In this document: positions 1 to 64,000 of the stretch, piece by piece
Layout: every line of letters begins with the position of its first letter
Position numbering within the stretch: the stretch's first letter is position 1
Assembly: GCA_035533075.1 (NCBI GenBank)
Contig: DATLUO010000088.1
Coordinates: forward strand, 4,139 to 68,138
Length of the DNA: 64,000 nt
From: Pirellulales bacterium
Lineage (GTDB): Bacteria > Planctomycetota > Planctomycetia > Pirellulales > JAICIG01
Direction: 5' to 3'
The notes under the pieces: model-generated
Database searches by the model: none
The model's input: the letters and a program-made list of their open reading frames with translations, nothing else
Told to the model about the DNA's origin: nothing
Position numbers and translations under genes: made by a program

Positions 1-225
1 ATCGCCGAGCTGGAGCCGACCGCCCGCGGCGCCTATTGCGGGTCGCTGGCGTATCTCGGTTTCGACGGCTCGCTGGACGCCAGCATTCTGATTCGCACCA
101 TCACCGCCGGCCGCGGCTGGTGGCAATTCCCCGTCGGCGGCGGCATCGTGGCCCAGTCGCTGCCGGCGGCGGAGTATGATGAAACGTGGCACAAGGCGGA
201 AGGACTCCTTCGCTCGCTCGAATGA
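1..225 (+). CDS. Anthranilate/aminodeoxychorismate synthase component I, C-terminal fragment (5' end lies outside the window)
   Basis: Frame 1 is open from the window edge to the TGA at 223-225. The translation ...[24 protein letters not shown]...[21 protein letters not shown] looks like the conserved C-terminus of chorismate-binding component I enzymes. The stop overlaps the ATG of the amidotransferase partner (ATGA). Confidence 0.8.
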
Positions 226-875
226 TTTTGCTGATCGACAACTACGACAGCTTCGTCTACAACCTGGCGCGCTACTTCGAACGTCTCGGTCAGGCCACGC
301 TGGTCGTGCGCAACGATGCCATCGACGTGACGGGCGTGCGCGCCCTGCGGCCCGATGCACTGGTCCTTTCGCCCGGGCCGTGCGCGCCGGAACACGCCGG
401 CGCCTCGCTCGACCTGGTCCGTTCGCTGCACGCGGACTTGCCGGTGCTCGGCGTCTGCCTGGGGCATCAAACGATCGCCGCCGCCCTGGGCGGACGCGTG
501 GTGCGGGCAAGCCAACCGGTCCACGGCCGCGCCTCGCAAGTGTTCCATGCTGGGCGGGGCGTTTTCGCGGGCTTGCCCAATCCGATGTGGGCCTGCCGCT
601 ATCATTCGCTGGTCGTCGAAGAAGCCAGTTTGCCTGGCGAGTTGGAAGTCACTGCCCGCACGCGCGATGGCGTGGTGATGGCGCTGGCACATCGCGAGTT
701 GCCGCTGGTGGGAGTGCAGTTCCACCCGGAGTCGATTTTGACCGAGCACGGCTATGAGCTGTTGGCCGGCTTTTTGCGTACCGCGGGGCTGAATGTCGCC
801 CTCACTCCCACGATGGCCGACGAACGTCCGCCGATGGCACAGCGCACGATGCCCAGCATGCCCGTGACGTTTTAG
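222..875 (+). CDS. Glutamine amidotransferase, component II of anthranilate/aminodeoxychorismate synthase (TrpG/PabA type)
   Basis: Within ORF 186..875. [26 protein letters not shown] (nucleophile Cys) and GVQFHPES are class-I GATase motifs. I prefer the ATG at 222 (ATGA overlap with the upstream stop) over the GTG at 186. Confidence 0.9.
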
Positions 876-1606
876 AAAGCCGCTGGGGATGCATCCCTCA
901 GATGAAAATCCACAACCACCGGCAAATGATCGCTGGCCCTGCGAGCCAGCGAATTCGATACGACGCGGGCGTGAAGCACGGTGATGCCGCCGCGGTGGAA
1001 CGCCTTATCGAGCGCACCCAGCGCCAGCCAGGCTGGAAAGGTGCGGAACCGCGAAGGCGGCGCCGTGCTGGTTTGAAAGCCGTGTTCGGCAAAAGGGCCG
1101 TGCGCCAGGGTGTTGCGCCAGTCGTTGGTGTCGCCGGCGATCAGCGTCGGCAGATGGGCTGATGCGGCAAACAACGGGTGCGCGAGCAGGTGGCCGACTT
1201 GCCAATGGCGTTCGGCTTCGGCCAGCCCCAAGTGGCAATTGACGACGTGCAGCGGACCTTCGGGCGACTCGATGACCACCAGTTGCGCGCCGCGCGGCTT
1301 GCGTTCTCCCCAGCGCAGCGAGATTTGATGGTGCCCGGCGAGTGGCCAGCGGGAGAGAACGAGATTGCCGTAACCTCCGAACCCGCGGCGAAAATTGCGC
1401 TGATAGAGAAAACCGACGGCGTGAAAGTATTCGATCAGCAGCTTGGCTTGATCGTCGGACCGCGAGCGGCGCGCGTGCTGGCCCACCTCCTGCAGGCACA
1501 TGAGGTCGGGGTTTTCCAGTTCGATCACCTCGATCACCCGGTCAAGTCGGTATCGCCGGTCACGGCCGCCGATGCCCTTGTGGATGTTGTAGCTCAGCAA
1601 ACGCAT
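872..1606 (-). CDS. Endonuclease/exonuclease/phosphatase (EEP) family protein
   Basis: ORF 872..1606. MRLLSYNIHKG..., LMCLQEV, IAGDTNDW and ASDHLPVVVDF are the catalytic motifs of the EEP fold. Confidence 0.85.
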   Translation of the reverse strand: MRLLSYNIHKGIGGRDRRYRLDRVIEVIELENPDLMCLQEVGQHARRSRSDDQAKLLIEYFHAVGFLYQRNFRRGFGGYGNLVLSRWPLAGHHQISLRWGERKPRGAQLVVIESPEGPLHVVNCHLGLAEAERHWQVGHLLAHPLFAASAHLPTLIAGDTNDWRNTLAHGPFAEHGFQTSTAPPSRFRTFPAWLALGALDKAFHRGGITVLHARVVSNSLARRASDHLPVVVDFHLRDASPAAF

Positions 1607-1760
1607 CGATCAGGAACATCGGAAATGTGCGTGACAGTCATGGGCGATTCGAATATCGTGTTGGCTGGCATCAATTGAAAGAGAGGTTCCGGTCCACTGC
1701 AAGGGCCTTGCCCTTGCTGGCGCGTTTCTTGTCGGTTAGTTTGGGTTTGGCAAGGCACAA

Positions 1761-1833
<73 letters not shown>

Positions 1834-2508
1834 CTTCGTTTTTGCCTCAAGAACCCCTGAAAAACGCCGTGTCTTCTTGGGTTTCTGGCATCGCCGGAGT
1901 GCGATCGCGTTGGTGGGGTTCGCTGCCAGTTTTTCACCCAAAACGCCAAGGGCCCGGAGCAAGACACCCACACTTGTCGCAAAGCGACTCGCGGGGAGAT
2001 TAAACGCGGCAGGACGAAGGCCGAACGGCGCAGGCGTGTTAAGCTGTTCATTTCGGCATGAAAATGGCTGCAATAACCGGCTGGCTGTCGTATCGGCCAA
2101 TTAGGCAGCCCGACGGCTGACGGGGCGGGCAGCGCCGAGCGCGCCGCCCAGGCTCTTTGAAAAGTTGGTTGTGGTCCGTGGTCCGTGGCGAGTTGGCCAC
2201 CTTCGAATCGGAGGTCGATTTCGTCGGCTGGCGTTTTCGAGCATAGCCAACGTCCCTTGCACGGCTGCTACGTCTTTCTCCCGGCATTTTTCGAAGGCTG
2301 CCAAGTGAGTTCGAAGGCTGCCAACCTTTGCAAAAGTCGGTGTTCACCGCTCTGCTTCGTTTGGCACGAATTGGCCATCTTCGCAATGCCCTGAAGGCGC
2401 GGTTGTAGAAACGGATGTCGCCGCATTCCGTCGTGGAATCGCAAAAGCTTTGGCGACAAGGGTTTGCGACTTATCCGTTGGAGGGGTGTCATCCGTGATC
2501 CTGCTCAC

Positions 2509-3040
2509 TTTGGCTGCGCGCAGCCAAACTGCCTGCGGCCCGTTCGTCTCCGGCGACACGTGCCAAAGCGACACGCGTGTCGCATGGGCCATGGGCGCGG
2601 AGTAAACGGTTTTCCCCTCGCGGAGCGAAAGGGCTACGGTCGGCAAATGGGCCGCGCGCGGCGCAACTCAGGGCGGCCCGTTCGTCTCCGGCGGCACGTG
2701 CCGAGGCGACACGCGTGTCGCATGGTCGCGAGGTGAACGGCTTTCCTCTCGCGGAGCGAAAGGGCCACGGTCGGCAGTTTTGGCTGCGCGCTGCCAAAGT
2801 GCCTGCGATCCGTTCGTCTCCGGCGGCACGTGCCGAGGCGACACGCGCGTCGCACGGGCGCGGAGTAAACGGCTTCCTCTCGCGGAGCGAAAGGGCTACG
2901 GTCCGCAGTTTGGCTGCGCGCAGCCAAACTGCCTGCGGCCCGTTCGTCTCCGGCGGCACTTGCCAAAGCGACACGCGTGTCGCATGGTCGCGAGGTGAAC
3001 GGCTTTCCTCTCGCGGAGCGAAAGGGCCACGGTCGGCAAA
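2509..3040. repeat. Tandem array of four ~133-bp units, non-coding
   Basis: The core CGTTCGTCTCCGGCG(A/G)CAC(G/T)TGCC(A/G)A(A/G)GCGACACGCG(T/C)GTCGCA recurs at about 2541, 2678, 2811 and 2941. Each unit also carries the palindromes GGCTGCGCGCAGCC and GCGACACGCGTGTCGC, and the hairpin-like CCTCTCGCGGAGCGAAAGGG. Confidence 0.9.
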
Positions 3041-3233
3041 GACCCCCATCAACTTGCGCCTGACGCTTGGCAAAAGGATTACTTCCAGGGCCGCGATTCC
3101 CAAGGCCGGCCGGCCCCGGCGCACACGACTAAGATTCAGCCGCCGAGAATCGATCGCAACGTCCTGGGCGAGCGAACTGGAATCGGGCGAGCCGGGGAAA
3201 TGACGGCGCGAGGTCGCGCGGGACCGCGGATGC

Positions 3234-3743
3234 TCAGCCCGGACGGTATGGCGTCCACCGGACGCCGTTGAAATACGACCATTGATGGTCGCTGGTCCAA
3301 TACCACCAGCGACCCTGGAAGAAGCGATATCGCCAGCGGTTTTCGGGCCGTCCGCCGCTGGGCGCAGCCGCGGCGCGACTCACGCCGCCCGCAGGAGCCT
3401 CGCGACGCGCCGCCGGCTGCTTCCGCCCCTCAACGCCTTGCGGAAAGATCGCGCGACCGGTGTAGCGGCCGTAATTGGTGCCTTCGATGTCCCGCAGCAA
3501 TGTCTCGGCGGGGTTTTCCTCGCGCGCCTGCCCCGGTACGCTCGGGCCGCGGCCCAAACCGATGCCGCCGCGCGACGACCTGTAAGTTCCGTTTTCCCTC
3601 GACATGTCGTAAGGCATTGTGGGATTGGGGTCGAGCGATTCAACTTGTGCCAGAGCGAGGCCCGCCGGGCACAACGCCGCCGAAGTCGCGAAAAGGACCG
3701 CCAGCATTCGTCTCTGAAGAAAACTGCGTCTCATGGCTTTCAT
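3234..3743 (-). CDS. Hypothetical secreted protein with a Trp/Arg-rich C-terminus
   Basis: ORF 3234..3743. The signal-peptide-like N-terminus is MLAVLFATSAALCPAGLALAQ. GGAGGA lies upstream of the ATG. The C-terminus RWRYRFFQGRWWYWTSDHQWSYFNGVRWTPY matches no family I recognise. Confidence 0.6.
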   Translation of the reverse strand: MKAMRRSFLQRRMLAVLFATSAALCPAGLALAQVESLDPNPTMPYDMSRENGTYRSSRGGIGLGRGPSVPGQAREENPAETLLRDIEGTNYGRYTGRAIFPQGVEGRKQPAARREAPAGGVSRAAAAPSGGRPENRWRYRFFQGRWWYWTSDHQWSYFNGVRWTPYRPG

Positions 3744-3779
3744 CCTCCAGTTGAATTATACGCGAGCCCGTTCCCGAGT

Positions 3780-5162
3780 TTACGGTGCGTGCAAATCATA
3801 CTGCCGGATTTTGTCGAAGAGCTGCCGCCGGCTAATGCCGAGTTGACTGGCGGCCTTGGTGCGATTCCAGTTCGTTTGTTCCAGAGCCTGAGCGATGACG
3901 CGCCGCTCGGTGTCGGCCAGTATCTCTTTTAACTGCAAGCCACGCACGCGCTCCGTGGGAGGCCCACTCGACGCAACCGGCTGCCGGGCGGTGGGTGCCA
4001 ACTGGTCGGGCAAAATCAGCCGGCCGCGGCTCAGTGCGGCGGCGCGGGCCAACACGTTTTGCAACTCGCGCACGTTGCCCTGCCAAGGCTGCTGCCTGAG
4101 AAACTCCATCGCTTCCGCTGACAGCGCCAAATGAGGCCAGTGATACTTCTCGGCCAAACGCGCCACGACCCGCTGCGCGATCAGCGGAATGTCTGGCCGC
4201 CGCTCGCGCAACGGCGGCAGTTGGATCGTGACCACGTTCAACCGATACCACAGATCCTCGCGGAACTTACCCTCGGCGATCATCGCCGGCAGATCGCGGT
4301 TCGTGGCCGAGATGATCCGCACGTCCGTGGCGACCGTTTCATTGCCACCCACACGCTCGAAGCGCCCCGTCTGCACCACCCGCAGCAGCTTGGCCTGCAG
4401 GTCGACGTCCATGTCGCCGATTTCGTCCAAGAACAGCGTGCCGCCGTGCGCCTGCTCGAACCGCCCGATGCGCTGGACCACCGCCCCGGTGAACGCGCCT
4501 CGCTCATGGCCAAACAACTCGCTTTCCAGCAACGTCGGACTGATCGCCGCGCAATTCACCTTGAGGAAGCGGTTGGCGGCACGATCGGAGTTGGCGTGAA
4601 TGGCGTTGGCCACCAGCTCTTTGCCCGTGCCGCTTTCGCCGACGATCAGCACCGCCTCGTGCGTCGCGGTCACGCGGCCAATCGTTTTGAACACCTCCAG
4701 CATGGCGGGCGTGCGGCCGACCAGCTCTTCCTCGGCGATCTCGACGTCGCTCTCGCCGCGTTCGATCTCCAGGCTGCGGACCTGGGCCACGAGGGCCTGT
4801 TGCGTCAGTGCCCGGCGCACCGTGAACAGCACCTCGTCGAGATCGAACGGCTTGGTGATGTAATCGAAGGCGCCCAATTTCATCGCCTCGATCGCCTCGC
4901 GGCTTCCGCCGAAGGCCGTGATGACAATCACCGGCGTTTCTTCCAGATCGTCCTGGCACTCGCGCAACACGCCCAGCCCGTCGAGTTCCGGCATTTTGAG
5001 GTCGAGAAGCACCAGGTTGATGCCGGAGTGCGAAAGCATCTCTGCGACTTGCCGCCCGTTCTCCGCTTCACGGACCTGAAAGCCTTCCGTCGACAACAGC
5101 AGCGCGAGGTTGCCCCGGATCGTGGCGTCGTCGTCGGCGACTAGGATGATGGGTTTAGTCAA
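3780..5162 (-). CDS. Sigma-54-dependent response regulator (NtrC/Fis family)
   Basis: REC domain (ILVADDD...DLKMPELDG), AAA+ sigma54-interaction domain (GESGTGKE, ESELFGHERGAFTGA) and C-terminal Fis-type HTH (NRTKAASQLGISRRQLFDKI). The start appears to be the TTG at 5162. Confidence 0.92.
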   Translation of the reverse strand: MTKPIILVADDDATIRGNLALLLSTEGFQVREAENGRQVAEMLSHSGINLVLLDLKMPELDGLGVLRECQDDLEETPVIVITAFGGSREAIEAMKLGAFDYITKPFDLDEVLFTVRRALTQQALVAQVRSLEIERGESDVEIAEEELVGRTPAMLEVFKTIGRVTATHEAVLIVGESGTGKELVANAIHANSDRAANRFLKVNCAAISPTLLESELFGHERGAFTGAVVQRIGRFEQAHGGTLFLDEIGDMDVDLQAKLLRVVQTGRFERVGGNETVATDVRIISATNRDLPAMIAEGKFREDLWYRLNVVTIQLPPLRERRPDIPLIAQRVVARLAEKYHWPHLALSAEAMEFLRQQPWQGNVRELQNVLARAAALSRGRLILPDQLAPTARQPVASSGPPTERVRGLQLKEILADTERRVIAQALEQTNWNRTKAASQLGISRRQLFDKIRQYDLHAP

Positions 5163-5166
5163 GGGA

Positions 5167-5291
5167 GGGTTCAGGGTTCAGGGTTCAGGGTTCAGGGTTC
5201 AGGGTTCAGAGCGGATTGGGGATTACGGTTCAGGCGTTGGGCAATTCGCAATTCGCAATTTGCAATTTGCAATTTCCTGAACCCTGAACCC
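5167..5291. repeat. Heptanucleotide microsatellite block that fills the kinase-regulator spacer
   Basis: 6 x GGGTTCA (5167-5208), 5 x GCAATT(C/T) (5241-5275) and 2 x TGAACCC (5278-5291). TGAACCC is the reverse complement of the first repeat. Confidence 0.95.
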
Positions 5292-6680
5292 TCAACGTGG
5301 CAACTCAATGCGAAACCGTGCGCCGGCTTGGGAGTCGATGTACTCTATCGTACCCTCGTGCTGTACAATAATCTCTCGGCACAGAGCCAAGCCCAGCCCC
5401 GTGCCGTCGGGTCTCGTGGTGAAAAACGGCTCAAACAAGTGAGACCGCACTTCTGGCGGAATCCCCGGCCCATTATCGGCAAAGTCGATCGCCACGCACG
5501 CTCCCGTCTCACCTCGCCGGGCAGAAACTTGCAATTGTCCGCCGTCGGGCATCGCTTGCAAGGCGTTCCTCGTAAGGTTTGCGAACACCTGCCGCAGTGC
5601 CGCAGGCGAGGCCGGAATTGTTCCAACGTCGTCGCTCAGGTCGGCCTTCAACGCCACCTGCTGCGAGTTGGCTTGGGCCGCGAACAACTCCAAAGTTTCG
5701 CGCAGCAAGAGGTTTACATCCACCGGCTCCCGTTGCGTGCCATCGGCCCGCGAAAAATAAAGGAGCTGGCTCACGGTGTCGTTTAAGCGATCGACGGCGC
5801 CAATCACCGCTTCCAGCGATTCCGGCGTGCGCGACCGGTCGGGCAACCGCTGCCAAAGTTGCACCGTCGAACGAATGGCCGCCAACGGGTTGCGAACTTC
5901 GTGGGCCACGCCGGCCAACAGCGTGCCCAGCGACGCCAGCCGTTCCGAGCGCCGCAATTCGTCACGCAGCCGGGCCTGCTCCCGCTGCTGCCGTTTCAGG
6001 TTTCTGGCCAGCCCCGCCATCAGCAGCATGGCGAGAAAAAGTCCGCCAAGTGCCAGGCCGCTCGATGCGCGATACCGTTGCACCTGGCGATCGAGCGATC
6101 GGGGATCGACCAGGCGGTACATGAGCCAGGTGGCTGCCGGCGCCGGCCGCCGGCCGCCGATCGGCTCCGTCAGAATCATCACGCGGCTGGGACCGATGTC
6201 GTGGATCGAGATCGATTCTTCTCCCGCAGGCAACGACAGGCTTTGGCGGGCCTGAATGCGTATATACGGCTCTTCCAGCGGCGGCGGTTCATCTCGCTTC
6301 TGCCGCCGCGGCGGTCGCGGACGACCGGTGGGAAAGGCATAACCGCTGAAGCGATCGCCCTTGCCATTCAGATAAAAGCCTCCTTCCACTCCATCGAAAT
6401 CTCTCAAGACGCGTTCGGCGATCTCGCTTAACGTTCGCCCCTGCAACTCCAGATCCTTGGTCTTTTTGGGTTTGGAACGGTCGACGAGCGTCGTAGCGGC
6501 TGCCGCCATGCGCGAGCTCGCCTGTCGCAGACGCTCTTGCGTCGAACGTTCGATTTCGCGCGTCGGCCGGACCGTCCAAGCGCCGTAGGCCAACGTGAAG
6601 ACCGAGGCAAGAAAGAGCAAGCCAACCAAGGCCGCGTGCAACCACACCGGGAGACGCAAGTTGGCGAGCTTTGGAACCAT
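5292..6680 (-). CDS. Sensor histidine kinase with two TM segments and a periplasmic loop
   Basis: H-box HEVRNPLAAIRS, N-box LTRNALQAM, DNGPGI and GTGLGLAL. The longest ORF (to 6725) begins inside a REP element (MDRRSQARWSHPT), so I prefer the ATG at 6680 (MVPKLANLRLPVWL...). Confidence 0.9.
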   Translation of the reverse strand: MVPKLANLRLPVWLHAALVGLLFLASVFTLAYGAWTVRPTREIERSTQERLRQASSRMAAAATTLVDRSKPKKTKDLELQGRTLSEIAERVLRDFDGVEGGFYLNGKGDRFSGYAFPTGRPRPPRRQKRDEPPPLEEPYIRIQARQSLSLPAGEESISIHDIGPSRVMILTEPIGGRRPAPAATWLMYRLVDPRSLDRQVQRYRASSGLALGGLFLAMLLMAGLARNLKRQQREQARLRDELRRSERLASLGTLLAGVAHEVRNPLAAIRSTVQLWQRLPDRSRTPESLEAVIGAVDRLNDTVSQLLYFSRADGTQREPVDVNLLLRETLELFAAQANSQQVALKADLSDDVGTIPASPAALRQVFANLTRNALQAMPDGGQLQVSARRGETGACVAIDFADNGPGIPPEVRSHLFEPFFTTRPDGTGLGLALCREIIVQHEGTIEYIDSQAGARFRIELPR

Positions 6681-6687
6681 GACAGTT

Positions 6688-6870
6688 GTAGGGTGGGACC
6701 AGCGAGCTTGCGAGCGCCGGTCCACCGCGTTGGAGAGAGGGACGGAGAGAGGGAGCGATGCAGCGAGAGACGTCGGCTCGCACTCGGAGTTCTCTCCCTC
6801 TCTCTTTCTCTCCGTCTCTCCTTCGTTGACCGCGGGCCGGCGCTCGCAAGCTCGCTCGCTCCCACCCTAC
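6688..6870. repeat. Composite inverted repeat: two REP-type-1 arms (6688-6727 and 6832-6870) around a GA-rich/CT-rich inverted core
   Basis: GTAGGGTGGGACCAGCGAGCTTGCGAGCGCCGG... faces ...CCGGCGCTCGCAAGCTCGCTCGCTCCCACCCTAC. The core has GGAGAGAGGGACGGAGAGAGGG opposite CTCTCCCTCTCTCTTTCTCTCCGTCTCTCC. Confidence 0.9.
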
Positions 6871-6894
6871 GCCTGGGCCTTGCGCCAGCTCATC

Positions 6895-7722
6895 CTATCT
6901 TTCCTGCTCCAGACGTTCAATCTCGCGCTGCAAACGTTCGGCTTCTTCCTTGAGCTGACGGATGCGCTCGGAGCGGCTGGCAGCCTCGCCTTGACCGCCA
7001 CGCCGGGCTTCCCGCGGTGGCGGCGGAGCGCGGTCATCGTTTTCGGCCGACCTGTTGGTCCGCAAGTTGGTGAGCGACTGCACCTCGAAACGCTCCTCCC
7101 CCCGCTTGCCCGTCTCTTCGAAGCCGACTGCCTTGACCCGGTCGCCCTCGGCGATGAGGTTGGCGAAGCGGCCTTCCAGGTGAGGCGGCCAATGCAGCAC
7201 CGTTCCGCTGTCGAGCACCGCGCCGTCAGTCTCGCCCCTGGGCGCCGTGGTCATCCGTTCGACGGTGGCCTCGACCGTTCTCGCCGGGCCGCGATGTCGC
7301 GGCGGCGGCGGAGGCCCTTTGCCCTTTTTTCCACGAGGTCCGCGGCCATCATTCTCGGCAGTGGCCCTGGTGTCCGTATTCGTGAGCGTATTCACTTCCA
7401 GGCGGCGTTCGCCTTCGCGATTGATCTCGTTCCACCCCACGACCCTCACTCGGCTCCCCTTCCGCACCACATCGGTGAAGCGGTTCTCCAGGTGCGGCGG
7501 CCAGTGGAGCACCGTTCCATCGTCCAGCACCGCCCCGTCGGTCTCGCCGCGCGGGGCGGTGGTCATCGATTTCACCGTTCCCTCGACCGTCGTCGTTTCC
7601 GATCGTTCCGGCCGCGGCTTGGCAGTCGCTTCACCACAAACAACCGCCAGTGTCGCGGCCGCGGTCGCCAATGCCGCGGCGATGGAACTCTTGGGAACAA
7701 ATTGCCACTTCGAGCGTTGCAT
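6895..7722 (-). CDS. Hypothetical secreted protein with an internal ~100-aa duplication and a C-terminal coiled coil
   Basis: ORF 6895..7722 with a signal-like N-terminus. Two repeats share TVE.TV..MTTAPRGETDGAVLD.GTVLHWPPHLE.RF. The tail is IRQLKEEAERLQREIERLEQER. It lies directly upstream of the kinase/regulator pair on the same strand. Confidence 0.7.
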   Translation of the reverse strand: MQRSKWQFVPKSSIAAALATAAATLAVVCGEATAKPRPERSETTTVEGTVKSMTTAPRGETDGAVLDDGTVLHWPPHLENRFTDVVRKGSRVRVVGWNEINREGERRLEVNTLTNTDTRATAENDGRGPRGKKGKGPPPPPRHRGPARTVEATVERMTTAPRGETDGAVLDSGTVLHWPPHLEGRFANLIAEGDRVKAVGFEETGKRGEERFEVQSLTNLRTNRSAENDDRAPPPPREARRGGQGEAASRSERIRQLKEEAERLQREIERLEQER

Positions 7723-7838
7723 GTCATCCTCCTAAAAGGCCCTTCGCCGGCAGGTATCTTTCGCGGCCGGCGACAGGCAAGTTCGAGAAACGGTTTTCTC
7801 GTCAGGATCACATTCCCGACGAACTTCGGCCTCTGCTT

Positions 7839-7856
7839 AGGCTAACCGCGTGCCGT
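7839..7856 (-). promoter_or_regulatory. Candidate sigma-54 (-24/-12) promoter
   Basis: The minus strand reads caCGGCACGcggtTAGCc. The GG-N10-GC spacing is correct, the -24 element GGCACG is perfect, and the -12 element is TAGC instead of TTGC. It lies about 120 nt upstream of the ATG at 7722. Confidence 0.35.
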
Positions 7857-8531
7857 GTCATCGGCCAGCCGCGGAGAAGAGCAAAGAACGATCGTGGCCG
7901 AGCAACCGCCGTGTCACTAAACCCGGACTGCGATGCGGGATGGGTGGCAAAACCCGGCGTGCCGGTGCCCATCGGTTTCCGTCGTAGGCAAGCATGGCCA
8001 AGCATGCGTCGCTCACGGCAACGGGCAAGAAGCTCCCGGTCCGGCGGGGAACTTTTGCCCAAGCCTCACCTCGTGCGGTATTCGGCAACCGTCCGAAGCG
8101 TTCGATGGACGCTTGACAGACTGCATTCCCCGCTAGGCTACGGAAACAACGCCGGCTACGCCGTCTTGCGCTGCGTGCTTGCCAACAATCCGGTAATTGT
8201 TTTTCCGCAAGGCTAAATCGCCGTCGGTAAGGCGGCCAGATCGCCGGCCGTTCGGCTGCTGAAAACAGATCGTGCGGCCAAGATGAGCACGAGAGCGGCA
8301 CTTCGTGACGAGTCGGGGCAGCACGACGCTCAAGCGTCGCGCCGGGTCTTTGGCAACTTGGTTATGAATGCGTTCCGCGCCGTTTGCAGCGATGGGGAGG
8401 ATTGCATCCCATTTTCCGATTTCGCAGAGTTTGACGAAAGTTTCGTGTCTAGCGATTCCGATAGGTTGGCTGTCTATGAAACGCCGGCGCTTCCAGCCGC
8501 GGCGTTTGACGGTCCACCTGAGGAGTTGCTG

Positions 8532-10088
8532 ATGAACGCCACTTCGCGAATCCAGACAATCTGGGCAATCAGCGGTGCGCTGGCTTTTTTGGTCCTGGGA
8601 ACGGCCGGGCCCGCGTTCGGACAAAAGTTTGCCCGTGCTCGGGCGGTCGTCGCGGACGACACCGATGCGGGAATGCAGGTTCCGGAGCGCGTCGCACCGC
8701 AGTCCAGCATCAAGTCGCGAGCGGCTGGCCCGCGGACGAATGCCTCGCCCCGACCGACGACGGGATTCTCCTATGGCTATGCGCCGCGGGCGTTTCCGGC
8801 ACGGTCGGCATCGCGGCCGGTGGCGCCGGGCTGGCAAACGGTACACGGCCGCAGCCCAGGTGCCCGCGGGCGAGTGATCCGCCACCGGCCGGGCGAGCCG
8901 ATCGACCCGCAGGAAGGCGACATTATCTACGAAGAGCCGACGTTCGGCCCGCAGTTTACGGCCACCAAGGTCAGGTCGTCGCTGCTTAAGCAGGGCGGAC
9001 GCCGCGTCGACGTCGAAGCGATCGGCCCTGGAGAGCCCACCCTCGCGCCCGGCTCGCGGACACTCGTCAGTCCCGAGGGCAGCGAGGCGCCCGTTGCCGA
9101 CGGCGAAATCATTGAAGACGGCACCGTTATCGACGACGACGGCGAGATCATTTATGACGGCGATGGTTTCGCGCCGGATGAATGCGGCTGCGGCGATTGT
9201 GGGGACTGCAACTATCGCCAGTGGGGCCCTTACTATCCCGACGACGGCGGGCCGCATCATGCCGTTCCCTGCGACGGAATCTGCATTCCCCGGCGTTTCG
9301 TCGACGAGACGGCGATCTTCATTGGAACGCAGGGCTTTACCGGCCCGCTCGATTTGGGAACCAACGGCAACTTCGGCTATCACGAGGGCGTCAACTTCGC
9401 CGGGCATTTCGGCAGGCTGCTCGGCCTGGGATCGCTTGGTCTCGGCTACCAGGTCGGCGCCACCTTCTTGCAGAGCGACCTGAACGGCAACATGGTGAAT
9501 GGGGTGCAGACGAAGGAGCGCGACCAGCAGTTCTTGACCGCGGGACTCTTCCGCCGCGCCCACGACGGTTATGGATTGCAGGGCGGCGCCGTCTACGACT
9601 ACATGCACGACAACTACTACGTCAAATACAGCGTCGGCCAAATCCGCGCGGAGCTCAGCTACCTGACGCTGCCGGGCCACGAGTTTGGCTTCTGGGGGGC
9701 CTACAGCATTCACGACGGGCACGCTCAACTCAACGGCGCGACCATCGGCTACCAGACCATCAACATGTACAACGGCTTCTATCGCTACACCTTTCGCAAC
9801 GGCGCCCAAGGCCGGATGTGGGGCGGCGGCACCGACAGCAAGCAAGGAATCCTGGGCGCCGATTTCCGGTTGCCGCTCTCGAACCGTTGGGACCTGTGGG
9901 GCTGGTACAACTATCTGATCCCCAACAGTCAGGGCTTTGTCGGCGCGACGCAGCAGGGCTGGAACCTGACGCTGAACCTCGTCTGGTATCCCGGCCGACG
10001 CGCTTGCGGCATTCACAACACGCCCTTCCGGGCACTCTTCGCGCCCGCCGACAACAACTGGCTGATCACGCGCCCCTCGGCGATGTAG
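8532..10088 (+). CDS. Hypothetical secreted protein with a Cys-rich segment and a beta-rich, porin-like C-terminal half
   Basis: Within ORF 8283..10088. The ATG at 8532 is preceded by GAGGAG and yields the signal peptide MNATSRIQTIWAISGALAFLVLGTAGPAFGQ. A CGCGDCGDC cluster is present. The C-terminal ~330 aa are rich in alternating G/Y/N/F stretches. The overlapping antisense ORF 8133..10385 is Arg/Ala low-complexity. Confidence 0.65.
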   Translation: MNATSRIQTIWAISGALAFLVLGTAGPAFGQKFARARAVVADDTDAGMQVPERVAPQSSIKSRAAGPRTNASPRPTTGFSYGYAPRAFPARSASRPVAPGWQTVHGRSPGARGRVIRHRPGEPIDPQEGDIIYEEPTFGPQFTATKVRSSLLKQGGRRVDVEAIGPGEPTLAPGSRTLVSPEGSEAPVADGEIIEDGTVIDDDGEIIYDGDGFAPDECGCGDCGDCNYRQWGPYYPDDGGPHHAVPCDGICIPRRFVDETAIFIGTQGFTGPLDLGTNGNFGYHEGVNFAGHFGRLLGLGSLGLGYQVGATFLQSDLNGNMVNGVQTKERDQQFLTAGLFRRAHDGYGLQGGAVYDYMHDNYYVKYSVGQIRAELSYLTLPGHEFGFWGAYSIHDGHAQLNGATIGYQTINMYNGFYRYTFRNGAQGRMWGGGTDSKQGILGADFRLPLSNRWDLWGWYNYLIPNSQGFVGATQQGWNLTLNLVWYPGRRACGIHNTPFRALFAPADNNWLITRPSAM

Positions 10089-10279
10089 CGAGGAAGCGAG
10101 GGAGGGAGAGACGGAGGGACGGAGAGAGAGGCGAAGCACAGCGGGTGCCATCAATCCCGCCTGGCTCGCCCTGCCGGGTCTTCCTTCCTCTTTCGCTCTC
10201 TTGCCACGTCTCTCCGTCCCTCCATCATCCCTCCGTCTCTCCGTCTCTCCGTCTCTCCGTCGGTCGCTCGCTCCCTCCC
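10089..10279. repeat. GA-rich/CT-rich imperfect inverted repeat directly after a stop codon
   Basis: The left arm is GAGGAAGCGAGGGAGGGAGAGACGGAGGGACGGAGAGAGAGG. The right arm contains CCCTCCGTCTCTCCGTCTCTCCGTCTCTCCGTCGGTCGCTCGCTCCCTCCC, which includes about 3.5 copies of TCCGTCTC. The sequence is related to the core of the 6728-6831 element. Confidence 0.8.
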
Positions 10280-10406
10280 GGTGCCATCCGCGATATAATG
10301 GTGTTGGCCGCGGTTCGCCACCCACCATTGACCGGCTGGCGAGCGGTCTCGTAAAATCACGGCACCAATTGGTTCTAGCAATCACCTAACGACAGAGGAC
10401 CACCGA

Positions 10407-12866
10407 ATGCGGCAGCTTTGTCGAATTATTTTGCGGCCGGCGATGCTCGGCTTCTTGCTCGCCTGCCAAACGGCGGCCTTGGCCCAGGTCGGTCAACTCG
10501 ATCTCGGCGGGAGCGCGGGTGCTGAGAACGGCCCGTTGGTGACGGTCTCCGCCGCCTTCGCGGTCGAGAAGGGCGGGCGGAAGGGCCAGTTGTCGGTCAC
10601 GGCCAGCATCGCCGACGAATGGCACATCTATTCCATCACTCAGCCCGCGGGCGGGCCGGTCCGCACCAAGATCAAGCTCGACCCCAACCCCGGCTTCAAG
10701 CTTGCCGGCGATTTCACGCCCTCCTCGCCGCCGAAGGCGCATGTCGACGATCTGGCATTCAACGGACTGACTCTCGAAGAGCATGCCGGGTCGGTGACGT
10801 GGACCGCGCCCATCGAACTGGCCGCAGACCTGGATCCCGCCAAGCTGAAGATCACCGGAAAGCTGTTTGCTCAGACCTGCCGGGCCGGCCAATGCCTCTT
10901 TCCACAGGACTTTCCGTTTGCCGCGAAATTCGGTCGTCCGTCAATCGCCGAAAAGGGGCGGTCGGCGGCGGCACCTGCGGACGCAGAGCGCAGTCCCGGC
11001 CAAGCCGGCAAGTTCGAACTGGACGCGATTACCTTCCGTGGCCATCTCTCGCCTAAGGCGGCGGTTCCAGGCGGAAAAGTGTCGCTGGTCATCACGGCCG
11101 AGCCCGCCAGCGGCTGGCACATCTATGAGTTGAGCGGCAAAACGTCGGCCGCAATCGGCGCGAAGCCGACCTTGCTTGTGCTCACGGAAACGTCGGGGCT
11201 GAAAAACGGCCCGGCCGTCGCCAGCCAAGAGCCGCTGCGCGATCCGCAGAACACGCGGCCGTTTTACGACGACGCCGTGACGTGGACCGTCGAGATGACC
11301 GTGCCGAAAGGAGCGAAGCCGGGGGCGATCAAGATTGCCGGCTTGCTCGGCTATCAAATCTGCACCACCAAGAGTTGCAAGAATCCCTCGGCCGTCGGTT
11401 TCGAGGCCAACATGGCGATTGGCGGCGCGGCCGTCGACGGCAAGATTCCGCTCAAGTTCACTTCCGATCACCGCTATCACGAAGTGGAGAAGCTGGCCAA
11501 AGATTCGGCTGCCAACGGCGGCGGCACCGGTGCGAGCCAGGGCGGAGGCAAGTCGACGGGCCTCAATCTCGACCAGATCAAGCCGGCCGGCAGCGGCGGC
11601 CAGCCGAGCTCGCTGGCCTATATGTTGGGGGTTGGCTTCCTCGGCGGCCTGATCTTGAACCTGATGCCCTGCGTGCTGCCGGTGATCGGCCTGAAGATTC
11701 TCTCGTTTCTGGAACAAAGCGGGCATAGTCACCGGCAGGCGTTCTTGCTTAACCTTTGGTATTCGCTGGGGATGTTGGCGGTGTTCATGGCGTTGGCCAC
11801 GCTGCCGGTCGTGTTTCGGCTTTGGTTCAACCAAAGCTTCGGTTGGGGGCAACAGTTCTCCTATGTCGGCTTCAACGTCACGCTGGCCGCCATCGTGTTC
11901 GTGATGGCCTTGAGCTTTCTGGGAGTTTGGGAAATCCCCATTCCGGGCTTCGTCGGCGGCGGAAAGGCCAACCAACTCGTGGCCCAAGAAGGTTTTTCGG
12001 GCGCCTTCGCCAAGGGCGCCATCACCACGGTCTTGGCGACCCCGTGCAGCGGACCTTTCCTGGGCACCGCGCTCGGCTTCGCCCTGGTGCAACCGCCGCT
12101 CGTGATTTACTTGATGTTCGCCAGCATCGGCCTGGGGATGGCAAGCCCCTATCTGCTGATCGGGGCCTTTCCGCAGCTCATGCGGTTTCTGCCCAAGCCC
12201 GGCGCCTGGATGGACACGTTCAAGCAGATCATGGGCTTCGTTTTGCTCGGCACCGTAGTCTACTTGATGACTTTGATCAATGTGGAGTATTTCATTCCCA
12301 CCCTGGCGTTGCTGTTCGGCCTTTGGGCCGGCTGCTGGTGGATCGGCCGGACACCGCTTTATGCCGAGCTTCCGGCGAAGCTGCGTGCCTGGGCGTGGGG
12401 ATCGGCTGTCTCAGCATGCATCGGGGTTTTCGCCTTTCAATGGCTCGGCCCGCAACCGGACGCAGTTCTTCCCTGGCGGCCCTTCTCGATTGGCGCGCTA
12501 GCGAAGCTTACGGCGGAGGGCAAAACGGTCATGCTCGATTTCACGGCGGACTGGTGCCCCACGTGCAAAGTATTGGAGCACACGGTGCTGAACACCTCGG
12601 AGACGAAGGCGTTCGTCGAGCGCCACGGGATTGTGCCGATGGTCGCCGATATGACTTCCAATCCCGAAGAGGAAGCGGCCTTTCGCGACAAACTCGGCTC
12701 CAAGTCCATCCCCCTGCTTGCCATTTTCCCCGCCGGGCGGCCGAACGAGCCGATCGTGTTGAAAGACGCTTACACCAAGGGAATGCTGTTCGAGAAGCTG
12801 AAAGAAGCCGGACCATCGAAAGGCCCCTCGCAGCTTGCCGATCTGACGGCCGCGGGCAGGCCGTGA
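10407..12866 (+). CDS. DsbD-like thiol:disulfide interchange protein (N-terminal periplasmic domains, CcdA-type membrane core, C-terminal thioredoxin)
   Basis: ORF 10407..12866. Signal peptide present. Membrane-core cysteines occur in MPCVLPVIGLKIL and ATPCSGPFLG. The C-terminal thioredoxin motif is DFTADWCPTCKVLE. Confidence 0.85.
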   Translation: MRQLCRIILRPAMLGFLLACQTAALAQVGQLDLGGSAGAENGPLVTVSAAFAVEKGGRKGQLSVTASIADEWHIYSITQPAGGPVRTKIKLDPNPGFKLAGDFTPSSPPKAHVDDLAFNGLTLEEHAGSVTWTAPIELAADLDPAKLKITGKLFAQTCRAGQCLFPQDFPFAAKFGRPSIAEKGRSAAAPADAERSPGQAGKFELDAITFRGHLSPKAAVPGGKVSLVITAEPASGWHIYELSGKTSAAIGAKPTLLVLTETSGLKNGPAVASQEPLRDPQNTRPFYDDAVTWTVEMTVPKGAKPGAIKIAGLLGYQICTTKSCKNPSAVGFEANMAIGGAAVDGKIPLKFTSDHRYHEVEKLAKDSAANGGGTGASQGGGKSTGLNLDQIKPAGSGGQPSSLAYMLGVGFLGGLILNLMPCVLPVIGLKILSFLEQSGHSHRQAFLLNLWYSLGMLAVFMALATLPVVFRLWFNQSFGWGQQFSYVGFNVTLAAIVFVMALSFLGVWEIPIPGFVGGGKANQLVAQEGFSGAFAKGAITTVLATPCSGPFLGTALGFALVQPPLVIYLMFASIGLGMASPYLLIGAFPQLMRFLPKPGAWMDTFKQIMGFVLLGTVVYLMTLINVEYFIPTLALLFGLWAGCWWIGRTPLYAELPAKLRAWAWGSAVSACIGVFAFQWLGPQPDAVLPWRPFSIGALAKLTAEGKTVMLDFTADWCPTCKVLEHTVLNTSETKAFVERHGIVPMVADMTSNPEEEAAFRDKLGSKSIPLLAIFPAGRPNEPIVLKDAYTKGMLFEKLKEAGPSKGPSQLADLTAAGRP

Positions 12867-12883
12867 AGCCGAGCGTCCGCAAT

Positions 12884-13984
12884 ATGAAGCTGGCTGAACG
12901 CATGGCGTATTTCGACAGTTCGGGCATCCGCAAGGTGTTCGATCTGGCGAGCAAGATGCGCAACCCGATCAATCTCTCCATCGGCCAGCCCGATTTCGAG
13001 GTGCCCGAAGCGGTCAAGCGGGCCGCCGTCGAGGCGATCGAGTCGAACAAGAACGGCTATGCCCTCACGCAAGGCATGCCCGTGCTGCGCGAGAAGCTGC
13101 AAGCCGCCGTCGATGCCGAATATGGCCATGGCGATCGCCGCGTGTTTGTCACCAGCGGCACCAGCGGCGGCCTGGTGCTGGCCCTGCTGGCACTGGTCGA
13201 CCCCGGCGACGAAGTGATCGTGTTCGATCCGTGCTTCGTGATGTATCCCTCACTGGTCAAGCTGGCCGGCGGGGTCTGCGTGTGGGTCGACACCTATCCC
13301 GATTTTCACGTCGATCTCGACCGCCTTCGCGCCGCGATCACGCCGCGCACAAAGGTGATCCTGTTCAACAGCCCCGGCAACCCGACGGGCGTGGTGGCCA
13401 CGGACACGGAGATCCGCGAGGTCGCGCGGTTGGCCGCCGAGCGAGGCATCGCGCTGGTGAGCGACGAGATTTACCGCGCCTTTTGCTACGACGTTCCGTT
13501 TGTTTCGCCGGCGACCTTCAACGCGGAAACGCTGGTGATCGACGGCTTCAGCAAGACGTATGGCGTCACGGGCTGGCGCGTGGGATTTGCCCACGGTACG
13601 CAAGCGGTGATCGACGCCATGCAGAAGATGCAGCAATACACGTTTGTCTGCGCGCCGCAGCCGGCCCAGTGGGCCTGCGCGGCGGCGATGGACGTCGACA
13701 TGTCGGCGTACATCGCCGACTACCGCCGTAAGCGCGATCGACTGCTGGCGGGCATCGGCGACCTGTACGAGGTGGTGACGCCCGGCGGAGCGTTCTATGC
13801 CTTTCCCAAAGTTCCCTGGGGAACGGCCGGCGAGTTCGTGGCCGAGGCGGTCCGCCGAGAGCTGCTGATCATTCCGGGCGACATTTTCAGCGCTCGCGAC
13901 ACCCACTTTCGCATTTCGTACGCGGCCAGCGACGCGACGATCGACCGGGGAGTGGACGTGTTGCGAGCGTTGTGCCGTGCCTAA
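12884..13984 (+). CDS. Class I/II pyridoxal-phosphate-dependent aminotransferase
   Basis: This is the 3' part of the read-through ORF 11756..13984. The ATG at 12884 gives MKLAERMAYFDSSGIRKVFDLA...SIGQPDF. The PLP-lysine motif is FSKTYGVTGWRVGF. Confidence 0.88.
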   Translation: MKLAERMAYFDSSGIRKVFDLASKMRNPINLSIGQPDFEVPEAVKRAAVEAIESNKNGYALTQGMPVLREKLQAAVDAEYGHGDRRVFVTSGTSGGLVLALLALVDPGDEVIVFDPCFVMYPSLVKLAGGVCVWVDTYPDFHVDLDRLRAAITPRTKVILFNSPGNPTGVVATDTEIREVARLAAERGIALVSDEIYRAFCYDVPFVSPATFNAETLVIDGFSKTYGVTGWRVGFAHGTQAVIDAMQKMQQYTFVCAPQPAQWACAAAMDVDMSAYIADYRRKRDRLLAGIGDLYEVVTPGGAFYAFPKVPWGTAGEFVAEAVRRELLIIPGDIFSARDTHFRISYAASDATIDRGVDVLRALCRA

Positions 13985-13995
13985 AAAGCCAAATC

Positions 13996-14253
13996 TTACG
14001 GCCACAAAACCAAGCATAGGTATTGACGTTCCGCTTGGGACGAGAAGTCCGGTTGATGCCGCACGACCTCGCCGAATTCCGCGATGGCGGTCCGGCAGTC
14101 GCCCGACTTCAAAGCAGCCGTCGCGTGCTCGTGGAGGCTGTCGAGCAGCTTGTCGGCTTTCGTTCGTATCGCCTTGAAGTCGGCCGCGACTACGATGCCG
14201 TGGAAGAAATCTGCATACTCCGCTGATGGCCCGAGTTCAATGGCCCTTGGGCT
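13996..14253 (-). pseudogene. Gene remnant without a start codon (helical, TPR-like sequence)
   Basis: The minus-strand frame is open for 85 codons (...AEYADFFHGIVVAADFKAIRTKADKLLDSLHEHATAALKSGDCRTAIAEFGEVVRHQPDF...) between a TGA at 14254-14256 and a TAA at 13996-13998. It contains no ATG, GTG or TTG, which is why it is missing from the ORF track. Confidence 0.35.
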
Positions 14254-14356
14254 TCAACACGGCAATTCCAGTCGTCGGTGTGTCATCGCCACCGGCGGGA
14301 GCGAAGGATAACCAATTTTACCAGGAACCGGATAGGTCCGCACTGCCGACCCCGAC

Positions 14357-14389
14357 GCGGCCCAATGTGCCAAATCAGTTGCCAGTGCC
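14357..14389 (+). repeat. 33-nt conserved box, copy 1 (GCGGCCCAATGTGCCAAATCAGTTGCCAGTGCC)
   Basis: Matches 15795-15827 at 30 of 33 positions. It lies about 30 nt upstream of ORF 14421. Confidence 0.8.
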
Positions 14390-14522
14390 TTGCGTTCAAG
14401 ACATAGCTCTGCTATGAACATTGTTTCATGTTGGGGGCCGCAAACGCCAGTCGCCGGAGGTCGCCGTGGCTAAGCTGCAGTTCAAGGCGGAGAAGATCGC
14501 TGAGTTTAGCGACTCGCGCGAA

Positions 14523-15188
14523 ATGCCGGCGTACAGCATTCCCCAAGCCGCGCACTACCTGCAGATGCCGGTGGCGACGTTGCGTTCGTGGGTTCTTGGC
14601 CGCGATTATCCGACCGGACGCGGAACGAAGCGATTTAGGCCGGTCATCCGCCTGCCAGACGAAGAAAGGCCGCTGCTCTCGTTCTTTAACCTCGCGGAGG
14701 CCCACGTGCTCAATGCCCTGCGGCGCGATCACAGCATCCGCCTGCAAGACGTCCGATCGGCGCTCAATTACATCCAAAACGAGTTGGGAGCGGCGCATCC
14801 GCTTCTCGACTACCGATTCGAAACGAACGGCGTCGCGTTGTTCGTGACCAAGCTCGGCAAACTGGTCGAGGCGTCGGCGGCCGGCCAACTCGTCATGCGA
14901 GAGGTGTTGGACGCTTATCTGAAGCGTCTCGAGCGCGAGGATCTCGTGGTGGCCAGGCTGTATCCTTTCACTCGGGCCCGAGAGACCGACGGCCCGAAAC
15001 TCGTGTTGATCGACCCGAGGCACTCCTTCGGGCGACCGGTGCTGGCGCGTGCGCGAATTGCCACGGCCGTCATTGCCGAGCGGTACAAGGCGGGCGAATC
15101 CATCGACGATCTGGCCGACGACTATGCCTGCGAAAGGCTCGAAGTCGAGGAAGCGCTCCGTTGCGAGCTCTCACTCGAAGCCGCCTGA
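14523..15188 (+). CDS. DUF433-type antitoxin-like protein with an N-terminal HTH-like region
   Basis: Within ORF 14421..15188. The C-terminus IDPRHSFGRPVLARARIATAVIAERYKAGESIDDLADDYACERLEVEEALRCE fits the DUF433 pattern. The start is uncertain: the ATG at 14523 (MPAYSIPQAAHYLQMPVATLRSW) or the upstream start at 14421. Confidence 0.7.
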   Translation: MPAYSIPQAAHYLQMPVATLRSWVLGRDYPTGRGTKRFRPVIRLPDEERPLLSFFNLAEAHVLNALRRDHSIRLQDVRSALNYIQNELGAAHPLLDYRFETNGVALFVTKLGKLVEASAAGQLVMREVLDAYLKRLEREDLVVARLYPFTRARETDGPKLVLIDPRHSFGRPVLARARIATAVIAERYKAGESIDDLADDYACERLEVEEALRCELSLEAA

Positions 15189-15600
15189 AGCCCCCACGTT
15201 CTTCCTCGATAAGTGTCTCGGGCGAAAGGTCGTGGCCGGCGCGCTTCGCTCCGCGGGCGAAAATGTCGAGGTGCTCACCGATCACTTCGACCCTGACGCG
15301 CCGGATGCTGAATGGCTGCGGGCGGTCGGGCAACGCGGCTGGGTTATTCTCACGAAAGACCGGCATATTCGCAGCAACCAGATCGAAATCGTCGAGTTGA
15401 TGGCGTCCGGCGCGCCATGTTTTACGCTCACGTCGGCAAATGCGACGGGCGAAGATATGGCCCGAGCGTTCGTTGCGGCTTTGCCTGTCATGAAGCGCTT
15501 CATGGGCAAATTCGCGCCGCCCTTCATCGCCACCATCAGCCTGTCAGGGGCCGTGTCGATGCTCTACACGCATGCCGCGCTCATCAAGCGTGTGAAATAG
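15124..15600 (+). CDS. DUF5615/PIN-like putative toxin, partner of the DUF433 protein
   Basis: Within ORF 15049..15600. The core is FFLDKCLGRKVVAGALRSAGENVEVLTDHF...GWVILTKDRHI. The only canonical start is the ATG at 15124, which gives a 65-nt out-of-frame overlap with the upstream gene. An ACG sits at 15196-15198, exactly where a start would be expected. Confidence 0.6.
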   Translation: MPAKGSKSRKRSVASSHSKPPEAPTFFLDKCLGRKVVAGALRSAGENVEVLTDHFDPDAPDAEWLRAVGQRGWVILTKDRHIRSNQIEIVELMASGAPCFTLTSANATGEDMARAFVAALPVMKRFMGKFAPPFIATISLSGAVSMLYTHAALIKRVK

Positions 15601-15641
15601 TGCCACAGCGGGCCCGTTTAACGCGGTGCATTGGCTCCTTT

Positions 15642-15745
15642 GTAGCCCGGAACGGGCGTGACTCGATAGCCCAGGGTGCAGCGCAGTGGAACCCTGGGTT
15701 ATCGGCCACAAATGACGACAAAGCCCCAACGGGGCGTGATTCTCG
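15642..15745 (-). repeat. REP-like element type 2, copy 1
   Basis: The reverse complement reads ...TCACGCCCCGTTGGGGC...CCCAGGGTTCCACTGCGCTGCACCCTGGGCTATCGAGTCACGCCCGTTCCGGGCTAC. This aligns with 25684-25795. It contains nested hairpins (CCCAGGG/CCCTGGG and GCCCC/GGGGC). Confidence 0.8.
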
Positions 15746-15794
15746 TCTGGCCCACTGCATGGCATGATAGAATTCGCTTGAGGCACGGCGTCGT

Positions 15795-15827
15795 GCGGCC
15801 CAATGTGCCGAATCGGTTGCCATTGCC
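15795..15827 (+). repeat. 33-nt conserved box, copy 2 (GCGGCCCAATGTGCCGAATCGGTTGCCATTGCC)
   Basis: Matches 14357-14389. It lies 13 nt upstream of ORF 15840. Confidence 0.8.
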
Positions 15828-15839
15828 GCGAAGCAAGCG

Positions 15840-16037
15840 TTGGAGCGTGATATGATCGCAATTACTGGGACGGAAGCAATCGCCGACTGGATTACCTGGT
15901 ACGACTCGCTGGAGCCGCTGGAGCTGTCGGCGGACGAAGAGCAGGCAATTGAAGCTTTCCGCCAACGTCAGAAGGAAGTTGGCAAGGCGGCCTTTGACGA
16001 GCGCGCCGACCGGCTGCGGAAAATATGGCAGAGATAA
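15840..16037 (+). CDS. Small hypothetical protein (65 aa, acidic, antitoxin-like)
   Basis: ORF 15840..16037 (MERDMIAITGTEAIADWITWYDSLEPLELSADEEQAIEAFRQRQKEV...). It is helical and acidic. It overlaps the next ATG (16025) by 13 nt. No family recognised. Confidence 0.4.
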   Translation: MERDMIAITGTEAIADWITWYDSLEPLELSADEEQAIEAFRQRQKEVGKAAFDERADRLRKIWQR

Positions 16038-16173
16038 CGCCGCAATACACGACCAATGCCGATAAGATTCTCCGCGGGGCAATGGTGCAAGACGGCTCGG
16101 TGGCTGGCGTGCTCGAAAAGGTGAACGTTCACGAGCGTTGCGAGTTCGTTCTTTACCCGCCGATCCCCAGGCC

Positions 16174-16428
16174 ATGCCGTCACGTGTGTTTTTCCCGAGA
16201 GCATGCTGCCGCAGGTTCGCTGGGGCGATCAAGCGGAACGTCACGGTCCGCGGGCCCGTGTACTACTTCGCCGACCAGCCCTTTCCCAAGCTCGTGTATG
16301 TAAGGGAGCTGGAAATCCATCCCTGCGACGACGAGCTGCCTTCTCTCGGCGGCCTGCGCGGGCTGGCCCCCGGCTCGACGGGCGATCTGTCGGCCGTCGA
16401 TTTTGTCAGGTCGCTGCGCCATGACTAA
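16174..16428 (+). CDS. Putative VapB-like antitoxin (only its C-terminal part is recognisable)
   Basis: Within ORF 16138..16428. The C-terminus ...LGGLRGLAPGSTGDLSAVDFVRSLRHD ends in the overlap ATGACTAA with a downstream MTNDGKP... start. The same 3' end recurs at 17466-17638, in front of a PIN fragment. The N-terminal frame and start are uncertain. Confidence 0.35.
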   Translation: MPSRVFFPRACCRRFAGAIKRNVTVRGPVYYFADQPFPKLVYVRELEIHPCDDELPSLGGLRGLAPGSTGDLSAVDFVRSLRHD

Positions 16429-16441
16429 CGATGGCAAGCCG
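16251..16441 (+). repeat. 191-bp direct repeat, copy 1 (antitoxin 3' end plus the first 7 codons of a PIN gene)
   Basis: Aligns with 17462-17652 without large gaps, roughly 85-90% identical by eye. Both copies end in CGCCATGACTAACGATGGCAAGCCG. Confidence 0.85.
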
Positions 16442-16469
16442 CTACGGGATAACGGTCCGACTTCTGGCA

Positions 16470-16853
16470 CTAGCCAAGCGCTGGTGCGCGGACGACCGAT
16501 GTCAGGGAGAGAAGTTGCTGGGCCCGTCGCTTCCGTTCGCCTTTCGGCAGGTCGCAATAGACGTTGGCATGCGCGAGATTCGCAGGGAAGTTTTCGTCCC
16601 TCTCGATCCTTGCATCAAAGCCAAGCTGGCGCGCGGGCCCCGACTCGAATTGCACCATCCCGCTCCCGGATCGAAACCGCGTGAGCGTCTGCTCCGACGT
16701 TGCCAGCGAGGCCACGTCGACCGAGAACACGGGAAACGCGAACGCCGCCGAAGACACGCGGTTCTCCGCCGCGACCCACCAGTCGCGCGACGTGATCGCG
16801 CGGCTTAGAGTTTCATTCGCCGGCACCTCCGGTCCGCGCGCGGCGTCAGACAT
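16470..16853 (-). CDS. Hypothetical 127-aa protein, downstream partner in a two-gene module (possible toxin)
   Basis: ORF 16470..16853. Its ATG overlaps the upstream stop within ATGTCTGA. The sequence is protein-like (...VSSAAFAFPVFSVDVASLATSEQTLTRFRSGSGMVQFESGPARQLGFDARIERDENFPANLAHANVY...). No family recognised. Confidence 0.55.
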   Translation of the reverse strand: MSDAARGPEVPANETLSRAITSRDWWVAAENRVSSAAFAFPVFSVDVASLATSEQTLTRFRSGSGMVQFESGPARQLGFDARIERDENFPANLAHANVYCDLPKGERKRRAQQLLSLTSVVRAPALG

Positions 16854-17334
16854 TCGCCCCCGCCCCCGTGAACCAGCCGATCAGGGCTACCGCTTTCTCG
16901 GTGTCGTCGATCCCAAACACGTCCTCCTCCTGCACTCCTTCGGTCGGATCCCATTTCAGATAATGAATCGTGACCGGATCTTCGACTTCGAGTTCCAGGA
17001 TTCTTCGGCCCTTGTGCCATTCGAACTGCAACGCGCCGCTCGACATCGGCACGACCAACGGCGGTTCGACGATATGGGCGGCGAGCCGGGCGGCAAATCG
17101 CCGGGCGGCATCCAGGATATCGTCGTTGATTGCCGGCCCGCCATAGCCGTCCCAATTCGGTTTTAAGGCGGCCAGCCGCTCGATTTCGGCATCGAGCGAG
17201 CGTTCCACCTCGGGCTGCCGACGACCGACCGGCGCGCTGATTGTCAGGCGCACTTCCGTGCCTTCCGCCAGCTCCAGTGGCTGCCGCGGCCTGAGGACGC
17301 CGTTCTCGTAGATGGCTGCGATGGTGATGCTCAT
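16846..17334 (-). CDS. DUF104-like antitoxin domain fused to an unknown C-terminal domain
   Basis: ORF 16846..17334. The N-terminus MSITIAAIYENGVLRPRQPLELAEGTEVRLTI is the typical DUF104 signature. The C-terminal ~120 aa contain LKPNWDGYGGPAI...LQFEWH... Confidence 0.65.
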   Translation of the reverse strand: MSITIAAIYENGVLRPRQPLELAEGTEVRLTISAPVGRRQPEVERSLDAEIERLAALKPNWDGYGGPAINDDILDAARRFAARLAAHIVEPPLVVPMSSGALQFEWHKGRRILELEVEDPVTIHYLKWDPTEGVQEEDVFGIDDTEKAVALIGWFTGAGANV

Positions 17335-17461
17335 GGTTCGCGCTCACCTCGATTCTACCATGCCGGGGTCATCGATTCGAGGAGCCGAACTGGAAACAAC
17401 CCCAGCGCTTCGCCCCGCGGCTTTCGCATGACGCGCGTTCCGGGCTATGCACTGCCGCGAC

Positions 17462-17652
17462 GCGGCCCGTTTACTACTACGCCGACCAGCCCTTTCCCAA
17501 GCTCGTGCATGTAAGGGAGTTGGAAATCCATCCCCGCGACGACAAGCTGCCCTTGCTTGGCAGCCTGCGCGGACTGGCACCCGGTTCGTCGGGCGAGCTC
17601 TCGGCCGTCGATTTTGTCAGGTCGTTGCGCCATGACTAACGATGGCAAGCCG
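17462..17652 (+). repeat. 191-bp direct repeat, copy 2
   Basis: See 16251-16441. This copy has no upstream start codon in the antitoxin frame, so it is only a 3' fragment of that gene. Confidence 0.85.
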
Positions 17653-17802
17653 ATCTACTGCTGGGACGCCTCGGTCTTTCTTGCTTGGATCAACGAGGAG
17701 GCCGGTGCAGTTGGGGGACATTGCCTCATCGGTTCTGAACTGTCGGGAGCGAAGATGAGCCTGGCGCACACGATCGAACTCAGCCGTGAACGTCCGCCAT
17801 GA
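17632..17802 (+). pseudogene. Truncated PIN-domain (VapC-like) toxin gene
   Basis: MTNDGKPIYCWDASVFLAWINEE... is a typical PIN N-terminus, with the first acidic residue in the WDASV context. Similarity is lost after about 25 codons and the ORF ends at 56 aa, whereas a PIN domain is about 130 aa. The helicase stop codon is 47 nt downstream. Confidence 0.55.
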
Positions 17803-17848
17803 TAGCCAGCGCGACAGGCATTATTGGCACGCTGATTTGGCGCTGGCC

Positions 17849-20800
17849 TCACGTGGGCGCAAGCGACAATCGGCATGCTTCAATAAGCTGACGGACACGC
17901 TCTTCACCTACCTTCTCCAGCAAAAAACGGACGAGATCCTCCTGTCGGTTTTGCCCGAAGGCCATGCGATAGATGACAAGCGAGCGGCGCAGTTGATCCT
18001 CTTTGGGAATATCACGACTGAGAGGCAATGCCGGTATGTGCCTCTCGATCTTGGCGGGACCGTCGAGCGTAACCCAGAACGGAAACAAATCGTTGAAATC
18101 AGCGGATCTCGCGATTCTCGCGGCCTCAAACATCGCGGCCCAAATGTCTTTCGATCCGTTGAGCGATACGGGCCCGTGAGCGGCGGCGATGTTCTTACGC
18201 AGCGCGTGGCCCTTGTAACGGTGGACGCGCCCTTCTCTTTGCTCAAGGTCGACCGGATTCGAGGGCAGGTTCCAATGCACCACCGCGTGGCAATAGGGAT
18301 GAAAGTCGAGGCCCTCTTGACCAACGGATGTTGTCGCCAGCACGAACGGCCAAAACGGCGAGTTGAACGCCGATCGGACCTGGTCGGCGCGCGTCGGTTC
18401 GCTGCCGTCGTCGGCGTCCTGGTCGCCAAACCGCATGGCGAATCGCGTTCTCAAGCGGATTGGCTCGCTTCGGACACTCCGCGAGCTGACCGTTAGTATG
18501 TCTACCTGCGTGGTGGCCGTGCGAAGCGTCAAGCAGCGTTGCATCTCCTTCGAAAGCTCGTCAGCGATCATCGTCGTCGGCTTATCGGTGAGGCCCAGCG
18601 ACTCAATCAACATGTGAGCATATTCGTCGAGCACCGCCTGCAGATTGCCGTCCAGGCAATACGACAGGACTGACTGCCAGTAGGGCGTCTCGCGCTTTCG
18701 ATCGCGAAGCACAGCCATCGCTTCCGGGAGATTGAAAAGGCGCAAGAACGAATGGGCCAGCGCCGCGGCAGCCGTCTTCACGGCATCGCTAGCCACCTCT
18801 TCTTCGGCAACGATATGACGTTTCAGAGCGCGGAGACATACGACGCCCAGGCCGGCAAAGCCACTCTTCGCCGTCACCTCACAAAGATCGCTGGGGGGCG
18901 GTCCAAGTTCCAACCGACCATCGAGAAACTCTTGGGCCTTCTTCACGTGCGTTTCCCATCCAAGGGCCGAATCGTCATCAGTGGTCTGCGTTGGTTCGCC
19001 GGACCATGATTGACTCAATCTCGGCTGCGCAAACCAGCGCTGCACTTCACCGGGGTGGTGCCTGAGATCCAGCAGCAAAGGAGCCGCCCAATACCACGAT
19101 TCGTCCGCGGGGCCCGGACGCTGGCGAGCCGCCGTCAATTCCTCTTGCAACGCTGATTCAATGCTGTCGGCCCCGGCTTGCACCAACTCGGCGACGGGCA
19201 CGGGAAGCTGCTCCCCGCGCAAACGCCGCGCGAGCAACAGCGGGTCGAGTTGCTCAACCAACCAGCGGCAGGGATAAATAAGGCCCAACACCGGCATGCC
19301 GGTCGGCCTGCCCTTGGCGAATGTAAACCTCAACAACGCGCGCCGCTTCTTACGCGCCTCAGCGGTGTTTCTCGCCTTTTTGGAGAACGTCCGCATCATT
19401 CGGCGTTCCGCCTCGTAGCTCAAGATCGCCGAAATGGCCTTGGGCACGACCCGCCAACAAGAAAACACGAGGCGCTTGGTGAAGCATTGTAGCGTCGGCG
19501 TCGCGAAAGCGCCCCTCGGTTCAGAATACGGCAGCGACGGTGGAATCCATAGCAGGCGCCACGCGCCGCGCTCGATCACGTCGTCGTGCAGTGCGCGCAA
19601 TCGAGCGTTACCTGGATCGAGTTTGCCATACGCCTCAATGACTTCCGGACGAAGGAGTCCGGCCTTGGCTCCGCGCATGGCGTCGACGAATTTGGATGCT
19701 TGCCGCTCCGACGCCAATTCGTCGCGCAGCGTTCGCTTAAGTTGGTACTCATCCATGAAGTTCAGTAGGTACGGCGCGGACTTCCAGTATTCGAGCACGT
19801 CATCACTTTCGAGACTGCGGGCCACGCGTTGCAAAACCAGGTACTGTTCGACGTCGCTTTCCATCAGTTGTGGCCGCATCTGCTTCACGTCGGCCAGCAT
19901 GCCGTTGCGGTCGGGCGTCAGTGCCAGCCGTTCCGTGCGGACCATCACTTGTCGCAACGCCACCTCGAGCTCGCGCTTTACGCCGAGCAGTTGCTCATTT
20001 CCGCCTACCGCGACGTCGAAAAGATGCTCGCGATATCGCCGAATCAATCCGGCGACGTGGTCCCTGGAGGATGGCGACGGCATCAAAAAGTGAAGCGTGC
20101 GTTCAAAATCGGCGTAATGGTCGTCCTGGTCTTTTTCCCGCGCGAGCGTATACATTTTGTACGGCGTTGCCGACAGGAGTAGCACGCGCGCGGCCAGCGA
20201 AGAATCGGTTTGCGACTGCTGATAATTGAACAGGTGGTGCGCAAGCTGCGCCGCCTCGGTCGGCTCTTCCACGTCGGACTCGAGCAAATGCTTGAATCGC
20301 TGAAACTCGTCGAGAATAATCAGGTCCGGCTCGAGCCAATTCAGGCACGATTCGGCCAGAAGCCTGCGTAGCTCGCCAATGAGCCGGTTGCGGTCACGGT
20401 GCAGCTCAGGCGGCACGGTCATTCCGGCCCGGGGCATTGCGCCGCAGAGTTCGTCGAACTTGCGCAACAAATCCGTATTGCTCAATCGCTCCCAAAACAT
20501 CTTCGCAATTTTTGGGTGAGGCGACGGATGTGCTGTGGGAAAGCAGTCCACTTGGTTGCGAAAGGAATCCGTGCCGGCATTCGCCTCGAACAAACGGGTC
20601 GCCCTGGTCCGTGAGACATCATGTTCGTTGGCGATCAGCCAATAGATCAGGACCCGTTCCAGCGATTGACCGGCCCCGTGGCTCAACTCAAACGACGTGC
20701 CGGGCGTGAAGGAGACGAAATTCAGCCGACGCAGCCGCATGTTTGCCAAAGTCAACGGAAGAAGGGTGATGCGCGAGGCCAGGCAGAAGTCTTTCTGGCC

Positions 20801-21094
20801 CGTGACGTTCAATCGATTGATGTTTTGCCGTGCAATGTCTGTGTTCGAGCAGACGTAAACCACGTCGATCCGCTGCGTGCGGTCCCAAAGGTGGTCGATG
20901 GCCTTGGCGATGACGCCCCGCGCCACGAGCGTTTTCCCCAATCCAACCTCGTCAGCGACAAGGAAACGACGCGCGTGGTCGGCGTCAGTATAGAGTCGCC
21001 GAAATACGTGCTCGACGGTTTCGCGTTGAAAGTCCTTCAACTGCGCAAGAATGGCAGCGGTCGTCGGGCGAGAGGCGCTTGGTTTGCTCGGCAT
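17849..21094 (-). CDS. SF2 helicase-related protein (1081 aa), third gene of the candidate defence operon
   Basis: Within ORF 17849..21388. The ATG at 21094 is preceded by GAGGA and lies 16 nt after the PLD stop. Motif I is LVADEVGLGKTLVA, motif II DLIILDEFQ, motif III LLLSATPYK, and motifs V/VI are ATTSVGQEGLDF...NPVDLEQREGRVHRYKG. Confidence 0.88.
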   Translation of the reverse strand: MPSKPSASRPTTAAILAQLKDFQRETVEHVFRRLYTDADHARRFLVADEVGLGKTLVARGVIAKAIDHLWDRTQRIDVVYVCSNTDIARQNINRLNVTGQKDFCLASRITLLPLTLANMRLRRLNFVSFTPGTSFELSHGAGQSLERVLIYWLIANEHDVSRTRATRLFEANAGTDSFRNQVDCFPTAHPSPHPKIAKMFWERLSNTDLLRKFDELCGAMPRAGMTVPPELHRDRNRLIGELRRLLAESCLNWLEPDLIILDEFQRFKHLLESDVEEPTEAAQLAHHLFNYQQSQTDSSLAARVLLLSATPYKMYTLAREKDQDDHYADFERTLHFLMPSPSSRDHVAGLIRRYREHLFDVAVGGNEQLLGVKRELEVALRQVMVRTERLALTPDRNGMLADVKQMRPQLMESDVEQYLVLQRVARSLESDDVLEYWKSAPYLLNFMDEYQLKRTLRDELASERQASKFVDAMRGAKAGLLRPEVIEAYGKLDPGNARLRALHDDVIERGAWRLLWIPPSLPYSEPRGAFATPTLQCFTKRLVFSCWRVVPKAISAILSYEAERRMMRTFSKKARNTAEARKKRRALLRFTFAKGRPTGMPVLGLIYPCRWLVEQLDPLLLARRLRGEQLPVPVAELVQAGADSIESALQEELTAARQRPGPADESWYWAAPLLLDLRHHPGEVQRWFAQPRLSQSWSGEPTQTTDDDSALGWETHVKKAQEFLDGRLELGPPPSDLCEVTAKSGFAGLGVVCLRALKRHIVAEEEVASDAVKTAAAALAHSFLRLFNLPEAMAVLRDRKRETPYWQSVLSYCLDGNLQAVLDEYAHMLIESLGLTDKPTTMIADELSKEMQRCLTLRTATTQVDILTVSSRSVRSEPIRLRTRFAMRFGDQDADDGSEPTRADQVRSAFNSPFWPFVLATTSVGQEGLDFHPYCHAVVHWNLPSNPVDLEQREGRVHRYKGHALRKNIAAAHGPVSLNGSKDIWAAMFEAARIARSADFNDLFPFWVTLDGPAKIERHIPALPLSRDIPKEDQLRRSLVIYRMAFGQNRQEDLVRFLLEKVGEERVRQLIEACRLSLAPT

Positions 21095-21110
21095 GGTAGT
21101 TGTTCCTCGG

Positions 21111-23027
21111 TCACTTTTTCGAGGCTTTCGAGCGGTGCTTGCGGCGCGCGTCGATAATCGGCCTCCAGACTTCATGGAAGCCTTCCGGCAAAAGTCGTCG
21201 CCCCTCCGGGGATTTTTCCAAATCCAGAACGAGATGCTCCACCTCGTCGATCTGGTCTGGACGACGGTCGAGCGCTTGCAGCAGCGATTCCAGCAGCGAG
21301 GCGACGAGTGAATCGCCGAAGACACCGTTGGCGGCGTTCTCCGAGGCTGCCGCGAACAGGCTGGCAAAGTTGGCCTCATCCGGATCAATCAGAAGCAGGA
21401 GGAGAAAACGCAGCACGCTTTGGCGATCGACCAAGAGATGCCGCAGGACGCACTCGGAACGGTCAGCAGGCGCGTTCACCAGTGGAAGGTAAAGTACAAA
21501 CTGGTGGGAGAATTGGCCGTCCGCGGAGACAAGCTCCCAGGCGAAGAATGAAGTTAGGCCGATTAACGAAACGGGCACAAAGCGGCACCATACGTCGTGA
21601 TCAAAGGAGATTGCCGTGCTCTGGCTTGGTCCGAGACTGATCGGCCAAACTCGCAACGTCGAGCCGGTCGGTGGTGATACGCGGCCCGACTTTGTGGGAC
21701 GCACAACCAACGCATAATGGTTCTCATCACATTTTTCACAATCCGCCACGGCGGCGCGCATCGCGATCTGCTTCGCCAATTCGTCCGCTTGCCGGTCGAA
21801 TAGCAACTGATCGGACGGAAGCACTGTTGTTTCCGGGTGTTCGACGAACGGCCTTAGCAAGTCACGCAAGCAGGCAATGTGTTTGTCTTCGTCATCACCG
21901 GACCGGCCCATGATCGTCGCGATGCCATAGCGGCTCTTTTTGCCGCGCAACTCGACCAGAAACTCGACATTGCTCGCGAACGCCACGCCCGTGGCGTTCG
22001 CCGAACCGGTCCAGATGCGGCTGTTCCAGCCGGCGTCGGCTATGTAGCACTTGGCGTGCAGACCGAGCAACGCCGGACCGGCCATTTCATCGCCGTGCCG
22101 AGAGTCGGAGGCATTTTTCGATTCGGAGCCTTGGAAATTGAGAGCGGTGGCGGCGTCTTCCTGCTCCGGCTGGGCGGTCTCGTCGAGGACCCAAACCCGC
22201 TCAAATCGAGCAAGCTCCGCCGACGGCAAGCAATCGAGGGTTTCGGCCCTGGACACTAATTCAAGCGGCGCCGAATACGGCGCGATCCTGTTGACGAATC
22301 CGGCATCGACGAACGGTGAGATCACGAGCATCCTGTCGATCCGGTCGTCGAACGGCCAGTCATCGGTTTCGCCCAGACCGATCGGCCAATAACGAACGTC
22401 CTCGAATTGCTCTGGCAGGCTAAAATCGACGCGCCGCAGCTCGTGGGCAAGTTGTTCGATCCGCTTTCGCCATTCGGAGGCCAGGCTGCGCCGCGACATT
22501 TTGGGTAGGCTTTCGACGAACTGGCCCAGCGGATGATTGCGCGCGAATGCGTTGGATCGGTCGCAAAGCGGGCCTTCCATGCATAGCATCGTGTCCCACG
22601 AGCGATCGAAGGTCATGTTGCGGCTTAAACAAAGCATTCGGTACGTCACGGTCGCATCCGGGCCCAAGTACCGCAGAAACCAAATCTTTGGATGGAAGCT
22701 TCCGCCGCGAGGCGCAAGCGCCTCCGCGATCGAGCCCTCGAGGTTCACCAGCAGCGGCTGGTAGCTGCGCGGCACATGAATGCGTCCCGCTTGGCAGAAC
22801 AGCAGAATGCGGTGCGCATATTGGCGAGTTGCCTTCAAGAGCGAGAGCGGTTCCAGGACTGGGTTCCCCTGTCGGTCCTGCCAGTCGGAAAAGGCGAACG
22901 CCACAGGAGCGGCCAAAAGAGCGATCAAGTCCAGCGAATACGTCGTTCCGACTGCCCAATCGAGCCTGTGCTCGGGCGGAGGAGCGAGGGTTTCCAGCAG
23001 TAGCTTCCGGCTATGAGGCTCAAGCAT
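21111..23027 (-). CDS. Phospholipase-D-family (two HKD motifs) nuclease-like protein, second gene of the operon
   Basis: ORF 21111..23027. The first HKD-like motif is GGSFHPKIWFLRY...LSRNMT. The second is LGLHAKCYIADAGWNSRIWTGSANATG. The ATG lies 3 nt after the upstream stop. Confidence 0.85.
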   Translation of the reverse strand: MLEPHSRKLLLETLAPPPEHRLDWAVGTTYSLDLIALLAAPVAFAFSDWQDRQGNPVLEPLSLLKATRQYAHRILLFCQAGRIHVPRSYQPLLVNLEGSIAEALAPRGGSFHPKIWFLRYLGPDATVTYRMLCLSRNMTFDRSWDTMLCMEGPLCDRSNAFARNHPLGQFVESLPKMSRRSLASEWRKRIEQLAHELRRVDFSLPEQFEDVRYWPIGLGETDDWPFDDRIDRMLVISPFVDAGFVNRIAPYSAPLELVSRAETLDCLPSAELARFERVWVLDETAQPEQEDAATALNFQGSESKNASDSRHGDEMAGPALLGLHAKCYIADAGWNSRIWTGSANATGVAFASNVEFLVELRGKKSRYGIATIMGRSGDDEDKHIACLRDLLRPFVEHPETTVLPSDQLLFDRQADELAKQIAMRAAVADCEKCDENHYALVVRPTKSGRVSPPTGSTLRVWPISLGPSQSTAISFDHDVWCRFVPVSLIGLTSFFAWELVSADGQFSHQFVLYLPLVNAPADRSECVLRHLLVDRQSVLRFLLLLLIDPDEANFASLFAAASENAANGVFGDSLVASLLESLLQALDRRPDQIDEVEHLVLDLEKSPEGRRLLPEGFHEVWRPIIDARRKHRSKASKK

Positions 23028-23030
23028 TGC

Positions 23031-24239
23031 CTAGTTTCCCAAACTCGGCAGTATATCCGACACGATCGACTTGGCGGCGTTCCAGCGAAGATCCATTTGC
23101 CCGGCTCCCGCGGCGCCGTTCCACAGCTCCAGCGCTCTCCTGTTTTTCAGGCGCGATTGTCCGCGTTTGAGCGCATACTCACGGCGGTCGATAAGAGCGC
23201 GGGTCGCCTGGCCGTCGACAATTCCTGCGACGTTGGCCGTCACCAAAACGGCATTGATCCACTGATTGACGAACGCCTGCGCAGGGAAGCTCACTTGTGG
23301 ATTCGCGCCGCGAACAATTTGCCAAAACCGCCGGCGATCCCAGTTTCTTAGGTCATCACGGCGCCGAGTCAGGAGTTCCCACCACTCGGTGAGAGCCTCG
23401 CGGTATTCATCGATTTGCTCCGGCCACGGTCGAAGTTCGGCCAGCATCAGGTTGTAAAGCAGTTGGGCGCCCCACATGATCTCTGAAAAATTTCGCCCAT
23501 GCGTCAACTGTTCAGTGAACACGTCCGGCACGTCGTGCGCAAGGTCCCAGCAGGCATCGACTTCGCCTACCGAAATCCGCGTGCGAAGGATGTGTGCCAG
23601 GAAGGATCGCGGGCAATTCGCCAGGACCCGTTCACGAAGATACTCGGCCTCGGGCTGCGAGAGGTCAAAGGTAATGCCTTGCGGAAAACTTGGGGGCGCC
23701 GCGGGGATGCCGCCGTGCCAGTTGCAAATGTCGGGATCGGGTGGAGTTTCTCCGCCAAAGTCCTGCCGCGATGGTCGGCCCTGTCGGCGCGCATAGAACA
23801 GCTTGAGCGAACGGTGGTATTGGTCTTCTGAGCCAGGGAAAAGGCGAATTCCCCATGTTTCGAGCCCAAGCCAATAGACGCTGCTTGCGAGTCGCCGCAC
23901 GTTTTCCCTGGCCCGCTTGCCAATCAAGCCGCTTGAATCACCCGACGAGGCGATGACGTTCATCAACTCCACTTCAAGCTTTCGGGCACGATGCTCGACG
24001 CGGTCGGGTGCGACCTGCTTTTCTTCGAGTGTCAGGTAGATCCAGGGCACGAACAGGAAGTATTTCGCGCGCGTCTGGATCGTGCTGGTGCCCGGAAACA
24101 GTAAATCCGCGAATGCGTCACGGACCCCGCCCAAACCAAGCTCGTCCCTCGTCGCGCGTTCGCCGAAAAGCTCGATGACGTCGAGCATTTTGCGACGCTC
24201 AGATTCCGAATAGTCAAGCCAAGTGAAAGTAGATGGCAT
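23031..24239 (-). CDS. Hypothetical 402-aa protein, first gene of the operon (unknown function)
   Basis: Within ORF 23031..24254. I prefer the ATG at 24239 (MPSTFTWLDYSESERRKMLDVIELFGERATRDELGLGGVRDAFADLLFPGTSTIQTRAKYFLFVPW...). I recognise no catalytic motif. From memory, similar proteins next to PLD and helicase genes are labelled DUF6361, but this is unverified. Confidence 0.75.
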   Translation of the reverse strand: MPSTFTWLDYSESERRKMLDVIELFGERATRDELGLGGVRDAFADLLFPGTSTIQTRAKYFLFVPWIYLTLEEKQVAPDRVEHRARKLEVELMNVIASSGDSSGLIGKRARENVRRLASSVYWLGLETWGIRLFPGSEDQYHRSLKLFYARRQGRPSRQDFGGETPPDPDICNWHGGIPAAPPSFPQGITFDLSQPEAEYLRERVLANCPRSFLAHILRTRISVGEVDACWDLAHDVPDVFTEQLTHGRNFSEIMWGAQLLYNLMLAELRPWPEQIDEYREALTEWWELLTRRRDDLRNWDRRRFWQIVRGANPQVSFPAQAFVNQWINAVLVTANVAGIVDGQATRALIDRREYALKRGQSRLKNRRALELWNGAAGAGQMDLRWNAAKSIVSDILPSLGN

Positions 24240-24335
24240 TTGGATTATTCTCACTGTGCATGGCGCTTCGGCGTCCGCCCTGGTTGCGATCCCATCCGAC
24301 GGTGACGGAGAATGACTGACCGAGAATATACCAGA

Positions 24336-25196
24336 TCACGGCCGTAGTCCATCGGTGGTATAGCCCCTGTCACACTCTCGGGATCCGTAGGAAGCCTTGA
24401 TCACGCGGCCGCATGGCATGACCCGTGATTGGCGCTCATGAAGGCGGGCGTGCCGGCGACGTGCCCCGCCAGCGCGCTGCGTTTCCTCGCTCACCAACAG
24501 GCCGAAGTCGGCCACGTGCGGCCGGCCCTGTTCGTCGAGCAGGATGTTGGCCGGCTTCAGGTCGCGATGAACGAAGCCGAGCTTGTGGGCGTGGCGCAAG
24601 GCGTCGGCCACCATTTCCAGTAGCTCCGCGGCGCGGCCGGGCGCGACGGGGCCGCCGTCGATAAGTTCCGCCAGCGTTTGGCCGGGCACGTACTCCATGA
24701 CGATGTAAAGCCGATTGTTTTCGCGACCGACGTCATGGATGGTGACGATCTGCGGATGATTAAGACTGGCGGCGTGGCGGGCCTCGGTGCGGAACTTGTC
24801 GAGCGCGCCGGCCGTGGTGAAGGTGCCGACGCGCGAGACTTTGATCGCTACGTCGCGGTTCAGATCGGGGTAGCGGGCCAGGTAGACATTGCCGAAGGCG
24901 CCGGCGCCGAGGGTGGACTGTTTCTGGTAGCGGCCGAGTTGCGTGGGGGCGGGTTCGTCTTCGCGGCCCTCACCCCAACCCTCTCCCGGCGGGAGAGGGA
25001 GTTCGCCGCGCATCAGGGCGAACAGCGATTCGAGCCTCTGATCGGCCGCGAAGGCGCCGGCGAGTTTTGGATCGGCGGCCAGAGAAGCGTCGAGCCGGCC
25101 GGCGTCGATGGCGTGGCCGAGCGTTTCGTCGAAGTCGTCGCGCGGCGTGTCCGCGTCGGGCAAAGCAAGCGGCGAGTCAGCAAGCGGCTGGTTCAT
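24336..25196 (-). pseudogene. Ser/Thr protein kinase, frameshifted and 3'-truncated
   Basis: Gly-loop LGAGAFGNVY, VAIK, HRDLKPANILL and ADFGL are present. After DFG the frame is lost: GHVAGTPAFMS is readable in another frame around 24434-24470. Kinase similarity stops at about 24434, inside subdomain VIII. Subdomains IX-XI are absent. Confidence 0.75.
24979..24999. repeat. Perfect 9-bp-stem palindrome CCCTCTCCC-GGC-GGGAGAGGG inside the kinase N-terminal region
   Basis: Seen directly. It is translated in frame as ...LPLPPGEGWGEG..., a peptide signature typical of a GC-rich palindromic repeat rather than of kinase sequence. Confidence 0.7.
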
Positions 25197-25266
25197 TCAG
25201 GCAACCACTACCACAAAGAACACAAAGAGCACGAAGAACAGAAAATGGGGCCACGGATGGAACACG

Positions 25267-25303
25267 GATGAAACACGGATAGAACACAAATCCGTGTTTC
25301 ATC
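25267..25303. terminator. 14-bp perfect hairpin (GATGAAACACGGAT-agaacacaa-ATCCGTGTTTCATC) within short (A/G)AACACGGAT repeats
   Basis: Seen directly. It lies between the stop of the 25364..25669 gene and the kinase start. There is no clean T-tract on the minus strand, and GGTTTTTG lies about 20 nt away on the plus strand. The terminator role is therefore tentative. Confidence 0.3.
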
Positions 25304-25363
25304 GGTGTTTAATCCGTGGCTGGTTTTTGCTGGCGACATTCGTATCGAGCAGCACGACGCTCA

Positions 25364-25669
25364 TCACTCGGGCTTCTCCGGCACGAGACTGCGCCGCGCC
25401 GCGCGTTCGCGTTGAATGTGCTCCAACAGTTCGTCGGGATCATCGTCGGCCGGCCACAGGTCGCTCAACTCATCGAGTTCCGAGACCGGCGAAACTCCCT
25501 GCTGGGCCGCCAGCTCGTCAAGCGATGGCGATTTCCAGAAGGACGGAGCGGCAGATTCATCGGGCACGACGCGCGGCTCGAATTCAACGCGGGTGCGTTC
25601 GGGCAGGTCAACCGGACCGACTGGGCGAAATACGCCTTGTTCATAAATGGCGTGAATGACGTTGCTCAT
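25364..25669 (-). CDS. DUF104-like antitoxin, apparently orphan
   Basis: Within ORF 25364..25690. The ATG at 25669 is preceded by GAGGA. The N-terminus is MSNVIHAIYEQGVFRPVGPVDLPERTRVEF and the tail is acidic (...LDELSDLWPADDDPDELLEHIQRERAARR). No toxin gene follows. Confidence 0.65.
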   Translation of the reverse strand: MSNVIHAIYEQGVFRPVGPVDLPERTRVEFEPRVVPDESAAPSFWKSPSLDELAAQQGVSPVSELDELSDLWPADDDPDELLEHIQRERAARRSLVPEKPE

Positions 25670-25683
25670 AGCGAATCCTCTCG

Positions 25684-25795
25684 GAGTCACGCCCCATCGG
25701 GGCCACTTTGGTTCATCCTATCTATTCACCCAGGGTCCCGCTGCGCTGCGCCCTGGGCTATCGAATCGCGCCCCTTCGGGGCTACGGTGCGGAAT
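25684..25795 (+). repeat. REP-like element type 2, copy 2
   Basis: GAGTCACGCCCCATCGGGGC...CCCAGGGTCCCGCTGCGCTGCGCCCTGGGCTATCGAATCGCGCCCCTTCGGGGCTAC. It is inverted relative to 15642-15745. Confidence 0.8.
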
Positions 25796-26219
25796 TCACG
25801 ATTCAGGCGAGCTGGATGGGGCCTTGGGATGCTTCCGCGGCCCCATGTTAGCTCACCATCTCCTTCACCAATCCGCGCAAGGCGGATGGGGTCGGGCGAA
25901 AAAAAATCCGGGGGCGGCGCGTTCGGTCGGCCGCCGGCTACCGCTAACTATGATGACGGGCAAAACGGCCCGAGTAAACCATCCCCCGTCTGCGAACATG
26001 GCGTCGCCAGAGGCGAGCGGCAATTCAATGGATTGTCCCTCCGACCCGCCTGTGTCGCGCTGGACGAAGATTTTGGCGGGCAAAGTCGGGCGAAGTGCCG
26101 CCCCGCCAAGCCGCAACGTCGGCCCAGGCAGTTCACGCCCAAGCCCTTTTTATTGGCTGGTTTGAGAGATAATCCCGCAAGTCCTTACGGTTTCGTGGTT
26201 TGCGCGAATAATATCAGTA

Positions 26220-26247
26220 TTGACTCGTTGCCCAAGCTAGCTATAAT
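26220..26247 (+). promoter_or_regulatory. Near-consensus sigma-70-type promoter (TTGACT-N16-TATAAT)
   Basis: TTGACT at 26220-26225 and TATAAT at 26242-26247, in an otherwise GC-rich intergenic region. It lies about 230 nt upstream of the response-regulator ATG at 26479. Confidence 0.45.
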
Positions 26248-26478
26248 TCCCGCGCGGTGGGCAAGTTCGGTAAGCCTGGAAAGAATCGCGGAAACTGCCG
26301 AATGCGGAAGCGCTGGGTTGTAAACGGTTTACGGACACAGCGAGCTAAGGGCTAAGTTGCGTTTTGGCGTCACACGGAGGATAGGAACTTCCCGCTGTCT
26401 GTCGCGTTGGCAGGCCGGCCGGAGGTCCCGCTGAGACTAGCCTCACCATCGGCTAGGAGAAGGGTGGTTTAGCGAATT

Positions 26479-27063
26479 ATGAAAACTGTGTTCACTACGG
26501 GCGAGGCGGCCAAGATTTGCAAGGTCAGCCAGCAAACGATTATTCGGTGTTTTGATTCGGGACAACTCAAGGGTTTCCGCGTGCCGGGCAGCCGTTTTCG
26601 GCGAATTCCGCGGGAACAGCTCTTTCACTTCATGCGCGACAACGGCATTCCCACCGACGCGCTGGAAAGCGGCAAACGCAAGGTGCTGCTCGTCGATGAC
26701 GACCAGGAACTGGTCGAGCTGATCACCGACGTACTGGAACGCGACGGCCGCTTCGAGGTCCGCACGGCCAACAACGGCTTCGACGCCGGCATGATGGTCA
26801 AGGAATATCGCCCCGACCTGATCGTGCTCGACGTCATGCTGCCCGACATCAACGGCAAAGAGGTTTGCCAGCGGGTCCGCAGCGACAGCACCATGGACGA
26901 GGTGCGGATCATCTGCATTTCGGGCATGGTCGAGGAAGACAAGATCGACGACCTGCGGGCTTCGGGCGCCAACGACTTCTTGCACAAGCCGTTCGAGGTG
27001 GAAGCCCTGATCGACCGCATGTGCATGCTGCTGGAAATGGAAACCGCCACGACGGTCCGCTAG
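26479..27063 (+). CDS. Response regulator with an N-terminal excisionase/MerR-type HTH followed by a REC domain
   Basis: ORF 26479..27063. The HTH is TTGEAAKICKVSQQTIIRCFDSGQLKGFRVPGSRFRRIPREQL. The REC domain is KVLLVDDD...PDLIVLDVMLPDING...HKPF. Confidence 0.88.
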   Translation: MKTVFTTGEAAKICKVSQQTIIRCFDSGQLKGFRVPGSRFRRIPREQLFHFMRDNGIPTDALESGKRKVLLVDDDQELVELITDVLERDGRFEVRTANNGFDAGMMVKEYRPDLIVLDVMLPDINGKEVCQRVRSDSTMDEVRIICISGMVEEDKIDDLRASGANDFLHKPFEVEALIDRMCMLLEMETATTVR

Positions 27064-27092
27064 GCGGATGGCTTCATCGGCCCGTAATCGCC

Positions 27093-27821
27093 ATGAGCGA
27101 ATTCGACGAGCGCCTGACGGCTGCCAAGCTGGAAGCGATGGCTGAATTTGCGGCCGGGGCGGGCCACGAGATCAACAACCCGATCGCCGTCATCGCCGGC
27201 CGGGCACAATTGCTGCTCGACGGCGAGACGGATCCGCAGCGGCGACGCGAACTGGCGGTCATCCAAGCGCAGGCCATGCGCGTGTATGAGATGATCGCCG
27301 ACATGATGCTTTTTGCCCGGCCGCCTGCCCCGCGGCTTGCTGATTGCGACATGGCGACGGTCGCGGAGAACGTTGTGGCGGAACTTGCCGGCAAGGCCCG
27401 TGAAAAGCAGGTCCGCCTAGAGCTGCAGACGTGCTCGCAACCGTTCACCCTATCGGCCGACGCGAACCAGTTGGCCGTGGCCGTGCAAGCGCTTTGCCAG
27501 AACGCGTTGGATGCCGTCGATCGCGGCGGATGCGTGAGTGTGAGCGTCGAGCGTCTGCCTGCTGCCAACATTCCAGGTGAAGATCGCATCGCCATCACGG
27601 TCGCCGACGACGGGGGCGGCATCGCGGCCGATGCCCAGGAACATCTTTTCGATCCCTTCTATTGCGGACGCCCGGCCGGGCGACGCTTGGGCATGGGGCT
27701 GGCCAAAGCATGGCGCATCGTCCGCAATCACCGGGGCTGGATCTCCGCTGAGAATCGGCCGACGGGAGGTGCGATGTTTATGATGGTACTCCCAGCCACC
27801 GTCACTGCTTCAGAGCATTAG
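27093..27821 (+). CDS. Soluble histidine kinase (HisKA + HATPase only, no sensor domain)
   Basis: Within ORF 26865..27821. The ATG at 27093 gives MSEFDERLTAAKLEAMAEFAAGAGHEINNPIAVIAGRAQLL, which includes the H-box. Also present are NALDAV, DDGGGI and GMGLAKAWRIV. Only about 25 aa precede the H-box. Confidence 0.85.
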   Translation: MSEFDERLTAAKLEAMAEFAAGAGHEINNPIAVIAGRAQLLLDGETDPQRRRELAVIQAQAMRVYEMIADMMLFARPPAPRLADCDMATVAENVVAELAGKAREKQVRLELQTCSQPFTLSADANQLAVAVQALCQNALDAVDRGGCVSVSVERLPAANIPGEDRIAITVADDGGGIAADAQEHLFDPFYCGRPAGRRLGMGLAKAWRIVRNHRGWISAENRPTGGAMFMMVLPATVTASEH

Positions 27822-27836
27822 AGCATTACAGGCACG

Positions 27837-28214
27837 TCAGCGACTGCCAACGTGCGCTTCTGTGTCAAGCTCCGGCGCGGCCGTCATGCGTGGCTCAAGC
27901 TCAGGGGCATCTTGCCATTCGCCCCGCAATTCCGACAGCACCCGCGACAACACGCCGTTCTTGCTCCATCGCTGATACCAGCGGTGGATAGTGCTGTCGT
28001 CGCCGAACTCTTTGGGCAGTTTGTTCCAGTGGCAGCCGGTCCGCAGGCGGTAAACGATGCCGTTGAGCACTTGTCGCCAATCGGCCGGCTTGCGGCCCGG
28101 ACCTTTTCGCAACGGGCTGTCCTCCAACAGAATCGGGTAGACCCGCTGCCATGCCTCGTCGGAAACCCGCCACTCGGACTCGTGATTACTATCGAATCTC
28201 CGCTCGGTAATCAT
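27837..28214 (-). mobile_element. IS5-family transposase N-terminal (OrfA/DUF4096-like) remnant with no DDE domain
   Basis: Within ORF 27837..28262. The ATG at 28214 is preceded by GGAGGG. VSDEAWQRVYPILL...GRKPADWRQVLNGIVYRLRTGCHWNKLPKEFGDDSTIHRWYQRWSKNGV is the conserved IS5/IS4 OrfA signature. No catalytic ORF follows before the kinase stop at 27821. Confidence 0.75.
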
Positions 28215-28602
28215 TTTTCCCTCCATACGCCCTCTTTCTCTGGCAAGCAACTGGCATACCAAGCGGACCTCTGAAGGTCATTCGTGTTCCGATAGGCAAT
28301 CTGACTGCCGTTTGCCGCACACAGCTATCCCCCATTGGGCTGCCGTTTGTTCAAGACCGCCTGGAAAGGCCGCCCCACCGCGGGAGTTTTGAGATAGCCT
28401 CTTTTTGTCCCGGCAACACTCGCTGGTAGTTCAGCCGTCATTCCGCTCGCTGTACGGCCAAAGTCGTTCCTGCCCGCAAAGTCGGCGCAACCGTTACCTC
28501 CGGAACCCGAATTTCGCTTCGCGGCCGCATTCGGCCGGTTCTGATTTGTGGGTGGTAGCGATTCTGCCGATAGTGCGCAAGGTACGGCGTAGGACGGTGG
28601 CA

Positions 28603-28631
28603 TTGAAACCGCGTTTTATTCGGAAAATACT
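28603..28631 (+). promoter_or_regulatory. Possible promoter (TTGAAA-N17-AATACT)
   Basis: This AT-rich patch lies 27 nt upstream of the ATG at 28658, which has a GGGAGG ribosome-binding site at about 28645-28650. The -10 element is weak. Confidence 0.25.
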
Positions 28632-28657
28632 AGATTCCTTGCTAGGGAGGCCCGGCC

Positions 28658-29644
28658 ATGAATACGGCGCGTCACCAAGTTGCCCCAACAAGTGCCCTGG
28701 TCTTGGCCGTCTCGCTGCTGGCCGGCTGCTCGTCGTCCGGCGGCACCTTCACCCTATTTCCCACCGGCGACTACCTGCTGAAGTCGACGAAACTCGTGCG
28801 GCGAAGCGTACCCCGCCAACTGCCGGTGCCGCGCGAACTGGAAAAGACCCTTCTGCCGGACTACGTCCTCCAGCCCGGTGATGTGCTCGTCGTTGACCCG
28901 ACGGCGCTCGACTCACCGGTCCGCTTTCCGGCCGACCAGACGATTCTGGCCGACGGCACCATCGACCTGGGTCGTTTCGGCCGCATCATTGTGGCCGGCA
29001 AAACCATCGAGCAAGTCGAAGCCGACGTCGCCGCCGCGGTGCGGGGCGTGGAGCCAGGCGCCGCCCCAGGCGTCAACGTGCGACTGGTGAATCCCCAGAG
29101 CGCGGTCTACTACGTGCTGGGCGAGGTGAACTCGCCCGGCTCGTTCCCGTTGATCGGTCGCGAGACGGTGCTCGACGCGCTTCTGGCGGCCGGCGGTTTG
29201 AGCGACAAGGCCTCGCCGTGCAACATCATTCTGAGCCGGCCCACCGAGCCCAGTGGCTGCCGCACGGTGCTGCCGGTTTGCTACCGCCACATCGTGCAAT
29301 TGGGCGACACCACCACCAACTATCAAATCATGCCGGGCGACCGTGTGTATGTGGCCACGCGGACCTTTGGTGAAGCGCTATTCAACAAGCGGTCCTGCCC
29401 GATCTGCCAGGGCGTGCAATGCCCCTGCCCGAGCAGTTCGGCCTTGCTGCCCGCTCTACCCACCATCACGCCGCCGCGCGTCATTGGCGGCGCGATCCCC
29501 CTGCCAGCGACCGACGAATCGCTGCCCGAATCGCCGTATGTTCCCAACGAGATGCCGAAGGCCCCGCCGATCGACGACGCAACGGGCATGGACGAGGACG
29601 CACCGCCCGTCTTGTCGCGAACATCGGCGGTGGTCCGTCCGTAG
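28658..29644 (+). CDS. Polysaccharide export lipoprotein (Wza-like: Poly_export + SLBB)
   Basis: ORF 28658..29644. Lipobox LLAGCSS. LQPGDVLVVD...DGTIDLGRFGRIIVAGKTIEQVEADV; YYVLGEVNSPGSFPL...TVLDALLAAGG...YQIMPGDRVYV. Confidence 0.8.
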   Translation: MNTARHQVAPTSALVLAVSLLAGCSSSGGTFTLFPTGDYLLKSTKLVRRSVPRQLPVPRELEKTLLPDYVLQPGDVLVVDPTALDSPVRFPADQTILADGTIDLGRFGRIIVAGKTIEQVEADVAAAVRGVEPGAAPGVNVRLVNPQSAVYYVLGEVNSPGSFPLIGRETVLDALLAAGGLSDKASPCNIILSRPTEPSGCRTVLPVCYRHIVQLGDTTTNYQIMPGDRVYVATRTFGEALFNKRSCPICQGVQCPCPSSSALLPALPTITPPRVIGGAIPLPATDESLPESPYVPNEMPKAPPIDDATGMDEDAPPVLSRTSAVVRP

Positions 29645-29772
29645 GGCGGGGCCACCGATCAACTTGCACTTATCTGTCCATCGTGAGAAAATCATGAAAC
29701 GTCGCCGCAACGGCGGTCATCGAGCCGTACGGCGAGATTCTTTTCATGGTAAATCGCGAGGGAGTGGCGAGA

Positions 29773-32268
29773 ATGCAACGCAGGCCAATGGCGGTGACGG
29801 CGGTCGTTCTTCTGGTCGCATTCGGGTATAGTTCGGCCCCGGCCAGGGCGGCGAAAACGCCGGGCCTCGGCGATCCCGGTCGCCTTGCCAGCGCCGAGTT
29901 CGCCAAGATCGGCCAGCCGCCGCTCGATGGGCCGGACGCACGCAAGCAACTGCTCGTCGACGGCATGTATTCCAGCGGCCAGGTGCGCGATCTGACGCCC
30001 ACGATCACCTGGCAGGCCTCGCCCGGGGGCATTGTGGCCATCAGCCCGACCGGCCTGGTGACGCCGCTGGCCGACGGTGTCGTCAAGATCACGGCCAAGT
30101 CGGAAGGTGGCATGCAGGCGGTAACCGAACTGACCGTCAAGAACTTCAATACGCCCCGCCCAATCAACTTTCCCAACCAGATCGTACCGATCTTCACCAA
30201 GAACGGTTGCAATGCGGGCGGCTGTCACGGCAAGTCCACTGGCCAGAACGGCTTTCGTCTTTCGCTGCTCGGTTTCTATCCCAGCGACGACTACGAGTTT
30301 CTCGTCAAAGAGGCCCGCGGCCGACGGCTGTTCCCCAGCGCGCCCGACCAAAGCCTGTTGCTGTTGAAAGCCACCAACACCGTCGCGCACGGCGGCGGGC
30401 ATCGCCTGGAAAAAGAGAGCTATGAATACGGGCAAATCGTCCGCTGGCTCGAGCAAGGGATGCCCTATGGCAAGCCCGACGATCCCGTGGTCGAGCGCAT
30501 CGAAGTCTTCCCCGACACGCGGGCGATGGACCGCGACAGCCGGCGGCAACTGGCCGTGTTGGCTTATTACAGCGACGGCTCGACCGAAGACGTGACGCAC
30601 ATCGCTCAGTATGAATCGAACGACGGCGAGATGGCCGAAGTGTCGCCGGCCGGGCTGGTTCACACGTTCGACCTGACCGGCGACGTGGCCGTGATGGCCC
30701 GCTTTCAGGGGCAGGTGAGCGTGTTTCGCGCCACGCTGCCGCTGGGCATCGAGGTGGCCGACGGCAGCCTGCCGCCGCGCCGCAACTTTATCGACGAGCT
30801 GGTCTTCGCGAAGCTCAAGGCACTCGGCATTCCGCCGTCGCCCGTTTGCGACGACGCCACCTTCGTGCGGCGTGCCACGCTCGACATCGCCGGGCGGATC
30901 CCCGCGGCCGATGAAGCCCTGGCGTTCACGGCCGACACCGATTCGCAAAAGCGGGACAAGCTGATCGACCTCCTGCTTGATAGCGCCGGTTACGCCGATT
31001 ACTTCGCCAACAAGTGGAGCGTCATCCTGCGAAACCAGCGGGTGAACCAGAACTACACCCGCGGCACCTACGCCTTCCACGATTGGATTCGCCGCGGCAT
31101 TCTGACCAACAAGCCCTACGACCAGTTCGTCCGCGACATTGTTGGAGCGTCGGGCGAGATGGGGCAGAACCCGCCGGTCGCCTGGTACCGGGCCGTGCAG
31201 ACCTCCGAGCAGCAGCTTGAAGACACGGCCCAGCTTTTCCTCGGCCTGCGGATTCAGTGTGCCCGTTGCCATCATCATCCCTTCGAGCGTTGGAGCCAGC
31301 ACGATTATTACTCGTTCTCGGCGTTCTTCTCGCGCGTGGGCCGCAAGAACGGCATCAACGGCCTGCAGCCCCGCGACGAGCAGCGGATCTTTCACAACCG
31401 CGGGGAAGCCGTTGCCCGCAACCCTCGCACGGGCGAAAACCTCAAGCCCGCCGGCCTGGGAAGCGGGCCGGTGGAGATCGAGCCCGAGCACGATCCGCGG
31501 CAGGCATTGGTGGATTGGATGGCCTCCGCCGACAACCCCTTCTTCGCGCCGGCCTTGGTGAACCGTTACTGGAAACACTTCATGGGCCGCGGCATCGTCG
31601 AGCCGGAAGACGACATGCGCGTGACCAATCCTGCGTCGAATCCCGAATTGTTGCAGGCATTGGCCCGGCATTTCATCGACAGCCGCTTCGACATGAAGGA
31701 GCTGATCCGCACGATCTGCCGATCGAGCAGCTATCAACTCAGCTCGGAGCCGAACGAGTTCAACGCCGCCGACAAACAGAACTTTTCGTATTACCATCCG
31801 AAGCGACTCAACGCCGAAGTGCTGTACGACGCTTTGAATCAGGTGACGGCGACGGCGACGAATTTTAGCGGCCTGCCGTCGGGCACGCGGGCGGTGCAGT
31901 TGCCCGACAGCGGCGTGCAGAATTATTTTCTGACGGTGTTCGGCCGGCCGCAGGCCACCAGCCCCTGCGAGTGCGAGCGGTCGCAAGAAGCGAACCTGGC
32001 TCAGAGCCTGCACTTGTTGAACTCCAACGAGGTGCAAGGCAAGCTGCAAGCCGGCGACGGCCGGGCGGCCAAGCTGGCCCGCGACAAAGACCGTAGCGAC
32101 GCCGACAAGATTCGCGAGTTGTATGCCTGGGCCTACGCCCGCCAGCCCGACAAGGGCGAGCTTTCGTTGACGATCGACTATTTGGCCCGGCACGAGAACA
32201 AGCAACAGGCTTACGAGGACATTCTTTGGGCGTTGATCAATACCAAAGAGTTTTTGTTCAATCATTAG
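29773..32268 (+). CDS. DUF1549/DUF1553 protein with an N-terminal Ig-like (Big_2) domain and a planctomycete cytochrome-c-like motif
   Basis: Within ORF 29746..32268, start at the ATG at 29773. GCNAGGCHGKSTGQNGFRLSLLGF; DELVFAKLKALGIPPSP...TLDIAGRIP (DUF1549); IQCARCHHHPFERWSQHDYY (DUF1553). Confidence 0.85.
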   Translation: MQRRPMAVTAVVLLVAFGYSSAPARAAKTPGLGDPGRLASAEFAKIGQPPLDGPDARKQLLVDGMYSSGQVRDLTPTITWQASPGGIVAISPTGLVTPLADGVVKITAKSEGGMQAVTELTVKNFNTPRPINFPNQIVPIFTKNGCNAGGCHGKSTGQNGFRLSLLGFYPSDDYEFLVKEARGRRLFPSAPDQSLLLLKATNTVAHGGGHRLEKESYEYGQIVRWLEQGMPYGKPDDPVVERIEVFPDTRAMDRDSRRQLAVLAYYSDGSTEDVTHIAQYESNDGEMAEVSPAGLVHTFDLTGDVAVMARFQGQVSVFRATLPLGIEVADGSLPPRRNFIDELVFAKLKALGIPPSPVCDDATFVRRATLDIAGRIPAADEALAFTADTDSQKRDKLIDLLLDSAGYADYFANKWSVILRNQRVNQNYTRGTYAFHDWIRRGILTNKPYDQFVRDIVGASGEMGQNPPVAWYRAVQTSEQQLEDTAQLFLGLRIQCARCHHHPFERWSQHDYYSFSAFFSRVGRKNGINGLQPRDEQRIFHNRGEAVARNPRTGENLKPAGLGSGPVEIEPEHDPRQALVDWMASADNPFFAPALVNRYWKHFMGRGIVEPEDDMRVTNPASNPELLQALARHFIDSRFDMKELIRTICRSSSYQLSSEPNEFNAADKQNFSYYHPKRLNAEVLYDALNQVTATATNFSGLPSGTRAVQLPDSGVQNYFLTVFGRPQATSPCECERSQEANLAQSLHLLNSNEVQGKLQAGDGRAAKLARDKDRSDADKIRELYAWAYARQPDKGELSLTIDYLARHENKQQAYEDILWALINTKEFLFNH

Positions 32269-32282
32269 ATGCGGGGGGCAAG

Positions 32283-35200
32283 ATGATGGAGAAGCAAAAT
32301 GTAGGGTGGGCCGGCGCTCGCAAGCTCGCTGGTCGCACCCTACGGGTTTGCACGGTCGCAGCGGCGTTTTGGACTCACGCGGCCTCGGCACAACTGCCGG
32401 TGGCCCGGCTGAACTCCGCCTTTCCGCCCGGCGGCAAGCAAGGCTCGACGATCGAGGTCACGCTCACCGGCACCGATCTCGACGGCGCGGACCGGCTTGT
32501 CTTCACGCATTCCGGCATCACGGCCAAGCAGGTCATCCTGGAGCCGACCGAGTTCGATCCACAGCCGCGGCCGGCCGACGGCAAGTTCACCGTGTCGATC
32601 GCCGCCGACGTGCCGCCGGGCATGTACGAAGTTCGCGCGGCGGGCAAATACGGCGTCTCGAACCCGCGCTACTTCGTCGTCGATACGCAGACCGAAGTGA
32701 ATGAAACCGAGCCGAACTCGCGCGTCGATCAGGCCAACGAGGTGCCGCTGGGCGGCGTGGTCAACGGCGTGTCGGGCGGGGCCGATCAGGACTTCTTTCA
32801 GTTCCCCGCCAAGAAAGGCCAGCGATTGTTGATTGATTGCCAGGCCCGCCGCATCGACTCGCGGCTCGACCCGATGCTGGTGCTTTACGACGCTCGCGGC
32901 AACGAGCTGGCCAGCGCCCACGACGGCAGCCACCGCGACACGCTCCTCGACTTCACTGTGCCCGCCGACGGCCTGTATGTCGTTGAAGTCCACGACTTCA
33001 TCTACGGAGGCGGACCGGACTACTTCTACCGCCTGGCCCTCAACACCGGGCCGCACGTCGATTTCGTGTTTCCGCCCGCCGGCCTGCCGGGCACAAACCA
33101 GGCATATCAGATTTATGGCCGCAACCTGCCCGGCGGCCAGGCGGTGCCGGGGATGATGATCGACGGGCAGCCGCTGGACGTCGTCAATGCCTCCATCGCG
33201 CTGCCGAAGGCGGCGGAAGCCGACCGCTTGCCGGCCGGCACGCTGATTGAGCCGGCCGCTTCGGGCATCGATGCCATTTTGTACCGCCTTCCCTCTCCGC
33301 AAGGTCTCTCGAATCCCGTGCTGGTCAGCCTGGCTACGGCACCGGTCGTTCCGGAGAAGGAACCGAACAATAGTGCGGCCAAGGCCCAGATAATAGCGCC
33401 GCCGTGCGAGGTGGTCGGCCAGTTTTACCCTGTGGGCGATCACGACTGGTTCACATTCGACGCCAAGAAGAGCGATGCTTACGTGATCGAGGTGGTGTCG
33501 CAACGGCTGGGCGAATCGACCGACCCGTATCTGATGGTCGAGCAAGTGACCGTCGATAAAGATGGCAAACCGCAGGTCAAGGAGCTGCAACAGGCCGACG
33601 ACAACATGCTCAACTCCGGCGGGTTCGACTTCGCCACCACGCACGACGATCCCAGTTTTCGCTTCACGGCGCCCGACGACGGTAGCTATCGCATTTTGCT
33701 GCGCGACCTTTACTCCAGCTCGCGCGGCGATCCGCGGTTCGTCTATCGCTTGGCGGTGCGGCTCGAGCGGCCCGACTTCCGCCTGGCGGCGCTGGCCAAG
33801 TTTCCCGGCTCGCAGCCCAACCAGCAGCAGTCGCTTGTCTGGTCGCCTTACCTTCGCAAAGGCGGCAGCGATGCAATCGAGATCGTGGCCTTCCGCCGCG
33901 ACGGGTTCGACGGCGAGATCGTCGTCACGGCCGAAGGTTTGCCGCCGGGCGTAACCGCGGCGCCGGTCACGATTGGTCCCGGCCGCAGCGCGGCCGCGCT
34001 GATCCTCATGGCGGCCGACAATGCGGCCGCGACCGTGGCGCCGTTTCGCGTCGTGGGCAAGGCTAAGATCGGCACGAGCGACGTGACGCACGCCGCCCGT
34101 GCCGCGTCGATCGTCTGGGCGGGGCAGCCGGGCCAGTTCAATGCCCGCTCGCGTCTGTCGGGCGAGCTCGTGTTGGCGGTCAGCGAGAGCGAACCGGCGC
34201 CCGTTACATTGCAAGCCGCCGGCAGCGTGCTGGAGATGAGCCGCGCCGGCAAGATCGAAATCCCCGTCAGCATGACTCAGCACGGCGACTTCAAGGGCAA
34301 CGTGACGCTCTCGGCGGTGGGCTTGCCGCCGAACATCCAGCCGGCCAATCAACAAATGAACGCCGGGCAAGGCGAAACGAAGTTTACGCTCAACCTGCAA
34401 ACCAACGCGCCGCCGGGAACGTTCAGTTTCCATCTCCTGGGCACGACGCAATACAGCTACCGGCACAATCCCGAAGCGGCCGAAGCCGCCGCCAAGCGTC
34501 AGGCCGACGTCGAAAAGATTCTGGCCGAGCGGCAAGCCGCCTTGAAAGCGGCCAACAACAACAAGAACTCCGCCACGCAATCCGCTCAGCAGGCCGACGC
34601 CGAGATGAAGCGGATGCAGCAGGCGCTGCAAACGGCCAAGAGCAACGCCGCGGCCGCCGAGGCCAAGCTGAAGACCGCGCAACAGGCGCTGGCACAGGCC
34701 CAAGCGGCACTCGACAAAGACAAGGAAAGTAAATCGCGGGCAGGCGCGCTCGATGCGGCCGAGAAGAATGTGAAGGCCGCTGACGAAATGGCGAAAAAAG
34801 CGGCCGAGGCCCAAGCTTCGGCGGAGAAAACGGCCACCGACGCGGCGGCCAAAGCCAAAGACGCCGCCGATGCGAAAGTCGCGGCCGACAAGGCGGCCGT
34901 GGAAGCCGACGCCAAGGTGAAGTCAGCCGAGCAGGCGCGGCAGGTCGCGGTGCAGGCCGCCAATAACGCCCGCAATCTGGCGAACCCGCGCAACATCAAC
35001 GTCGGCTATCCCTCGACGCCCGTCACGATCAAGATCACTCCGTCGCCGGTCACGATCACGTTGCCGCCGAACGCGACGTTGAAGCAAGGCGCGAAGCTGG
35101 AGTTGCCGATCACGATCAACCGGCTTTACGGTTTTACCAACCAGGTGCAGTTCAACGTGCAGTTGCCCGGCGGCGTGGGCGGCCTGAACATCCCGCAGTT

Positions 35201-35375
35201 GACGCTTGCCGCCAACCAGAACGCCGGCCAACTTGTCATCGCGGCTGCCCCCAACGCCACGCCCGGCCGGCATGAGCTGCGACTGCAAGCGAACCTGCAG
35301 TTCAACAATCAGGGTCTGCAATGGATCGAGACGCTGCCGCTGACGATCGAGGCGGTTGAGGTCGCAAAGAAATAA
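32283..35375 (+). CDS. Large secreted protein with two PPC (pre-peptidase C-terminal)-like domains and a ~170-aa Ala/Lys/Gln coiled coil
   Basis: Within ORF 32226..35375, start at the ATG at 32283. PPC-like segments are ETEPNSRVDQANEVPLGG...DQDFFQF and EKEPNNSAAKAQII...GDHDWFTF. The coiled coil runs ...AEAAAKRQADVEKILAERQAALKAA...KVKSAEQARQ. Confidence 0.75.
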   Translation: MMEKQNVGWAGARKLAGRTLRVCTVAAAFWTHAASAQLPVARLNSAFPPGGKQGSTIEVTLTGTDLDGADRLVFTHSGITAKQVILEPTEFDPQPRPADGKFTVSIAADVPPGMYEVRAAGKYGVSNPRYFVVDTQTEVNETEPNSRVDQANEVPLGGVVNGVSGGADQDFFQFPAKKGQRLLIDCQARRIDSRLDPMLVLYDARGNELASAHDGSHRDTLLDFTVPADGLYVVEVHDFIYGGGPDYFYRLALNTGPHVDFVFPPAGLPGTNQAYQIYGRNLPGGQAVPGMMIDGQPLDVVNASIALPKAAEADRLPAGTLIEPAASGIDAILYRLPSPQGLSNPVLVSLATAPVVPEKEPNNSAAKAQIIAPPCEVVGQFYPVGDHDWFTFDAKKSDAYVIEVVSQRLGESTDPYLMVEQVTVDKDGKPQVKELQQADDNMLNSGGFDFATTHDDPSFRFTAPDDGSYRILLRDLYSSSRGDPRFVYRLAVRLERPDFRLAALAKFPGSQPNQQQSLVWSPYLRKGGSDAIEIVAFRRDGFDGEIVVTAEGLPPGVTAAPVTIGPGRSAAALILMAADNAAATVAPFRVVGKAKIGTSDVTHAARAASIVWAGQPGQFNARSRLSGELVLAVSESEPAPVTLQAAGSVLEMSRAGKIEIPVSMTQHGDFKGNVTLSAVGLPPNIQPANQQMNAGQGETKFTLNLQTNAPPGTFSFHLLGTTQYSYRHNPEAAEAAAKRQADVEKILAERQAALKAANNNKNSATQSAQQADAEMKRMQQALQTAKSNAAAAEAKLKTAQQALAQAQAALDKDKESKSRAGALDAAEKNVKAADEMAKKAAEAQASAEKTATDAAAKAKDAADAKVAADKAAVEADAKVKSAEQARQVAVQAANNARNLANPRNINVGYPSTPVTIKITPSPVTITLPPNATLKQGAKLELPITINRLYGFTNQVQFNVQLPGGVGGLNIPQLTLAANQNAGQLVIAAAPNATPGRHELRLQANLQFNNQGLQWIETLPLTIEAVEVAKK
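32301..32343 (+). repeat. REP-like element type 1 (single unit) inside the 5' coding region
   Basis: GTAGGGTGGGCCGGCGCTCGCAAGCTCGCTGGTCGCACCCTAC has terminal 8-bp inverted ends. It is read in frame as VGWAGARKLAGRTL. Confidence 0.9.
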
Positions 35376-35429
35376 CTTGTTCGGGGTAGGCGGTTGACCC
35401 GGTCGGTGGATCCGGCGACGCGTGGTGGG

Positions 35430-35690
35430 TCATTTTGAATTCCTAGATTTTTCTGCCGCTGCGCGGATGGCTCGATGCCAGCCGATCACACGGACGAAAG
35501 CCCCGACTACAAATAGCAACGCGAATTCGGCCATGATGGCCAAGGCGATGATTGCAAAGGCAGCTTCCGGCAGAAAGTGACCGAAGGGGTTGGCGAATAG
35601 GATCACGCCGCCCCCGAAGAAGGTGAGCAAGAAAATCCAGAACAGAACCTTTAGGGTCAGTGGCGGCTGGGGTTGTTTCTCGTCGGCCAT
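35430..35690 (-). CDS. Small membrane protein (86 aa, 2-3 TM segments)
   Basis: ORF 35430..35690. The hydrophobic stretches are VLFWIFLLTFFGGGVILFA and AAFAIIALAIMAEFALLFVVGAFV. Confidence 0.55.
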   Translation of the reverse strand: MADEKQPQPPLTLKVLFWIFLLTFFGGGVILFANPFGHFLPEAAFAIIALAIMAEFALLFVVGAFVRVIGWHRAIRAAAEKSRNSK

Positions 35691-35855
35691 GCCTGAAATC
35701 CTCCTTTGACCTGCTATCGGGTCTCAGGCATAATTAGACCATGCCTACCCGCCCAAGCAAACTGACCCGCTACCCGGCGACTCGTCCCCTCGACTCCAGC
35801 TTGCGAACGTGCGAAAATGAGGTTGTCACAGGTTCATTCCGTAGGGAAAACGTGC

Positions 35856-36128
35856 ATGTCTCATCGCGAAGAGGTTTTGGCGCAGGCAATGGCGTTGCCG
35901 GCCGAAGATCGAGCCTATGTTGTAACGGTCCTCGAGCGCAGCTTGAGCGGCGGCGACGCATTGACGAGCGGGGCGGAAGTGCCCGGCGACGGAATATCAG
36001 GCGACGCGTTATTGTCGGAACTCGAGCGCCGCTCGGCGGCTTACCATTCCGGCACGACGACCGCTCGGCCGGTGGCTGAGTTGCTGGCTGAGCTCAAAGC
36101 TCGACAAGCGAGCGAGAGTTCGGCGTGA
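35856..36128 (+). CDS. Addiction-module antitoxin (TIGR02574-like)
   Basis: Within ORF 35817..36128, start at the ATG at 35856. MSHREEVLAQAMALPAEDRAYVVTVLERSL... The stop overlaps the GTG start of the ParE-like gene (GTGA). Confidence 0.75.
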   Translation: MSHREEVLAQAMALPAEDRAYVVTVLERSLSGGDALTSGAEVPGDGISGDALLSELERRSAAYHSGTTTARPVAELLAELKARQASESSA

Positions 36129-36448
36129 AACTGAATATTCTGGCGGAAGCCGAGCAAGAAATCGAGTCGGCGCGCCGTTATCTCAACGAGCAGTCCGCCG
36201 GGCGTGGCGGTCGCTTTCTAAACGATCTCGAAAGCACGCTGGAAAAGGTACTTGATCAGCCGCTTCGGTTTGGCAAGCTGGAAACCCTGCCCGACTCACC
36301 GTACCGTCGCGCATTATTGAAGCATTTTCGGTACGCCGTCGTGTTCGAGGTTTTGATGATGAAATTCTGGTGGTGGCCGTCGCTCATACGAGCCGTGAGC
36401 CGAACTACTGGCTCGGACGACGTGGCTGAGAGCAATTACTCCGGGTAG
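36125..36448 (+). CDS. RelE/ParE-family toxin, apparently frameshifted near its 3' end
   Basis: ORF 36125..36448 ([20 protein letters not shown]...[17 protein letters not shown]). After the T-run at 36351-36354 the family-typical tail [24 protein letters not shown] is readable only in another frame, which ends at TGA 36429-36431. Confidence 0.7.
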
Positions 36449-37395
36449 AGCTTCGTCGAGAGATACCGCTCGCCGATATCGGGCAGCACGACCACGATCA
36501 ACTTGCCCTTGTGCTCCGGCTGTCGGGCCAGCTTCAGCGCGGCCCAGGCGGCGGCGCCGGAGCTGATGCCGCACATCAGGCCCTCCAGCCGGGCCAGGCT
36601 GCGGGCGGTCTCGGCCGCGTCGTCGTCGGCCACTTGCACCACCTCGTCGATGACGTCGACGTTGAGCACGTTGGGAATGAAGCCGGCCCCAATTCCCTGA
36701 ATGGTGTGCCTGCCCGGCTTCAGCGGCTGGCCGGCACGCTTCTGCGTGATGACCGGACTATTGACCGGCTCGACCGCCACCACGTGCAGCGAGGGCTTGC
36801 GCTTCTTGATCGCTTCGCCCACGCCGGTGATCGTGCCGCCCGTGCCGACGCCGGAAACGAAAAGGTCGATCTCGCCGTTCGTGTCGCGCCACAACTCTTC
36901 GGCCGTGGTGCGGCGATGGACCTCCGGGTTGGCCGGGTTGTTGAACTGCTGCGGCATGAAGTGGTTCTTGTTCTCGGCCAGAATCTCTTCGGCCTTGCGA
37001 ACGGCGCCGGGCATGCCGTCGGCCGCCGGCGTGAGGATCACCTCCGCGCCCAGGGCCTTGAGCATCCGCCGCCGCTCGAGGCTCATGCTTTCGGGCATGG
37101 TGACCTTGATCTTGTAGCCGCGGGCGGCGCAGACGTAAGCCAGCCCGATGCCGGTATTGCCGCTGGTCGGCTCGATGACCACGGTGTCGCCGCAGAGCTT
37201 GCCGTCGCGTTCGGCGGCCTCGATCATGGAGACCGCGATGCGATCTTTGACGCTCCACAGCGGGTTCATGTTCTCGACTTTGGCGGCCACGGTGGCCCCG
37301 CATCCCTCGGCGATCTTTCCCAGCCGCACCAGCGGAGTGTTGCCGATGCAACGCGTGATGTCTTCGTGGATTCCAGTCGTCGGTGCGGTGGCCAT
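36436..37395 (-). CDS. cysK: Cysteine synthase A (O-acetylserine sulfhydrylase)
   Basis: ORF 36436..37395. [20 protein letters not shown] (PLP lysine), [12 protein letters not shown] and [10 protein letters not shown]. Confidence 0.9.
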
Positions 37396-37589
37396 GACGG
37401 TCCTTTCTATTTACGGGGAGAAACAACGCGGGCGGGAGTGCGGCCCCGCGGGCGATTATAGTAACCAGCGGCAGGGCGCGACAAGCGAGCCTTGCCTGGA
37501 ACAGGCCCGCGGGCGCGGGAATTCGTTTGCGCCCCACACCGGCGAGACTCTGATCGGCTTTGACAAACAGAACCGGCAATGCATCGAGC

Positions 37590-37632
37590 GTAGGGGGGGC
37601 CGGCGCTCGCAAGCCCGCTGGCCCCACGTTAC
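37590..37632 (+). repeat. REP-like element type 1 (single, degenerate)
   Basis: GTAGGGGGGGCCGGCGCTCGCAAGCCCGCTGGCCCCACGTTAC, located 20 nt downstream of the permease stop. Confidence 0.8.
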
Positions 37633-37652
37633 GATTCGGCTGCGCGGGCGAG

Positions 37653-39278
37653 CTAGTGCGAAACCCGCCAACGCACTCGGAACAGCCAGATCATCGCGCC
37701 CACCAGGCCGATGTCGAGCGCCAGATAGAATCCGACGAAGCAAAACCACAGCGGCCAATTCGCCCGAATCGGCGTCGAGTCTTGCATCTGCAAGTCGAGC
37801 GGCAAGCTGAACGCCGCGGAAAACGGGCTCGTGAACGAAAGCTGCCTCACGAGCTGCGTCACCCAGTGCGTGCCGTAGAACAGCTCCGCGAACTGCGACG
37901 CCGCCACGGGCACCGTGAACATCACAATCACGAGCAGGTAGGCGGTCATCATGCTGACCGACGTCTTGCGAAAAATCACCGAGCAGAACAGGGCCAGCTC
38001 GGCCGTGGTGAAGCAGACCAGCACCACGATCAGCAGATAGCCGACGATGGTCAGCAGGTTGCTCCAATAATAGGTGACCATGACGCAGGCCAACAACAGC
38101 GGCCAGAGCAAGAACGAGGTGAGCACGCTCGACACGCGCAGCCCGGAGACGAGCTTGCCCCACATGATCTGCCAGGGCGAGATGATCGTCACCAGCAGCA
38201 GGTCGAGCGTCTCGCGTTCGCGCTCGCTGGTCACGCTGCCGGCCGAAAACACCGGGCCGACGAGCATGTTGAACAGCACCACGTAGCTGATATACCAAGG
38301 AGCCAGCTCCGGCTTGATATACAGGCAGGCGGCCATCAGCGGAATGGCCAGAAACATGCTCACCTGGATGACCACCCGCAGCATCAGCGTGCCCTGGCTG
38401 AACAGCTCGCTGCGCATCTCTTTGTCGTAGATCGGATTGACGCCGTCTTCCAGCAGCGTGGTTCGTTTGGCCGGTGCAAACAGGCGGTCGGGGAACTGAT
38501 CGCGATGGATTACCAGTCCCACCGCTTGCCGCAGCTCTTGCACTTCGTCGACGACTTCCTTGCCTTCGCTGCCCACGTCGGGCGGGTGCAGCAGCCGGCG
38601 GCTAGTGGCCACGAACAACACCCCGCACAGCGCCGCGCAGGCCGCCGGAAAGACCGTGACGGCCACGAACAGGCGAAACGCCGCGCCCGCCCCCTCGAAC
38701 ATCCGCCAGAACATCAGCGCGAACAGCGCCAACGGCAGGATGGCCAGATACGAAACCACCAACGAGGCCGACGTGCGGCGAAAATAGCTGCTGCACGCCA
38801 GGCTGATCATGCCGAAGGTGGCGACCGAAATGATCAGCGCCATGTAAATGGCCAGCACTTCATACAGCGAGACGCCGCCCAACGGCAGGCAGAGCATGAC
38901 GATCGGCAGCGATGAAAAGATCAAAATGGCCACGTGCGAAAGCGAGGCCAGCAGCTTGCCCAGCACGATCGCGCCGGGCTTCAAGGGGCTGGCCAAGAGC
39001 ATCTCATAGCTCTTGCGCTCTTTTTCACCCGTGATGGCTCCCGCCGCGAAGCTCGGCGCCATGAGCGAGGCGATCAGGTATTGGCCGAGGAAGAACAGGT
39101 TGACCAGCCGCTTGGCGGCTTCGGGGTTGGTCATGTCGATCTTCTTTTCCTGGGGCCATGCCAGGTAGACGACGCCGCTGAGCAGCGTGACGTAAAAGAA
39201 CAGCAGGACGAACGCCCGCCGCATCCGCAGGTTGACCAGAAGCTCTCGCTGCAGGACCGGATTCTCGATGAAGTACAT
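37653..39278 (-). CDS. Polytopic membrane protein, ABC-2-type permease-like
   Basis: Within ORF 37653..39335. I prefer the ATG at 39278 (MYFIENPVLQRELLVNLR...). It has about 12 hydrophobic segments arranged as two similar halves. No ATPase gene is adjacent, so the family call is tentative. Confidence 0.5.
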   Translation of the reverse strand: MYFIENPVLQRELLVNLRMRRAFVLLFFYVTLLSGVVYLAWPQEKKIDMTNPEAAKRLVNLFFLGQYLIASLMAPSFAAGAITGEKERKSYEMLLASPLKPGAIVLGKLLASLSHVAILIFSSLPIVMLCLPLGGVSLYEVLAIYMALIISVATFGMISLACSSYFRRTSASLVVSYLAILPLALFALMFWRMFEGAGAAFRLFVAVTVFPAACAALCGVLFVATSRRLLHPPDVGSEGKEVVDEVQELRQAVGLVIHRDQFPDRLFAPAKRTTLLEDGVNPIYDKEMRSELFSQGTLMLRVVIQVSMFLAIPLMAACLYIKPELAPWYISYVVLFNMLVGPVFSAGSVTSERERETLDLLLVTIISPWQIMWGKLVSGLRVSSVLTSFLLWPLLLACVMVTYYWSNLLTIVGYLLIVVLVCFTTAELALFCSVIFRKTSVSMMTAYLLVIVMFTVPVAASQFAELFYGTHWVTQLVRQLSFTSPFSAAFSLPLDLQMQDSTPIRANWPLWFCFVGFYLALDIGLVGAMIWLFRVRWRVSH

Positions 39279-39425
39279 GCCCGAACTTTGGCTGAAAAGG
39301 CCCAGGAAGAGACTGCGGACGGGGATCCGACCCATCTAATGTAGCGACTGGTGGGCCGGTCAGGAACCAACCGTCGGCCGCAGGCGTGGGAGCAGAGAGG
39401 GTGGGTTCGTGGCGGGACTCGTTGT

Positions 39426-40496
39426 TCACTTGACGACTTTCACGGTGCATTCGCTTTCCTCCCGGAGTTGTTCCGGCGTCGGATATCGCCCCGGCAGGTC
39501 GTCCGCGTACCAGCGATCCAGAACCGAGTGCCAATCGGCCGGTTCGCTCACCGACACGAAAGCGCCGCGCACCTCGTCCGGTTGTGGATGGAGCCGCGAG
39601 TATTTAATGCCGAACTTCCGCATCTGCCGCCCGGCCACCTGCGGGCCGTAAACCTCCGTCGCCAGCCGATAATGCTCACGGATGACTTCACGCTGCTGGT
39701 GCAAGCGCGGCGGATCGGGCAGCGGCATTCCGGCCGCCAGCGCCCGGATCTGGCTGAAAATCCACGGATTGCCGATGGCGCCGCGCGCCACGGTCACGCC
39801 GTCGACTCCGGTTTCGGCGATCATCCGCAGGCAGTCGTGCGGCGTGAACAGGTCGCCGCTGCCGAGCACGGTCCGCGCGCCGGCGTGGCGTTTGACTTCG
39901 GCCAGAAACTCCCAGCGGCTGGGTCCGACGTAGCGTTGCTCGACCGTGCGGCCGTGAACGGTGATCGCGGCCACGCCCCGCTTGAAGGCGCCGTCGAAAA
40001 TCGCGAAAAAGTTGTCGCGGCTCCGCGGACTGTCGTCGAGGCCGCGGCGCATCTTGACGGTCACGGGCTTTGCGGGCGGCACGGCGTCGCGCACGCGGGA
40101 AACAATCTCCAGCGCCGTCGCCGGTTGGCTGAGCAGAAATCCGCCCCGGCAGCGGCCCAGCACCTTTTTTACCGGGCAGCCGAAATTGATGTCGATCGCG
40201 TCGAAGCCGGCGGCGGCCAGTTCTGCTGCCGCCGGGCCGAATTGGCGGGGGTCGCTGCCCATCAGTTGCCCGCCGACGGGATGCTCTTCGTCGGCCAGGC
40301 TGGCCCATTTGCGGCGTGCTTTCTTGCCGCCTTCGAGCACCAGCCGGTCGAGCACCACCTCGCACAGCGCGTAACTGGCGCCCAGCCGCCGCGCGATGAC
40401 GCGCATGGCCAAGTCGCTGTAGCCGGAAAGAGCGGCCTGAACCACGGGAAAGCCGACGTTCACGTCACCAATCGAAAGCGGGCGAAGTTCGCTCAT
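39426..40496 (-). CDS. tRNA-dihydrouridine synthase (Dus family)
   Basis: ORF 39426..40496. AALSGYSDLAMRVI, FDAIDINFGCPVKKV (catalytic Cys) and ITVHGRT. Confidence 0.85.
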   Translation of the reverse strand: MSELRPLSIGDVNVGFPVVQAALSGYSDLAMRVIARRLGASYALCEVVLDRLVLEGGKKARRKWASLADEEHPVGGQLMGSDPRQFGPAAAELAAAGFDAIDINFGCPVKKVLGRCRGGFLLSQPATALEIVSRVRDAVPPAKPVTVKMRRGLDDSPRSRDNFFAIFDGAFKRGVAAITVHGRTVEQRYVGPSRWEFLAEVKRHAGARTVLGSGDLFTPHDCLRMIAETGVDGVTVARGAIGNPWIFSQIRALAAGMPLPDPPRLHQQREVIREHYRLATEVYGPQVAGRQMRKFGIKYSRLHPQPDEVRGAFVSVSEPADWHSVLDRWYADDLPGRYPTPEQLREESECTVKVVK

Positions 40497-40529
40497 CCGT
40501 TCGATTCTGCACGGCGCATGGGCTGCGGG

Positions 40530-41684
40530 TCAACCGCTGTTCAAGTCGAACAACCGCTGATACTCTTGCTGGGCGTAGCGGTCGGTCATTCCGGCAAGAT
40601 AGTCGGCCACGCTACGGCGCAGGCCAACCCGCTCGATGCGGGAATGGAAGCGCGGCGGCAGCAGGTCGGGTCGGCTGATGTAGCCGGCGAACATCTCCCG
40701 CAGCATCGACTGCGCCTGGTCGCGAAACCGCAGCACCTGCGGATGACAGTAGACTCGCTGAAATAAGAACGCCTCGACCTCCCGCTTCAAGGCGGCCAGC
40801 TCGGGGCCGACTTCGACGAGCGTTTCGGTAAAACCGCGCACGTCGTCGACCGAGCCGATCGACGCGGCGCGCAGCCGCTCGTTGGTGCGGGCGATCAGCT
40901 CGCTCACCTGCCAGTCGATCAGCTCGTGCAACACGGCCCGCGTCAGCCGCTCGCCGTCGAGCGGGCCGTAGCGAGGGCGGACCCGGCGCTCGGCCTCGGC
41001 CCACAGCGGCAGCCGCAACAACTCGCCCGGCTCCAACAGCCCCAGGTGCATCGCGTCGTCGGCGTCGTGCGTGTCGTAGGCCACGCTGTCGGCCGCCTCC
41101 ACCACCTGCACCTCCAGCAAAGGACGCTCGGCCGCCGGCCGCCGTTTGTCGATCCGCGTGGCCTGGCCTTCCAGCACCTCGCGCGAAAGATTCAGGCCCG
41201 TAAAGTCGGGGTAGCGCTGCTCCAACTCCTCGACGATCACCAGCCCCTGGCGGTTGTGCGAAAAGCCGCCCTCGTCGGCCAGCAGCGCGTCGAGCGTGTG
41301 TTCGCCGGCATGGCCAAAGGGCGGGTGGCCCAAGTCGTGGGCCAAGGCCAGCGCCTCGACCAGGTCTTCGTTCAGCCGCAGCGCGCGGCCCACGGTCCGG
41401 GCGACCGAGGCCACTTCCAGCGTGTGCGTCAGCCGCGTGCGATGGTAGTCGCCCATCTCGCCCGTGAAGACCTGCATCTTGGCGCTCAGCCGGCGATACG
41501 CCGAACTGTGAACGATGCGGTCGCGATCGCGCTGGAAGGGACCGCGATAGGGGTGCGGCGGCTCCGCGTATTTTCGGCCGGCCGACGCGACGCTGTGCAT
41601 GGCGTAAGGCGCCAAGAGAAGTCGTTCGCGCTCGACGATCGCCGGCTCCAATGCGCCGCCTGCGGCGGAGGCAAAAGCCGTCAT
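40530..41684 (-). CDS. dgt: dGTP triphosphohydrolase-like HD-domain protein
   Basis: Within ORF 40530..41735. The ATG at 41684 overlaps the HIT stop (ATGA). RTRLTHTLEVASVARTV...LAHDLGHPPFGHAGE. Confidence 0.85.
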   Translation of the reverse strand: MTAFASAAGGALEPAIVERERLLLAPYAMHSVASAGRKYAEPPHPYRGPFQRDRDRIVHSSAYRRLSAKMQVFTGEMGDYHRTRLTHTLEVASVARTVGRALRLNEDLVEALALAHDLGHPPFGHAGEHTLDALLADEGGFSHNRQGLVIVEELEQRYPDFTGLNLSREVLEGQATRIDKRRPAAERPLLEVQVVEAADSVAYDTHDADDAMHLGLLEPGELLRLPLWAEAERRVRPRYGPLDGERLTRAVLHELIDWQVSELIARTNERLRAASIGSVDDVRGFTETLVEVGPELAALKREVEAFLFQRVYCHPQVLRFRDQAQSMLREMFAGYISRPDLLPPRFHSRIERVGLRRSVADYLAGMTDRYAQQEYQRLFDLNSG

Positions 41685-42232
41685 GGACCATTTTCCTTGC
41701 CAGTTGCCGACAACGCCTCGGTCAGCAGCGACCAAAGCTCGTCGAGGGATTGCGGGATGACGTCGACGCCGGCCAGCACGGGCATGAAGTTCGTGTCGCC
41801 CAGCCAGCGCGGCACGATGTGCCAGTGCAGGTGCCCCGGCACGCCCGCACCGGCCACTTTGCCCAGGTTCAAGCCGATGTTGAAGCCATCGGGGTTCATC
41901 AAGCGCGTGACGAGCGTGACCATGTTGCTGATGGTCTCGATCGCTTCCAGGTTGGTCTGCGTGGGCAACTCGTCGAGCCGGCCGAGATGCCGCTGGCAGG
42001 CCACCAGCAGGTGGCCGTTGTTATAAGGATAGCGGTTAAGGATGACGACCGTCTCGCGGCCGCGCGAGACGACCAGGTTTTCGCGATCGTGCGTGTCGGC
42101 CGCCGCCCGGCAGATGAAGCAATTGGGATCGGCGCCCGGCAACAGGTCGAGCGTCTGCGCCGGCCGCGGGGGCGTGCGCTCGCCTTTGACGTAGCCCAGT
42201 CGCCAGGGCGCCCAAAGCTGGTCACGGGTCAC
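41681..42232 (-). CDS. HIT-family (histidine triad) nucleotide hydrolase/transferase
   Basis: ORF 41681..42232. Contains the motif GAGVPGHLHWHIVPRW. Confidence 0.85.
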   Translation of the reverse strand: MTRDQLWAPWRLGYVKGERTPPRPAQTLDLLPGADPNCFICRAAADTHDRENLVVSRGRETVVILNRYPYNNGHLLVACQRHLGRLDELPTQTNLEAIETISNMVTLVTRLMNPDGFNIGLNLGKVAGAGVPGHLHWHIVPRWLGDTNFMPVLAGVDVIPQSLDELWSLLTEALSATGKENGP

Positions 42233-42282
42233 AAGGGTCTCCGTGTGGTCATTGTGTCGTGATGAGGGATGAGGGATGAGTC

Positions 42283-42380
42283 GTAGGGTGGGACCAGCGA
42301 GCTTGCGAGCGCCGGCCCACCGTAATCGACGTCGCGCCGATGGTGGGCCGGCGCTCGCAAGCTCGCTGGTCCCACCCTAC
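42283..42380. repeat. REP-like element type 1, head-to-head pair (98 bp)
   Basis: GTAGGGTGGGACCAGCGAGCTTGCGAGCGCCGGCCCACCG-taatcgacgtcgcgccgat-GGTGGGCCGGCGCTCGCAAGCTCGCTGGTCCCACCCTAC. It is almost identical to 48340-48435. Confidence 0.92.
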
Positions 42381-42422
42381 GTTCGTTGCCAAGCTCAGGA
42401 GCAAAACCTTCGAAACAATCTC

Positions 42423-44750
42423 TCATCTCTCATCTCTCAGATGTTTGCGCAAAAACTCAAACGTCCTCTTGCCATTGATCGTATGCCCGCCGTTGAAGAC
42501 CTCCATCTCCGTGCGATCGCCCAGGCCAAGCCGATCGTAGGTCCGGCGGACCTTGGCGTATTCGTGCGCCACCCATTCGTCGGGCGCCACGCCGTCGGCA
42601 TGGCCGCGCTCCACCATGAAGGGCCGAGGCACCATCAGGTTCACCAACTCGGCGTAGCTGAAGGTGTTGCCCATGTCGAAGTAGGGCATCTCCCACTCGA
42701 TCGTGAACATGAAGCTATACGGACTGTGCGTCGATGCCACCTTGCGCGTCCAGTCGTTGAAATCGGCGGAGCAGATCGAGAGGCAATACCGCTCCAACAG
42801 CGGTGGCACCCGCACGGCGGTCTCGCCGCCGTAGCTCAGGCCGTAAAAGGCGATCCGCTTGGCATCGACATACGGCCACGTCTCCAGCCAGTTCAGAATC
42901 TGCTCGTGCTGGGCGAGAATGAACGAGAAGAGCGACGCCTTCACGCCGTTGGCCTTGCGGCTCAGCCGGCGATAGCGGTCTTCGCCCCGATAGGGATTGT
43001 GCGGCGCGAAGACGATGAAGCCCTCGTCAGCCAGCCGCGCCGCGAAGTCGTGATACCCGCGCTGGTCGCCCTCGATCACGTCCTTGGGCAAACCGTTCCG
43101 CCCATGTTGACAGACCACCACCGCCCGCTTCTCGCCCGGCTTCAAGTCGTTGGGCACCAGCAGCACGCCCCAGGCGAAAAGGTCGGGCAAGACGTCGAGC
43201 ACCACTTCGTGGCCGGTCCATTTCGGACGCTCGTAGGTTTTGCGCGACCGCGGGTTCGCCGGCAGCAGCGGCCCGTCGAATTTGCCGAACAGCTCCCGCC
43301 AGGCGTAATCGCGAAGTGGCCGCGTGCCGGCCACGAACGTGTCGACCGAAGTGGCATCGAGCTTCGAAAAGCGTTCGCGGGCGAGGTGCGAGTCGTTGAC
43401 CAGCGATTGGATGTGCTGTTCCAGGTCCTTCACCTGCCGCCGCTGCCGCTCGTGTGGATCAAAGGAGTGGCGGGCGTCGGCCAGCGGCTTCGACCGATCG
43501 GGCACGCGCAATGGAATGCCCAGGTCGTCGCAAAAGCCATCGAGCGCCGTCGGTCCGGCGTTGGTGCCATTCACCAACCGCCGCTTCTGCAAGCTGTCGG
43601 GCACCAACTCTTCGAGCCGCTTGAACTCCGCGGCAACTTCCTGCCATTTGGGTGTATCCAGGCGACCGTGGATGCCGTCCAGCGGAATGCCGTTGGCCTG
43701 AGCGGGCGTCGTGGTTTGCCGATCGACGAGATCCGGTCCACGGCGGTGTTCGATGGTCAACTTGCGGGGCGCGATGAGGCTGGCGATCTCGGCGTCGCCA
43801 AACTCGTGCAACAACGCCCAGACATTTCGATAGAGCGGCTCTTCGGCCACGCGCTGCCGGCTTCGGAAATAGCCGCTCACCAATGTCGACTCGATTCGCT
43901 GCTCGATGGCCGCCGCATAAAAGGCGACCAGTCCGCCCTCACCGTAACCGGTGACGGCGATCGGCGGACGGGGCAATTGCTGGGCGAGGCGCTTTTCGAA
44001 CCAGTCGATGGCCGCGAGCACCTTTTGCACTTCGTAGCCGATGATGTGCCGCCCGAGATGATACGCCTGCCGATAAATCCACTCGCGGTGCGAATAGCCG
44101 GGATTGGGCCGGCCGCTGATCGGGTTGCCCGTGAAGCGATCGTCGCGATTGACGAGCGTCGGCACCACGACCAGACAGCCCGATTCCGCCAAGATACGGG
44201 CCGTTTGCAGCTTGGGCTCGACCCCGCTCTGCAGTCCCGTCAATTGTTCGGGCGTTTGATCGGCATCGCCGAGCACGACGACGCAGGCCGCGGGCGGCTT
44301 CTCGGGTTCCAAAAGCAGTCCTTCGCCCCACACGCCCTCCAACACGGGCCAGCGGACCTGGAAAATGCGATAGCCGGCCGTTTCGGCGACCAGCGCCGGA
44401 CAATCGTCGTTGCCGAAGCGTTCCATCGAAGCTGGCAGCCGAGAATCAACGACGCCGATTTGCCGCGCGAAGCGTTGGCGGTTCGGCCCGACCGATTTTG
44501 CATACGCCTCGGCCGACGATGTATCGCGCTGCCAGTACTGGGACCGCAGCGCGATCGACTCCTCGATCTTGCGGTCGATAAGCCGATGAGCGCCGTCCAG
44601 CATGCGGGCCGACAGGTCGCCTTGCCAAGTCAGCGGCTGCGTGCCCGGCAAGCGGTCGTTTTCATCGGCCGTTGCCGCGGAAGCGAGCGAGAGAGCAAGC
44701 ACGAACCCCAAGTTTCGTGCCGCGAGCGATCTCGATAGAAACGGCTTCAC
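42423..44750 (-). CDS. Secreted alpha/beta-hydrolase (dienelactone hydrolase/peptidase S9-like), two hydrolase-like halves
   Basis: ORF 42423..44750. The GTG start gives the signal peptide MKPFLSRSLAARNLGFVLALSLASAATA. The nucleophile elbow is FYGLSYGG. Also VVCQHGRNG...FIVFAPHNPYRG. The start overlaps the rpsT stop by 1 nt. Confidence 0.7.
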   Translation of the reverse strand: MKPFLSRSLAARNLGFVLALSLASAATADENDRLPGTQPLTWQGDLSARMLDGAHRLIDRKIEESIALRSQYWQRDTSSAEAYAKSVGPNRQRFARQIGVVDSRLPASMERFGNDDCPALVAETAGYRIFQVRWPVLEGVWGEGLLLEPEKPPAACVVVLGDADQTPEQLTGLQSGVEPKLQTARILAESGCLVVVPTLVNRDDRFTGNPISGRPNPGYSHREWIYRQAYHLGRHIIGYEVQKVLAAIDWFEKRLAQQLPRPPIAVTGYGEGGLVAFYAAAIEQRIESTLVSGYFRSRQRVAEEPLYRNVWALLHEFGDAEIASLIAPRKLTIEHRRGPDLVDRQTTTPAQANGIPLDGIHGRLDTPKWQEVAAEFKRLEELVPDSLQKRRLVNGTNAGPTALDGFCDDLGIPLRVPDRSKPLADARHSFDPHERQRRQVKDLEQHIQSLVNDSHLARERFSKLDATSVDTFVAGTRPLRDYAWRELFGKFDGPLLPANPRSRKTYERPKWTGHEVVLDVLPDLFAWGVLLVPNDLKPGEKRAVVVCQHGRNGLPKDVIEGDQRGYHDFAARLADEGFIVFAPHNPYRGEDRYRRLSRKANGVKASLFSFILAQHEQILNWLETWPYVDAKRIAFYGLSYGGETAVRVPPLLERYCLSICSADFNDWTRKVASTHSPYSFMFTIEWEMPYFDMGNTFSYAELVNLMVPRPFMVERGHADGVAPDEWVAHEYAKVRRTYDRLGLGDRTEMEVFNGGHTINGKRTFEFLRKHLRDER

Positions 44751-45034
44751 TATGCCTGAGCGGGCTGTGTTTGTTTGGCCGCCTTGATCGCCGCCGAAAG
44801 GCGCGATTTGAGCCGTGCGGCCGCGTTGCGATGAATAATCCGCCGCGATGCCGCCTGGTCGAGCTTCTTCGCGGCCACGCGGTACTGCTCTTGGGCTTGC
44901 ATCGCGTTGCCGTCCGCCAGCGCCGAGCGGACCTTCTTCACGAGCGTTCTTAATGTGGCCTTGGCCGCGCGATTGCGGGTCCGGCGGCCGAGGTTCTGGC
45001 GGAGACGTTTCTTGGCGCTTTTGGTATTGGGCAT
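44750..45034 (-). CDS. rpsT: 30S ribosomal protein S20
   Basis: Within ORF 44750..45118. The ATG at 45034 gives MPNTKSAKKRLRQNLGRRTRNRAAKATLRT... The longer ORF starts inside a REP element (MGQASLRAPAH). Confidence 0.93.
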   Translation of the reverse strand: MPNTKSAKKRLRQNLGRRTRNRAAKATLRTLVKKVRSALADGNAMQAQEQYRVAAKKLDQAASRRIIHRNAAARLKSRLSAAIKAAKQTQPAQA

Positions 45035-45081
45035 AATTGGAACAAGCAGGAAAACAATGTTCGTCGTGGTCTGGCGCTGTT

Positions 45082-45123
45082 TACGGTGGGCCGGCGCTCG
45101 CAAGCTCGCTTGCCCCACCTTAC
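45082..45123 (+). repeat. REP-like element type 1 (single, degenerate)
   Basis: TTACGGTGGGCCGGCGCTCGCAAGCTCGCTTGCCCCACCTTAC, between the TPR-gene stop and the rpsT start. Confidence 0.8.
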
Positions 45124-45148
45124 GATGGTCTCCAGCCGCGGAAGCAGG

Positions 45149-46561
45149 TCAAGTCTCGCTATCTTCGCGTAATTTTTGGAGTTTGTCCAGACGTTCGCCC
45201 ACGTCCTTGTAGGCAAAGTCGAGCCCCGCCAGGGCATTCAGGTGCTTCTCGGCTTTCTCGTAGTCCTTGACGCGGTCCATGCCCACGCAGCCGGCGCGAT
45301 ACATGGCCCGCTTGCGGTCGTCCATCGAGCGGTCGCTGATGTGCTCGATCGCTTCCTCATAGTGCGTCAAAGCCAGCTTGTATTGCTTGATGGCCTCGAA
45401 GCAGGCGCCCAGCCAAAAGAGCACCATCCCTTTGCGTTTGGGATCGGTGCGGGCTTCTTGCAAAATACGAATGCCTTCCTGAAAGTTCTTGGCGTGAAAC
45501 AGGCGCACCCCCAGCTCATACTTGTAGCCCAGGTTTGTCGGATACCGCTCGCAACGGTTGCGATAGGTTTCGAGCTCCTTGTTGTTCAGCTCGTTTTTCA
45601 TCCGGTTGTAAAGCTCGACGGCCTCGTCGCTGTTCTCGGCTTTGGCCCGCTTTTCGGCGATCAGCACCTGGTGCCGGGCATGCCGCAGCTCGACGTCTTC
45701 CAGATATTCCCGCACTTCAAGGCTGCCGCCCGACGCCTCCAGGCCGCGCTTCAGCACCGCCTCGGCCTGGGTGAACTGCTCTTGCTTCACGTGCAGATCG
45801 GCCAGCTCGAGGTACAGCGAGATATTCGCCGGGTCTTTGGCGATCCGCTTTTCAAGCTGCTGTTCGGGCGAAAGGCGCTGGCCGCCCGTCCCTTGCCGGT
45901 CGGCCATGGCCTGCTTGTCGGCCATCACCTCCGTACTGCTTTCGGCGTCTTCGTAACCGCCCTTGTGGATCGTCTTTTCGACCTGCAGATTGGCGATGGC
46001 GCGATGGGCCTCTTCGTCGTTCGGTTTGGCTTGCTGCACGCGCATCCAACAGGCGATCGCCTGGTCGAACTGTCCCTGCTTGGCCAGCGCGCGGCCCAGC
46101 AGCCGGTTGACTTCGGGGTCTTTGATGTCGGCTTCGAGCGCGCCTTTGAGCCAGACGATCTGGCACTCTTCGAATTGGAGGTGATCGCAAGCGTTGGCCA
46201 TTTCCGCGAGCGTGCCCGTGTCCCAAGGATTCAGCTTGAGCACTTCCAGACCGCTGGCGATCACGCCCAGCCAGTCTTTGCGCTTGGAGGCGTAGGTCAC
46301 GCCGCCCTTGGATTTTGCCGAGCGCATCGCGGCCAGTGCCGCGCCGCTCTTGTTGTTGTTATACTTTTTTTGGAGGTTGGCCAGGAAGTTTTGCGCGTAG
46401 AGCAGGTTGGCCGGGTCGCCGACCACGCACTGCGTAAACATCTGGGCGGCGTAATCGAAATTGCCGCTCGCCGATTTGCTGCTGCCCGCCTCAAAGCATT
46501 GTTGCAGCATCTTCCGCTTGCCCGGCGGAATGGGTTGCCTGCCTTTGGTGTCTTCAGCCAT
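45149..46561 (-). CDS. Tetratricopeptide-repeat protein
   Basis: ORF 45149..46561. It has multiple 34-aa TPR-like units (for example ...GQFDQAIACWMRVQQAKPNDEEAH..., ...KQYKLALTHYEEAIEH...). Confidence 0.75.
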   Translation of the reverse strand: MAEDTKGRQPIPPGKRKMLQQCFEAGSSKSASGNFDYAAQMFTQCVVGDPANLLYAQNFLANLQKKYNNNKSGAALAAMRSAKSKGGVTYASKRKDWLGVIASGLEVLKLNPWDTGTLAEMANACDHLQFEECQIVWLKGALEADIKDPEVNRLLGRALAKQGQFDQAIACWMRVQQAKPNDEEAHRAIANLQVEKTIHKGGYEDAESSTEVMADKQAMADRQGTGGQRLSPEQQLEKRIAKDPANISLYLELADLHVKQEQFTQAEAVLKRGLEASGGSLEVREYLEDVELRHARHQVLIAEKRAKAENSDEAVELYNRMKNELNNKELETYRNRCERYPTNLGYKYELGVRLFHAKNFQEGIRILQEARTDPKRKGMVLFWLGACFEAIKQYKLALTHYEEAIEHISDRSMDDRKRAMYRAGCVGMDRVKDYEKAEKHLNALAGLDFAYKDVGERLDKLQKLREDSET

Positions 46562-46679
46562 GCTCGAATGGAAGGAAAAAGGTTGCCCGCCGCCGTGACG
46601 GACGCAATCGCGGAATCAGGGCACACTAACGATCGTTATTCTATCACCCGCCCAGTCGAAAACAACAAACCCCCCACGC

Positions 46680-48212
46680 GTGACCGCTTTGACTCGTGCC
46701 GAACAACCCGCCGCCGGCCGCGTTTACCTGGTAGGCGCCGGGCCGGGCGATCCGGGACTCATCACCCTGCGCGGCGTCGAGTGCCTGCGCCGGGCCGACG
46801 TGGTGCTCTACGATTACCTGGTCAACCCGCAAATCCTCGAACACGCCGCGCCCCAGGCCGAGCTAGCTTGCCTGGGCTGCCACGCCCAGGGGCGCATCTG
46901 GCCGCAGTCGGAAGTCAATCGACGGCTTGTGGCCGAAGCACGCGCCGGCAAAACCGTCGTCCGCCTGAAAGGGGGCGACCCGGCCGTGTTTGCACGGGCG
47001 GCCGAGGAGCTCGCGGCGCTGACGGAAGCGGGTATCGCGTTCGCGGTTGTGCCCGGCGTGACGGCCGCCTTGGCCGCCGCCAGTTACGCCGGCATCCCGC
47101 TCACGCACCGCGACGGCGCCTCGGCGGTGGCGTTGGTCACGGGCCACGAGGCCGACAAGGACGCGCCGGCACTCGATTATGCCGCGCTGGCGGCGTTCCC
47201 CGGCACGCTGGTGTTTTACATGGGCGTGACCACGGCCAAGCATTGGACCGGCGCTTTGATCGAGGCGGGCAAGGCCCCTTCGACGCCGGCCGCGATCATT
47301 CGCCGTTGCTCGTGGCCCGATCAACGGACGATTCGCTGCACGCTGGGCACGGTGGCCGAGCGCGTGGCGGCCGAAACACTGCGGCCGCCGGCGATGGTGA
47401 TTGTCGGCGAAGCCGCCGGGCTGGAGCATGCCGGCGAGTGGTTCACGCGCCGGCCGTTGTTCGGCGCCAAAATCGTGGTGACACGGCCCCGTGGCCAGTG
47501 CGACCCGCTGCGCAGCCGGCTGGCCGAGTTGGGCGCCGATGTGCTCTTGCAACCCGCCATTGAAATCGTCCCGCCCGAAAACTGGCAGGCGGTCGATGCC
47601 GCGCTGAGCCGGCTGACCGATTTCGACTGGCTCGTTTTTTCCAGTGCCAATGGTGTCGAACATCTGATCGCTCGGCTGCTGGCGGCCCATGGCGACTTGC
47701 GAAAGTTGGGCGGCGTTCGCCTGGCGGCGATCGGTCCCGGCACGGCCGATGCGCTGGCAACGTTTCACTTGCGGGCCGATTTGGTTCCGCCCGAATATCG
47801 AGCGGAGTCGCTGGCCGACGCGCTGGCTGCCCAGACGGCCGGCCGGCGCGTGTTGTTGGTGCGGGCCAGCCGCGGCCGAGAGGTGCTGGCCGAGCGGCTG
47901 GAAGCGGCGGGCACCGTCGTCGAACAGGTGGTCGCCTATCAAAGCCGCGATGTGACGCAAAGTGATGATCTGGTCGCCGAGCTACTGCGTCAGGGCGGCA
48001 TTGCCTGGATCACGGTGACCAGTTCGGCCATCGCCCGCTCGTTGGCCGCGATGTTTGGCGACAACCTGCGCCGCACGCGACTGGCCAGCATCAGCCCCGT
48101 GACGTCGGCGACTTTGCGGGAACTGGGCTTTGAGCCCGCGGCGGAAGCCGAAGTTTATATAGTTGACGGCCTCATTGAGGCGCTGTTGCGCGGCGACAAC
48201 CGGCACGCTTGA
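46680..48212 (+). CDS. cobA: Uroporphyrinogen-III C-methyltransferase fused to uroporphyrinogen-III synthase (CobA-HemD)
   Basis: ORF 46680..48212 with a GTG start. VYLVGAGPGDPGLITLRG...VVRLKGGDP is the SUMT signature. The C-terminal ~250 aa (GAKIVVTRPRGQ...RLAAIGPGTADAL...) look HemD-like. Confidence 0.85.
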   Translation: MTALTRAEQPAAGRVYLVGAGPGDPGLITLRGVECLRRADVVLYDYLVNPQILEHAAPQAELACLGCHAQGRIWPQSEVNRRLVAEARAGKTVVRLKGGDPAVFARAAEELAALTEAGIAFAVVPGVTAALAAASYAGIPLTHRDGASAVALVTGHEADKDAPALDYAALAAFPGTLVFYMGVTTAKHWTGALIEAGKAPSTPAAIIRRCSWPDQRTIRCTLGTVAERVAAETLRPPAMVIVGEAAGLEHAGEWFTRRPLFGAKIVVTRPRGQCDPLRSRLAELGADVLLQPAIEIVPPENWQAVDAALSRLTDFDWLVFSSANGVEHLIARLLAAHGDLRKLGGVRLAAIGPGTADALATFHLRADLVPPEYRAESLADALAAQTAGRRVLLVRASRGREVLAERLEAAGTVVEQVVAYQSRDVTQSDDLVAELLRQGGIAWITVTSSAIARSLAAMFGDNLRRTRLASISPVTSATLRELGFEPAAEAEVYIVDGLIEALLRGDNRHA

Positions 48213-48339
48213 CGCAAACGGCAGACTTTGCCCGGCAGGCGCGCCGCCGGTTTGGTCGAGCGGCCCGTTGGCGCCTGCCGACGTCTGATGAAGGGACACG
48301 CACTGGTAGCAGAATTCGTGAGAATTCTGGCCGCCAGGC

Positions 48340-48435
48340 GTAGGGTGGGACCAGCGAGCTTGCGAGCGCCGGCCCACCGTAATCGACGTCGCCAATGGTG
48401 GGCCGGCGCTCGCAAGCTCGCTGGTCCCACCCTAC
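48340..48435. repeat. REP-like element type 1, head-to-head pair (96 bp)
   Basis: Same architecture and loop (taatcgacgtcgcc) as 42283-42380. Confidence 0.92.
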
Positions 48436-48461
48436 GATCCGCTCTAACGGAGGCCAACGGC

Positions 48462-49205
48462 ATGTCGAGACCGTCAGCAACGGGTATCTGCGTTCTTTCC
48501 ATCGATGTCGTGTCTGGCGATGCCGGCACTGCCGACCTATGCCTGCGATTGGCGGCGGCCGATGTGCCGGCCACTTGGAGCATCGCGTCGTCCCCGTGCG
48601 ACGAGCTATGCGCGGCGCTGCGGCAACAGCCCGGCAATGAAGTCGCGTTGCTGGCCGGTGGCTGGGCGGCGGAACCATCGGACCGCAGGACGTTTTCCCG
48701 ATCGCTGACCAGCAGCCTGGCGGACCTTCGCTCGGCCGGCTATTACCCCACGACCATTGCACTGCCCATAGGTCGCCTGGCCACCCACGACGACCTGCTT
48801 GCCAAGCACGACATCTGCGTCGCTCGGGTAAGCCAGCGCCGCCAGCAGCCCAAGGCCCGCGGTTGGTGGCCGCGACTCCGTTCGACGCCGGAGTCAACCG
48901 CCGTTGCCAACTTGCGCTGGGGCCTGTGGGAAGCGGCGGTGACGGTCGACCTGCGCGACGCCGGCCTGCGCGGCGTCGCTAAGACCGTCGATCGACTTAC
49001 CGGCCGCGGAGGTTCGGCCATCGTCGTTGCCCCTTCCGACGTTTTGGCGTCGGACGCCCGTGCCACGTCGAAGCTGATCGGCCACCTTGCCCGTCGGCGC
49101 GAGGAGCAGGCGCTGCGGGTCACGACGCTGGCCGGGATTGCCGGCGATTTCCGGGCGGCACGTCCCGCCACGGCCGCCCGTTCGATCCTTCGCCCGGCGG
49201 CATAG
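48462..49205 (+). CDS. Hypothetical protein (247 aa)
   Basis: Within ORF 48228..49205. The ATG at 48462 is preceded by ACGGAGG. Upstream codons of the long ORF are REP-derived. There is a weak resemblance to polysaccharide-deacetylase-like proteins, with no firm motif. Confidence 0.5.
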   Translation: MSRPSATGICVLSIDVVSGDAGTADLCLRLAAADVPATWSIASSPCDELCAALRQQPGNEVALLAGGWAAEPSDRRTFSRSLTSSLADLRSAGYYPTTIALPIGRLATHDDLLAKHDICVARVSQRRQQPKARGWWPRLRSTPESTAVANLRWGLWEAAVTVDLRDAGLRGVAKTVDRLTGRGGSAIVVAPSDVLASDARATSKLIGHLARRREEQALRVTTLAGIAGDFRAARPATAARSILRPAA

Positions 49206-49242
49206 GGCCTGCGGAGCGATCGACTCGTGGTAGAATGGCAAC

Positions 49243-50328
49243 ATGATGCTGGACGATAAGCAACGGCAGTCTGCGCTCGAAGGCAAGCCTGTCGAAATCA
49301 CCGATCGGAACGAGGTTTTTTACCATCTTTCCAAGCAGCAATTCGATGAGCTGCAGCGGATACGGCCGCGCCGAGCACTCACGTTGATCGAGTTGCTGGT
49401 GGTGATCGCCATCATCGGTATTCTGGTTGCCTTGCTGTTGCCGGCGGTTCAAGCCGCCCGTGAGGCGGCGCGGCGGGTGCAATGCGTCAACCACCTCAAG
49501 CAATATGCCATCGCCACGCACGGGCACGTCGATGTGACCGGGTATTATCCCACGGGCGGCTGGGGATGGGACTGGGTGGGCGATCCGAACCGCGGCACCG
49601 ACGAGCGACAGCCCGGCGGCTGGAATTTCAACTTGCAGCCGTACATGGAGCAGACTCAAACCTATGGCCTGGGCGCCGGACTCGACGGACCGCAGCAGGC
49701 GGCGGCGCTGACGCGCATGGTGCGCACCTATGAACGCTACTTTAACTGTCCGACCCGGCGCGGCGGACAGCTTTTTCTGAACGCCTTCGGCGGGGGATTC
49801 GTGGCGTACAACGCCGGCCCCTCCGACGAGGTGGCGCGGCTCGACTATGCCGTCAATGTCGGCGATCAACTTCTCGACGAATACGACGGCGGCCCCGCCA
49901 GCCTGGCGACGGGCGACGACCCGGCCTATCCCTGGCCCGACACCAGCGGATTGACGGGCGTCTGCTTTCGCCGCAGCCGCGTCCGGCCGGCCGATCTGAG
50001 CGACGGATCGAGTTGCACGTATTTGATCGGCGAGAAGTACCTCAATCCCGACGCGTACTATTCCGGCACGGACGCCGCCGACAACGAGGACGCCTATGTC
50101 GGTTTCGACAACGACATCTGCCGCACGACCGTCGCGGGGCGAACGCCCATGCTCGACACCAAGGGCTTCGCCGACACGTTCCGCTTCGGCAGCGCCCATC
50201 CGGTAACGTTCAACATGGCTTTCTGCGACGGCTCAGTCCACTCGATCGCATACACGATCGACGGCGAGGTCCACCGCCGGCTGGGAAACCGGCGCGACGG
50301 CACGCGCGTGGAATTGCCGGGACGGTAG
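49243..50328 (+). CDS. DUF1559 protein with a prepilin-type N-terminal methylation motif and a C-terminal H-X9-DG motif
   Basis: ORF 49243..50328. [42 protein letters not shown] and [17 protein letters not shown]. An unusually long leader of about 45 aa precedes the pilin-like motif. Confidence 0.85.
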
Positions 50329-50410
50329 ACCTGGGCTGTTTGCCGCCCGATTTGATTCTATTTCGAGTGAAATGGCTCGATCTCCACCTGAAAACGGACA
50401 GGGGAGCAGC

Positions 50411-51886
50411 TTACGCGAGCACGCCGTCGATCGGTTTTCCGTGAACGTTGGTCAGGCGGCGGCGAATGCCGTTGTGGTAGAACGTCAGGCGCTCGTGGTC
50501 GATGCCCAGCAGACGGAGGATGGTGGCATGGAAGTCGTGCCACGTCACCGGGTTTTCGACGGCCCGCAGGCCGAAGTCGTCGGTCGAGCCGTAGGCCAGG
50601 CCATGCTTCAGGCCGGCGCCGGCCAGCCAGGTGGAAAAGCCGTACTGGTTGTGATCGCGGCCTTTGCCCAAAGTGCCGCCGCCGGATTGCGTGAACGGCG
50701 TGCGACCGAACTCGGTGCTGAAGATCACCAGCGTGTCTTCCAACATGCCGCGCTGGCGGAGATCGGCCAACAGTCCGGCCAGCGGGCGATCGATGCGGGC
50801 GGCTTCCTGGTTGTGGTTGGCCACCATATCCTCGTGGCCGTCCCAATTGATGCGGGGAGATCCAAAGGCGCTGCCAGAAAAAAGTTGCACGAACCGCACC
50901 CCGCGCTCCAATAGCCGCCGTGCCAACAGGCAACTGCGGCCCACGTCGGTGGTTTCCGGCCGGCCTAGACCGTACAGCTCGTGTGTGGCCGCGGTCTCGC
51001 GGTCGAGATCCGACACTTCGGGCACGGCCAACTGCATGCGGGCGGCCATGTCGTAGCTGCGGATGCGGGCAAGCAGCGCGTCGCTCGCGCCGTGCTCCGC
51101 CAGGTGCCGCTCGTTCATCGCGACCAGCAGCCGCTGACTGGCGGCTTCGGTCGCGGCGTCGATCGGCCGCGCCGGCGCCAGGTCATGAATCGCCGGACCG
51201 CGACTGCGGACCGTCACGCCCTGGTGCCGGGCCGGCAGAAAGCCCTGCGACCAATTGATCGAGCCGCCCGCCGGCACGCCGCGGTTGTCGGGAATCACCA
51301 CGTAAGCCGGCAACTCGTCGGTTTCGCTCCCCAGCCCGAACGACAACCATGCCCCGAGCACCGGAAAACCATTCAGCCGAAAGCCCGTGTTGGCCTGAAA
51401 GGTGGCCGGCGTGTGGTTGGAAGTTTCCGCCGTCATCGAGCGGATGACCGTCAATTCGTCGGCGACTTGGGCCAGGTTAGGAAACAGTTCCGAAACCCAC
51501 AACCCGCTCTGCCCGCGCTGGCGGAACTCCCAATCATTCTTCCGCAATAGTCCGACCTGGCCGAAAAACACGTCGGGCTTTTCGCCGCCGGGCAGCGGTT
51601 GTCCGTGCAGACGCGCCAGTTCGGGACGGAAATCGAACGAGTCGATATGACTCAATCCGCCGCAGAGAAAAATGTGGATGGCCCGGCTGGCCTTGGGCGG
51701 AAAGTGCGGCGGCGGATCGTCAGCTTCGCCGGCGACCACGGCGGCCTGGGCCGGATTCTCACGGCCGAGCACTTCCGTCAGTGCGGCGGTTCCCAGACCG
51801 GCGCCGACCCACGAAAAGAACTCACGGCGTGTGGGCGGAATGACGGCAGGTGCGTCGTGTTGGTGGGTTTGCATGCGGCCGCTCAA
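50411..51886 (-). CDS. DUF1501 (sulfatase-fold) protein with a Tat-like signal
   Basis: ORF 50411..51886. TRREFFSWVGAGLGTAAL and GKGRDHNQYGF. There is a 4-nt overlap with the upstream PSD1 gene. Confidence 0.85.
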   Translation of the reverse strand: MSGRMQTHQHDAPAVIPPTRREFFSWVGAGLGTAALTEVLGRENPAQAAVVAGEADDPPPHFPPKASRAIHIFLCGGLSHIDSFDFRPELARLHGQPLPGGEKPDVFFGQVGLLRKNDWEFRQRGQSGLWVSELFPNLAQVADELTVIRSMTAETSNHTPATFQANTGFRLNGFPVLGAWLSFGLGSETDELPAYVVIPDNRGVPAGGSINWSQGFLPARHQGVTVRSRGPAIHDLAPARPIDAATEAASQRLLVAMNERHLAEHGASDALLARIRSYDMAARMQLAVPEVSDLDRETAATHELYGLGRPETTDVGRSCLLARRLLERGVRFVQLFSGSAFGSPRINWDGHEDMVANHNQEAARIDRPLAGLLADLRQRGMLEDTLVIFSTEFGRTPFTQSGGGTLGKGRDHNQYGFSTWLAGAGLKHGLAYGSTDDFGLRAVENPVTWHDFHATILRLLGIDHERLTFYHNGIRRRLTNVHGKPIDGVLA

Positions 51887-54800
51887 TCGATGTATAAAAA
51901 CTCGTTGCTATTGAACAGCACCCGGCAAAAGGCCGCCAGGCCGTGCTCGGCGACAAACGCCCGCGCCGCGGTCGTTTCATCCGGCCGAGGCGTGCGGGCC
52001 AGGGCCAGGCGATAGGCATGTTCGACTTGTGCCGCGACGTCCCTCCCCGACTCGTCGCGCAGCCGTTCGGCAAAACGATCCGCCATTCGCAGCACGAACG
52101 AGTCGTTCAACAGCGCCAAGGCTTGCAGCGGCGTGGTGGTGACCGCGCGCGACGGTGCGATCGTCGAGGGATCGGGACAGTCGAACACGTCGAGCAACGG
52201 ACTCGTGCCGGAACGAATCACGGTGCGGTACAGGCTGCGCCGCTGATAGGCGAAGCCTTCGGCATCATAAACTTCGTAGAACTGGCTGTTGTTGGTAAAC
52301 GTGCGGAAGTCGCGGTAACCGGCACCACCCATCGCCGGATTGAGCTGGCCCGCAACCGACAAGATGGCGTCGCGGAGTATCTCGGCTTCCAGACGCAACG
52401 GACTTTTTCGCCACAGCAGGCGATTGCCCGCATCGACGCCGGCCGCTTCGGGCTGATACGTCGCGGACCGGCGATAAGCGGCCGAGTGTACGATCTGGCG
52501 GTGCATTTGTTTCAGGCTCCATTTTTGCCCAACGAGTTCGGCCGCCAGCCAGTCGAGCAAGTCGGCGTGCGAGGGCCGGCCGCCGTTGAAACCGAAGTCG
52601 TTAGGCGTCTCGACCAACCCCACGCCGAAGTGAGACTGCCACAGCCGATTGACGATGACCCTCGCCGTCAACGGATTCTCTGGCGCCGCGATCCACTCGG
52701 CCAGCTTTGCGCGGCGCTGGTCCTCCGGGGCATCGGGCGGCAGCCCGAACTCCGCTTTGCTGGAAACGGCCGCCACGCCGCCGGGCGCCACGACATCGGC
52801 GGGTTGCCGTGTATCGCCGCGCCGCAACAGGTGGGTGACTTTCGGCTCGGAGGGAACCACCGCGTAGGCCGGGCCTCCGGCGAGCAAGCGGCGGCGGATT
52901 TCGACGAGCGACATTGCGAACAGCAATCGGTTGCGGTCGGACCGCTCTGCGGGCGTCAAGGCCGCCACGATCTCGTCGTCAGAAACCGTGGCGAGCGGTA
53001 CGCCAGCCGAGGCGGCGACTTCTTCGGGCGTCAATGCCCGATCGTAGAGCGCCGCACGCTCGATCGTGCCGGTGAGCATCTTGTTCGCGCCCGATGGCCC
53101 ATGCCGCAGGCCGAAGACCACCTGCGCCTCGCCCGGTTTGAACTTTTCCAGGGTCGTCGCCTGGTAGGGCCGACCGTAGGCGCGACCGTTGCGATAGACC
53201 GTGATCGTATTGTCGGCGGCATAGACCACGGCGACATGCACGAGACGTTCGGATGCCTCCGTCTCGGCCTCGCCACCGACATCCTGCGTGCGGACGAAAT
53301 TATTGCTGCCGGCCAGCCAGCGGCGGGCCTCTCGCTCGCCATACACGATCGAATCGAACTTCACGCCATCGAGCGACTGCACGCCGATCACGCCTCCGCC
53401 CCGCTGGTCCAGGCCGGCAAGTTGCACCCAGGCTTCGAGCGTCTTGGCCGCCAGCGTTTGGTCGATCGGCCGAGTGGCCGCGAATGCATCGCCGCCCGGC
53501 AACACCAACCGTCCCCCTTCAATTCTCGCCGCGCCGTGCAACTGAGCGTGCATCATGCCCAACTCGTCGTGTCCGTCTTCGTCGAATTCCCAGCGGGCCA
53601 CGGGTGCCGGCACGGCGATCGGCGCCGGCCGCCGATCGCCGAGCAATCGCTCGCGCAGCGGAGCGTCGATCGCTTCCAAACGGACCCGCAGGGCGGTCGC
53701 CTCTTCATCCAGTGAGGCGCGTAGTTGGTCGACCCTGGGGTGATTGCCGGGCAGTCGCGTCGTACGCTCGCCGTGCCGCACGCCGCTGAGCGCCGCCGCG
53801 ACGCGATAGTAGTCCGCCTGCGAAACGGGATCGAACTTATGGTCGTGGCAGCGGGCGCAATTGACCGTCAGTCCCAGGAAGGTCTGGCAAGTGGTGGCCA
53901 CCAGATCCTCCAATTCGTCCTGCCGCACGACGGCTTTCATGGCCTCGCTCTGTTGCGTCTGCCCGACTTCGTCCCAGGGTCCGGCTACCAGGAAACCGGT
54001 GGCGATGATCGCCCGCGGGTCGTCGGGCCGCAACACATCGCCCGCGAGCTGCAAGCGCACAAATTCATCGTACGGCAAATCCTCATTGAAGGCGTTCACG
54101 ACCCAATCGCGGTATTGCCAAGAAGTGGGCCGCAAGCGGTCGCGCTCGAAGCCCTGGCTCTCGGCGTAGCGCACCACGTCGAGCCAGTGCCGCGCCCACC
54201 GCTCGCCATAGTGCGGCGAGGCCAGCAGCCGATCGACCAGCTCCTCATAAGCTCGCGGCGAGGCGTCGGCGACGAACGCCTCGACTTCGGCGGGCGCCGG
54301 CGGCAAACCGATCAAATCGAAGGAAAGCCAGCGAATCAGCGTGCGTCGATCGGCCGGCGGCGAGGGCCGCAAGCCCGCCGATGCGAGCTTGGCCAGAATA
54401 TAAGCGTCGATCGGCTGAACGACTTCCTCTTGGCCGGGCACATCGGGAACCGGCGGCGCGACGATCGGTCGCAACGACCACCAGTCGATGCCTGCCCGGC
54501 GATCGGTGGTCAGCTTCAGCAAGTCGATGGGCCCACTGCCCCACTTCGCGCCGCCACTGATCCAAGCTTTCAACCGTTCCTTTTCCGCGGCGGTGAGCTT
54601 CGGCCCGGTTGCGGGCGGCTTCCGTGGCGGCGGCATCTCATCGCTTGCCACGCGCTGCCAAAGCAGGCTGGCTTCGGCGTCGCCCGGCACAACCACAGGG
54701 CCGCTATCGCCGCCCGCCGACAAACCCTCGGCCCGCGTCAGATCGAGGCCGCCTTTTTTGTCCGAAGGGTTGTGGCAGCCCAGGCAGTGCCGGCCCAAGA

Positions 54801-54969
54801 GCGGGGCAACGTGTTCGTCGAACGGCTTGCCAGGCGAAGGCTGATCGGCGCTCGCGGGCACAGCAACACCCGCCAGCAGCAGCGTCGCCAAGCCGAAGTA
54901 CAATACAAGCGGCGGCGCACTCCGGGGCCGGGCAGAACTGTGCCGGACACGATCGCCTGAAAAGCCCAT
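51883..54969 (-). CDS. PSD1/planctomycete cytochrome-c domain protein (PSCyt1 + DUF1549 + LamG-like + DUF1553)
   Basis: Within ORF 51883..55062, start at the ATG at 54969. LLGRHCLGCHNPSDKKGGLDL; IDAYILAKLASAGLRPSPPAD...SFDLIGLPP; VNCARCHDHKFDPVSQADYY. Confidence 0.85.
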   Translation of the reverse strand: MGFSGDRVRHSSARPRSAPPLVLYFGLATLLLAGVAVPASADQPSPGKPFDEHVAPLLGRHCLGCHNPSDKKGGLDLTRAEGLSAGGDSGPVVVPGDAEASLLWQRVASDEMPPPRKPPATGPKLTAAEKERLKAWISGGAKWGSGPIDLLKLTTDRRAGIDWWSLRPIVAPPVPDVPGQEEVVQPIDAYILAKLASAGLRPSPPADRRTLIRWLSFDLIGLPPAPAEVEAFVADASPRAYEELVDRLLASPHYGERWARHWLDVVRYAESQGFERDRLRPTSWQYRDWVVNAFNEDLPYDEFVRLQLAGDVLRPDDPRAIIATGFLVAGPWDEVGQTQQSEAMKAVVRQDELEDLVATTCQTFLGLTVNCARCHDHKFDPVSQADYYRVAAALSGVRHGERTTRLPGNHPRVDQLRASLDEEATALRVRLEAIDAPLRERLLGDRRPAPIAVPAPVARWEFDEDGHDELGMMHAQLHGAARIEGGRLVLPGGDAFAATRPIDQTLAAKTLEAWVQLAGLDQRGGGVIGVQSLDGVKFDSIVYGEREARRWLAGSNNFVRTQDVGGEAETEASERLVHVAVVYAADNTITVYRNGRAYGRPYQATTLEKFKPGEAQVVFGLRHGPSGANKMLTGTIERAALYDRALTPEEVAASAGVPLATVSDDEIVAALTPAERSDRNRLLFAMSLVEIRRRLLAGGPAYAVVPSEPKVTHLLRRGDTRQPADVVAPGGVAAVSSKAEFGLPPDAPEDQRRAKLAEWIAAPENPLTARVIVNRLWQSHFGVGLVETPNDFGFNGGRPSHADLLDWLAAELVGQKWSLKQMHRQIVHSAAYRRSATYQPEAAGVDAGNRLLWRKSPLRLEAEILRDAILSVAGQLNPAMGGAGYRDFRTFTNNSQFYEVYDAEGFAYQRRSLYRTVIRSGTSPLLDVFDCPDPSTIAPSRAVTTTPLQALALLNDSFVLRMADRFAERLRDESGRDVAAQVEHAYRLALARTPRPDETTAARAFVAEHGLAAFCRVLFNSNEFLYID

Positions 54970-55119
54970 CGTGCGGTCTCGTTGGTCGGGTCGTGGTGGT
55001 TCTGGAGTTTTTCCCTGCGACTGGTCATGTTCCAGGTTATCCGAACCGGCCCTCCGGGGCAAAGGGCCTTGGACAGCAATACGCCTGTGTCGCGTCGAAC
55101 AAATTCCAATTCCGTTCGG

Positions 55120-55884
55120 TCACGGGCCGCTTTTGGTTCTCCCGCGGTACAAATAGAGCGTGTGCTGCTCGCCGGTTTCCTCCGACTTCACCTCCACCGA
55201 GCTCGCCGGAACAAGCCCGTGAACCGGGAACTGATGCGCCACGATGCGCGAGCCGGGCCGCATGTTTTTCAACTGGGCGACAAGCTTCTCGTTCTGCTCG
55301 GGCAACAGGTAGAGCGTCACCACATCGGCCTTGGCCAGATCGACGCCGAACAAGTCCCCTCGCTCGATCGTCACGAGCTTCTCGACGCCTTGCTTTTTGG
55401 CCTCTTGGCGGGCGATGGCCACCAGCTCGGCATCGATGTCGTAGCCCAGCGCGCGGCAGCCGTACTGTTTGGCGGCGGCGATCACGGTCCGCCCGTCGCC
55501 GCAGCCCAGGTCGTAGACGACGTCCGTTTTGGCCACTTCGGCCAGTTCGAGCATCCGCTTGACGACGTCGTGCGGTGTGGGCAGGTAGACGCCGTTCGGC
55601 ACGCGAGGCTCCCGATCGGCGCCTGCGGCAGGCTCTCGCTCGGCGTCGTGCCGCAGTTTCGGCAATTCAACCGAGTAAGCGGGCGCTACGTCGGGCGGAC
55701 GGTCTAAACGCACGTCATAGCAGTGCAATCGCGTGTTGCTTCGTAGATACAGGCGGCCGCCGGCAATCACGGGCGACGTGCCGCCGCGCGCCGGTTCATG
55801 ATCGGGCACGGCAAATTCTCCTCTCGACCGGAACCCTTCCGAAGTTGCCGACAACAGAAGCGCTCGGCCCGCGCCCCCAAGCAA
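55120..55884 (-). CDS. Class I SAM-dependent methyltransferase whose ORF is N-terminally extended by a beta-propeller (PQQ-like) C-terminal remnant
   Basis: ORF 55120..55884. The methyltransferase core is YLPTPHDVVKRMLELAEVAKTDVVYDLGCGDGRTVIAAAK...VVTLYLLP. The first ~55 codons (LLLSATSEGFRSRGEFAV...SPVIAGGRLYLRSNTRLHCYDV) look like the last blade of a PQQ-type propeller protein. The true start is uncertain. Confidence 0.65.
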   Translation of the reverse strand: MLGGAGRALLLSATSEGFRSRGEFAVPDHEPARGGTSPVIAGGRLYLRSNTRLHCYDVRLDRPPDVAPAYSVELPKLRHDAEREPAAGADREPRVPNGVYLPTPHDVVKRMLELAEVAKTDVVYDLGCGDGRTVIAAAKQYGCRALGYDIDAELVAIARQEAKKQGVEKLVTIERGDLFGVDLAKADVVTLYLLPEQNEKLVAQLKNMRPGSRIVAHQFPVHGLVPASSVEVKSEETGEQHTLYLYRGRTKSGP

Positions 55885-56522
55885 ATGATGATCGTTTGCA
55901 CCAAGGCGCCCGTGCTGTCGGCTTCCGGCACTTGCCCGCTGATCGAACCGGGGCCAGTCCCGGCGTCGGCGATGTAGAGATTGCCGGCCGCGTCGATGGC
56001 CAGACCGGTCGGCGCAGACAGACCGTTGGCGGCGACCGTGAGCGCTCCGGCGGTTGTGCCGCCGGCCAGCTCAGACACTTGATTTCCGGCCTGGTCGGCG
56101 ATGGACAGGTGGCCGGCACTATCGAAGGCCAGGCCCGTGGGGCCCGGCAGGCCGTTGCTTCCCGCGACCACCAACACGCTCATCACGTTCGTGGTGGGAT
56201 TGAACTGCAGGACGTTGCTGCCGCCGAAATTGGCGATATCGAGATTGCCCGACGAGTCGAAGGCCAAGCCGATCGGCCCGTTGAGCAGCCCGCTGGCGCC
56301 GTTCAGAAACGAGCCGTTGGCGCCGCCGCTCGCGTGCTAGGCGAAGATATTGTCGGGCGAATCGCTGGCCACGACCAATCCGGCCCGGGCGGTGGCGGCG
56401 GGCAGAACCAGCCACGACCAGCAGGCCAGTGCGGCGAAACGTAGAACAAGGCGGAAAATCGGTTCAAATGCGCCTTGCCCGCGAATCTCATTCACCATCG
56501 AGGCGAGCTGGCGGGTGAACAT
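55767..56522 (-). pseudogene. NHL-repeat secreted protein interrupted by an in-frame TAG and 3'-disrupted
   Basis: Signal peptide (...LVLRFAALACWSWLVLPAATARA) followed by ...SDSPDNIFA, then TAG at 56337-56339. The same frame continues HASGGANGSFLNGASGLLNGPIGLAFDSSGNLDIANFGG...PTGLAFDSAGHLSIADQ...PTGLAIDAAGNLYIADAG. The 3' end runs into the propeller remnant. Confidence 0.6.
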
Positions 56523-56810
56523 GAGAGACAACCTTTTATGGGCGGTAGCCGGGTCGTCTAGCGAACTGGTCACGGTTGCGCCCCAAGAGCGCCGCCGGTT
56601 GAAGCAGAATTCCTTCATCCGACGGATGAGGACCGTCGGTTCGGGGAATCGCGTCGGCGGGCACGGTCCTACGGCGCGCGATTGCCAACGACGCGTTTGG
56701 CCAAGAAAAATGCGGTGGCTCCGTCGGTTCGGCGGGGGCAAAAGGGCCGGCGAATCGGGCCATCGGGCCCGCACCGCGGTTCATGATCCGCGGCCCGTTT
56801 CATCGCGGTT

Positions 56811-57533
56811 TCAGCCTTGCTTCCGCTTCATCCAGAGTAGGCTCGTCATGCCAACGAGCAGCAGGCCGAACGTGCCCGGCTCGGGCACCGGCGACGGCTG
56901 CTCGATCGTCACCGTGCCGGGCGTACTGGTGAACGGTGCATAGACTGCGTTAACGCCACCGTTGTCCGCAAACCCGGTATTCCCATCCAGTCCGCTTGGG
57001 TTAGCATTCGCGAGAGGAACCAGGCTGATAGTGAAGATATCGCCGGCAACCGGCGGCAACGAGGTCACGCTGGTCACCGGCAGAAACGCCAAGAGCTTGT
57101 CGCTGATGGCCGTCAACAGAACGTTGCTTCCGTCAGCCGTCGCATCGCCACCAATGAACGTGTCGTTGAGAACATTCGTGGTCGTCGCGTTGCCCAGATT
57201 ATTAAGGTCGAAGGTTTGATCAAAGCTGTTGCCGGCAAATACGTAGTTGGCGGCGGTGAACGTCGGATCGCTTGCGGGATCGAGCGAGTTCGTGAATTCC
57301 AATCTGGTCGGTCCGGTCGTCGCAATGCGAAACTCGAAACTAGTGCTCGCGATATTGGCGCCCGTGAGGTCGCCGGTGATCTCGACAGGCACATAGCCCG
57401 ATGAACCGGCGGACAACAGCAGGTCGCCCACCGACACGATGACTCCCGCCTGCGCGGCGGAATTGGCGGAAATCAGCAGAAGCGCCCAACAGGCAATCAG
57501 CGATCGAAGTCGAAACATGGGATACCTCTGCAA
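56811..57533 (-). CDS. PEP-CTERM-anchored protein with a cohesin-like N-terminal domain
   Basis: ORF 56811..57533. It has a signal peptide, a beta-rich ~190-aa domain (GYVPVEITGDLTG...FEFRIATT...) and a C-terminal VPEPGTFGLLLVGMTSLLWMKRKQG, which combines a PEP motif, a TM segment and a basic tail. Confidence 0.8.
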   Translation of the reverse strand: MQRYPMFRLRSLIACWALLLISANSAAQAGVIVSVGDLLLSAGSSGYVPVEITGDLTGANIASTSFEFRIATTGPTRLEFTNSLDPASDPTFTAANYVFAGNSFDQTFDLNNLGNATTTNVLNDTFIGGDATADGSNVLLTAISDKLLAFLPVTSVTSLPPVAGDIFTISLVPLANANPSGLDGNTGFADNGGVNAVYAPFTSTPGTVTIEQPSPVPEPGTFGLLLVGMTSLLWMKRKQG

Positions 57534-57592
57534 GTGTCAATCAAGTAATTCAGCAAAGAAATTCAGCACGAACGTTCAAGTGCTACCGTCTC

Positions 57593-60500
57593 TTAGTCGT
57601 CCAGGTGCAAACCGCTGGCCAGGTGTCGGCCGACCGATTTGGCCGCCAACAGCCGATCGTTGGGCGTCACGGCCCCGGCGCCGTTGATGTCGGCGTTGAG
57701 CAATGGATTGGCGGCGGTGGCCACCTGGCCCACCGCGGCGGTGACGGCCGCCACGTCGGCCTTACTCACCTGGCCGATCAGGTCGCCGCCGCTGGAGGAG
57801 CCGGTCGTCGCGACGCCGCCGGTGGCGTTGCCCGTCACGTCGCCGAAGAGACGATAAAAGTCCTCTTCGATGTCGTGTTTGCCCGTGCCGTCGGGGTCGA
57901 TGGTCAGCTTGTAATAGCCGTCGTCGAGAATCAGCTTCGTCCAATCGGCCAACAGGGCCGGCAGATTCTCGTTGCCGCCGATCCCGCCCGCGCCGAAATC
58001 GATCTCCATCACATGGTCGATCAGCGCGATGCGGTCCGTGAGGTCCACGTCGTTGATCAACGTCGCCCCGTCGAGTCCGTAGTGCGCGAGCCGCACGTGC
58101 GCGGCGTCGAGAGTCAGCGAGCTGACCGGCTCGTTGAACGTCACGTCGAGATAACGGATGTAAGACCGTTCGGACAATCCTTTCTCGACCACGAAGATGG
58201 TGGCCTGGGGCGCGGCGGGCACAGCGAACGTCTGCGTTACCGGCGGCGCGGAGTGCGACGTCTCGGCGATGCCGTTGCCGCTGATGCCCTGAATCGAGAA
58301 AGTGTAGGTGTGCTTCTGGCCGTCCGTCAGCCCCTGATATTCAGTTTGACCCGAGTAGACGCCCGCCACCGGTGTGCCGCCTGGGAGTGTGGCGATTTGT
58401 TGAATCGGGCCACCGTCGACCTGCACCGCCAGGAGAAAGGTCTCGATGCCGCTGCCGCCGGGGCTGGTTCCCGAATAGGCCAGCGTGAACGTGCCGACCG
58501 CGTTGGCGGCGTCGGCATTGATTTGCGTGATCGGCGGCGTGAGGTCGGGCACATAGGTGCTGGCCTCGATCACATTGGTGCCCTTGGCCTCGATGTTTCC
58601 GGCGGCATCGCGCGCCACACTGTGGAAGGCATAGGTGGTATTGCTTTGGGCGGTGAAGGTGGCCGTCAGTTTGCCGGCCGGCACAGTCGTCCACAGACTA
58701 AATGCGCCCAACGACGACGAGCCCGTTGGGGCCGAGGCGGCATAAATATCATAGGAGACGATGCCCGACGCCACACCGCCCGACACTGGGTCGGCGCCTG
58801 GATTTACCGTAACATTGAACGTCAGGCTCGACGCCCTTTGCGGCAGCGGCGCCACGGAACTGCCGGTGGGCGGGGTGGCATCCATCAACCAGCTTACGCT
58901 GGCGCCGCCGATGCCAAGATTTCCGCCGAGGTCTCGCACGTGGCTGGCGTCGACGGAGAGGATGTATGTTCCGTCGGCGGTCGTGAGCGTATCGAGGCCG
59001 GCGATGCGATAGGTGGCTGTCGTGCCGCTCACTAGCGAGATGGTCGCGCCGCTGTTGATCAGGTTTGTCCCGCCGTTGAGCGACAGAGTCACCGCGCTGA
59101 AGTCAAAGTTGGTCAGGTCGATCGGCTCCGAAAATGTCACATCGTCTGCGGCCAAGTCGACGTTGCGCGGCGAGGGACTGACCGGGCCAATCGAAACCAC
59201 GGTCGGGGCGGCGGCTTTGATCGTGAAGGTCGCCGGCGTCAATTCAAAGACCGTGCCATTTCCATTGTCGCTGCCCGACGTGGTGCCGTAGAAAAGGCCG
59301 CTACGGCTATCGAAAGTCAGAGGCGCGTAGGGACTGGCGCCGTCGGCTCCGTGGAATTCGACGAGGGTGTTGAGCACGCCGGCGGTGGGATTCAACTCGA
59401 ACACCGTGCCGTGGCCATTGTCGCCCCCTTGGGAGGCGGTACCGTAAAGATTGCCGCTGCCGTCCATGGTGAGGCCGGCGTATGGATAGGCGCCGTTGGC
59501 GCCGTTGAACATGGCGAGTGTCGTCAGGACCGTCGCGCCGTTGGTTTGGGTCAGCTCAAACACCGTACCTTCAGAGTTGGCGTCTCCGCCATAGTAGGTG
59601 GCGCCATAAAGATTGCCACTGCCGTCCATGATGAGGCCGGCGTAAGGAGTAGCCCCGTTGGCGCCGTTGAAGGTGGCGAGAGTCGTGAGCAGACCCTTGC
59701 TAGGATTCAGCTTGAAAACCGTTCCATCGGTGTCGCCGCCACCAGACGTGGTGGTGCCGTAGAGATTGCCGCCGCCGTCCATGACGAGACCGGCGTAAGG
59801 ATAGGCGCCGTCGGCGCCGCCAAAAGTGTAGAGGGTCGTGAGCGCGCTCGTGCTGGGATTCAATTCAAACACGGTGCCTTCGCCATTGGCGCCACCACCA
59901 TAGTACGTGGTGCCGTAGAGATTCCCGCTGCCGTCCATGATGAGACTGGCGTAAGGAGTAGCCCCGTTGGCGCCGTTGAAGGTGGCGAGGGTCGTGAGCA
60001 GGCCGGTGCCGGGATCCAGCTTGAAAACCGTGCCTTGATTGTGCGTGCCGTCGCCGAGCGTGGTGCCGTAGAGATGGCCGCCGCCGTCCATGATGAGACC
60101 GGAGTAAGGATAGGCGCCGTCGGCGCCGCTAAATGTGTAGAGGGTCGTGAGCGCGCCCGTGCTCGGATTCAGCTCGAACACCGTGCCTTCGCCATTGGCG
60201 CCACCGTTGTACGTCGTGCCGTAGAGGTTGCCCTTGCCGTCCGTGACGAGACCGGCATAAGAATTCGCGCCGCTGAAGGAGACGATGCTCGCGAAGGAAG
60301 CGGCTGTCGTGGCGCTGTTCCCCGCGTTGTCGGTGGCGGTGGCACGGGCCAGATAGCTGCCGACGGAGAGCGCCGTGGAAAACGTGTAATTGAACGGTGC
60401 GGCGGTTTCGGCGGGTCCAGCGTCAACCCACGAGACACCGCCATCGGCGCTGTATTGGAACTGAACGCTCGCCAGACCGCTGCCGCCGGAGTTGTCCGCG

Positions 60501-63500
60501 GCGATAGCCGAAAGCGTCGGTTGGTTTCCATTGACCGCGACCGTGATCGAGACGGTCGGGGCCTTGGTGTCGATCAGGAAGGTGACAAGATTGCTTTGCC
60601 CGAGATTGCCGGCGCCGTCCGCTTGGCTGGCCTGCGCGGTGTAGACGCCGTCCGGCAGCGCGCCAGACTCGGACGCGCCTGCCTGCACGGAATAAAAACC
60701 GCCGTTGGCCCTGGTCGGCAAGGTCTCTTCCAACGTACCGGTCGTGTCGGCGCCGCTGTAGATGTAGACGTTGATCCTGTTGGTGTCGCCGCTGGCGGCG
60801 CCTGCCACGCCGCTGATGGTTGGTTGGCCGTTATTGCCGACGCTGCCGGCCGCCGGGGACGTGATCGAGACGATCGGGGCCACCGTGTCGATGGTGAATG
60901 AGACAGGTACGGCGGTGAAGCTGTCGCCTGCGCCGTCGGTGGCGATCGCCTGCGCCTCGTAAGCGCCGTCGGGCAAAGGGCTGGTGAAAGAAAAACTGAA
61001 CGGAGCGGCCGTTTCAGCAACCCCGACATCGTTCCAGGTGATGCCGCCGTCACTCGTGTACTGGAACTGCACACTGTAGGCGCCGCCTGACGTGATCGCC
61101 GACAGGGTCGGCTCGTTATTGTTGGTGAGAGTGCCGTCGGCCGGCGCCGTCATGGTCACCGGCGACAGGACGGCGGCATTGCCCGCCGTGCTGGCCAGGA
61201 CATCGCCGGGGCTGTCGCTGACCGTCACGTCGATTGGATAGGAACCCGCCAGGGCGTAGGTCTGCGTGCCCGACACGTCGAAACCACCCGTGCTGTTGGC
61301 AGTGACCGTGCCGGCCGACGTTGCGCCGTCGCCCCAATCGATGCTGGCCGTGAAGTCACTGGCCGCGGCGGCCTGGTTGGTGTCGGTAAACGAGGCGACT
61401 ATGCCCGTGAACGGTATATTCGTCGTGGCCTGAATGTCGACGCCAATGCCTGTCAGGGGCGAAGGAGGCCCGACGTTGATGGTGAAGCTCCCATATTGTG
61501 CGTCGAGAAAATCGTAGAACGTCTGCGTCTGGCTGCCGGGCGAATTGAAGGTGTATCCATCGATCTGACCCACACCTGCGTAGACGTAGATATAGCCGTA
61601 ACCATATAGGTAAAGGTAGCCGTTGTAGGTGGTATCCAGCGCACTTCCGAAACGCGCGTCGAATTGCAGATTGAATGGCTGGCCGGCATGGACCTGGTTG
61701 ATGGAGTGGCCGGCCTGATCGAAGGTGGCGACGGTGATGACGCGCTGAGCGCTCACGGTCCAAGAGAATGGCGCAGTCAGGGTCGTGACGCCGTTGGTGA
61801 GCGCGACGGTTACCGCGTCGACGCTGCTCTGCGACACCGCGATCGTGCCGCTGATGACGCCGGTGACCTTGTCGATGGTCAGACCGGTGGGCAGGCCGGT
61901 GGCGGAGAATTGCAACGGCTTGTCGTGGACGTTGGCGCTCTGAATCGGCAACGTGACCGCGTCGCCGTTGTTATTCGTTTGATTGCCAGGATTGACGAGG
62001 CTAAAGTCAGGCGCGACCGTCCACCGGAAGGTGGTCAGCGCGGTGCTCGTTCCGTCCGTGGCGGTAATCGTGACCTGGTAAGGCGTGTCGGCGACCGCTC
62101 GATCAGTGATGGTTCCGGAAATCGAGCCGGAATGGGCGTCAATGTTCAGACCATCGGGCAAGCCGCTGGCCGCGAACGTCAACAGGTTTTCGCCCACTGT
62201 CGCTCCCAGCGTGTGAATAGCGAGCGGCACGATGGTCGTTCCGGCCAGGCTTGTTTGATCGTCGATCTGAAAGAGGATGAGCGTTGCGTACTCGATGTTG
62301 GTCACCGGGCCCGCGACGCGGGGCGCCACGTCGTGTGCCAGGTCGAATGGTTCCGAGCCCGTCAAGCCGGCGGCCGAGTAATCGAGCGTGTCGAAGCCCG
62401 GTCCGCCGTCGAGATGGCCCGAGAGCGACCCGCTACGTTGGAATGCGAAGGTATCGGCGGCCATGCCGCCTTGCAGGCTGCCGACGCCGGCGAAAGAAAC
62501 ATTCCCATCGACCGTGCCGCTATCGGCGCCCGTGATTTGCCAGGAGTCGGCAATGTCTGGCCCGACGAGCAGGTTGCCACCGGAACCGCCCGCGATGGCG
62601 ATCGTGGCCCGCGTATCAAAAACTTTGATTAGGGCCGGAGCTAGGCCGGAAACCAGCGTGTTGCCGCTCTCGTCAAGCGACACGCCGATGGTTCGTCCCG
62701 TGCCGTCGGCGGAGTCGTCCACCACGACGGGCAATGGGGGCTGCGCGGAATTATTCGCCAGAATATCGATTTCGCCGTGAAGCGCCTGCACGCTGCCGGC
62801 GTTGCCCAGCGCCAGGTGCGTCGCCGGGCCGTCGCTGAGAGTCAGCGGACCATCGGTGCCCTGCACATAAAGCTGGGTGTAACCGGGGCCAATTGTGGTG
62901 CCGCCCGCGCCCGTGTCGGTCACCGTGAAGGAGCTACTGATTCCACCCGAAACGGCGAGGTGCGTGGTGGCGGCTTCATAGTCGATCTGCCCGGGGGCGT
63001 CATAAGGAGAATAAGTGCCCGTCAGCGCCTCGAAGCCATTGCCGGCGGCGGCCAGGTTGATGGCGGTTGGTGGATTGGAGTCGTTGTATGCGACCGTCAA
63101 ATCGGTGGAGTCGAGCGGTCGGGCCGGATCGGCTTCGACCGTGATCGGCGCGCCATCCGGGTAATAGCTGAAGAGCACATGAACCGCGGCGGCGCCGAAG
63201 ATCGCCAGCGATGGCGCCGTACTGAACGCGTCCTGCGTGACGTCGACCGTGCCGCCCGCCCCGGCGAAGAGTCGGGTGCCCACCGGGCTGTAGGTCACCG
63301 TGAAATGGCTCTGCGCGGCCCCCCGTATGTCGAGCGGGAGCGGCAGAGTGCGGTTGTTGAAGGCGTAGCCCAGGTAAATCGGGTGCGGCGTATCGAATTC
63401 GAGCGGATAATATCCAACGAAGTTGTTGTTTGCGTCGGTGCTCGCCGGCCCGAGTGAGAGGGTGCCCTGAGTGGGCATCGAATTAGCGTGATCGTCGATC

Positions 63501-64000
63501 GTCGTCGGCACGGCGGACGTGTATTCCAGCGCGATCGACCCTGAAATGCCATCGAGGCTGCCGCCGCCAATCATTACCGACGCGACCGAAAACGCGGACC
63601 TTGCGAAACCGCTGTCTGGATAATCACGTCCCAACCATAGCGTGCCGGTCGTGCCGGTAACGGCGACCGCTCCCGAGGCGACGGCCGCGTCGGCCGTGGT
63701 AATCTCCGTCGTCGCACTGGACGGTGTGTTCTGAATCAAAGTCGAGATGGCGTCGTCGCGGGGCAGTTGCAGGCTGAGTCCGTAATCCTTGATGAGGCCC
63801 GAGAAGTTGGGATCGACCTTCACGCCATCGGCCAGATTCTGAAAGTGGACCGTTCCCCCGGCGACTCCCGTCAATTGCGAGTCGGTGAGCACGACGTCGG
63901 GCGGATTCTGCGGCGTCGACACGGCCGCGGAGTCGGCCACGATGCGCAATGTGGCGTTCGTCACACTGACGTCGGCGGTCACCGTGTCGCGCAGGCTCGA
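57593..64000 (-). CDS. Giant surface protein (more than 2135 aa, N-terminus outside the window) with Ig-like domains, GloVer-type tandem repeats and a dockerin-like C-terminus
   Basis: ORF 57593..63982, and the frame stays open to the window edge. There are seven ~47-aa repeats (...GANGEGTVFELNPSTGALTTLYTFSGADGAYPYSGLIMDGGGHLYGTT...). Ig-like segments are present (PLAIHTLGATVGENLLTFAASGLPDGLNIDAHSGSISGTI...). The C-terminus is FGDVTGN...NADINGAGAVTPNDRLLAAKSVG. Confidence 0.85.
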   Translation of the reverse strand, partial: SSLRDTVTADVSVTNATLRIVADSAAVSTPQNPPDVVLTDSQLTGVAGGTVHFQNLADGVKVDPNFSGLIKDYGLSLQLPRDDAISTLIQNTPSSATTEITTADAAVASGAVAVTGTTGTLWLGRDYPDSGFARSAFSVASVMIGGGSLDGISGSIALEYTSAVPTTIDDHANSMPTQGTLSLGPASTDANNNFVGYYPLEFDTPHPIYLGYAFNNRTLPLPLDIRGAAQSHFTVTYSPVGTRLFAGAGGTVDVTQDAFSTAPSLAIFGAAAVHVLFSYYPDGAPITVEADPARPLDSTDLTVAYNDSNPPTAINLAAAGNGFEALTGTYSPYDAPGQIDYEAATTHLAVSGGISSSFTVTDTGAGGTTIGPGYTQLYVQGTDGPLTLSDGPATHLALGNAGSVQALHGEIDILANNSAQPPLPVVVDDSADGTGRTIGVSLDESGNTLVSGLAPALIKVFDTRATIAIAGGSGGNLLVGPDIADSWQITGADSGTVDGNVSFAGVGSLQGGMAADTFAFQRSGSLSGHLDGGPGFDTLDYSAAGLTGSEPFDLAHDVAPRVAGPVTNIEYATLILFQIDDQTSLAGTTIVPLAIHTLGATVGENLLTFAASGLPDGLNIDAHSGSISGTITDRAVADTPYQVTITATDGTSTALTTFRWTVAPDFSLVNPGNQTNNNGDAVTLPIQSANVHDKPLQFSATGLPTGLTIDKVTGVISGTIAVSQSSVDAVTVALTNGVTTLTAPFSWTVSAQRVITVATFDQAGHSINQVHAGQPFNLQFDARFGSALDTTYNGYLYLYGYGYIYVYAGVGQIDGYTFNSPGSQTQTFYDFLDAQYGSFTINVGPPSPLTGIGVDIQATTNIPFTGIVASFTDTNQAAAASDFTASIDWGDGATSAGTVTANSTGGFDVSGTQTYALAGSYPIDVTVSDSPGDVLASTAGNAAVLSPVTMTAPADGTLTNNNEPTLSAITSGGAYSVQFQYTSDGGITWNDVGVAETAAPFSFSFTSPLPDGAYEAQAIATDGAGDSFTAVPVSFTIDTVAPIVSITSPAAGSVGNNGQPTISGVAGAASGDTNRINVYIYSGADTTGTLEETLPTRANGGFYSVQAGASESGALPDGVYTAQASQADGAGNLGQSNLVTFLIDTKAPTVSITVAVNGNQPTLSAIAADNSGGSGLASVQFQYSADGGVSWVDAGPAETAAPFNYTFSTALSVGSYLARATATDNAGNSATTAASFASIVSFSGANSYAGLVTDGKGNLYGTTYNGGANGEGTVFELNPSTGALTTLYTFSGADGAYPYSGLIMDGGGHLYGTTLGDGTHNQGTVFKLDPGTGLLTTLATFNGANGATPYASLIMDGSGNLYGTTYYGGGANGEGTVFELNPSTSALTTLYTFGGADGAYPYAGLVMDGGGNLYGTTTSGGGDTDGTVFKLNPSKGLLTTLATFNGANGATPYAGLIMDGSGNLYGATYYGGDANSEGTVFELTQTNGATVLTTLAMFNGANGAYPYAGLTMDGSGNLYGTASQGGDNGHGTVFELNPTAGVLNTLVEFHGADGASPYAPLTFDSRSGLFYGTTSGSDNGNGTVFELTPATFTIKAAAPTVVSIGPVSPSPRNVDLAADDVTFSEPIDLTNFDFSAVTLSLNGGTNLINSGATISLVSGTTATYRIAGLDTLTTADGTYILSVDASHVRDLGGNLGIGGASVSWLMDATPPTGSSVAPLPQRASSLTFNVTVNPGADPVSGGVASGIVSYDIYAASAPTGSSSLGAFSLWTTVPAGKLTATFTAQSNTTYAFHSVARDAAGNIEAKGTNVIEASTYVPDLTPPITQINADAANAVGTFTLAYSGTSPGGSGIETFLLAVQVDGGPIQQIATLPGGTPVAGVYSGQTEYQGLTDGQKHTYTFSIQGISGNGIAETSHSAPPVTQTFAVPAAPQATIFVVEKGLSERSYIRYLDVTFNEPVSSLTLDAAHVRLAHYGLDGATLINDVDLTDRIALIDHVMEIDFGAGGIGGNENLPALLADWTKLILDDGYYKLTIDPDGTGKHDIEEDFYRLFGDVTGNATGGVATTGSSSGGDLIGQVSKADVAAVTAAVGQVATAANPLLNADINGAGAVTPNDRLLAAKSVGRHLASGLHLDD
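59235..60290 (-). repeat. Coding tandem repeats (about 141-nt unit; alternate units nearly identical at the DNA level)
   Basis: For example, 59590-59700 and 59900-60010 share long identical stretches (CCGTCCATGATGAG.C.GGCGTAAGGAGTAGCCCCGTTGGCGCCGTTGAAGGTGGCGAG.GTCGTGAGCAG). Confidence 0.8.

Follow-up and report, generated by a model that had tools for sequence, protein, structure and literature searches.

A complete zacA-zacB-zacC operon of the Azaca family in a low-GC segment of a Pirellulales chromosome

The Azaca defence system was reportedly described by Millman et al. in 2022, its initial validation having been made with an operon from Bacillus. Its components are listed as a helicase, a PLD nuclease and a DUF6361 protein (10.1101/2024.10.26.620412; PMC10952713), and the mechanistic data on it come from one preprint on the Bacillus homologue (bioRxiv 10.1101/2025.07.10.664194). 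In that work ZacA, ZacB and ZacC together cleave phage T4 DNA, with all three proteins required, and T4 dsDNA is preferred in vitro over other substrates. The Bacillus system gives more than 1,000,000-fold protection against T4, has a narrow phage range, and is inactivated by mutation of either the PLD active site or the Walker A motif of ZacC (bioRxiv 10.1101/2025.07.10.664194). The same study found that ZacA is needed for DNA cleavage in vitro and that mutation of its conserved residues leaves complex formation and cleavage unchanged.

The DNA considered here is a 64,000-nt stretch from a Pirellulales bacterium (hereafter the window), in which a sequence-only reading had picked out three tightly coupled genes as a nuclease-helicase anti-phage module, possibly a new one, and had noted a likeness to Azaca. 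The likeness was well founded, the HMMs of ZacA, ZacB and ZacC each aligning with one of the three proteins from end to end; for the same reason the module is not new, since the PADLOC models already cover each protein at full length. With these full-length matches and a gene order conserved across phyla, we are confident that the cassette is a complete, intact and canonical Azaca operon (zacA-zacB-zacC), horizontally acquired into a small, low-GC island of toxin-antitoxin remnants and predicted to act as a nuclease-helicase defence. It thus belongs to an already known system, and phage protection by this copy is expected by analogy with its homologues.

Gene calls and the three Zac proteins

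The ORF list of the window places three minus-strand ORFs at 23031-24254, 21111-23027 (638 aa) and 17849-21388. The first gene of the operon, zacA (23031..24239, minus strand), is started at the ATG at 24239, which yields a 402-aa DUF6361 protein beginning with MPSTFTWLDY, the start of the homologue consensus. It is followed by zacB (21111..23027, minus strand), encoding a 638-aa PLD-superfamily nuclease, and by zacC (17849..21094, minus strand), encoding a 1081-aa SF2 helicase/ATPase from the ATG at 21094, a start that has GAGGAA just upstream and is shared with the homologues and the ZacC HMM. The gaps are 3 nt between zacA and zacB ('gca', 23028-23030) and 16 nt between zacB and zacC (21095-21110). 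The co-directional arrangement, protein lengths and spacing first read from the letters were all reproduced exactly, and the motifs then named in ZacB and ZacC were found at the expected positions in the translations.

The 402-aa protein had been described as having no known motif; this did not hold, as it is a member of Pfam DUF6361 (E = 9e-64; 216 bits, cut-off 25), i.e., ZacA, and matches the PADLOC ZacA model with E = 7.3e-125 (residues 1-398 on profile positions 1-392 of 396). Its most conserved stretch among homologues is TRDELGLGG, at residues 30-38 (24126-24152 in the window). The AlphaFold2 model of ZacA is all-alpha (pLDDT 85.3, pTM 0.84), and Foldseek searches with this model revealed no structural relative, neither among the solved structures of the PDB (best E = 2.1) nor among the viral ones of BFVD (best E = 1.3). 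The most conserved N-terminal 30 residues are modelled at low confidence and look as if they may fold only on a partner.

ZacB matches the PADLOC ZacB model with E = 3.4e-161 (residues 1-631 on profile positions 1-584 of 586) and carries SFHPKIWFLRY at residues 110-120, GLHAKCYIAD at 322-331 and GSANAT at 341-346. Its motif 1 reads F-H112-P-K114-x4-R119 ... S135-R136-N137 and its motif 2 G-L-H324-A-K326-x4-D/E331 ... G341-S342-x-N344; across 68-69 homologues both vary little or not at all, and the four residues H112, K114, H324 and K326, all present here, are kept in 67-69 of these. The catalytic Asn is likewise conserved and present. Both motifs had been taken as HKD-type, a description that is correct for the two His-x-Lys sites but not for the Asp of motif 1, in place of which there is an invariant Arg119. 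The AlphaFold2 model of ZacB (pLDDT 82.4) has a two-lobed PLD fold with an extra beta-sandwich and helical C-terminal region (residues ~425-638). In Foldseek this model is closest to Tdp1 (E = 3.6e-7), along with further PLD enzymes; SauUSI (PDB 7clg, partial, E = 1.2e-3), BfiI and NgoAVII, which like Tdp1 act on DNA, match more weakly.

That the ZacB model has its best structural counterparts in tyrosyl-DNA phosphodiesterases is what would be expected if the triad served housekeeping DNA repair rather than immunity, with a Tdp1-like phosphodiesterase clearing protein-DNA adducts in the company of a helicase. The TM-scores are modest, however (0.31-0.47), and the likeness lies in the PLD fold common to these proteins. 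The variable genomic context, the absence of conserved neighbours among related loci, the carriage on plasmids, the patchy distribution over phyla and the atypical GC content all argue against a repair module, as do homologues that protect against phage and degrade T4 DNA (bioRxiv 10.1101/2025.07.10.664194), and we consider such a role highly improbable.

ZacC matches the PADLOC ZacC model with E = 0 and 1140.7 bits (residues 12-1080 on profile positions 6-1016 of 1019) and contains the Pfam domains DEAD, ResIII and Helicase_C. The motifs ADEVGLGKT (47-55), ILDEFQRF (260-267), LLSATPY (306-312) and EQREGRVHRYKGH (951-963) are present. Among 59 aligned sequences, identity is at least 95% in LKDFQ (19-23), the Walker A motif ADEVGLGKT (47-55, with K54), DEFQRF (262-267), LLSATPY (306-312) and GQEGLDFH (925-932), and the conserved form of motif VI (951-963) is EQREGRxxRxKGH. 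This ZacC has helicase motifs I, II, III, V and VI, all of which are conserved in its homologues. Sequence searches of ZacA, ZacB and ZacC against the PDB returned no relatives, and therefore no Azaca structure appears to have been deposited.

Composition, flanks and related loci

The spot GC counts given earlier for the cassette (35/60, 31/60 and 32/60, against 42/60 in a core gene) were reproduced, and no other 6.4-kb stretch of the window is as poor in GC as the cassette (0.594; mean 0.632, sd 0.016). GC3 is likewise lower, 0.67-0.71 in the cassette versus 0.72-0.82 in five genes of the window that lie outside it. The two genes bordering it are both truncated, as had been proposed. At the left edge of the inserted cassette is the remnant of a PIN (VapC-like) gene (17632..17802, plus strand), whose N-terminus MTNDGKPIYCWDASVFLAWINEE is retained and whose translation, judged by eye rather than by an HMM test, is no longer PIN-like from ~17700. 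Ahead of this fragment lies copy 2 of a 189-nt repeat (17464-17652), which encodes an antitoxin-like C-terminus. The right edge is formed by a Ser/Thr kinase pseudogene (24336..25196, minus strand) that covers only positions 1-145 of the 263 in Pfam Pkinase; it is frameshifted after DFGL, with GTPAFMS in another frame, and its homology ends at ~24430. The low GC and GC3 and the truncated neighbours are signs of horizontal acquisition of the cassette.

The setting among toxin-antitoxin modules was also read correctly, with DUF433 + PIN_10 at 14421-15600 and AF2212-like ORFs at 16846-17334 and 25364-25690, all of toxin-antitoxin type. A domain scan of the flanking ORFs between 3780 and 35375, apart from some small ORFs, found no methyltransferase, including none of DrmMI/DrmMII type, which agrees with the earlier view that no such gene accompanies the cassette. 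A 58-nt inverted pair around the island was considered as a shared mobile-element end; it is absent in 80/80 related loci, resembles a local hairpin element of REP-like type, and is not taken here as a transposon boundary. Scans for tRNAs and Rfam families returned only a tRNA-Lys (1761-1834), far from the cassette.

Tabulating the co-occurrence of the three genes across genomes, a check proposed along with the original reading, gave results in favour of a defence module. The order A-B-C on one strand is found in 58 of the 61 related loci with at least 5.3 kb of downstream DNA, and these loci are spread over many bacterial phyla, archaea and plasmids, the hosts being Planctomycetota, Acidobacteriota, Verrucomicrobiota, Chloroflexota, Bacillota, Alphaproteobacteria, Myxococcota and Methanothrix. 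Plasmid-borne triads, in which the annotated loci keep this order, occur for example on Cronobacter pESA3, where the triad adjoins a tyrosine recombinase, and on a Halomarina plasmid. No conserved fourth gene or methylase was found in the flanks, the largest flank cluster being present in 5/80 related loci. A defence-gene scan of these flanks covered representatives of the three recurring clusters: those of the two largest match the defence helicases DruE and DrmD, and that of the third gives weaker, partial matches to UvrD-type GajB models.

Between the end of the kinase homology and the zacA start lies a leader (24240..24430, minus strand), which presumably carries the promoter. The leader contains no sigma-70-type consensus, and promoter and terminator sites over 17400-24700 are no more numerous than in shuffled sequence. 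Expression of the cassette is not guaranteed, its neighbours being decayed genes. These observations might be accommodated by an inactive relic that is neither expressed nor functional in its host: the genes directly on either side are pseudogenes, duplicated toxin-antitoxin remnants lie close by, no promoter-like site is seen upstream, and degraded versions exist elsewhere (loci L068 and L072, with a truncated ZacB and no ZacC). The ORFs of 402, 638 and 1081 aa are nevertheless uninterrupted, every family-invariant catalytic residue is kept, and a scan for the sigma-70 consensus is uninformative for Planctomycetes, so that we regard a relic as improbable.

Proposed mode of action

By homology with the Bacillus system, ZacA, ZacB and ZacC of the Pirellulales operon would work jointly, as a nuclease-helicase complex that depends on ATP; assembly into a complex, the need for ATP, cleavage of DNA and protection against phage are all predicted here from the homologues. 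The SF2 ATPase ZacC would bind or translocate on DNA, driven by ATP, and ZacB would cut the DNA at its two-lobed PLD site (His112/Lys114 and His324/Lys326) by way of a phospho-histidine intermediate. The all-helical ZacA would be an obligatory third subunit that may serve as adaptor, as licensing factor or as sensor; a sensor or specificity role is what the sequence-only reading had proposed for it. Self DNA would presumably be spared by recognition of a feature of phage DNA, in a manner resembling type IV restriction; such recognition is presumed because the genes come without a methyltransferase. In the Bacillus system this feature may be the glucosyl-hydroxymethylcytosine of T4. We know of no phages of the present host and of no glucosyl-hydroxymethylcytosine phages of Planctomycetes, and therefore the cue may differ from that in the Bacillus case. 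A fuller proposal, which we put forward only tentatively, is that the planctomycete Azaca reads a cue other than glucosyl-hydroxymethylcytosine, that ZacA either reads this cue or licenses the nuclease, and that the ZacB site is asymmetric (His-Lys-Arg / His-Lys-Asp/Glu). This proposal concerns the whole Azaca family and not this locus in particular.

A different mode would be abortive infection of the kind seen in Hachiman, in which ZacC would sense damaged or replicating DNA and ZacB would degrade all DNA, including that of the host. The combination of an SF2 helicase and a nuclease with no methylase is common to Azaca and Hachiman, for which this mode has been shown (ZacC is listed among defence helicases in PMC12278908), and a preprint that names Azaca as one example has hypothesised a similar mode for further systems of the nuclease-helicase kind (10.1101/2024.10.26.620412). 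The preference for T4 DNA and the narrow phage range of Bacillus Azaca, on the other hand, fit recognition of a phage feature better (bioRxiv 10.1101/2025.07.10.664194), and a HamA/DUF1837 match is absent from the three proteins. The abortive mode is accordingly judged unlikely, if less so than an inactive relic, and phage-feature recognition is kept as the working model.

As a member of the Azaca family the locus is one more copy, in a Planctomycetota chromosome, and is otherwise ordinary. The naming of a defence operon, and of the right family, from the raw sequence alone makes it a clean positive control for a genome scan. Questions on the role of ZacA, on self-sparing without a methylase and on the recognised phage feature belong to the whole family; the planctomycete copy could serve comparative biochemistry as a divergent orthologue, and these questions are not made newly testable by it. 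The predicted all-helical fold of ZacA, with no PDB relative, and the predicted Tdp1-like fold of ZacB, with its invariant Arg, would be additions at the level of the family.

Comparison with known nuclease-helicase systems

The earlier comparison of the cassette with DISARM and Mokosh stands in that a helicase plus a PLD protein is common to them, but it is a loose analogy only, in which HMMs match short PLD or helicase-C stretches at most. If the operon were not Azaca but a reduced form of DISARM or Mokosh, the evidence for it would be a weak, partial DrmC match on the second PLD motif (E = 0.0033) and matches of DrmA, DrmD and DpdE to a helicase-C region of ~60 residues, the sole DrmA match being a 58-residue helicase-C overlap (E = 2.7e-11). 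These matches span 40-90 residues and fall far below curated cut-offs (DrmC, 18.8 bits versus 133), there is no DUF1998/DrmB, methyltransferase or Mko match, and the Zac models match end to end; we give this assignment next to no credence. DISARM and Azaca both have a helicase and a PLD-type protein, but Azaca is without DrmB (DUF1998 is absent from all three proteins in the Pfam scan) and without a methyltransferase. DrmC is dispensable in DISARM. The PLD site, in contrast, is essential in Bacillus Azaca (bioRxiv 10.1101/2025.07.10.664194).

Mokosh and Hachiman share with Azaca a nuclease plus helicase logic, but both are without a DUF6361 subunit. Mokosh also has a PLD nuclease, with an NTPase of SF1, and the nuclease of Hachiman is DUF1837 (bioRxiv 10.1101/2025.07.10.664194). 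Neither MkoA/MkoB (type I) nor MkoC (type II) is among the PADLOC matches listed at E <= 0.01 (for ZacC, 25 of 26 matches), and no Ham model (HamA, HamB) or DUF1837 match was obtained with PADLOC or Pfam in the three proteins. Membership in DISARM, Mokosh or Hachiman was rejected on this HMM evidence.

Among solved folds, that of Tdp1 comes closest to the ZacB model: Tdp1 is one chain whose two PLD lobes each give a His and a Lys. The motifs of Tdp1 are also without the Asp of the classic HKD. Its identity to ZacB is ~10%, however, and it works by itself as a repair enzyme of eukaryotes, whereas ZacB has the additional beta-sandwich and helical C-terminal region and would need ZacA and ZacC.

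SauUSI-type ATP-dependent type IV restriction enzymes are the best functional analogy to Azaca. SauUSI consists of a single polypeptide that includes a target-recognition domain of its own. Like Azaca it combines a PLD nuclease with an SF2 helicase/ATPase and has no cognate methylase (PDB 7clg), and it attacks modified foreign DNA, as Azaca would by analogy. The resemblance does not extend to architecture: nuclease and helicase lie here on separate genes and the 7clg match is partial only, and Azaca is spread over three proteins and depends on ZacA, for which SauUSI has no counterpart. A Pfam scan of the Zac proteins showed none of the known modification-reading domains.

The closest system remains Azaca itself. 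The host here is a member of the Planctomycetota and the sequences have diverged, the nearest ZacA relatives in genome collections being 42-62% identical, but the operon shares with Azaca the three families (DUF6361, PLD nuclease and SF2 helicase), their order and tight spacing, the lack of a methyltransferase, full-length HMM matches and the catalytic motifs.

Identity and gene models of the cassette

The three genes at 17849-24239 can be identified from sequence as a canonical Azaca system, since their 402-, 638- and 1081-aa products match, essentially end to end, the PADLOC-DB models for ZacA (E = 7.3e-125), ZacB (E = 3.4e-161) and ZacC (E = 0, 1140.7 bits), the first protein is assigned to DUF6361 by Pfam (E = 9e-64), and a helicase, a PLD nuclease and a DUF6361 protein together constitute the published make-up of Azaca (10.1101/2024.10.26.620412; PMC10952713). 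Pfam also returned a weak PLDc_2 match over the second PLD motif of ZacB, and DEAD, ResIII and Helicase_C domains in ZacC. NCBIfam holds no specific model for the three proteins, giving only overlaps far below threshold with DrmC, DrmD and DpdE. Membership in DISARM, Mokosh or Hachiman was rejected on the HMM evidence (matches listed from PADLOC-DB, Pfam and NCBIfam). The likeness to Azaca suggested in the sequence-only reading thus pointed to the right family, and its interpretation of the operon as a nuclease-helicase immunity module is supported by that family membership. Its claim of novelty fails because Azaca is already defined and the PADLOC models detect all three proteins at full length; the first protein, in which no known motif had been seen, is covered by DUF6361 and ZacA.

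All three genes lie on the minus strand. The zacA ORF spans 23031-24254, and its ATG at 24239 yields the 402-aa protein with the N terminus MPSTFTWLDY, in agreement with the consensus start of 79 homologs. The zacB gene occupies 21111-23027 (638 aa). The zacC ORF extends over 17849-21388, with an ATG at 21094 that is preceded by GAGGAA, corresponds to the start point of ZacC homologs and of the ZacC HMM, and specifies 1081 aa. Both the ORF table and the intergenic sequence agree with the co-directional arrangement first described, with gaps of 3 nt (gca, 23028-23030) between zacA and zacB and 16 nt (21095-21110) between zacB and zacC.

Genomic setting of the cassette

The window is planctomycete chromosome, carrying PSCyt1/PSCyt2/PSD1 and DUF1501 genes along with ordinary genes (DsbD, an aminotransferase, two-component systems, polysaccharide export). 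No other 6.4-kb stretch of it is as low in GC as the cassette (0.594, against a window mean of 0.632, sd 0.016), whose GC3 of 0.67-0.71 compares with 0.72-0.82 for five window genes outside it; the four spot GC counts reported earlier were reproduced exactly on recount. GC content is 0.607 between about 14.0 and 28.3 kb and 0.640 outside. This stretch contains a DUF433 and PIN_10 pair, two AF2212-like ORFs, duplicated antitoxin/toxin remnants, the Azaca cassette, a kinase pseudogene and an IS5-family fragment, consistent with the earlier placement of the cassette among toxin-antitoxin modules. The two broken genes said to border it were also found: on the left a PIN N terminus, judged from translation, whose PIN-like sequence is lost at about 17700, and on the right a Ser/Thr kinase frameshifted after DFGL, whose homology stops at about 24430. 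Bounded by these two breaks, the inserted block is roughly 6.7 kb and contains zacABC only. No methyltransferase domain was detected in the flanking ORFs scanned, as the sequence-only reading had indicated.

A 58-nt inverted pair (15642-15699 and 25728-25785; 88% complementary, 10,028 nt apart) flanks the low-GC toxin-antitoxin/Azaca island on both sides, with half-copies at 17414-17447 and 25684-25706; its 23-nt core matches only the two full sites in the 64-kb window. Each copy could form two GC-rich hairpins, but the fold gains little stability over shuffled sequence (z = -2.7 and -1.2). In appearance the element is REP- or MITE-like, and none of the 80 related loci described below contains it. 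A 189-nt direct repeat (16253-16441 and 17464-17652; 90% identity) encodes in each copy an antitoxin-like C terminus (...VDFVRSLRHD*) with an ATGA overlap with a toxin start, MTNDGKP. The PIN N terminus continues only from the second copy, and both copies look like decayed toxin-antitoxin loci. Overlapping minus-strand ORFs at 16470-17334 form a toxin-antitoxin-like pair: the 162-aa ORF (16846-17334) has an AF2212-like N terminus and a C-terminal part matching the PADLOC candidate family PDC-M32A (E = 7e-9), and the 127-aa ORF (16470-16853) has no family match.

Elsewhere in the window, a tandem array at 2509-3038 (131-nt unit, 4 copies, 83% matches), whose unit begins with a palindrome (TTTGGCTGCGCGCAGCCAAA), lies about 700 nt from tRNA-Lys (1761-1834), and a perfect heptamer repeat (AGGGTTC, 6.3 copies, 5166-5209) lies between sigma-54 activator (3780-5162) and histidine kinase (5292-6725) genes. 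Strong, local AT-skew excursions (+0.386 at 34001-35000, +0.275 at 38001-39000 and -0.247 at 45001-46000) are located within or close to a 1049-aa PPC-domain ORF (32226-35375), an ABC-2 transporter gene and a TPR gene. A 2129-aa minus-strand ORF (57593-63982) with Big_13 and He_PIG Ig-like domains and internal repeats at 59325-60272 (unit 153 or 309 nt) probably encodes a large surface protein.

Distribution and gene order

At least 2989 ZacA homologs were found at E ≤ 1e-5 (8000 candidates scored, from a database of 5.8 billion proteins), the closest named ones among those scored belonging to Pirellulales and Gemmataceae. With one genome scanned per species, 186 relatives were obtained, from which 80 loci were kept; these span Planctomycetota, Acidobacteriota, Verrucomicrobiota, Chloroflexota, Bacillota, Actinomycetota, Alphaproteobacteria, Myxococcota and the archaeon Methanothrix. 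The proposed synteny check covered 61 loci in which at least 5.3 kb of sequence follows zacA, and 58 of them have the same-strand order zacA-zacB-zacC. The other three appear degraded: L040 has a short ZacC, and L068 and L072 have a truncated ZacB and lack ZacC despite 10 kb of downstream DNA. At another locus, L074, the 1.9 kb following zacA yielded no ZacB. No conserved fourth gene was found in the flanks of the 80 loci, the commonest flank cluster being present in 5; the two largest clusters are represented by proteins matching the defense helicases DruE and DrmD, and the representative of the third matches GajB models of the UvrD type only, more weakly and in part. The triad is also found on 48 plasmids, among them Cronobacter sakazakii pESA3, where it adjoins a tyrosine recombinase, and a Halomarina plasmid, under the RefSeq labels [quoted passage not shown]. 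Conserved order, variable flanks and plasmid carriage together are the pattern of a self-contained, horizontally mobile defense module, not of a housekeeping operon. A distant triad (27-34% identity) occurs at 12001-18209 of L083 (MT835621.1), a 24-kb unverified, unannotated "Bacteriophage sp." contig from a human fecal sample, and represents either Azaca carried by a phage or bacterial DNA present in a virome.

Catalytic motifs, predicted folds and proposed mechanism

Catalytic residues vary little or not at all across alignments of 59-69 homologs, and the window proteins carry all of them, including every motif quoted earlier for ZacB and ZacC. ZacC has Walker A (K54), DEFQ (262-265), SAT (308-310) and motifs V and VI. 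ZacB had been credited with two HKD-type motifs; both PLD motifs are present (F-H112-P-K114-x4-R119 ... S135-R136-N137 and G-L-H324-A-K326-x4-D/E331 ... G341-S342-x-N344), but the first, as read from the alignment, is not a true HKD motif because an invariant Arg holds the Asp position. With three long intact ORFs and every invariant residue present, the cassette is unlikely to be a silent relic.

In the AlphaFold2 model of ZacB (pLDDT 82.4, pTM 0.83), a PLD fold of two lobes precedes a beta-sandwich (about 425-515), after which comes a helical region (about 520-638). Among PDB structures the model is closest to Tdp1 (E = 3.6e-7), phospholipases D and vaccinia F13; it matches SauUSI, BfiI and NgoAVII, which are PLD restriction enzymes, more weakly. 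A Tdp1-like repair function is contradicted by the distribution of the triad, which is mobile, patchy and plasmid-borne, and by the phage protection published for Azaca. The ZacA model is all-helical (pLDDT 85.3, pTM 0.84), with no structural relatives in PDB or BFVD, and a sequence search of PDB with the three proteins found no Zac protein among the solved structures. Conservation across the family is among the highest in residues 1-30 of ZacA, yet these are modeled with low confidence, suggesting a segment that may fold on a partner.

Bacillus Azaca protects against T4 more than 1,000,000-fold with a narrow phage range, and prefers T4 dsDNA in vitro; all three proteins are needed, cleavage is lost when either the PLD site or the ZacC Walker A motif is mutated, mutation of conserved ZacA residues is without effect, and the glucosyl-hmC of T4 has been suggested as a possible cue (bioRxiv 10.1101/2025.07.10.664194). 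By homology, ZacABC of the window would form an ATP-dependent nuclease-helicase complex that picks out phage DNA through some feature host DNA lacks, degrades it and confers phage protection. Abortive DNA degradation of the Hachiman type seems improbable, as the substrate preference of the Bacillus system counts against it. The Azaca system of the window would be a functional analog of the SauUSI-type type IV restriction enzymes without being a member of that group.
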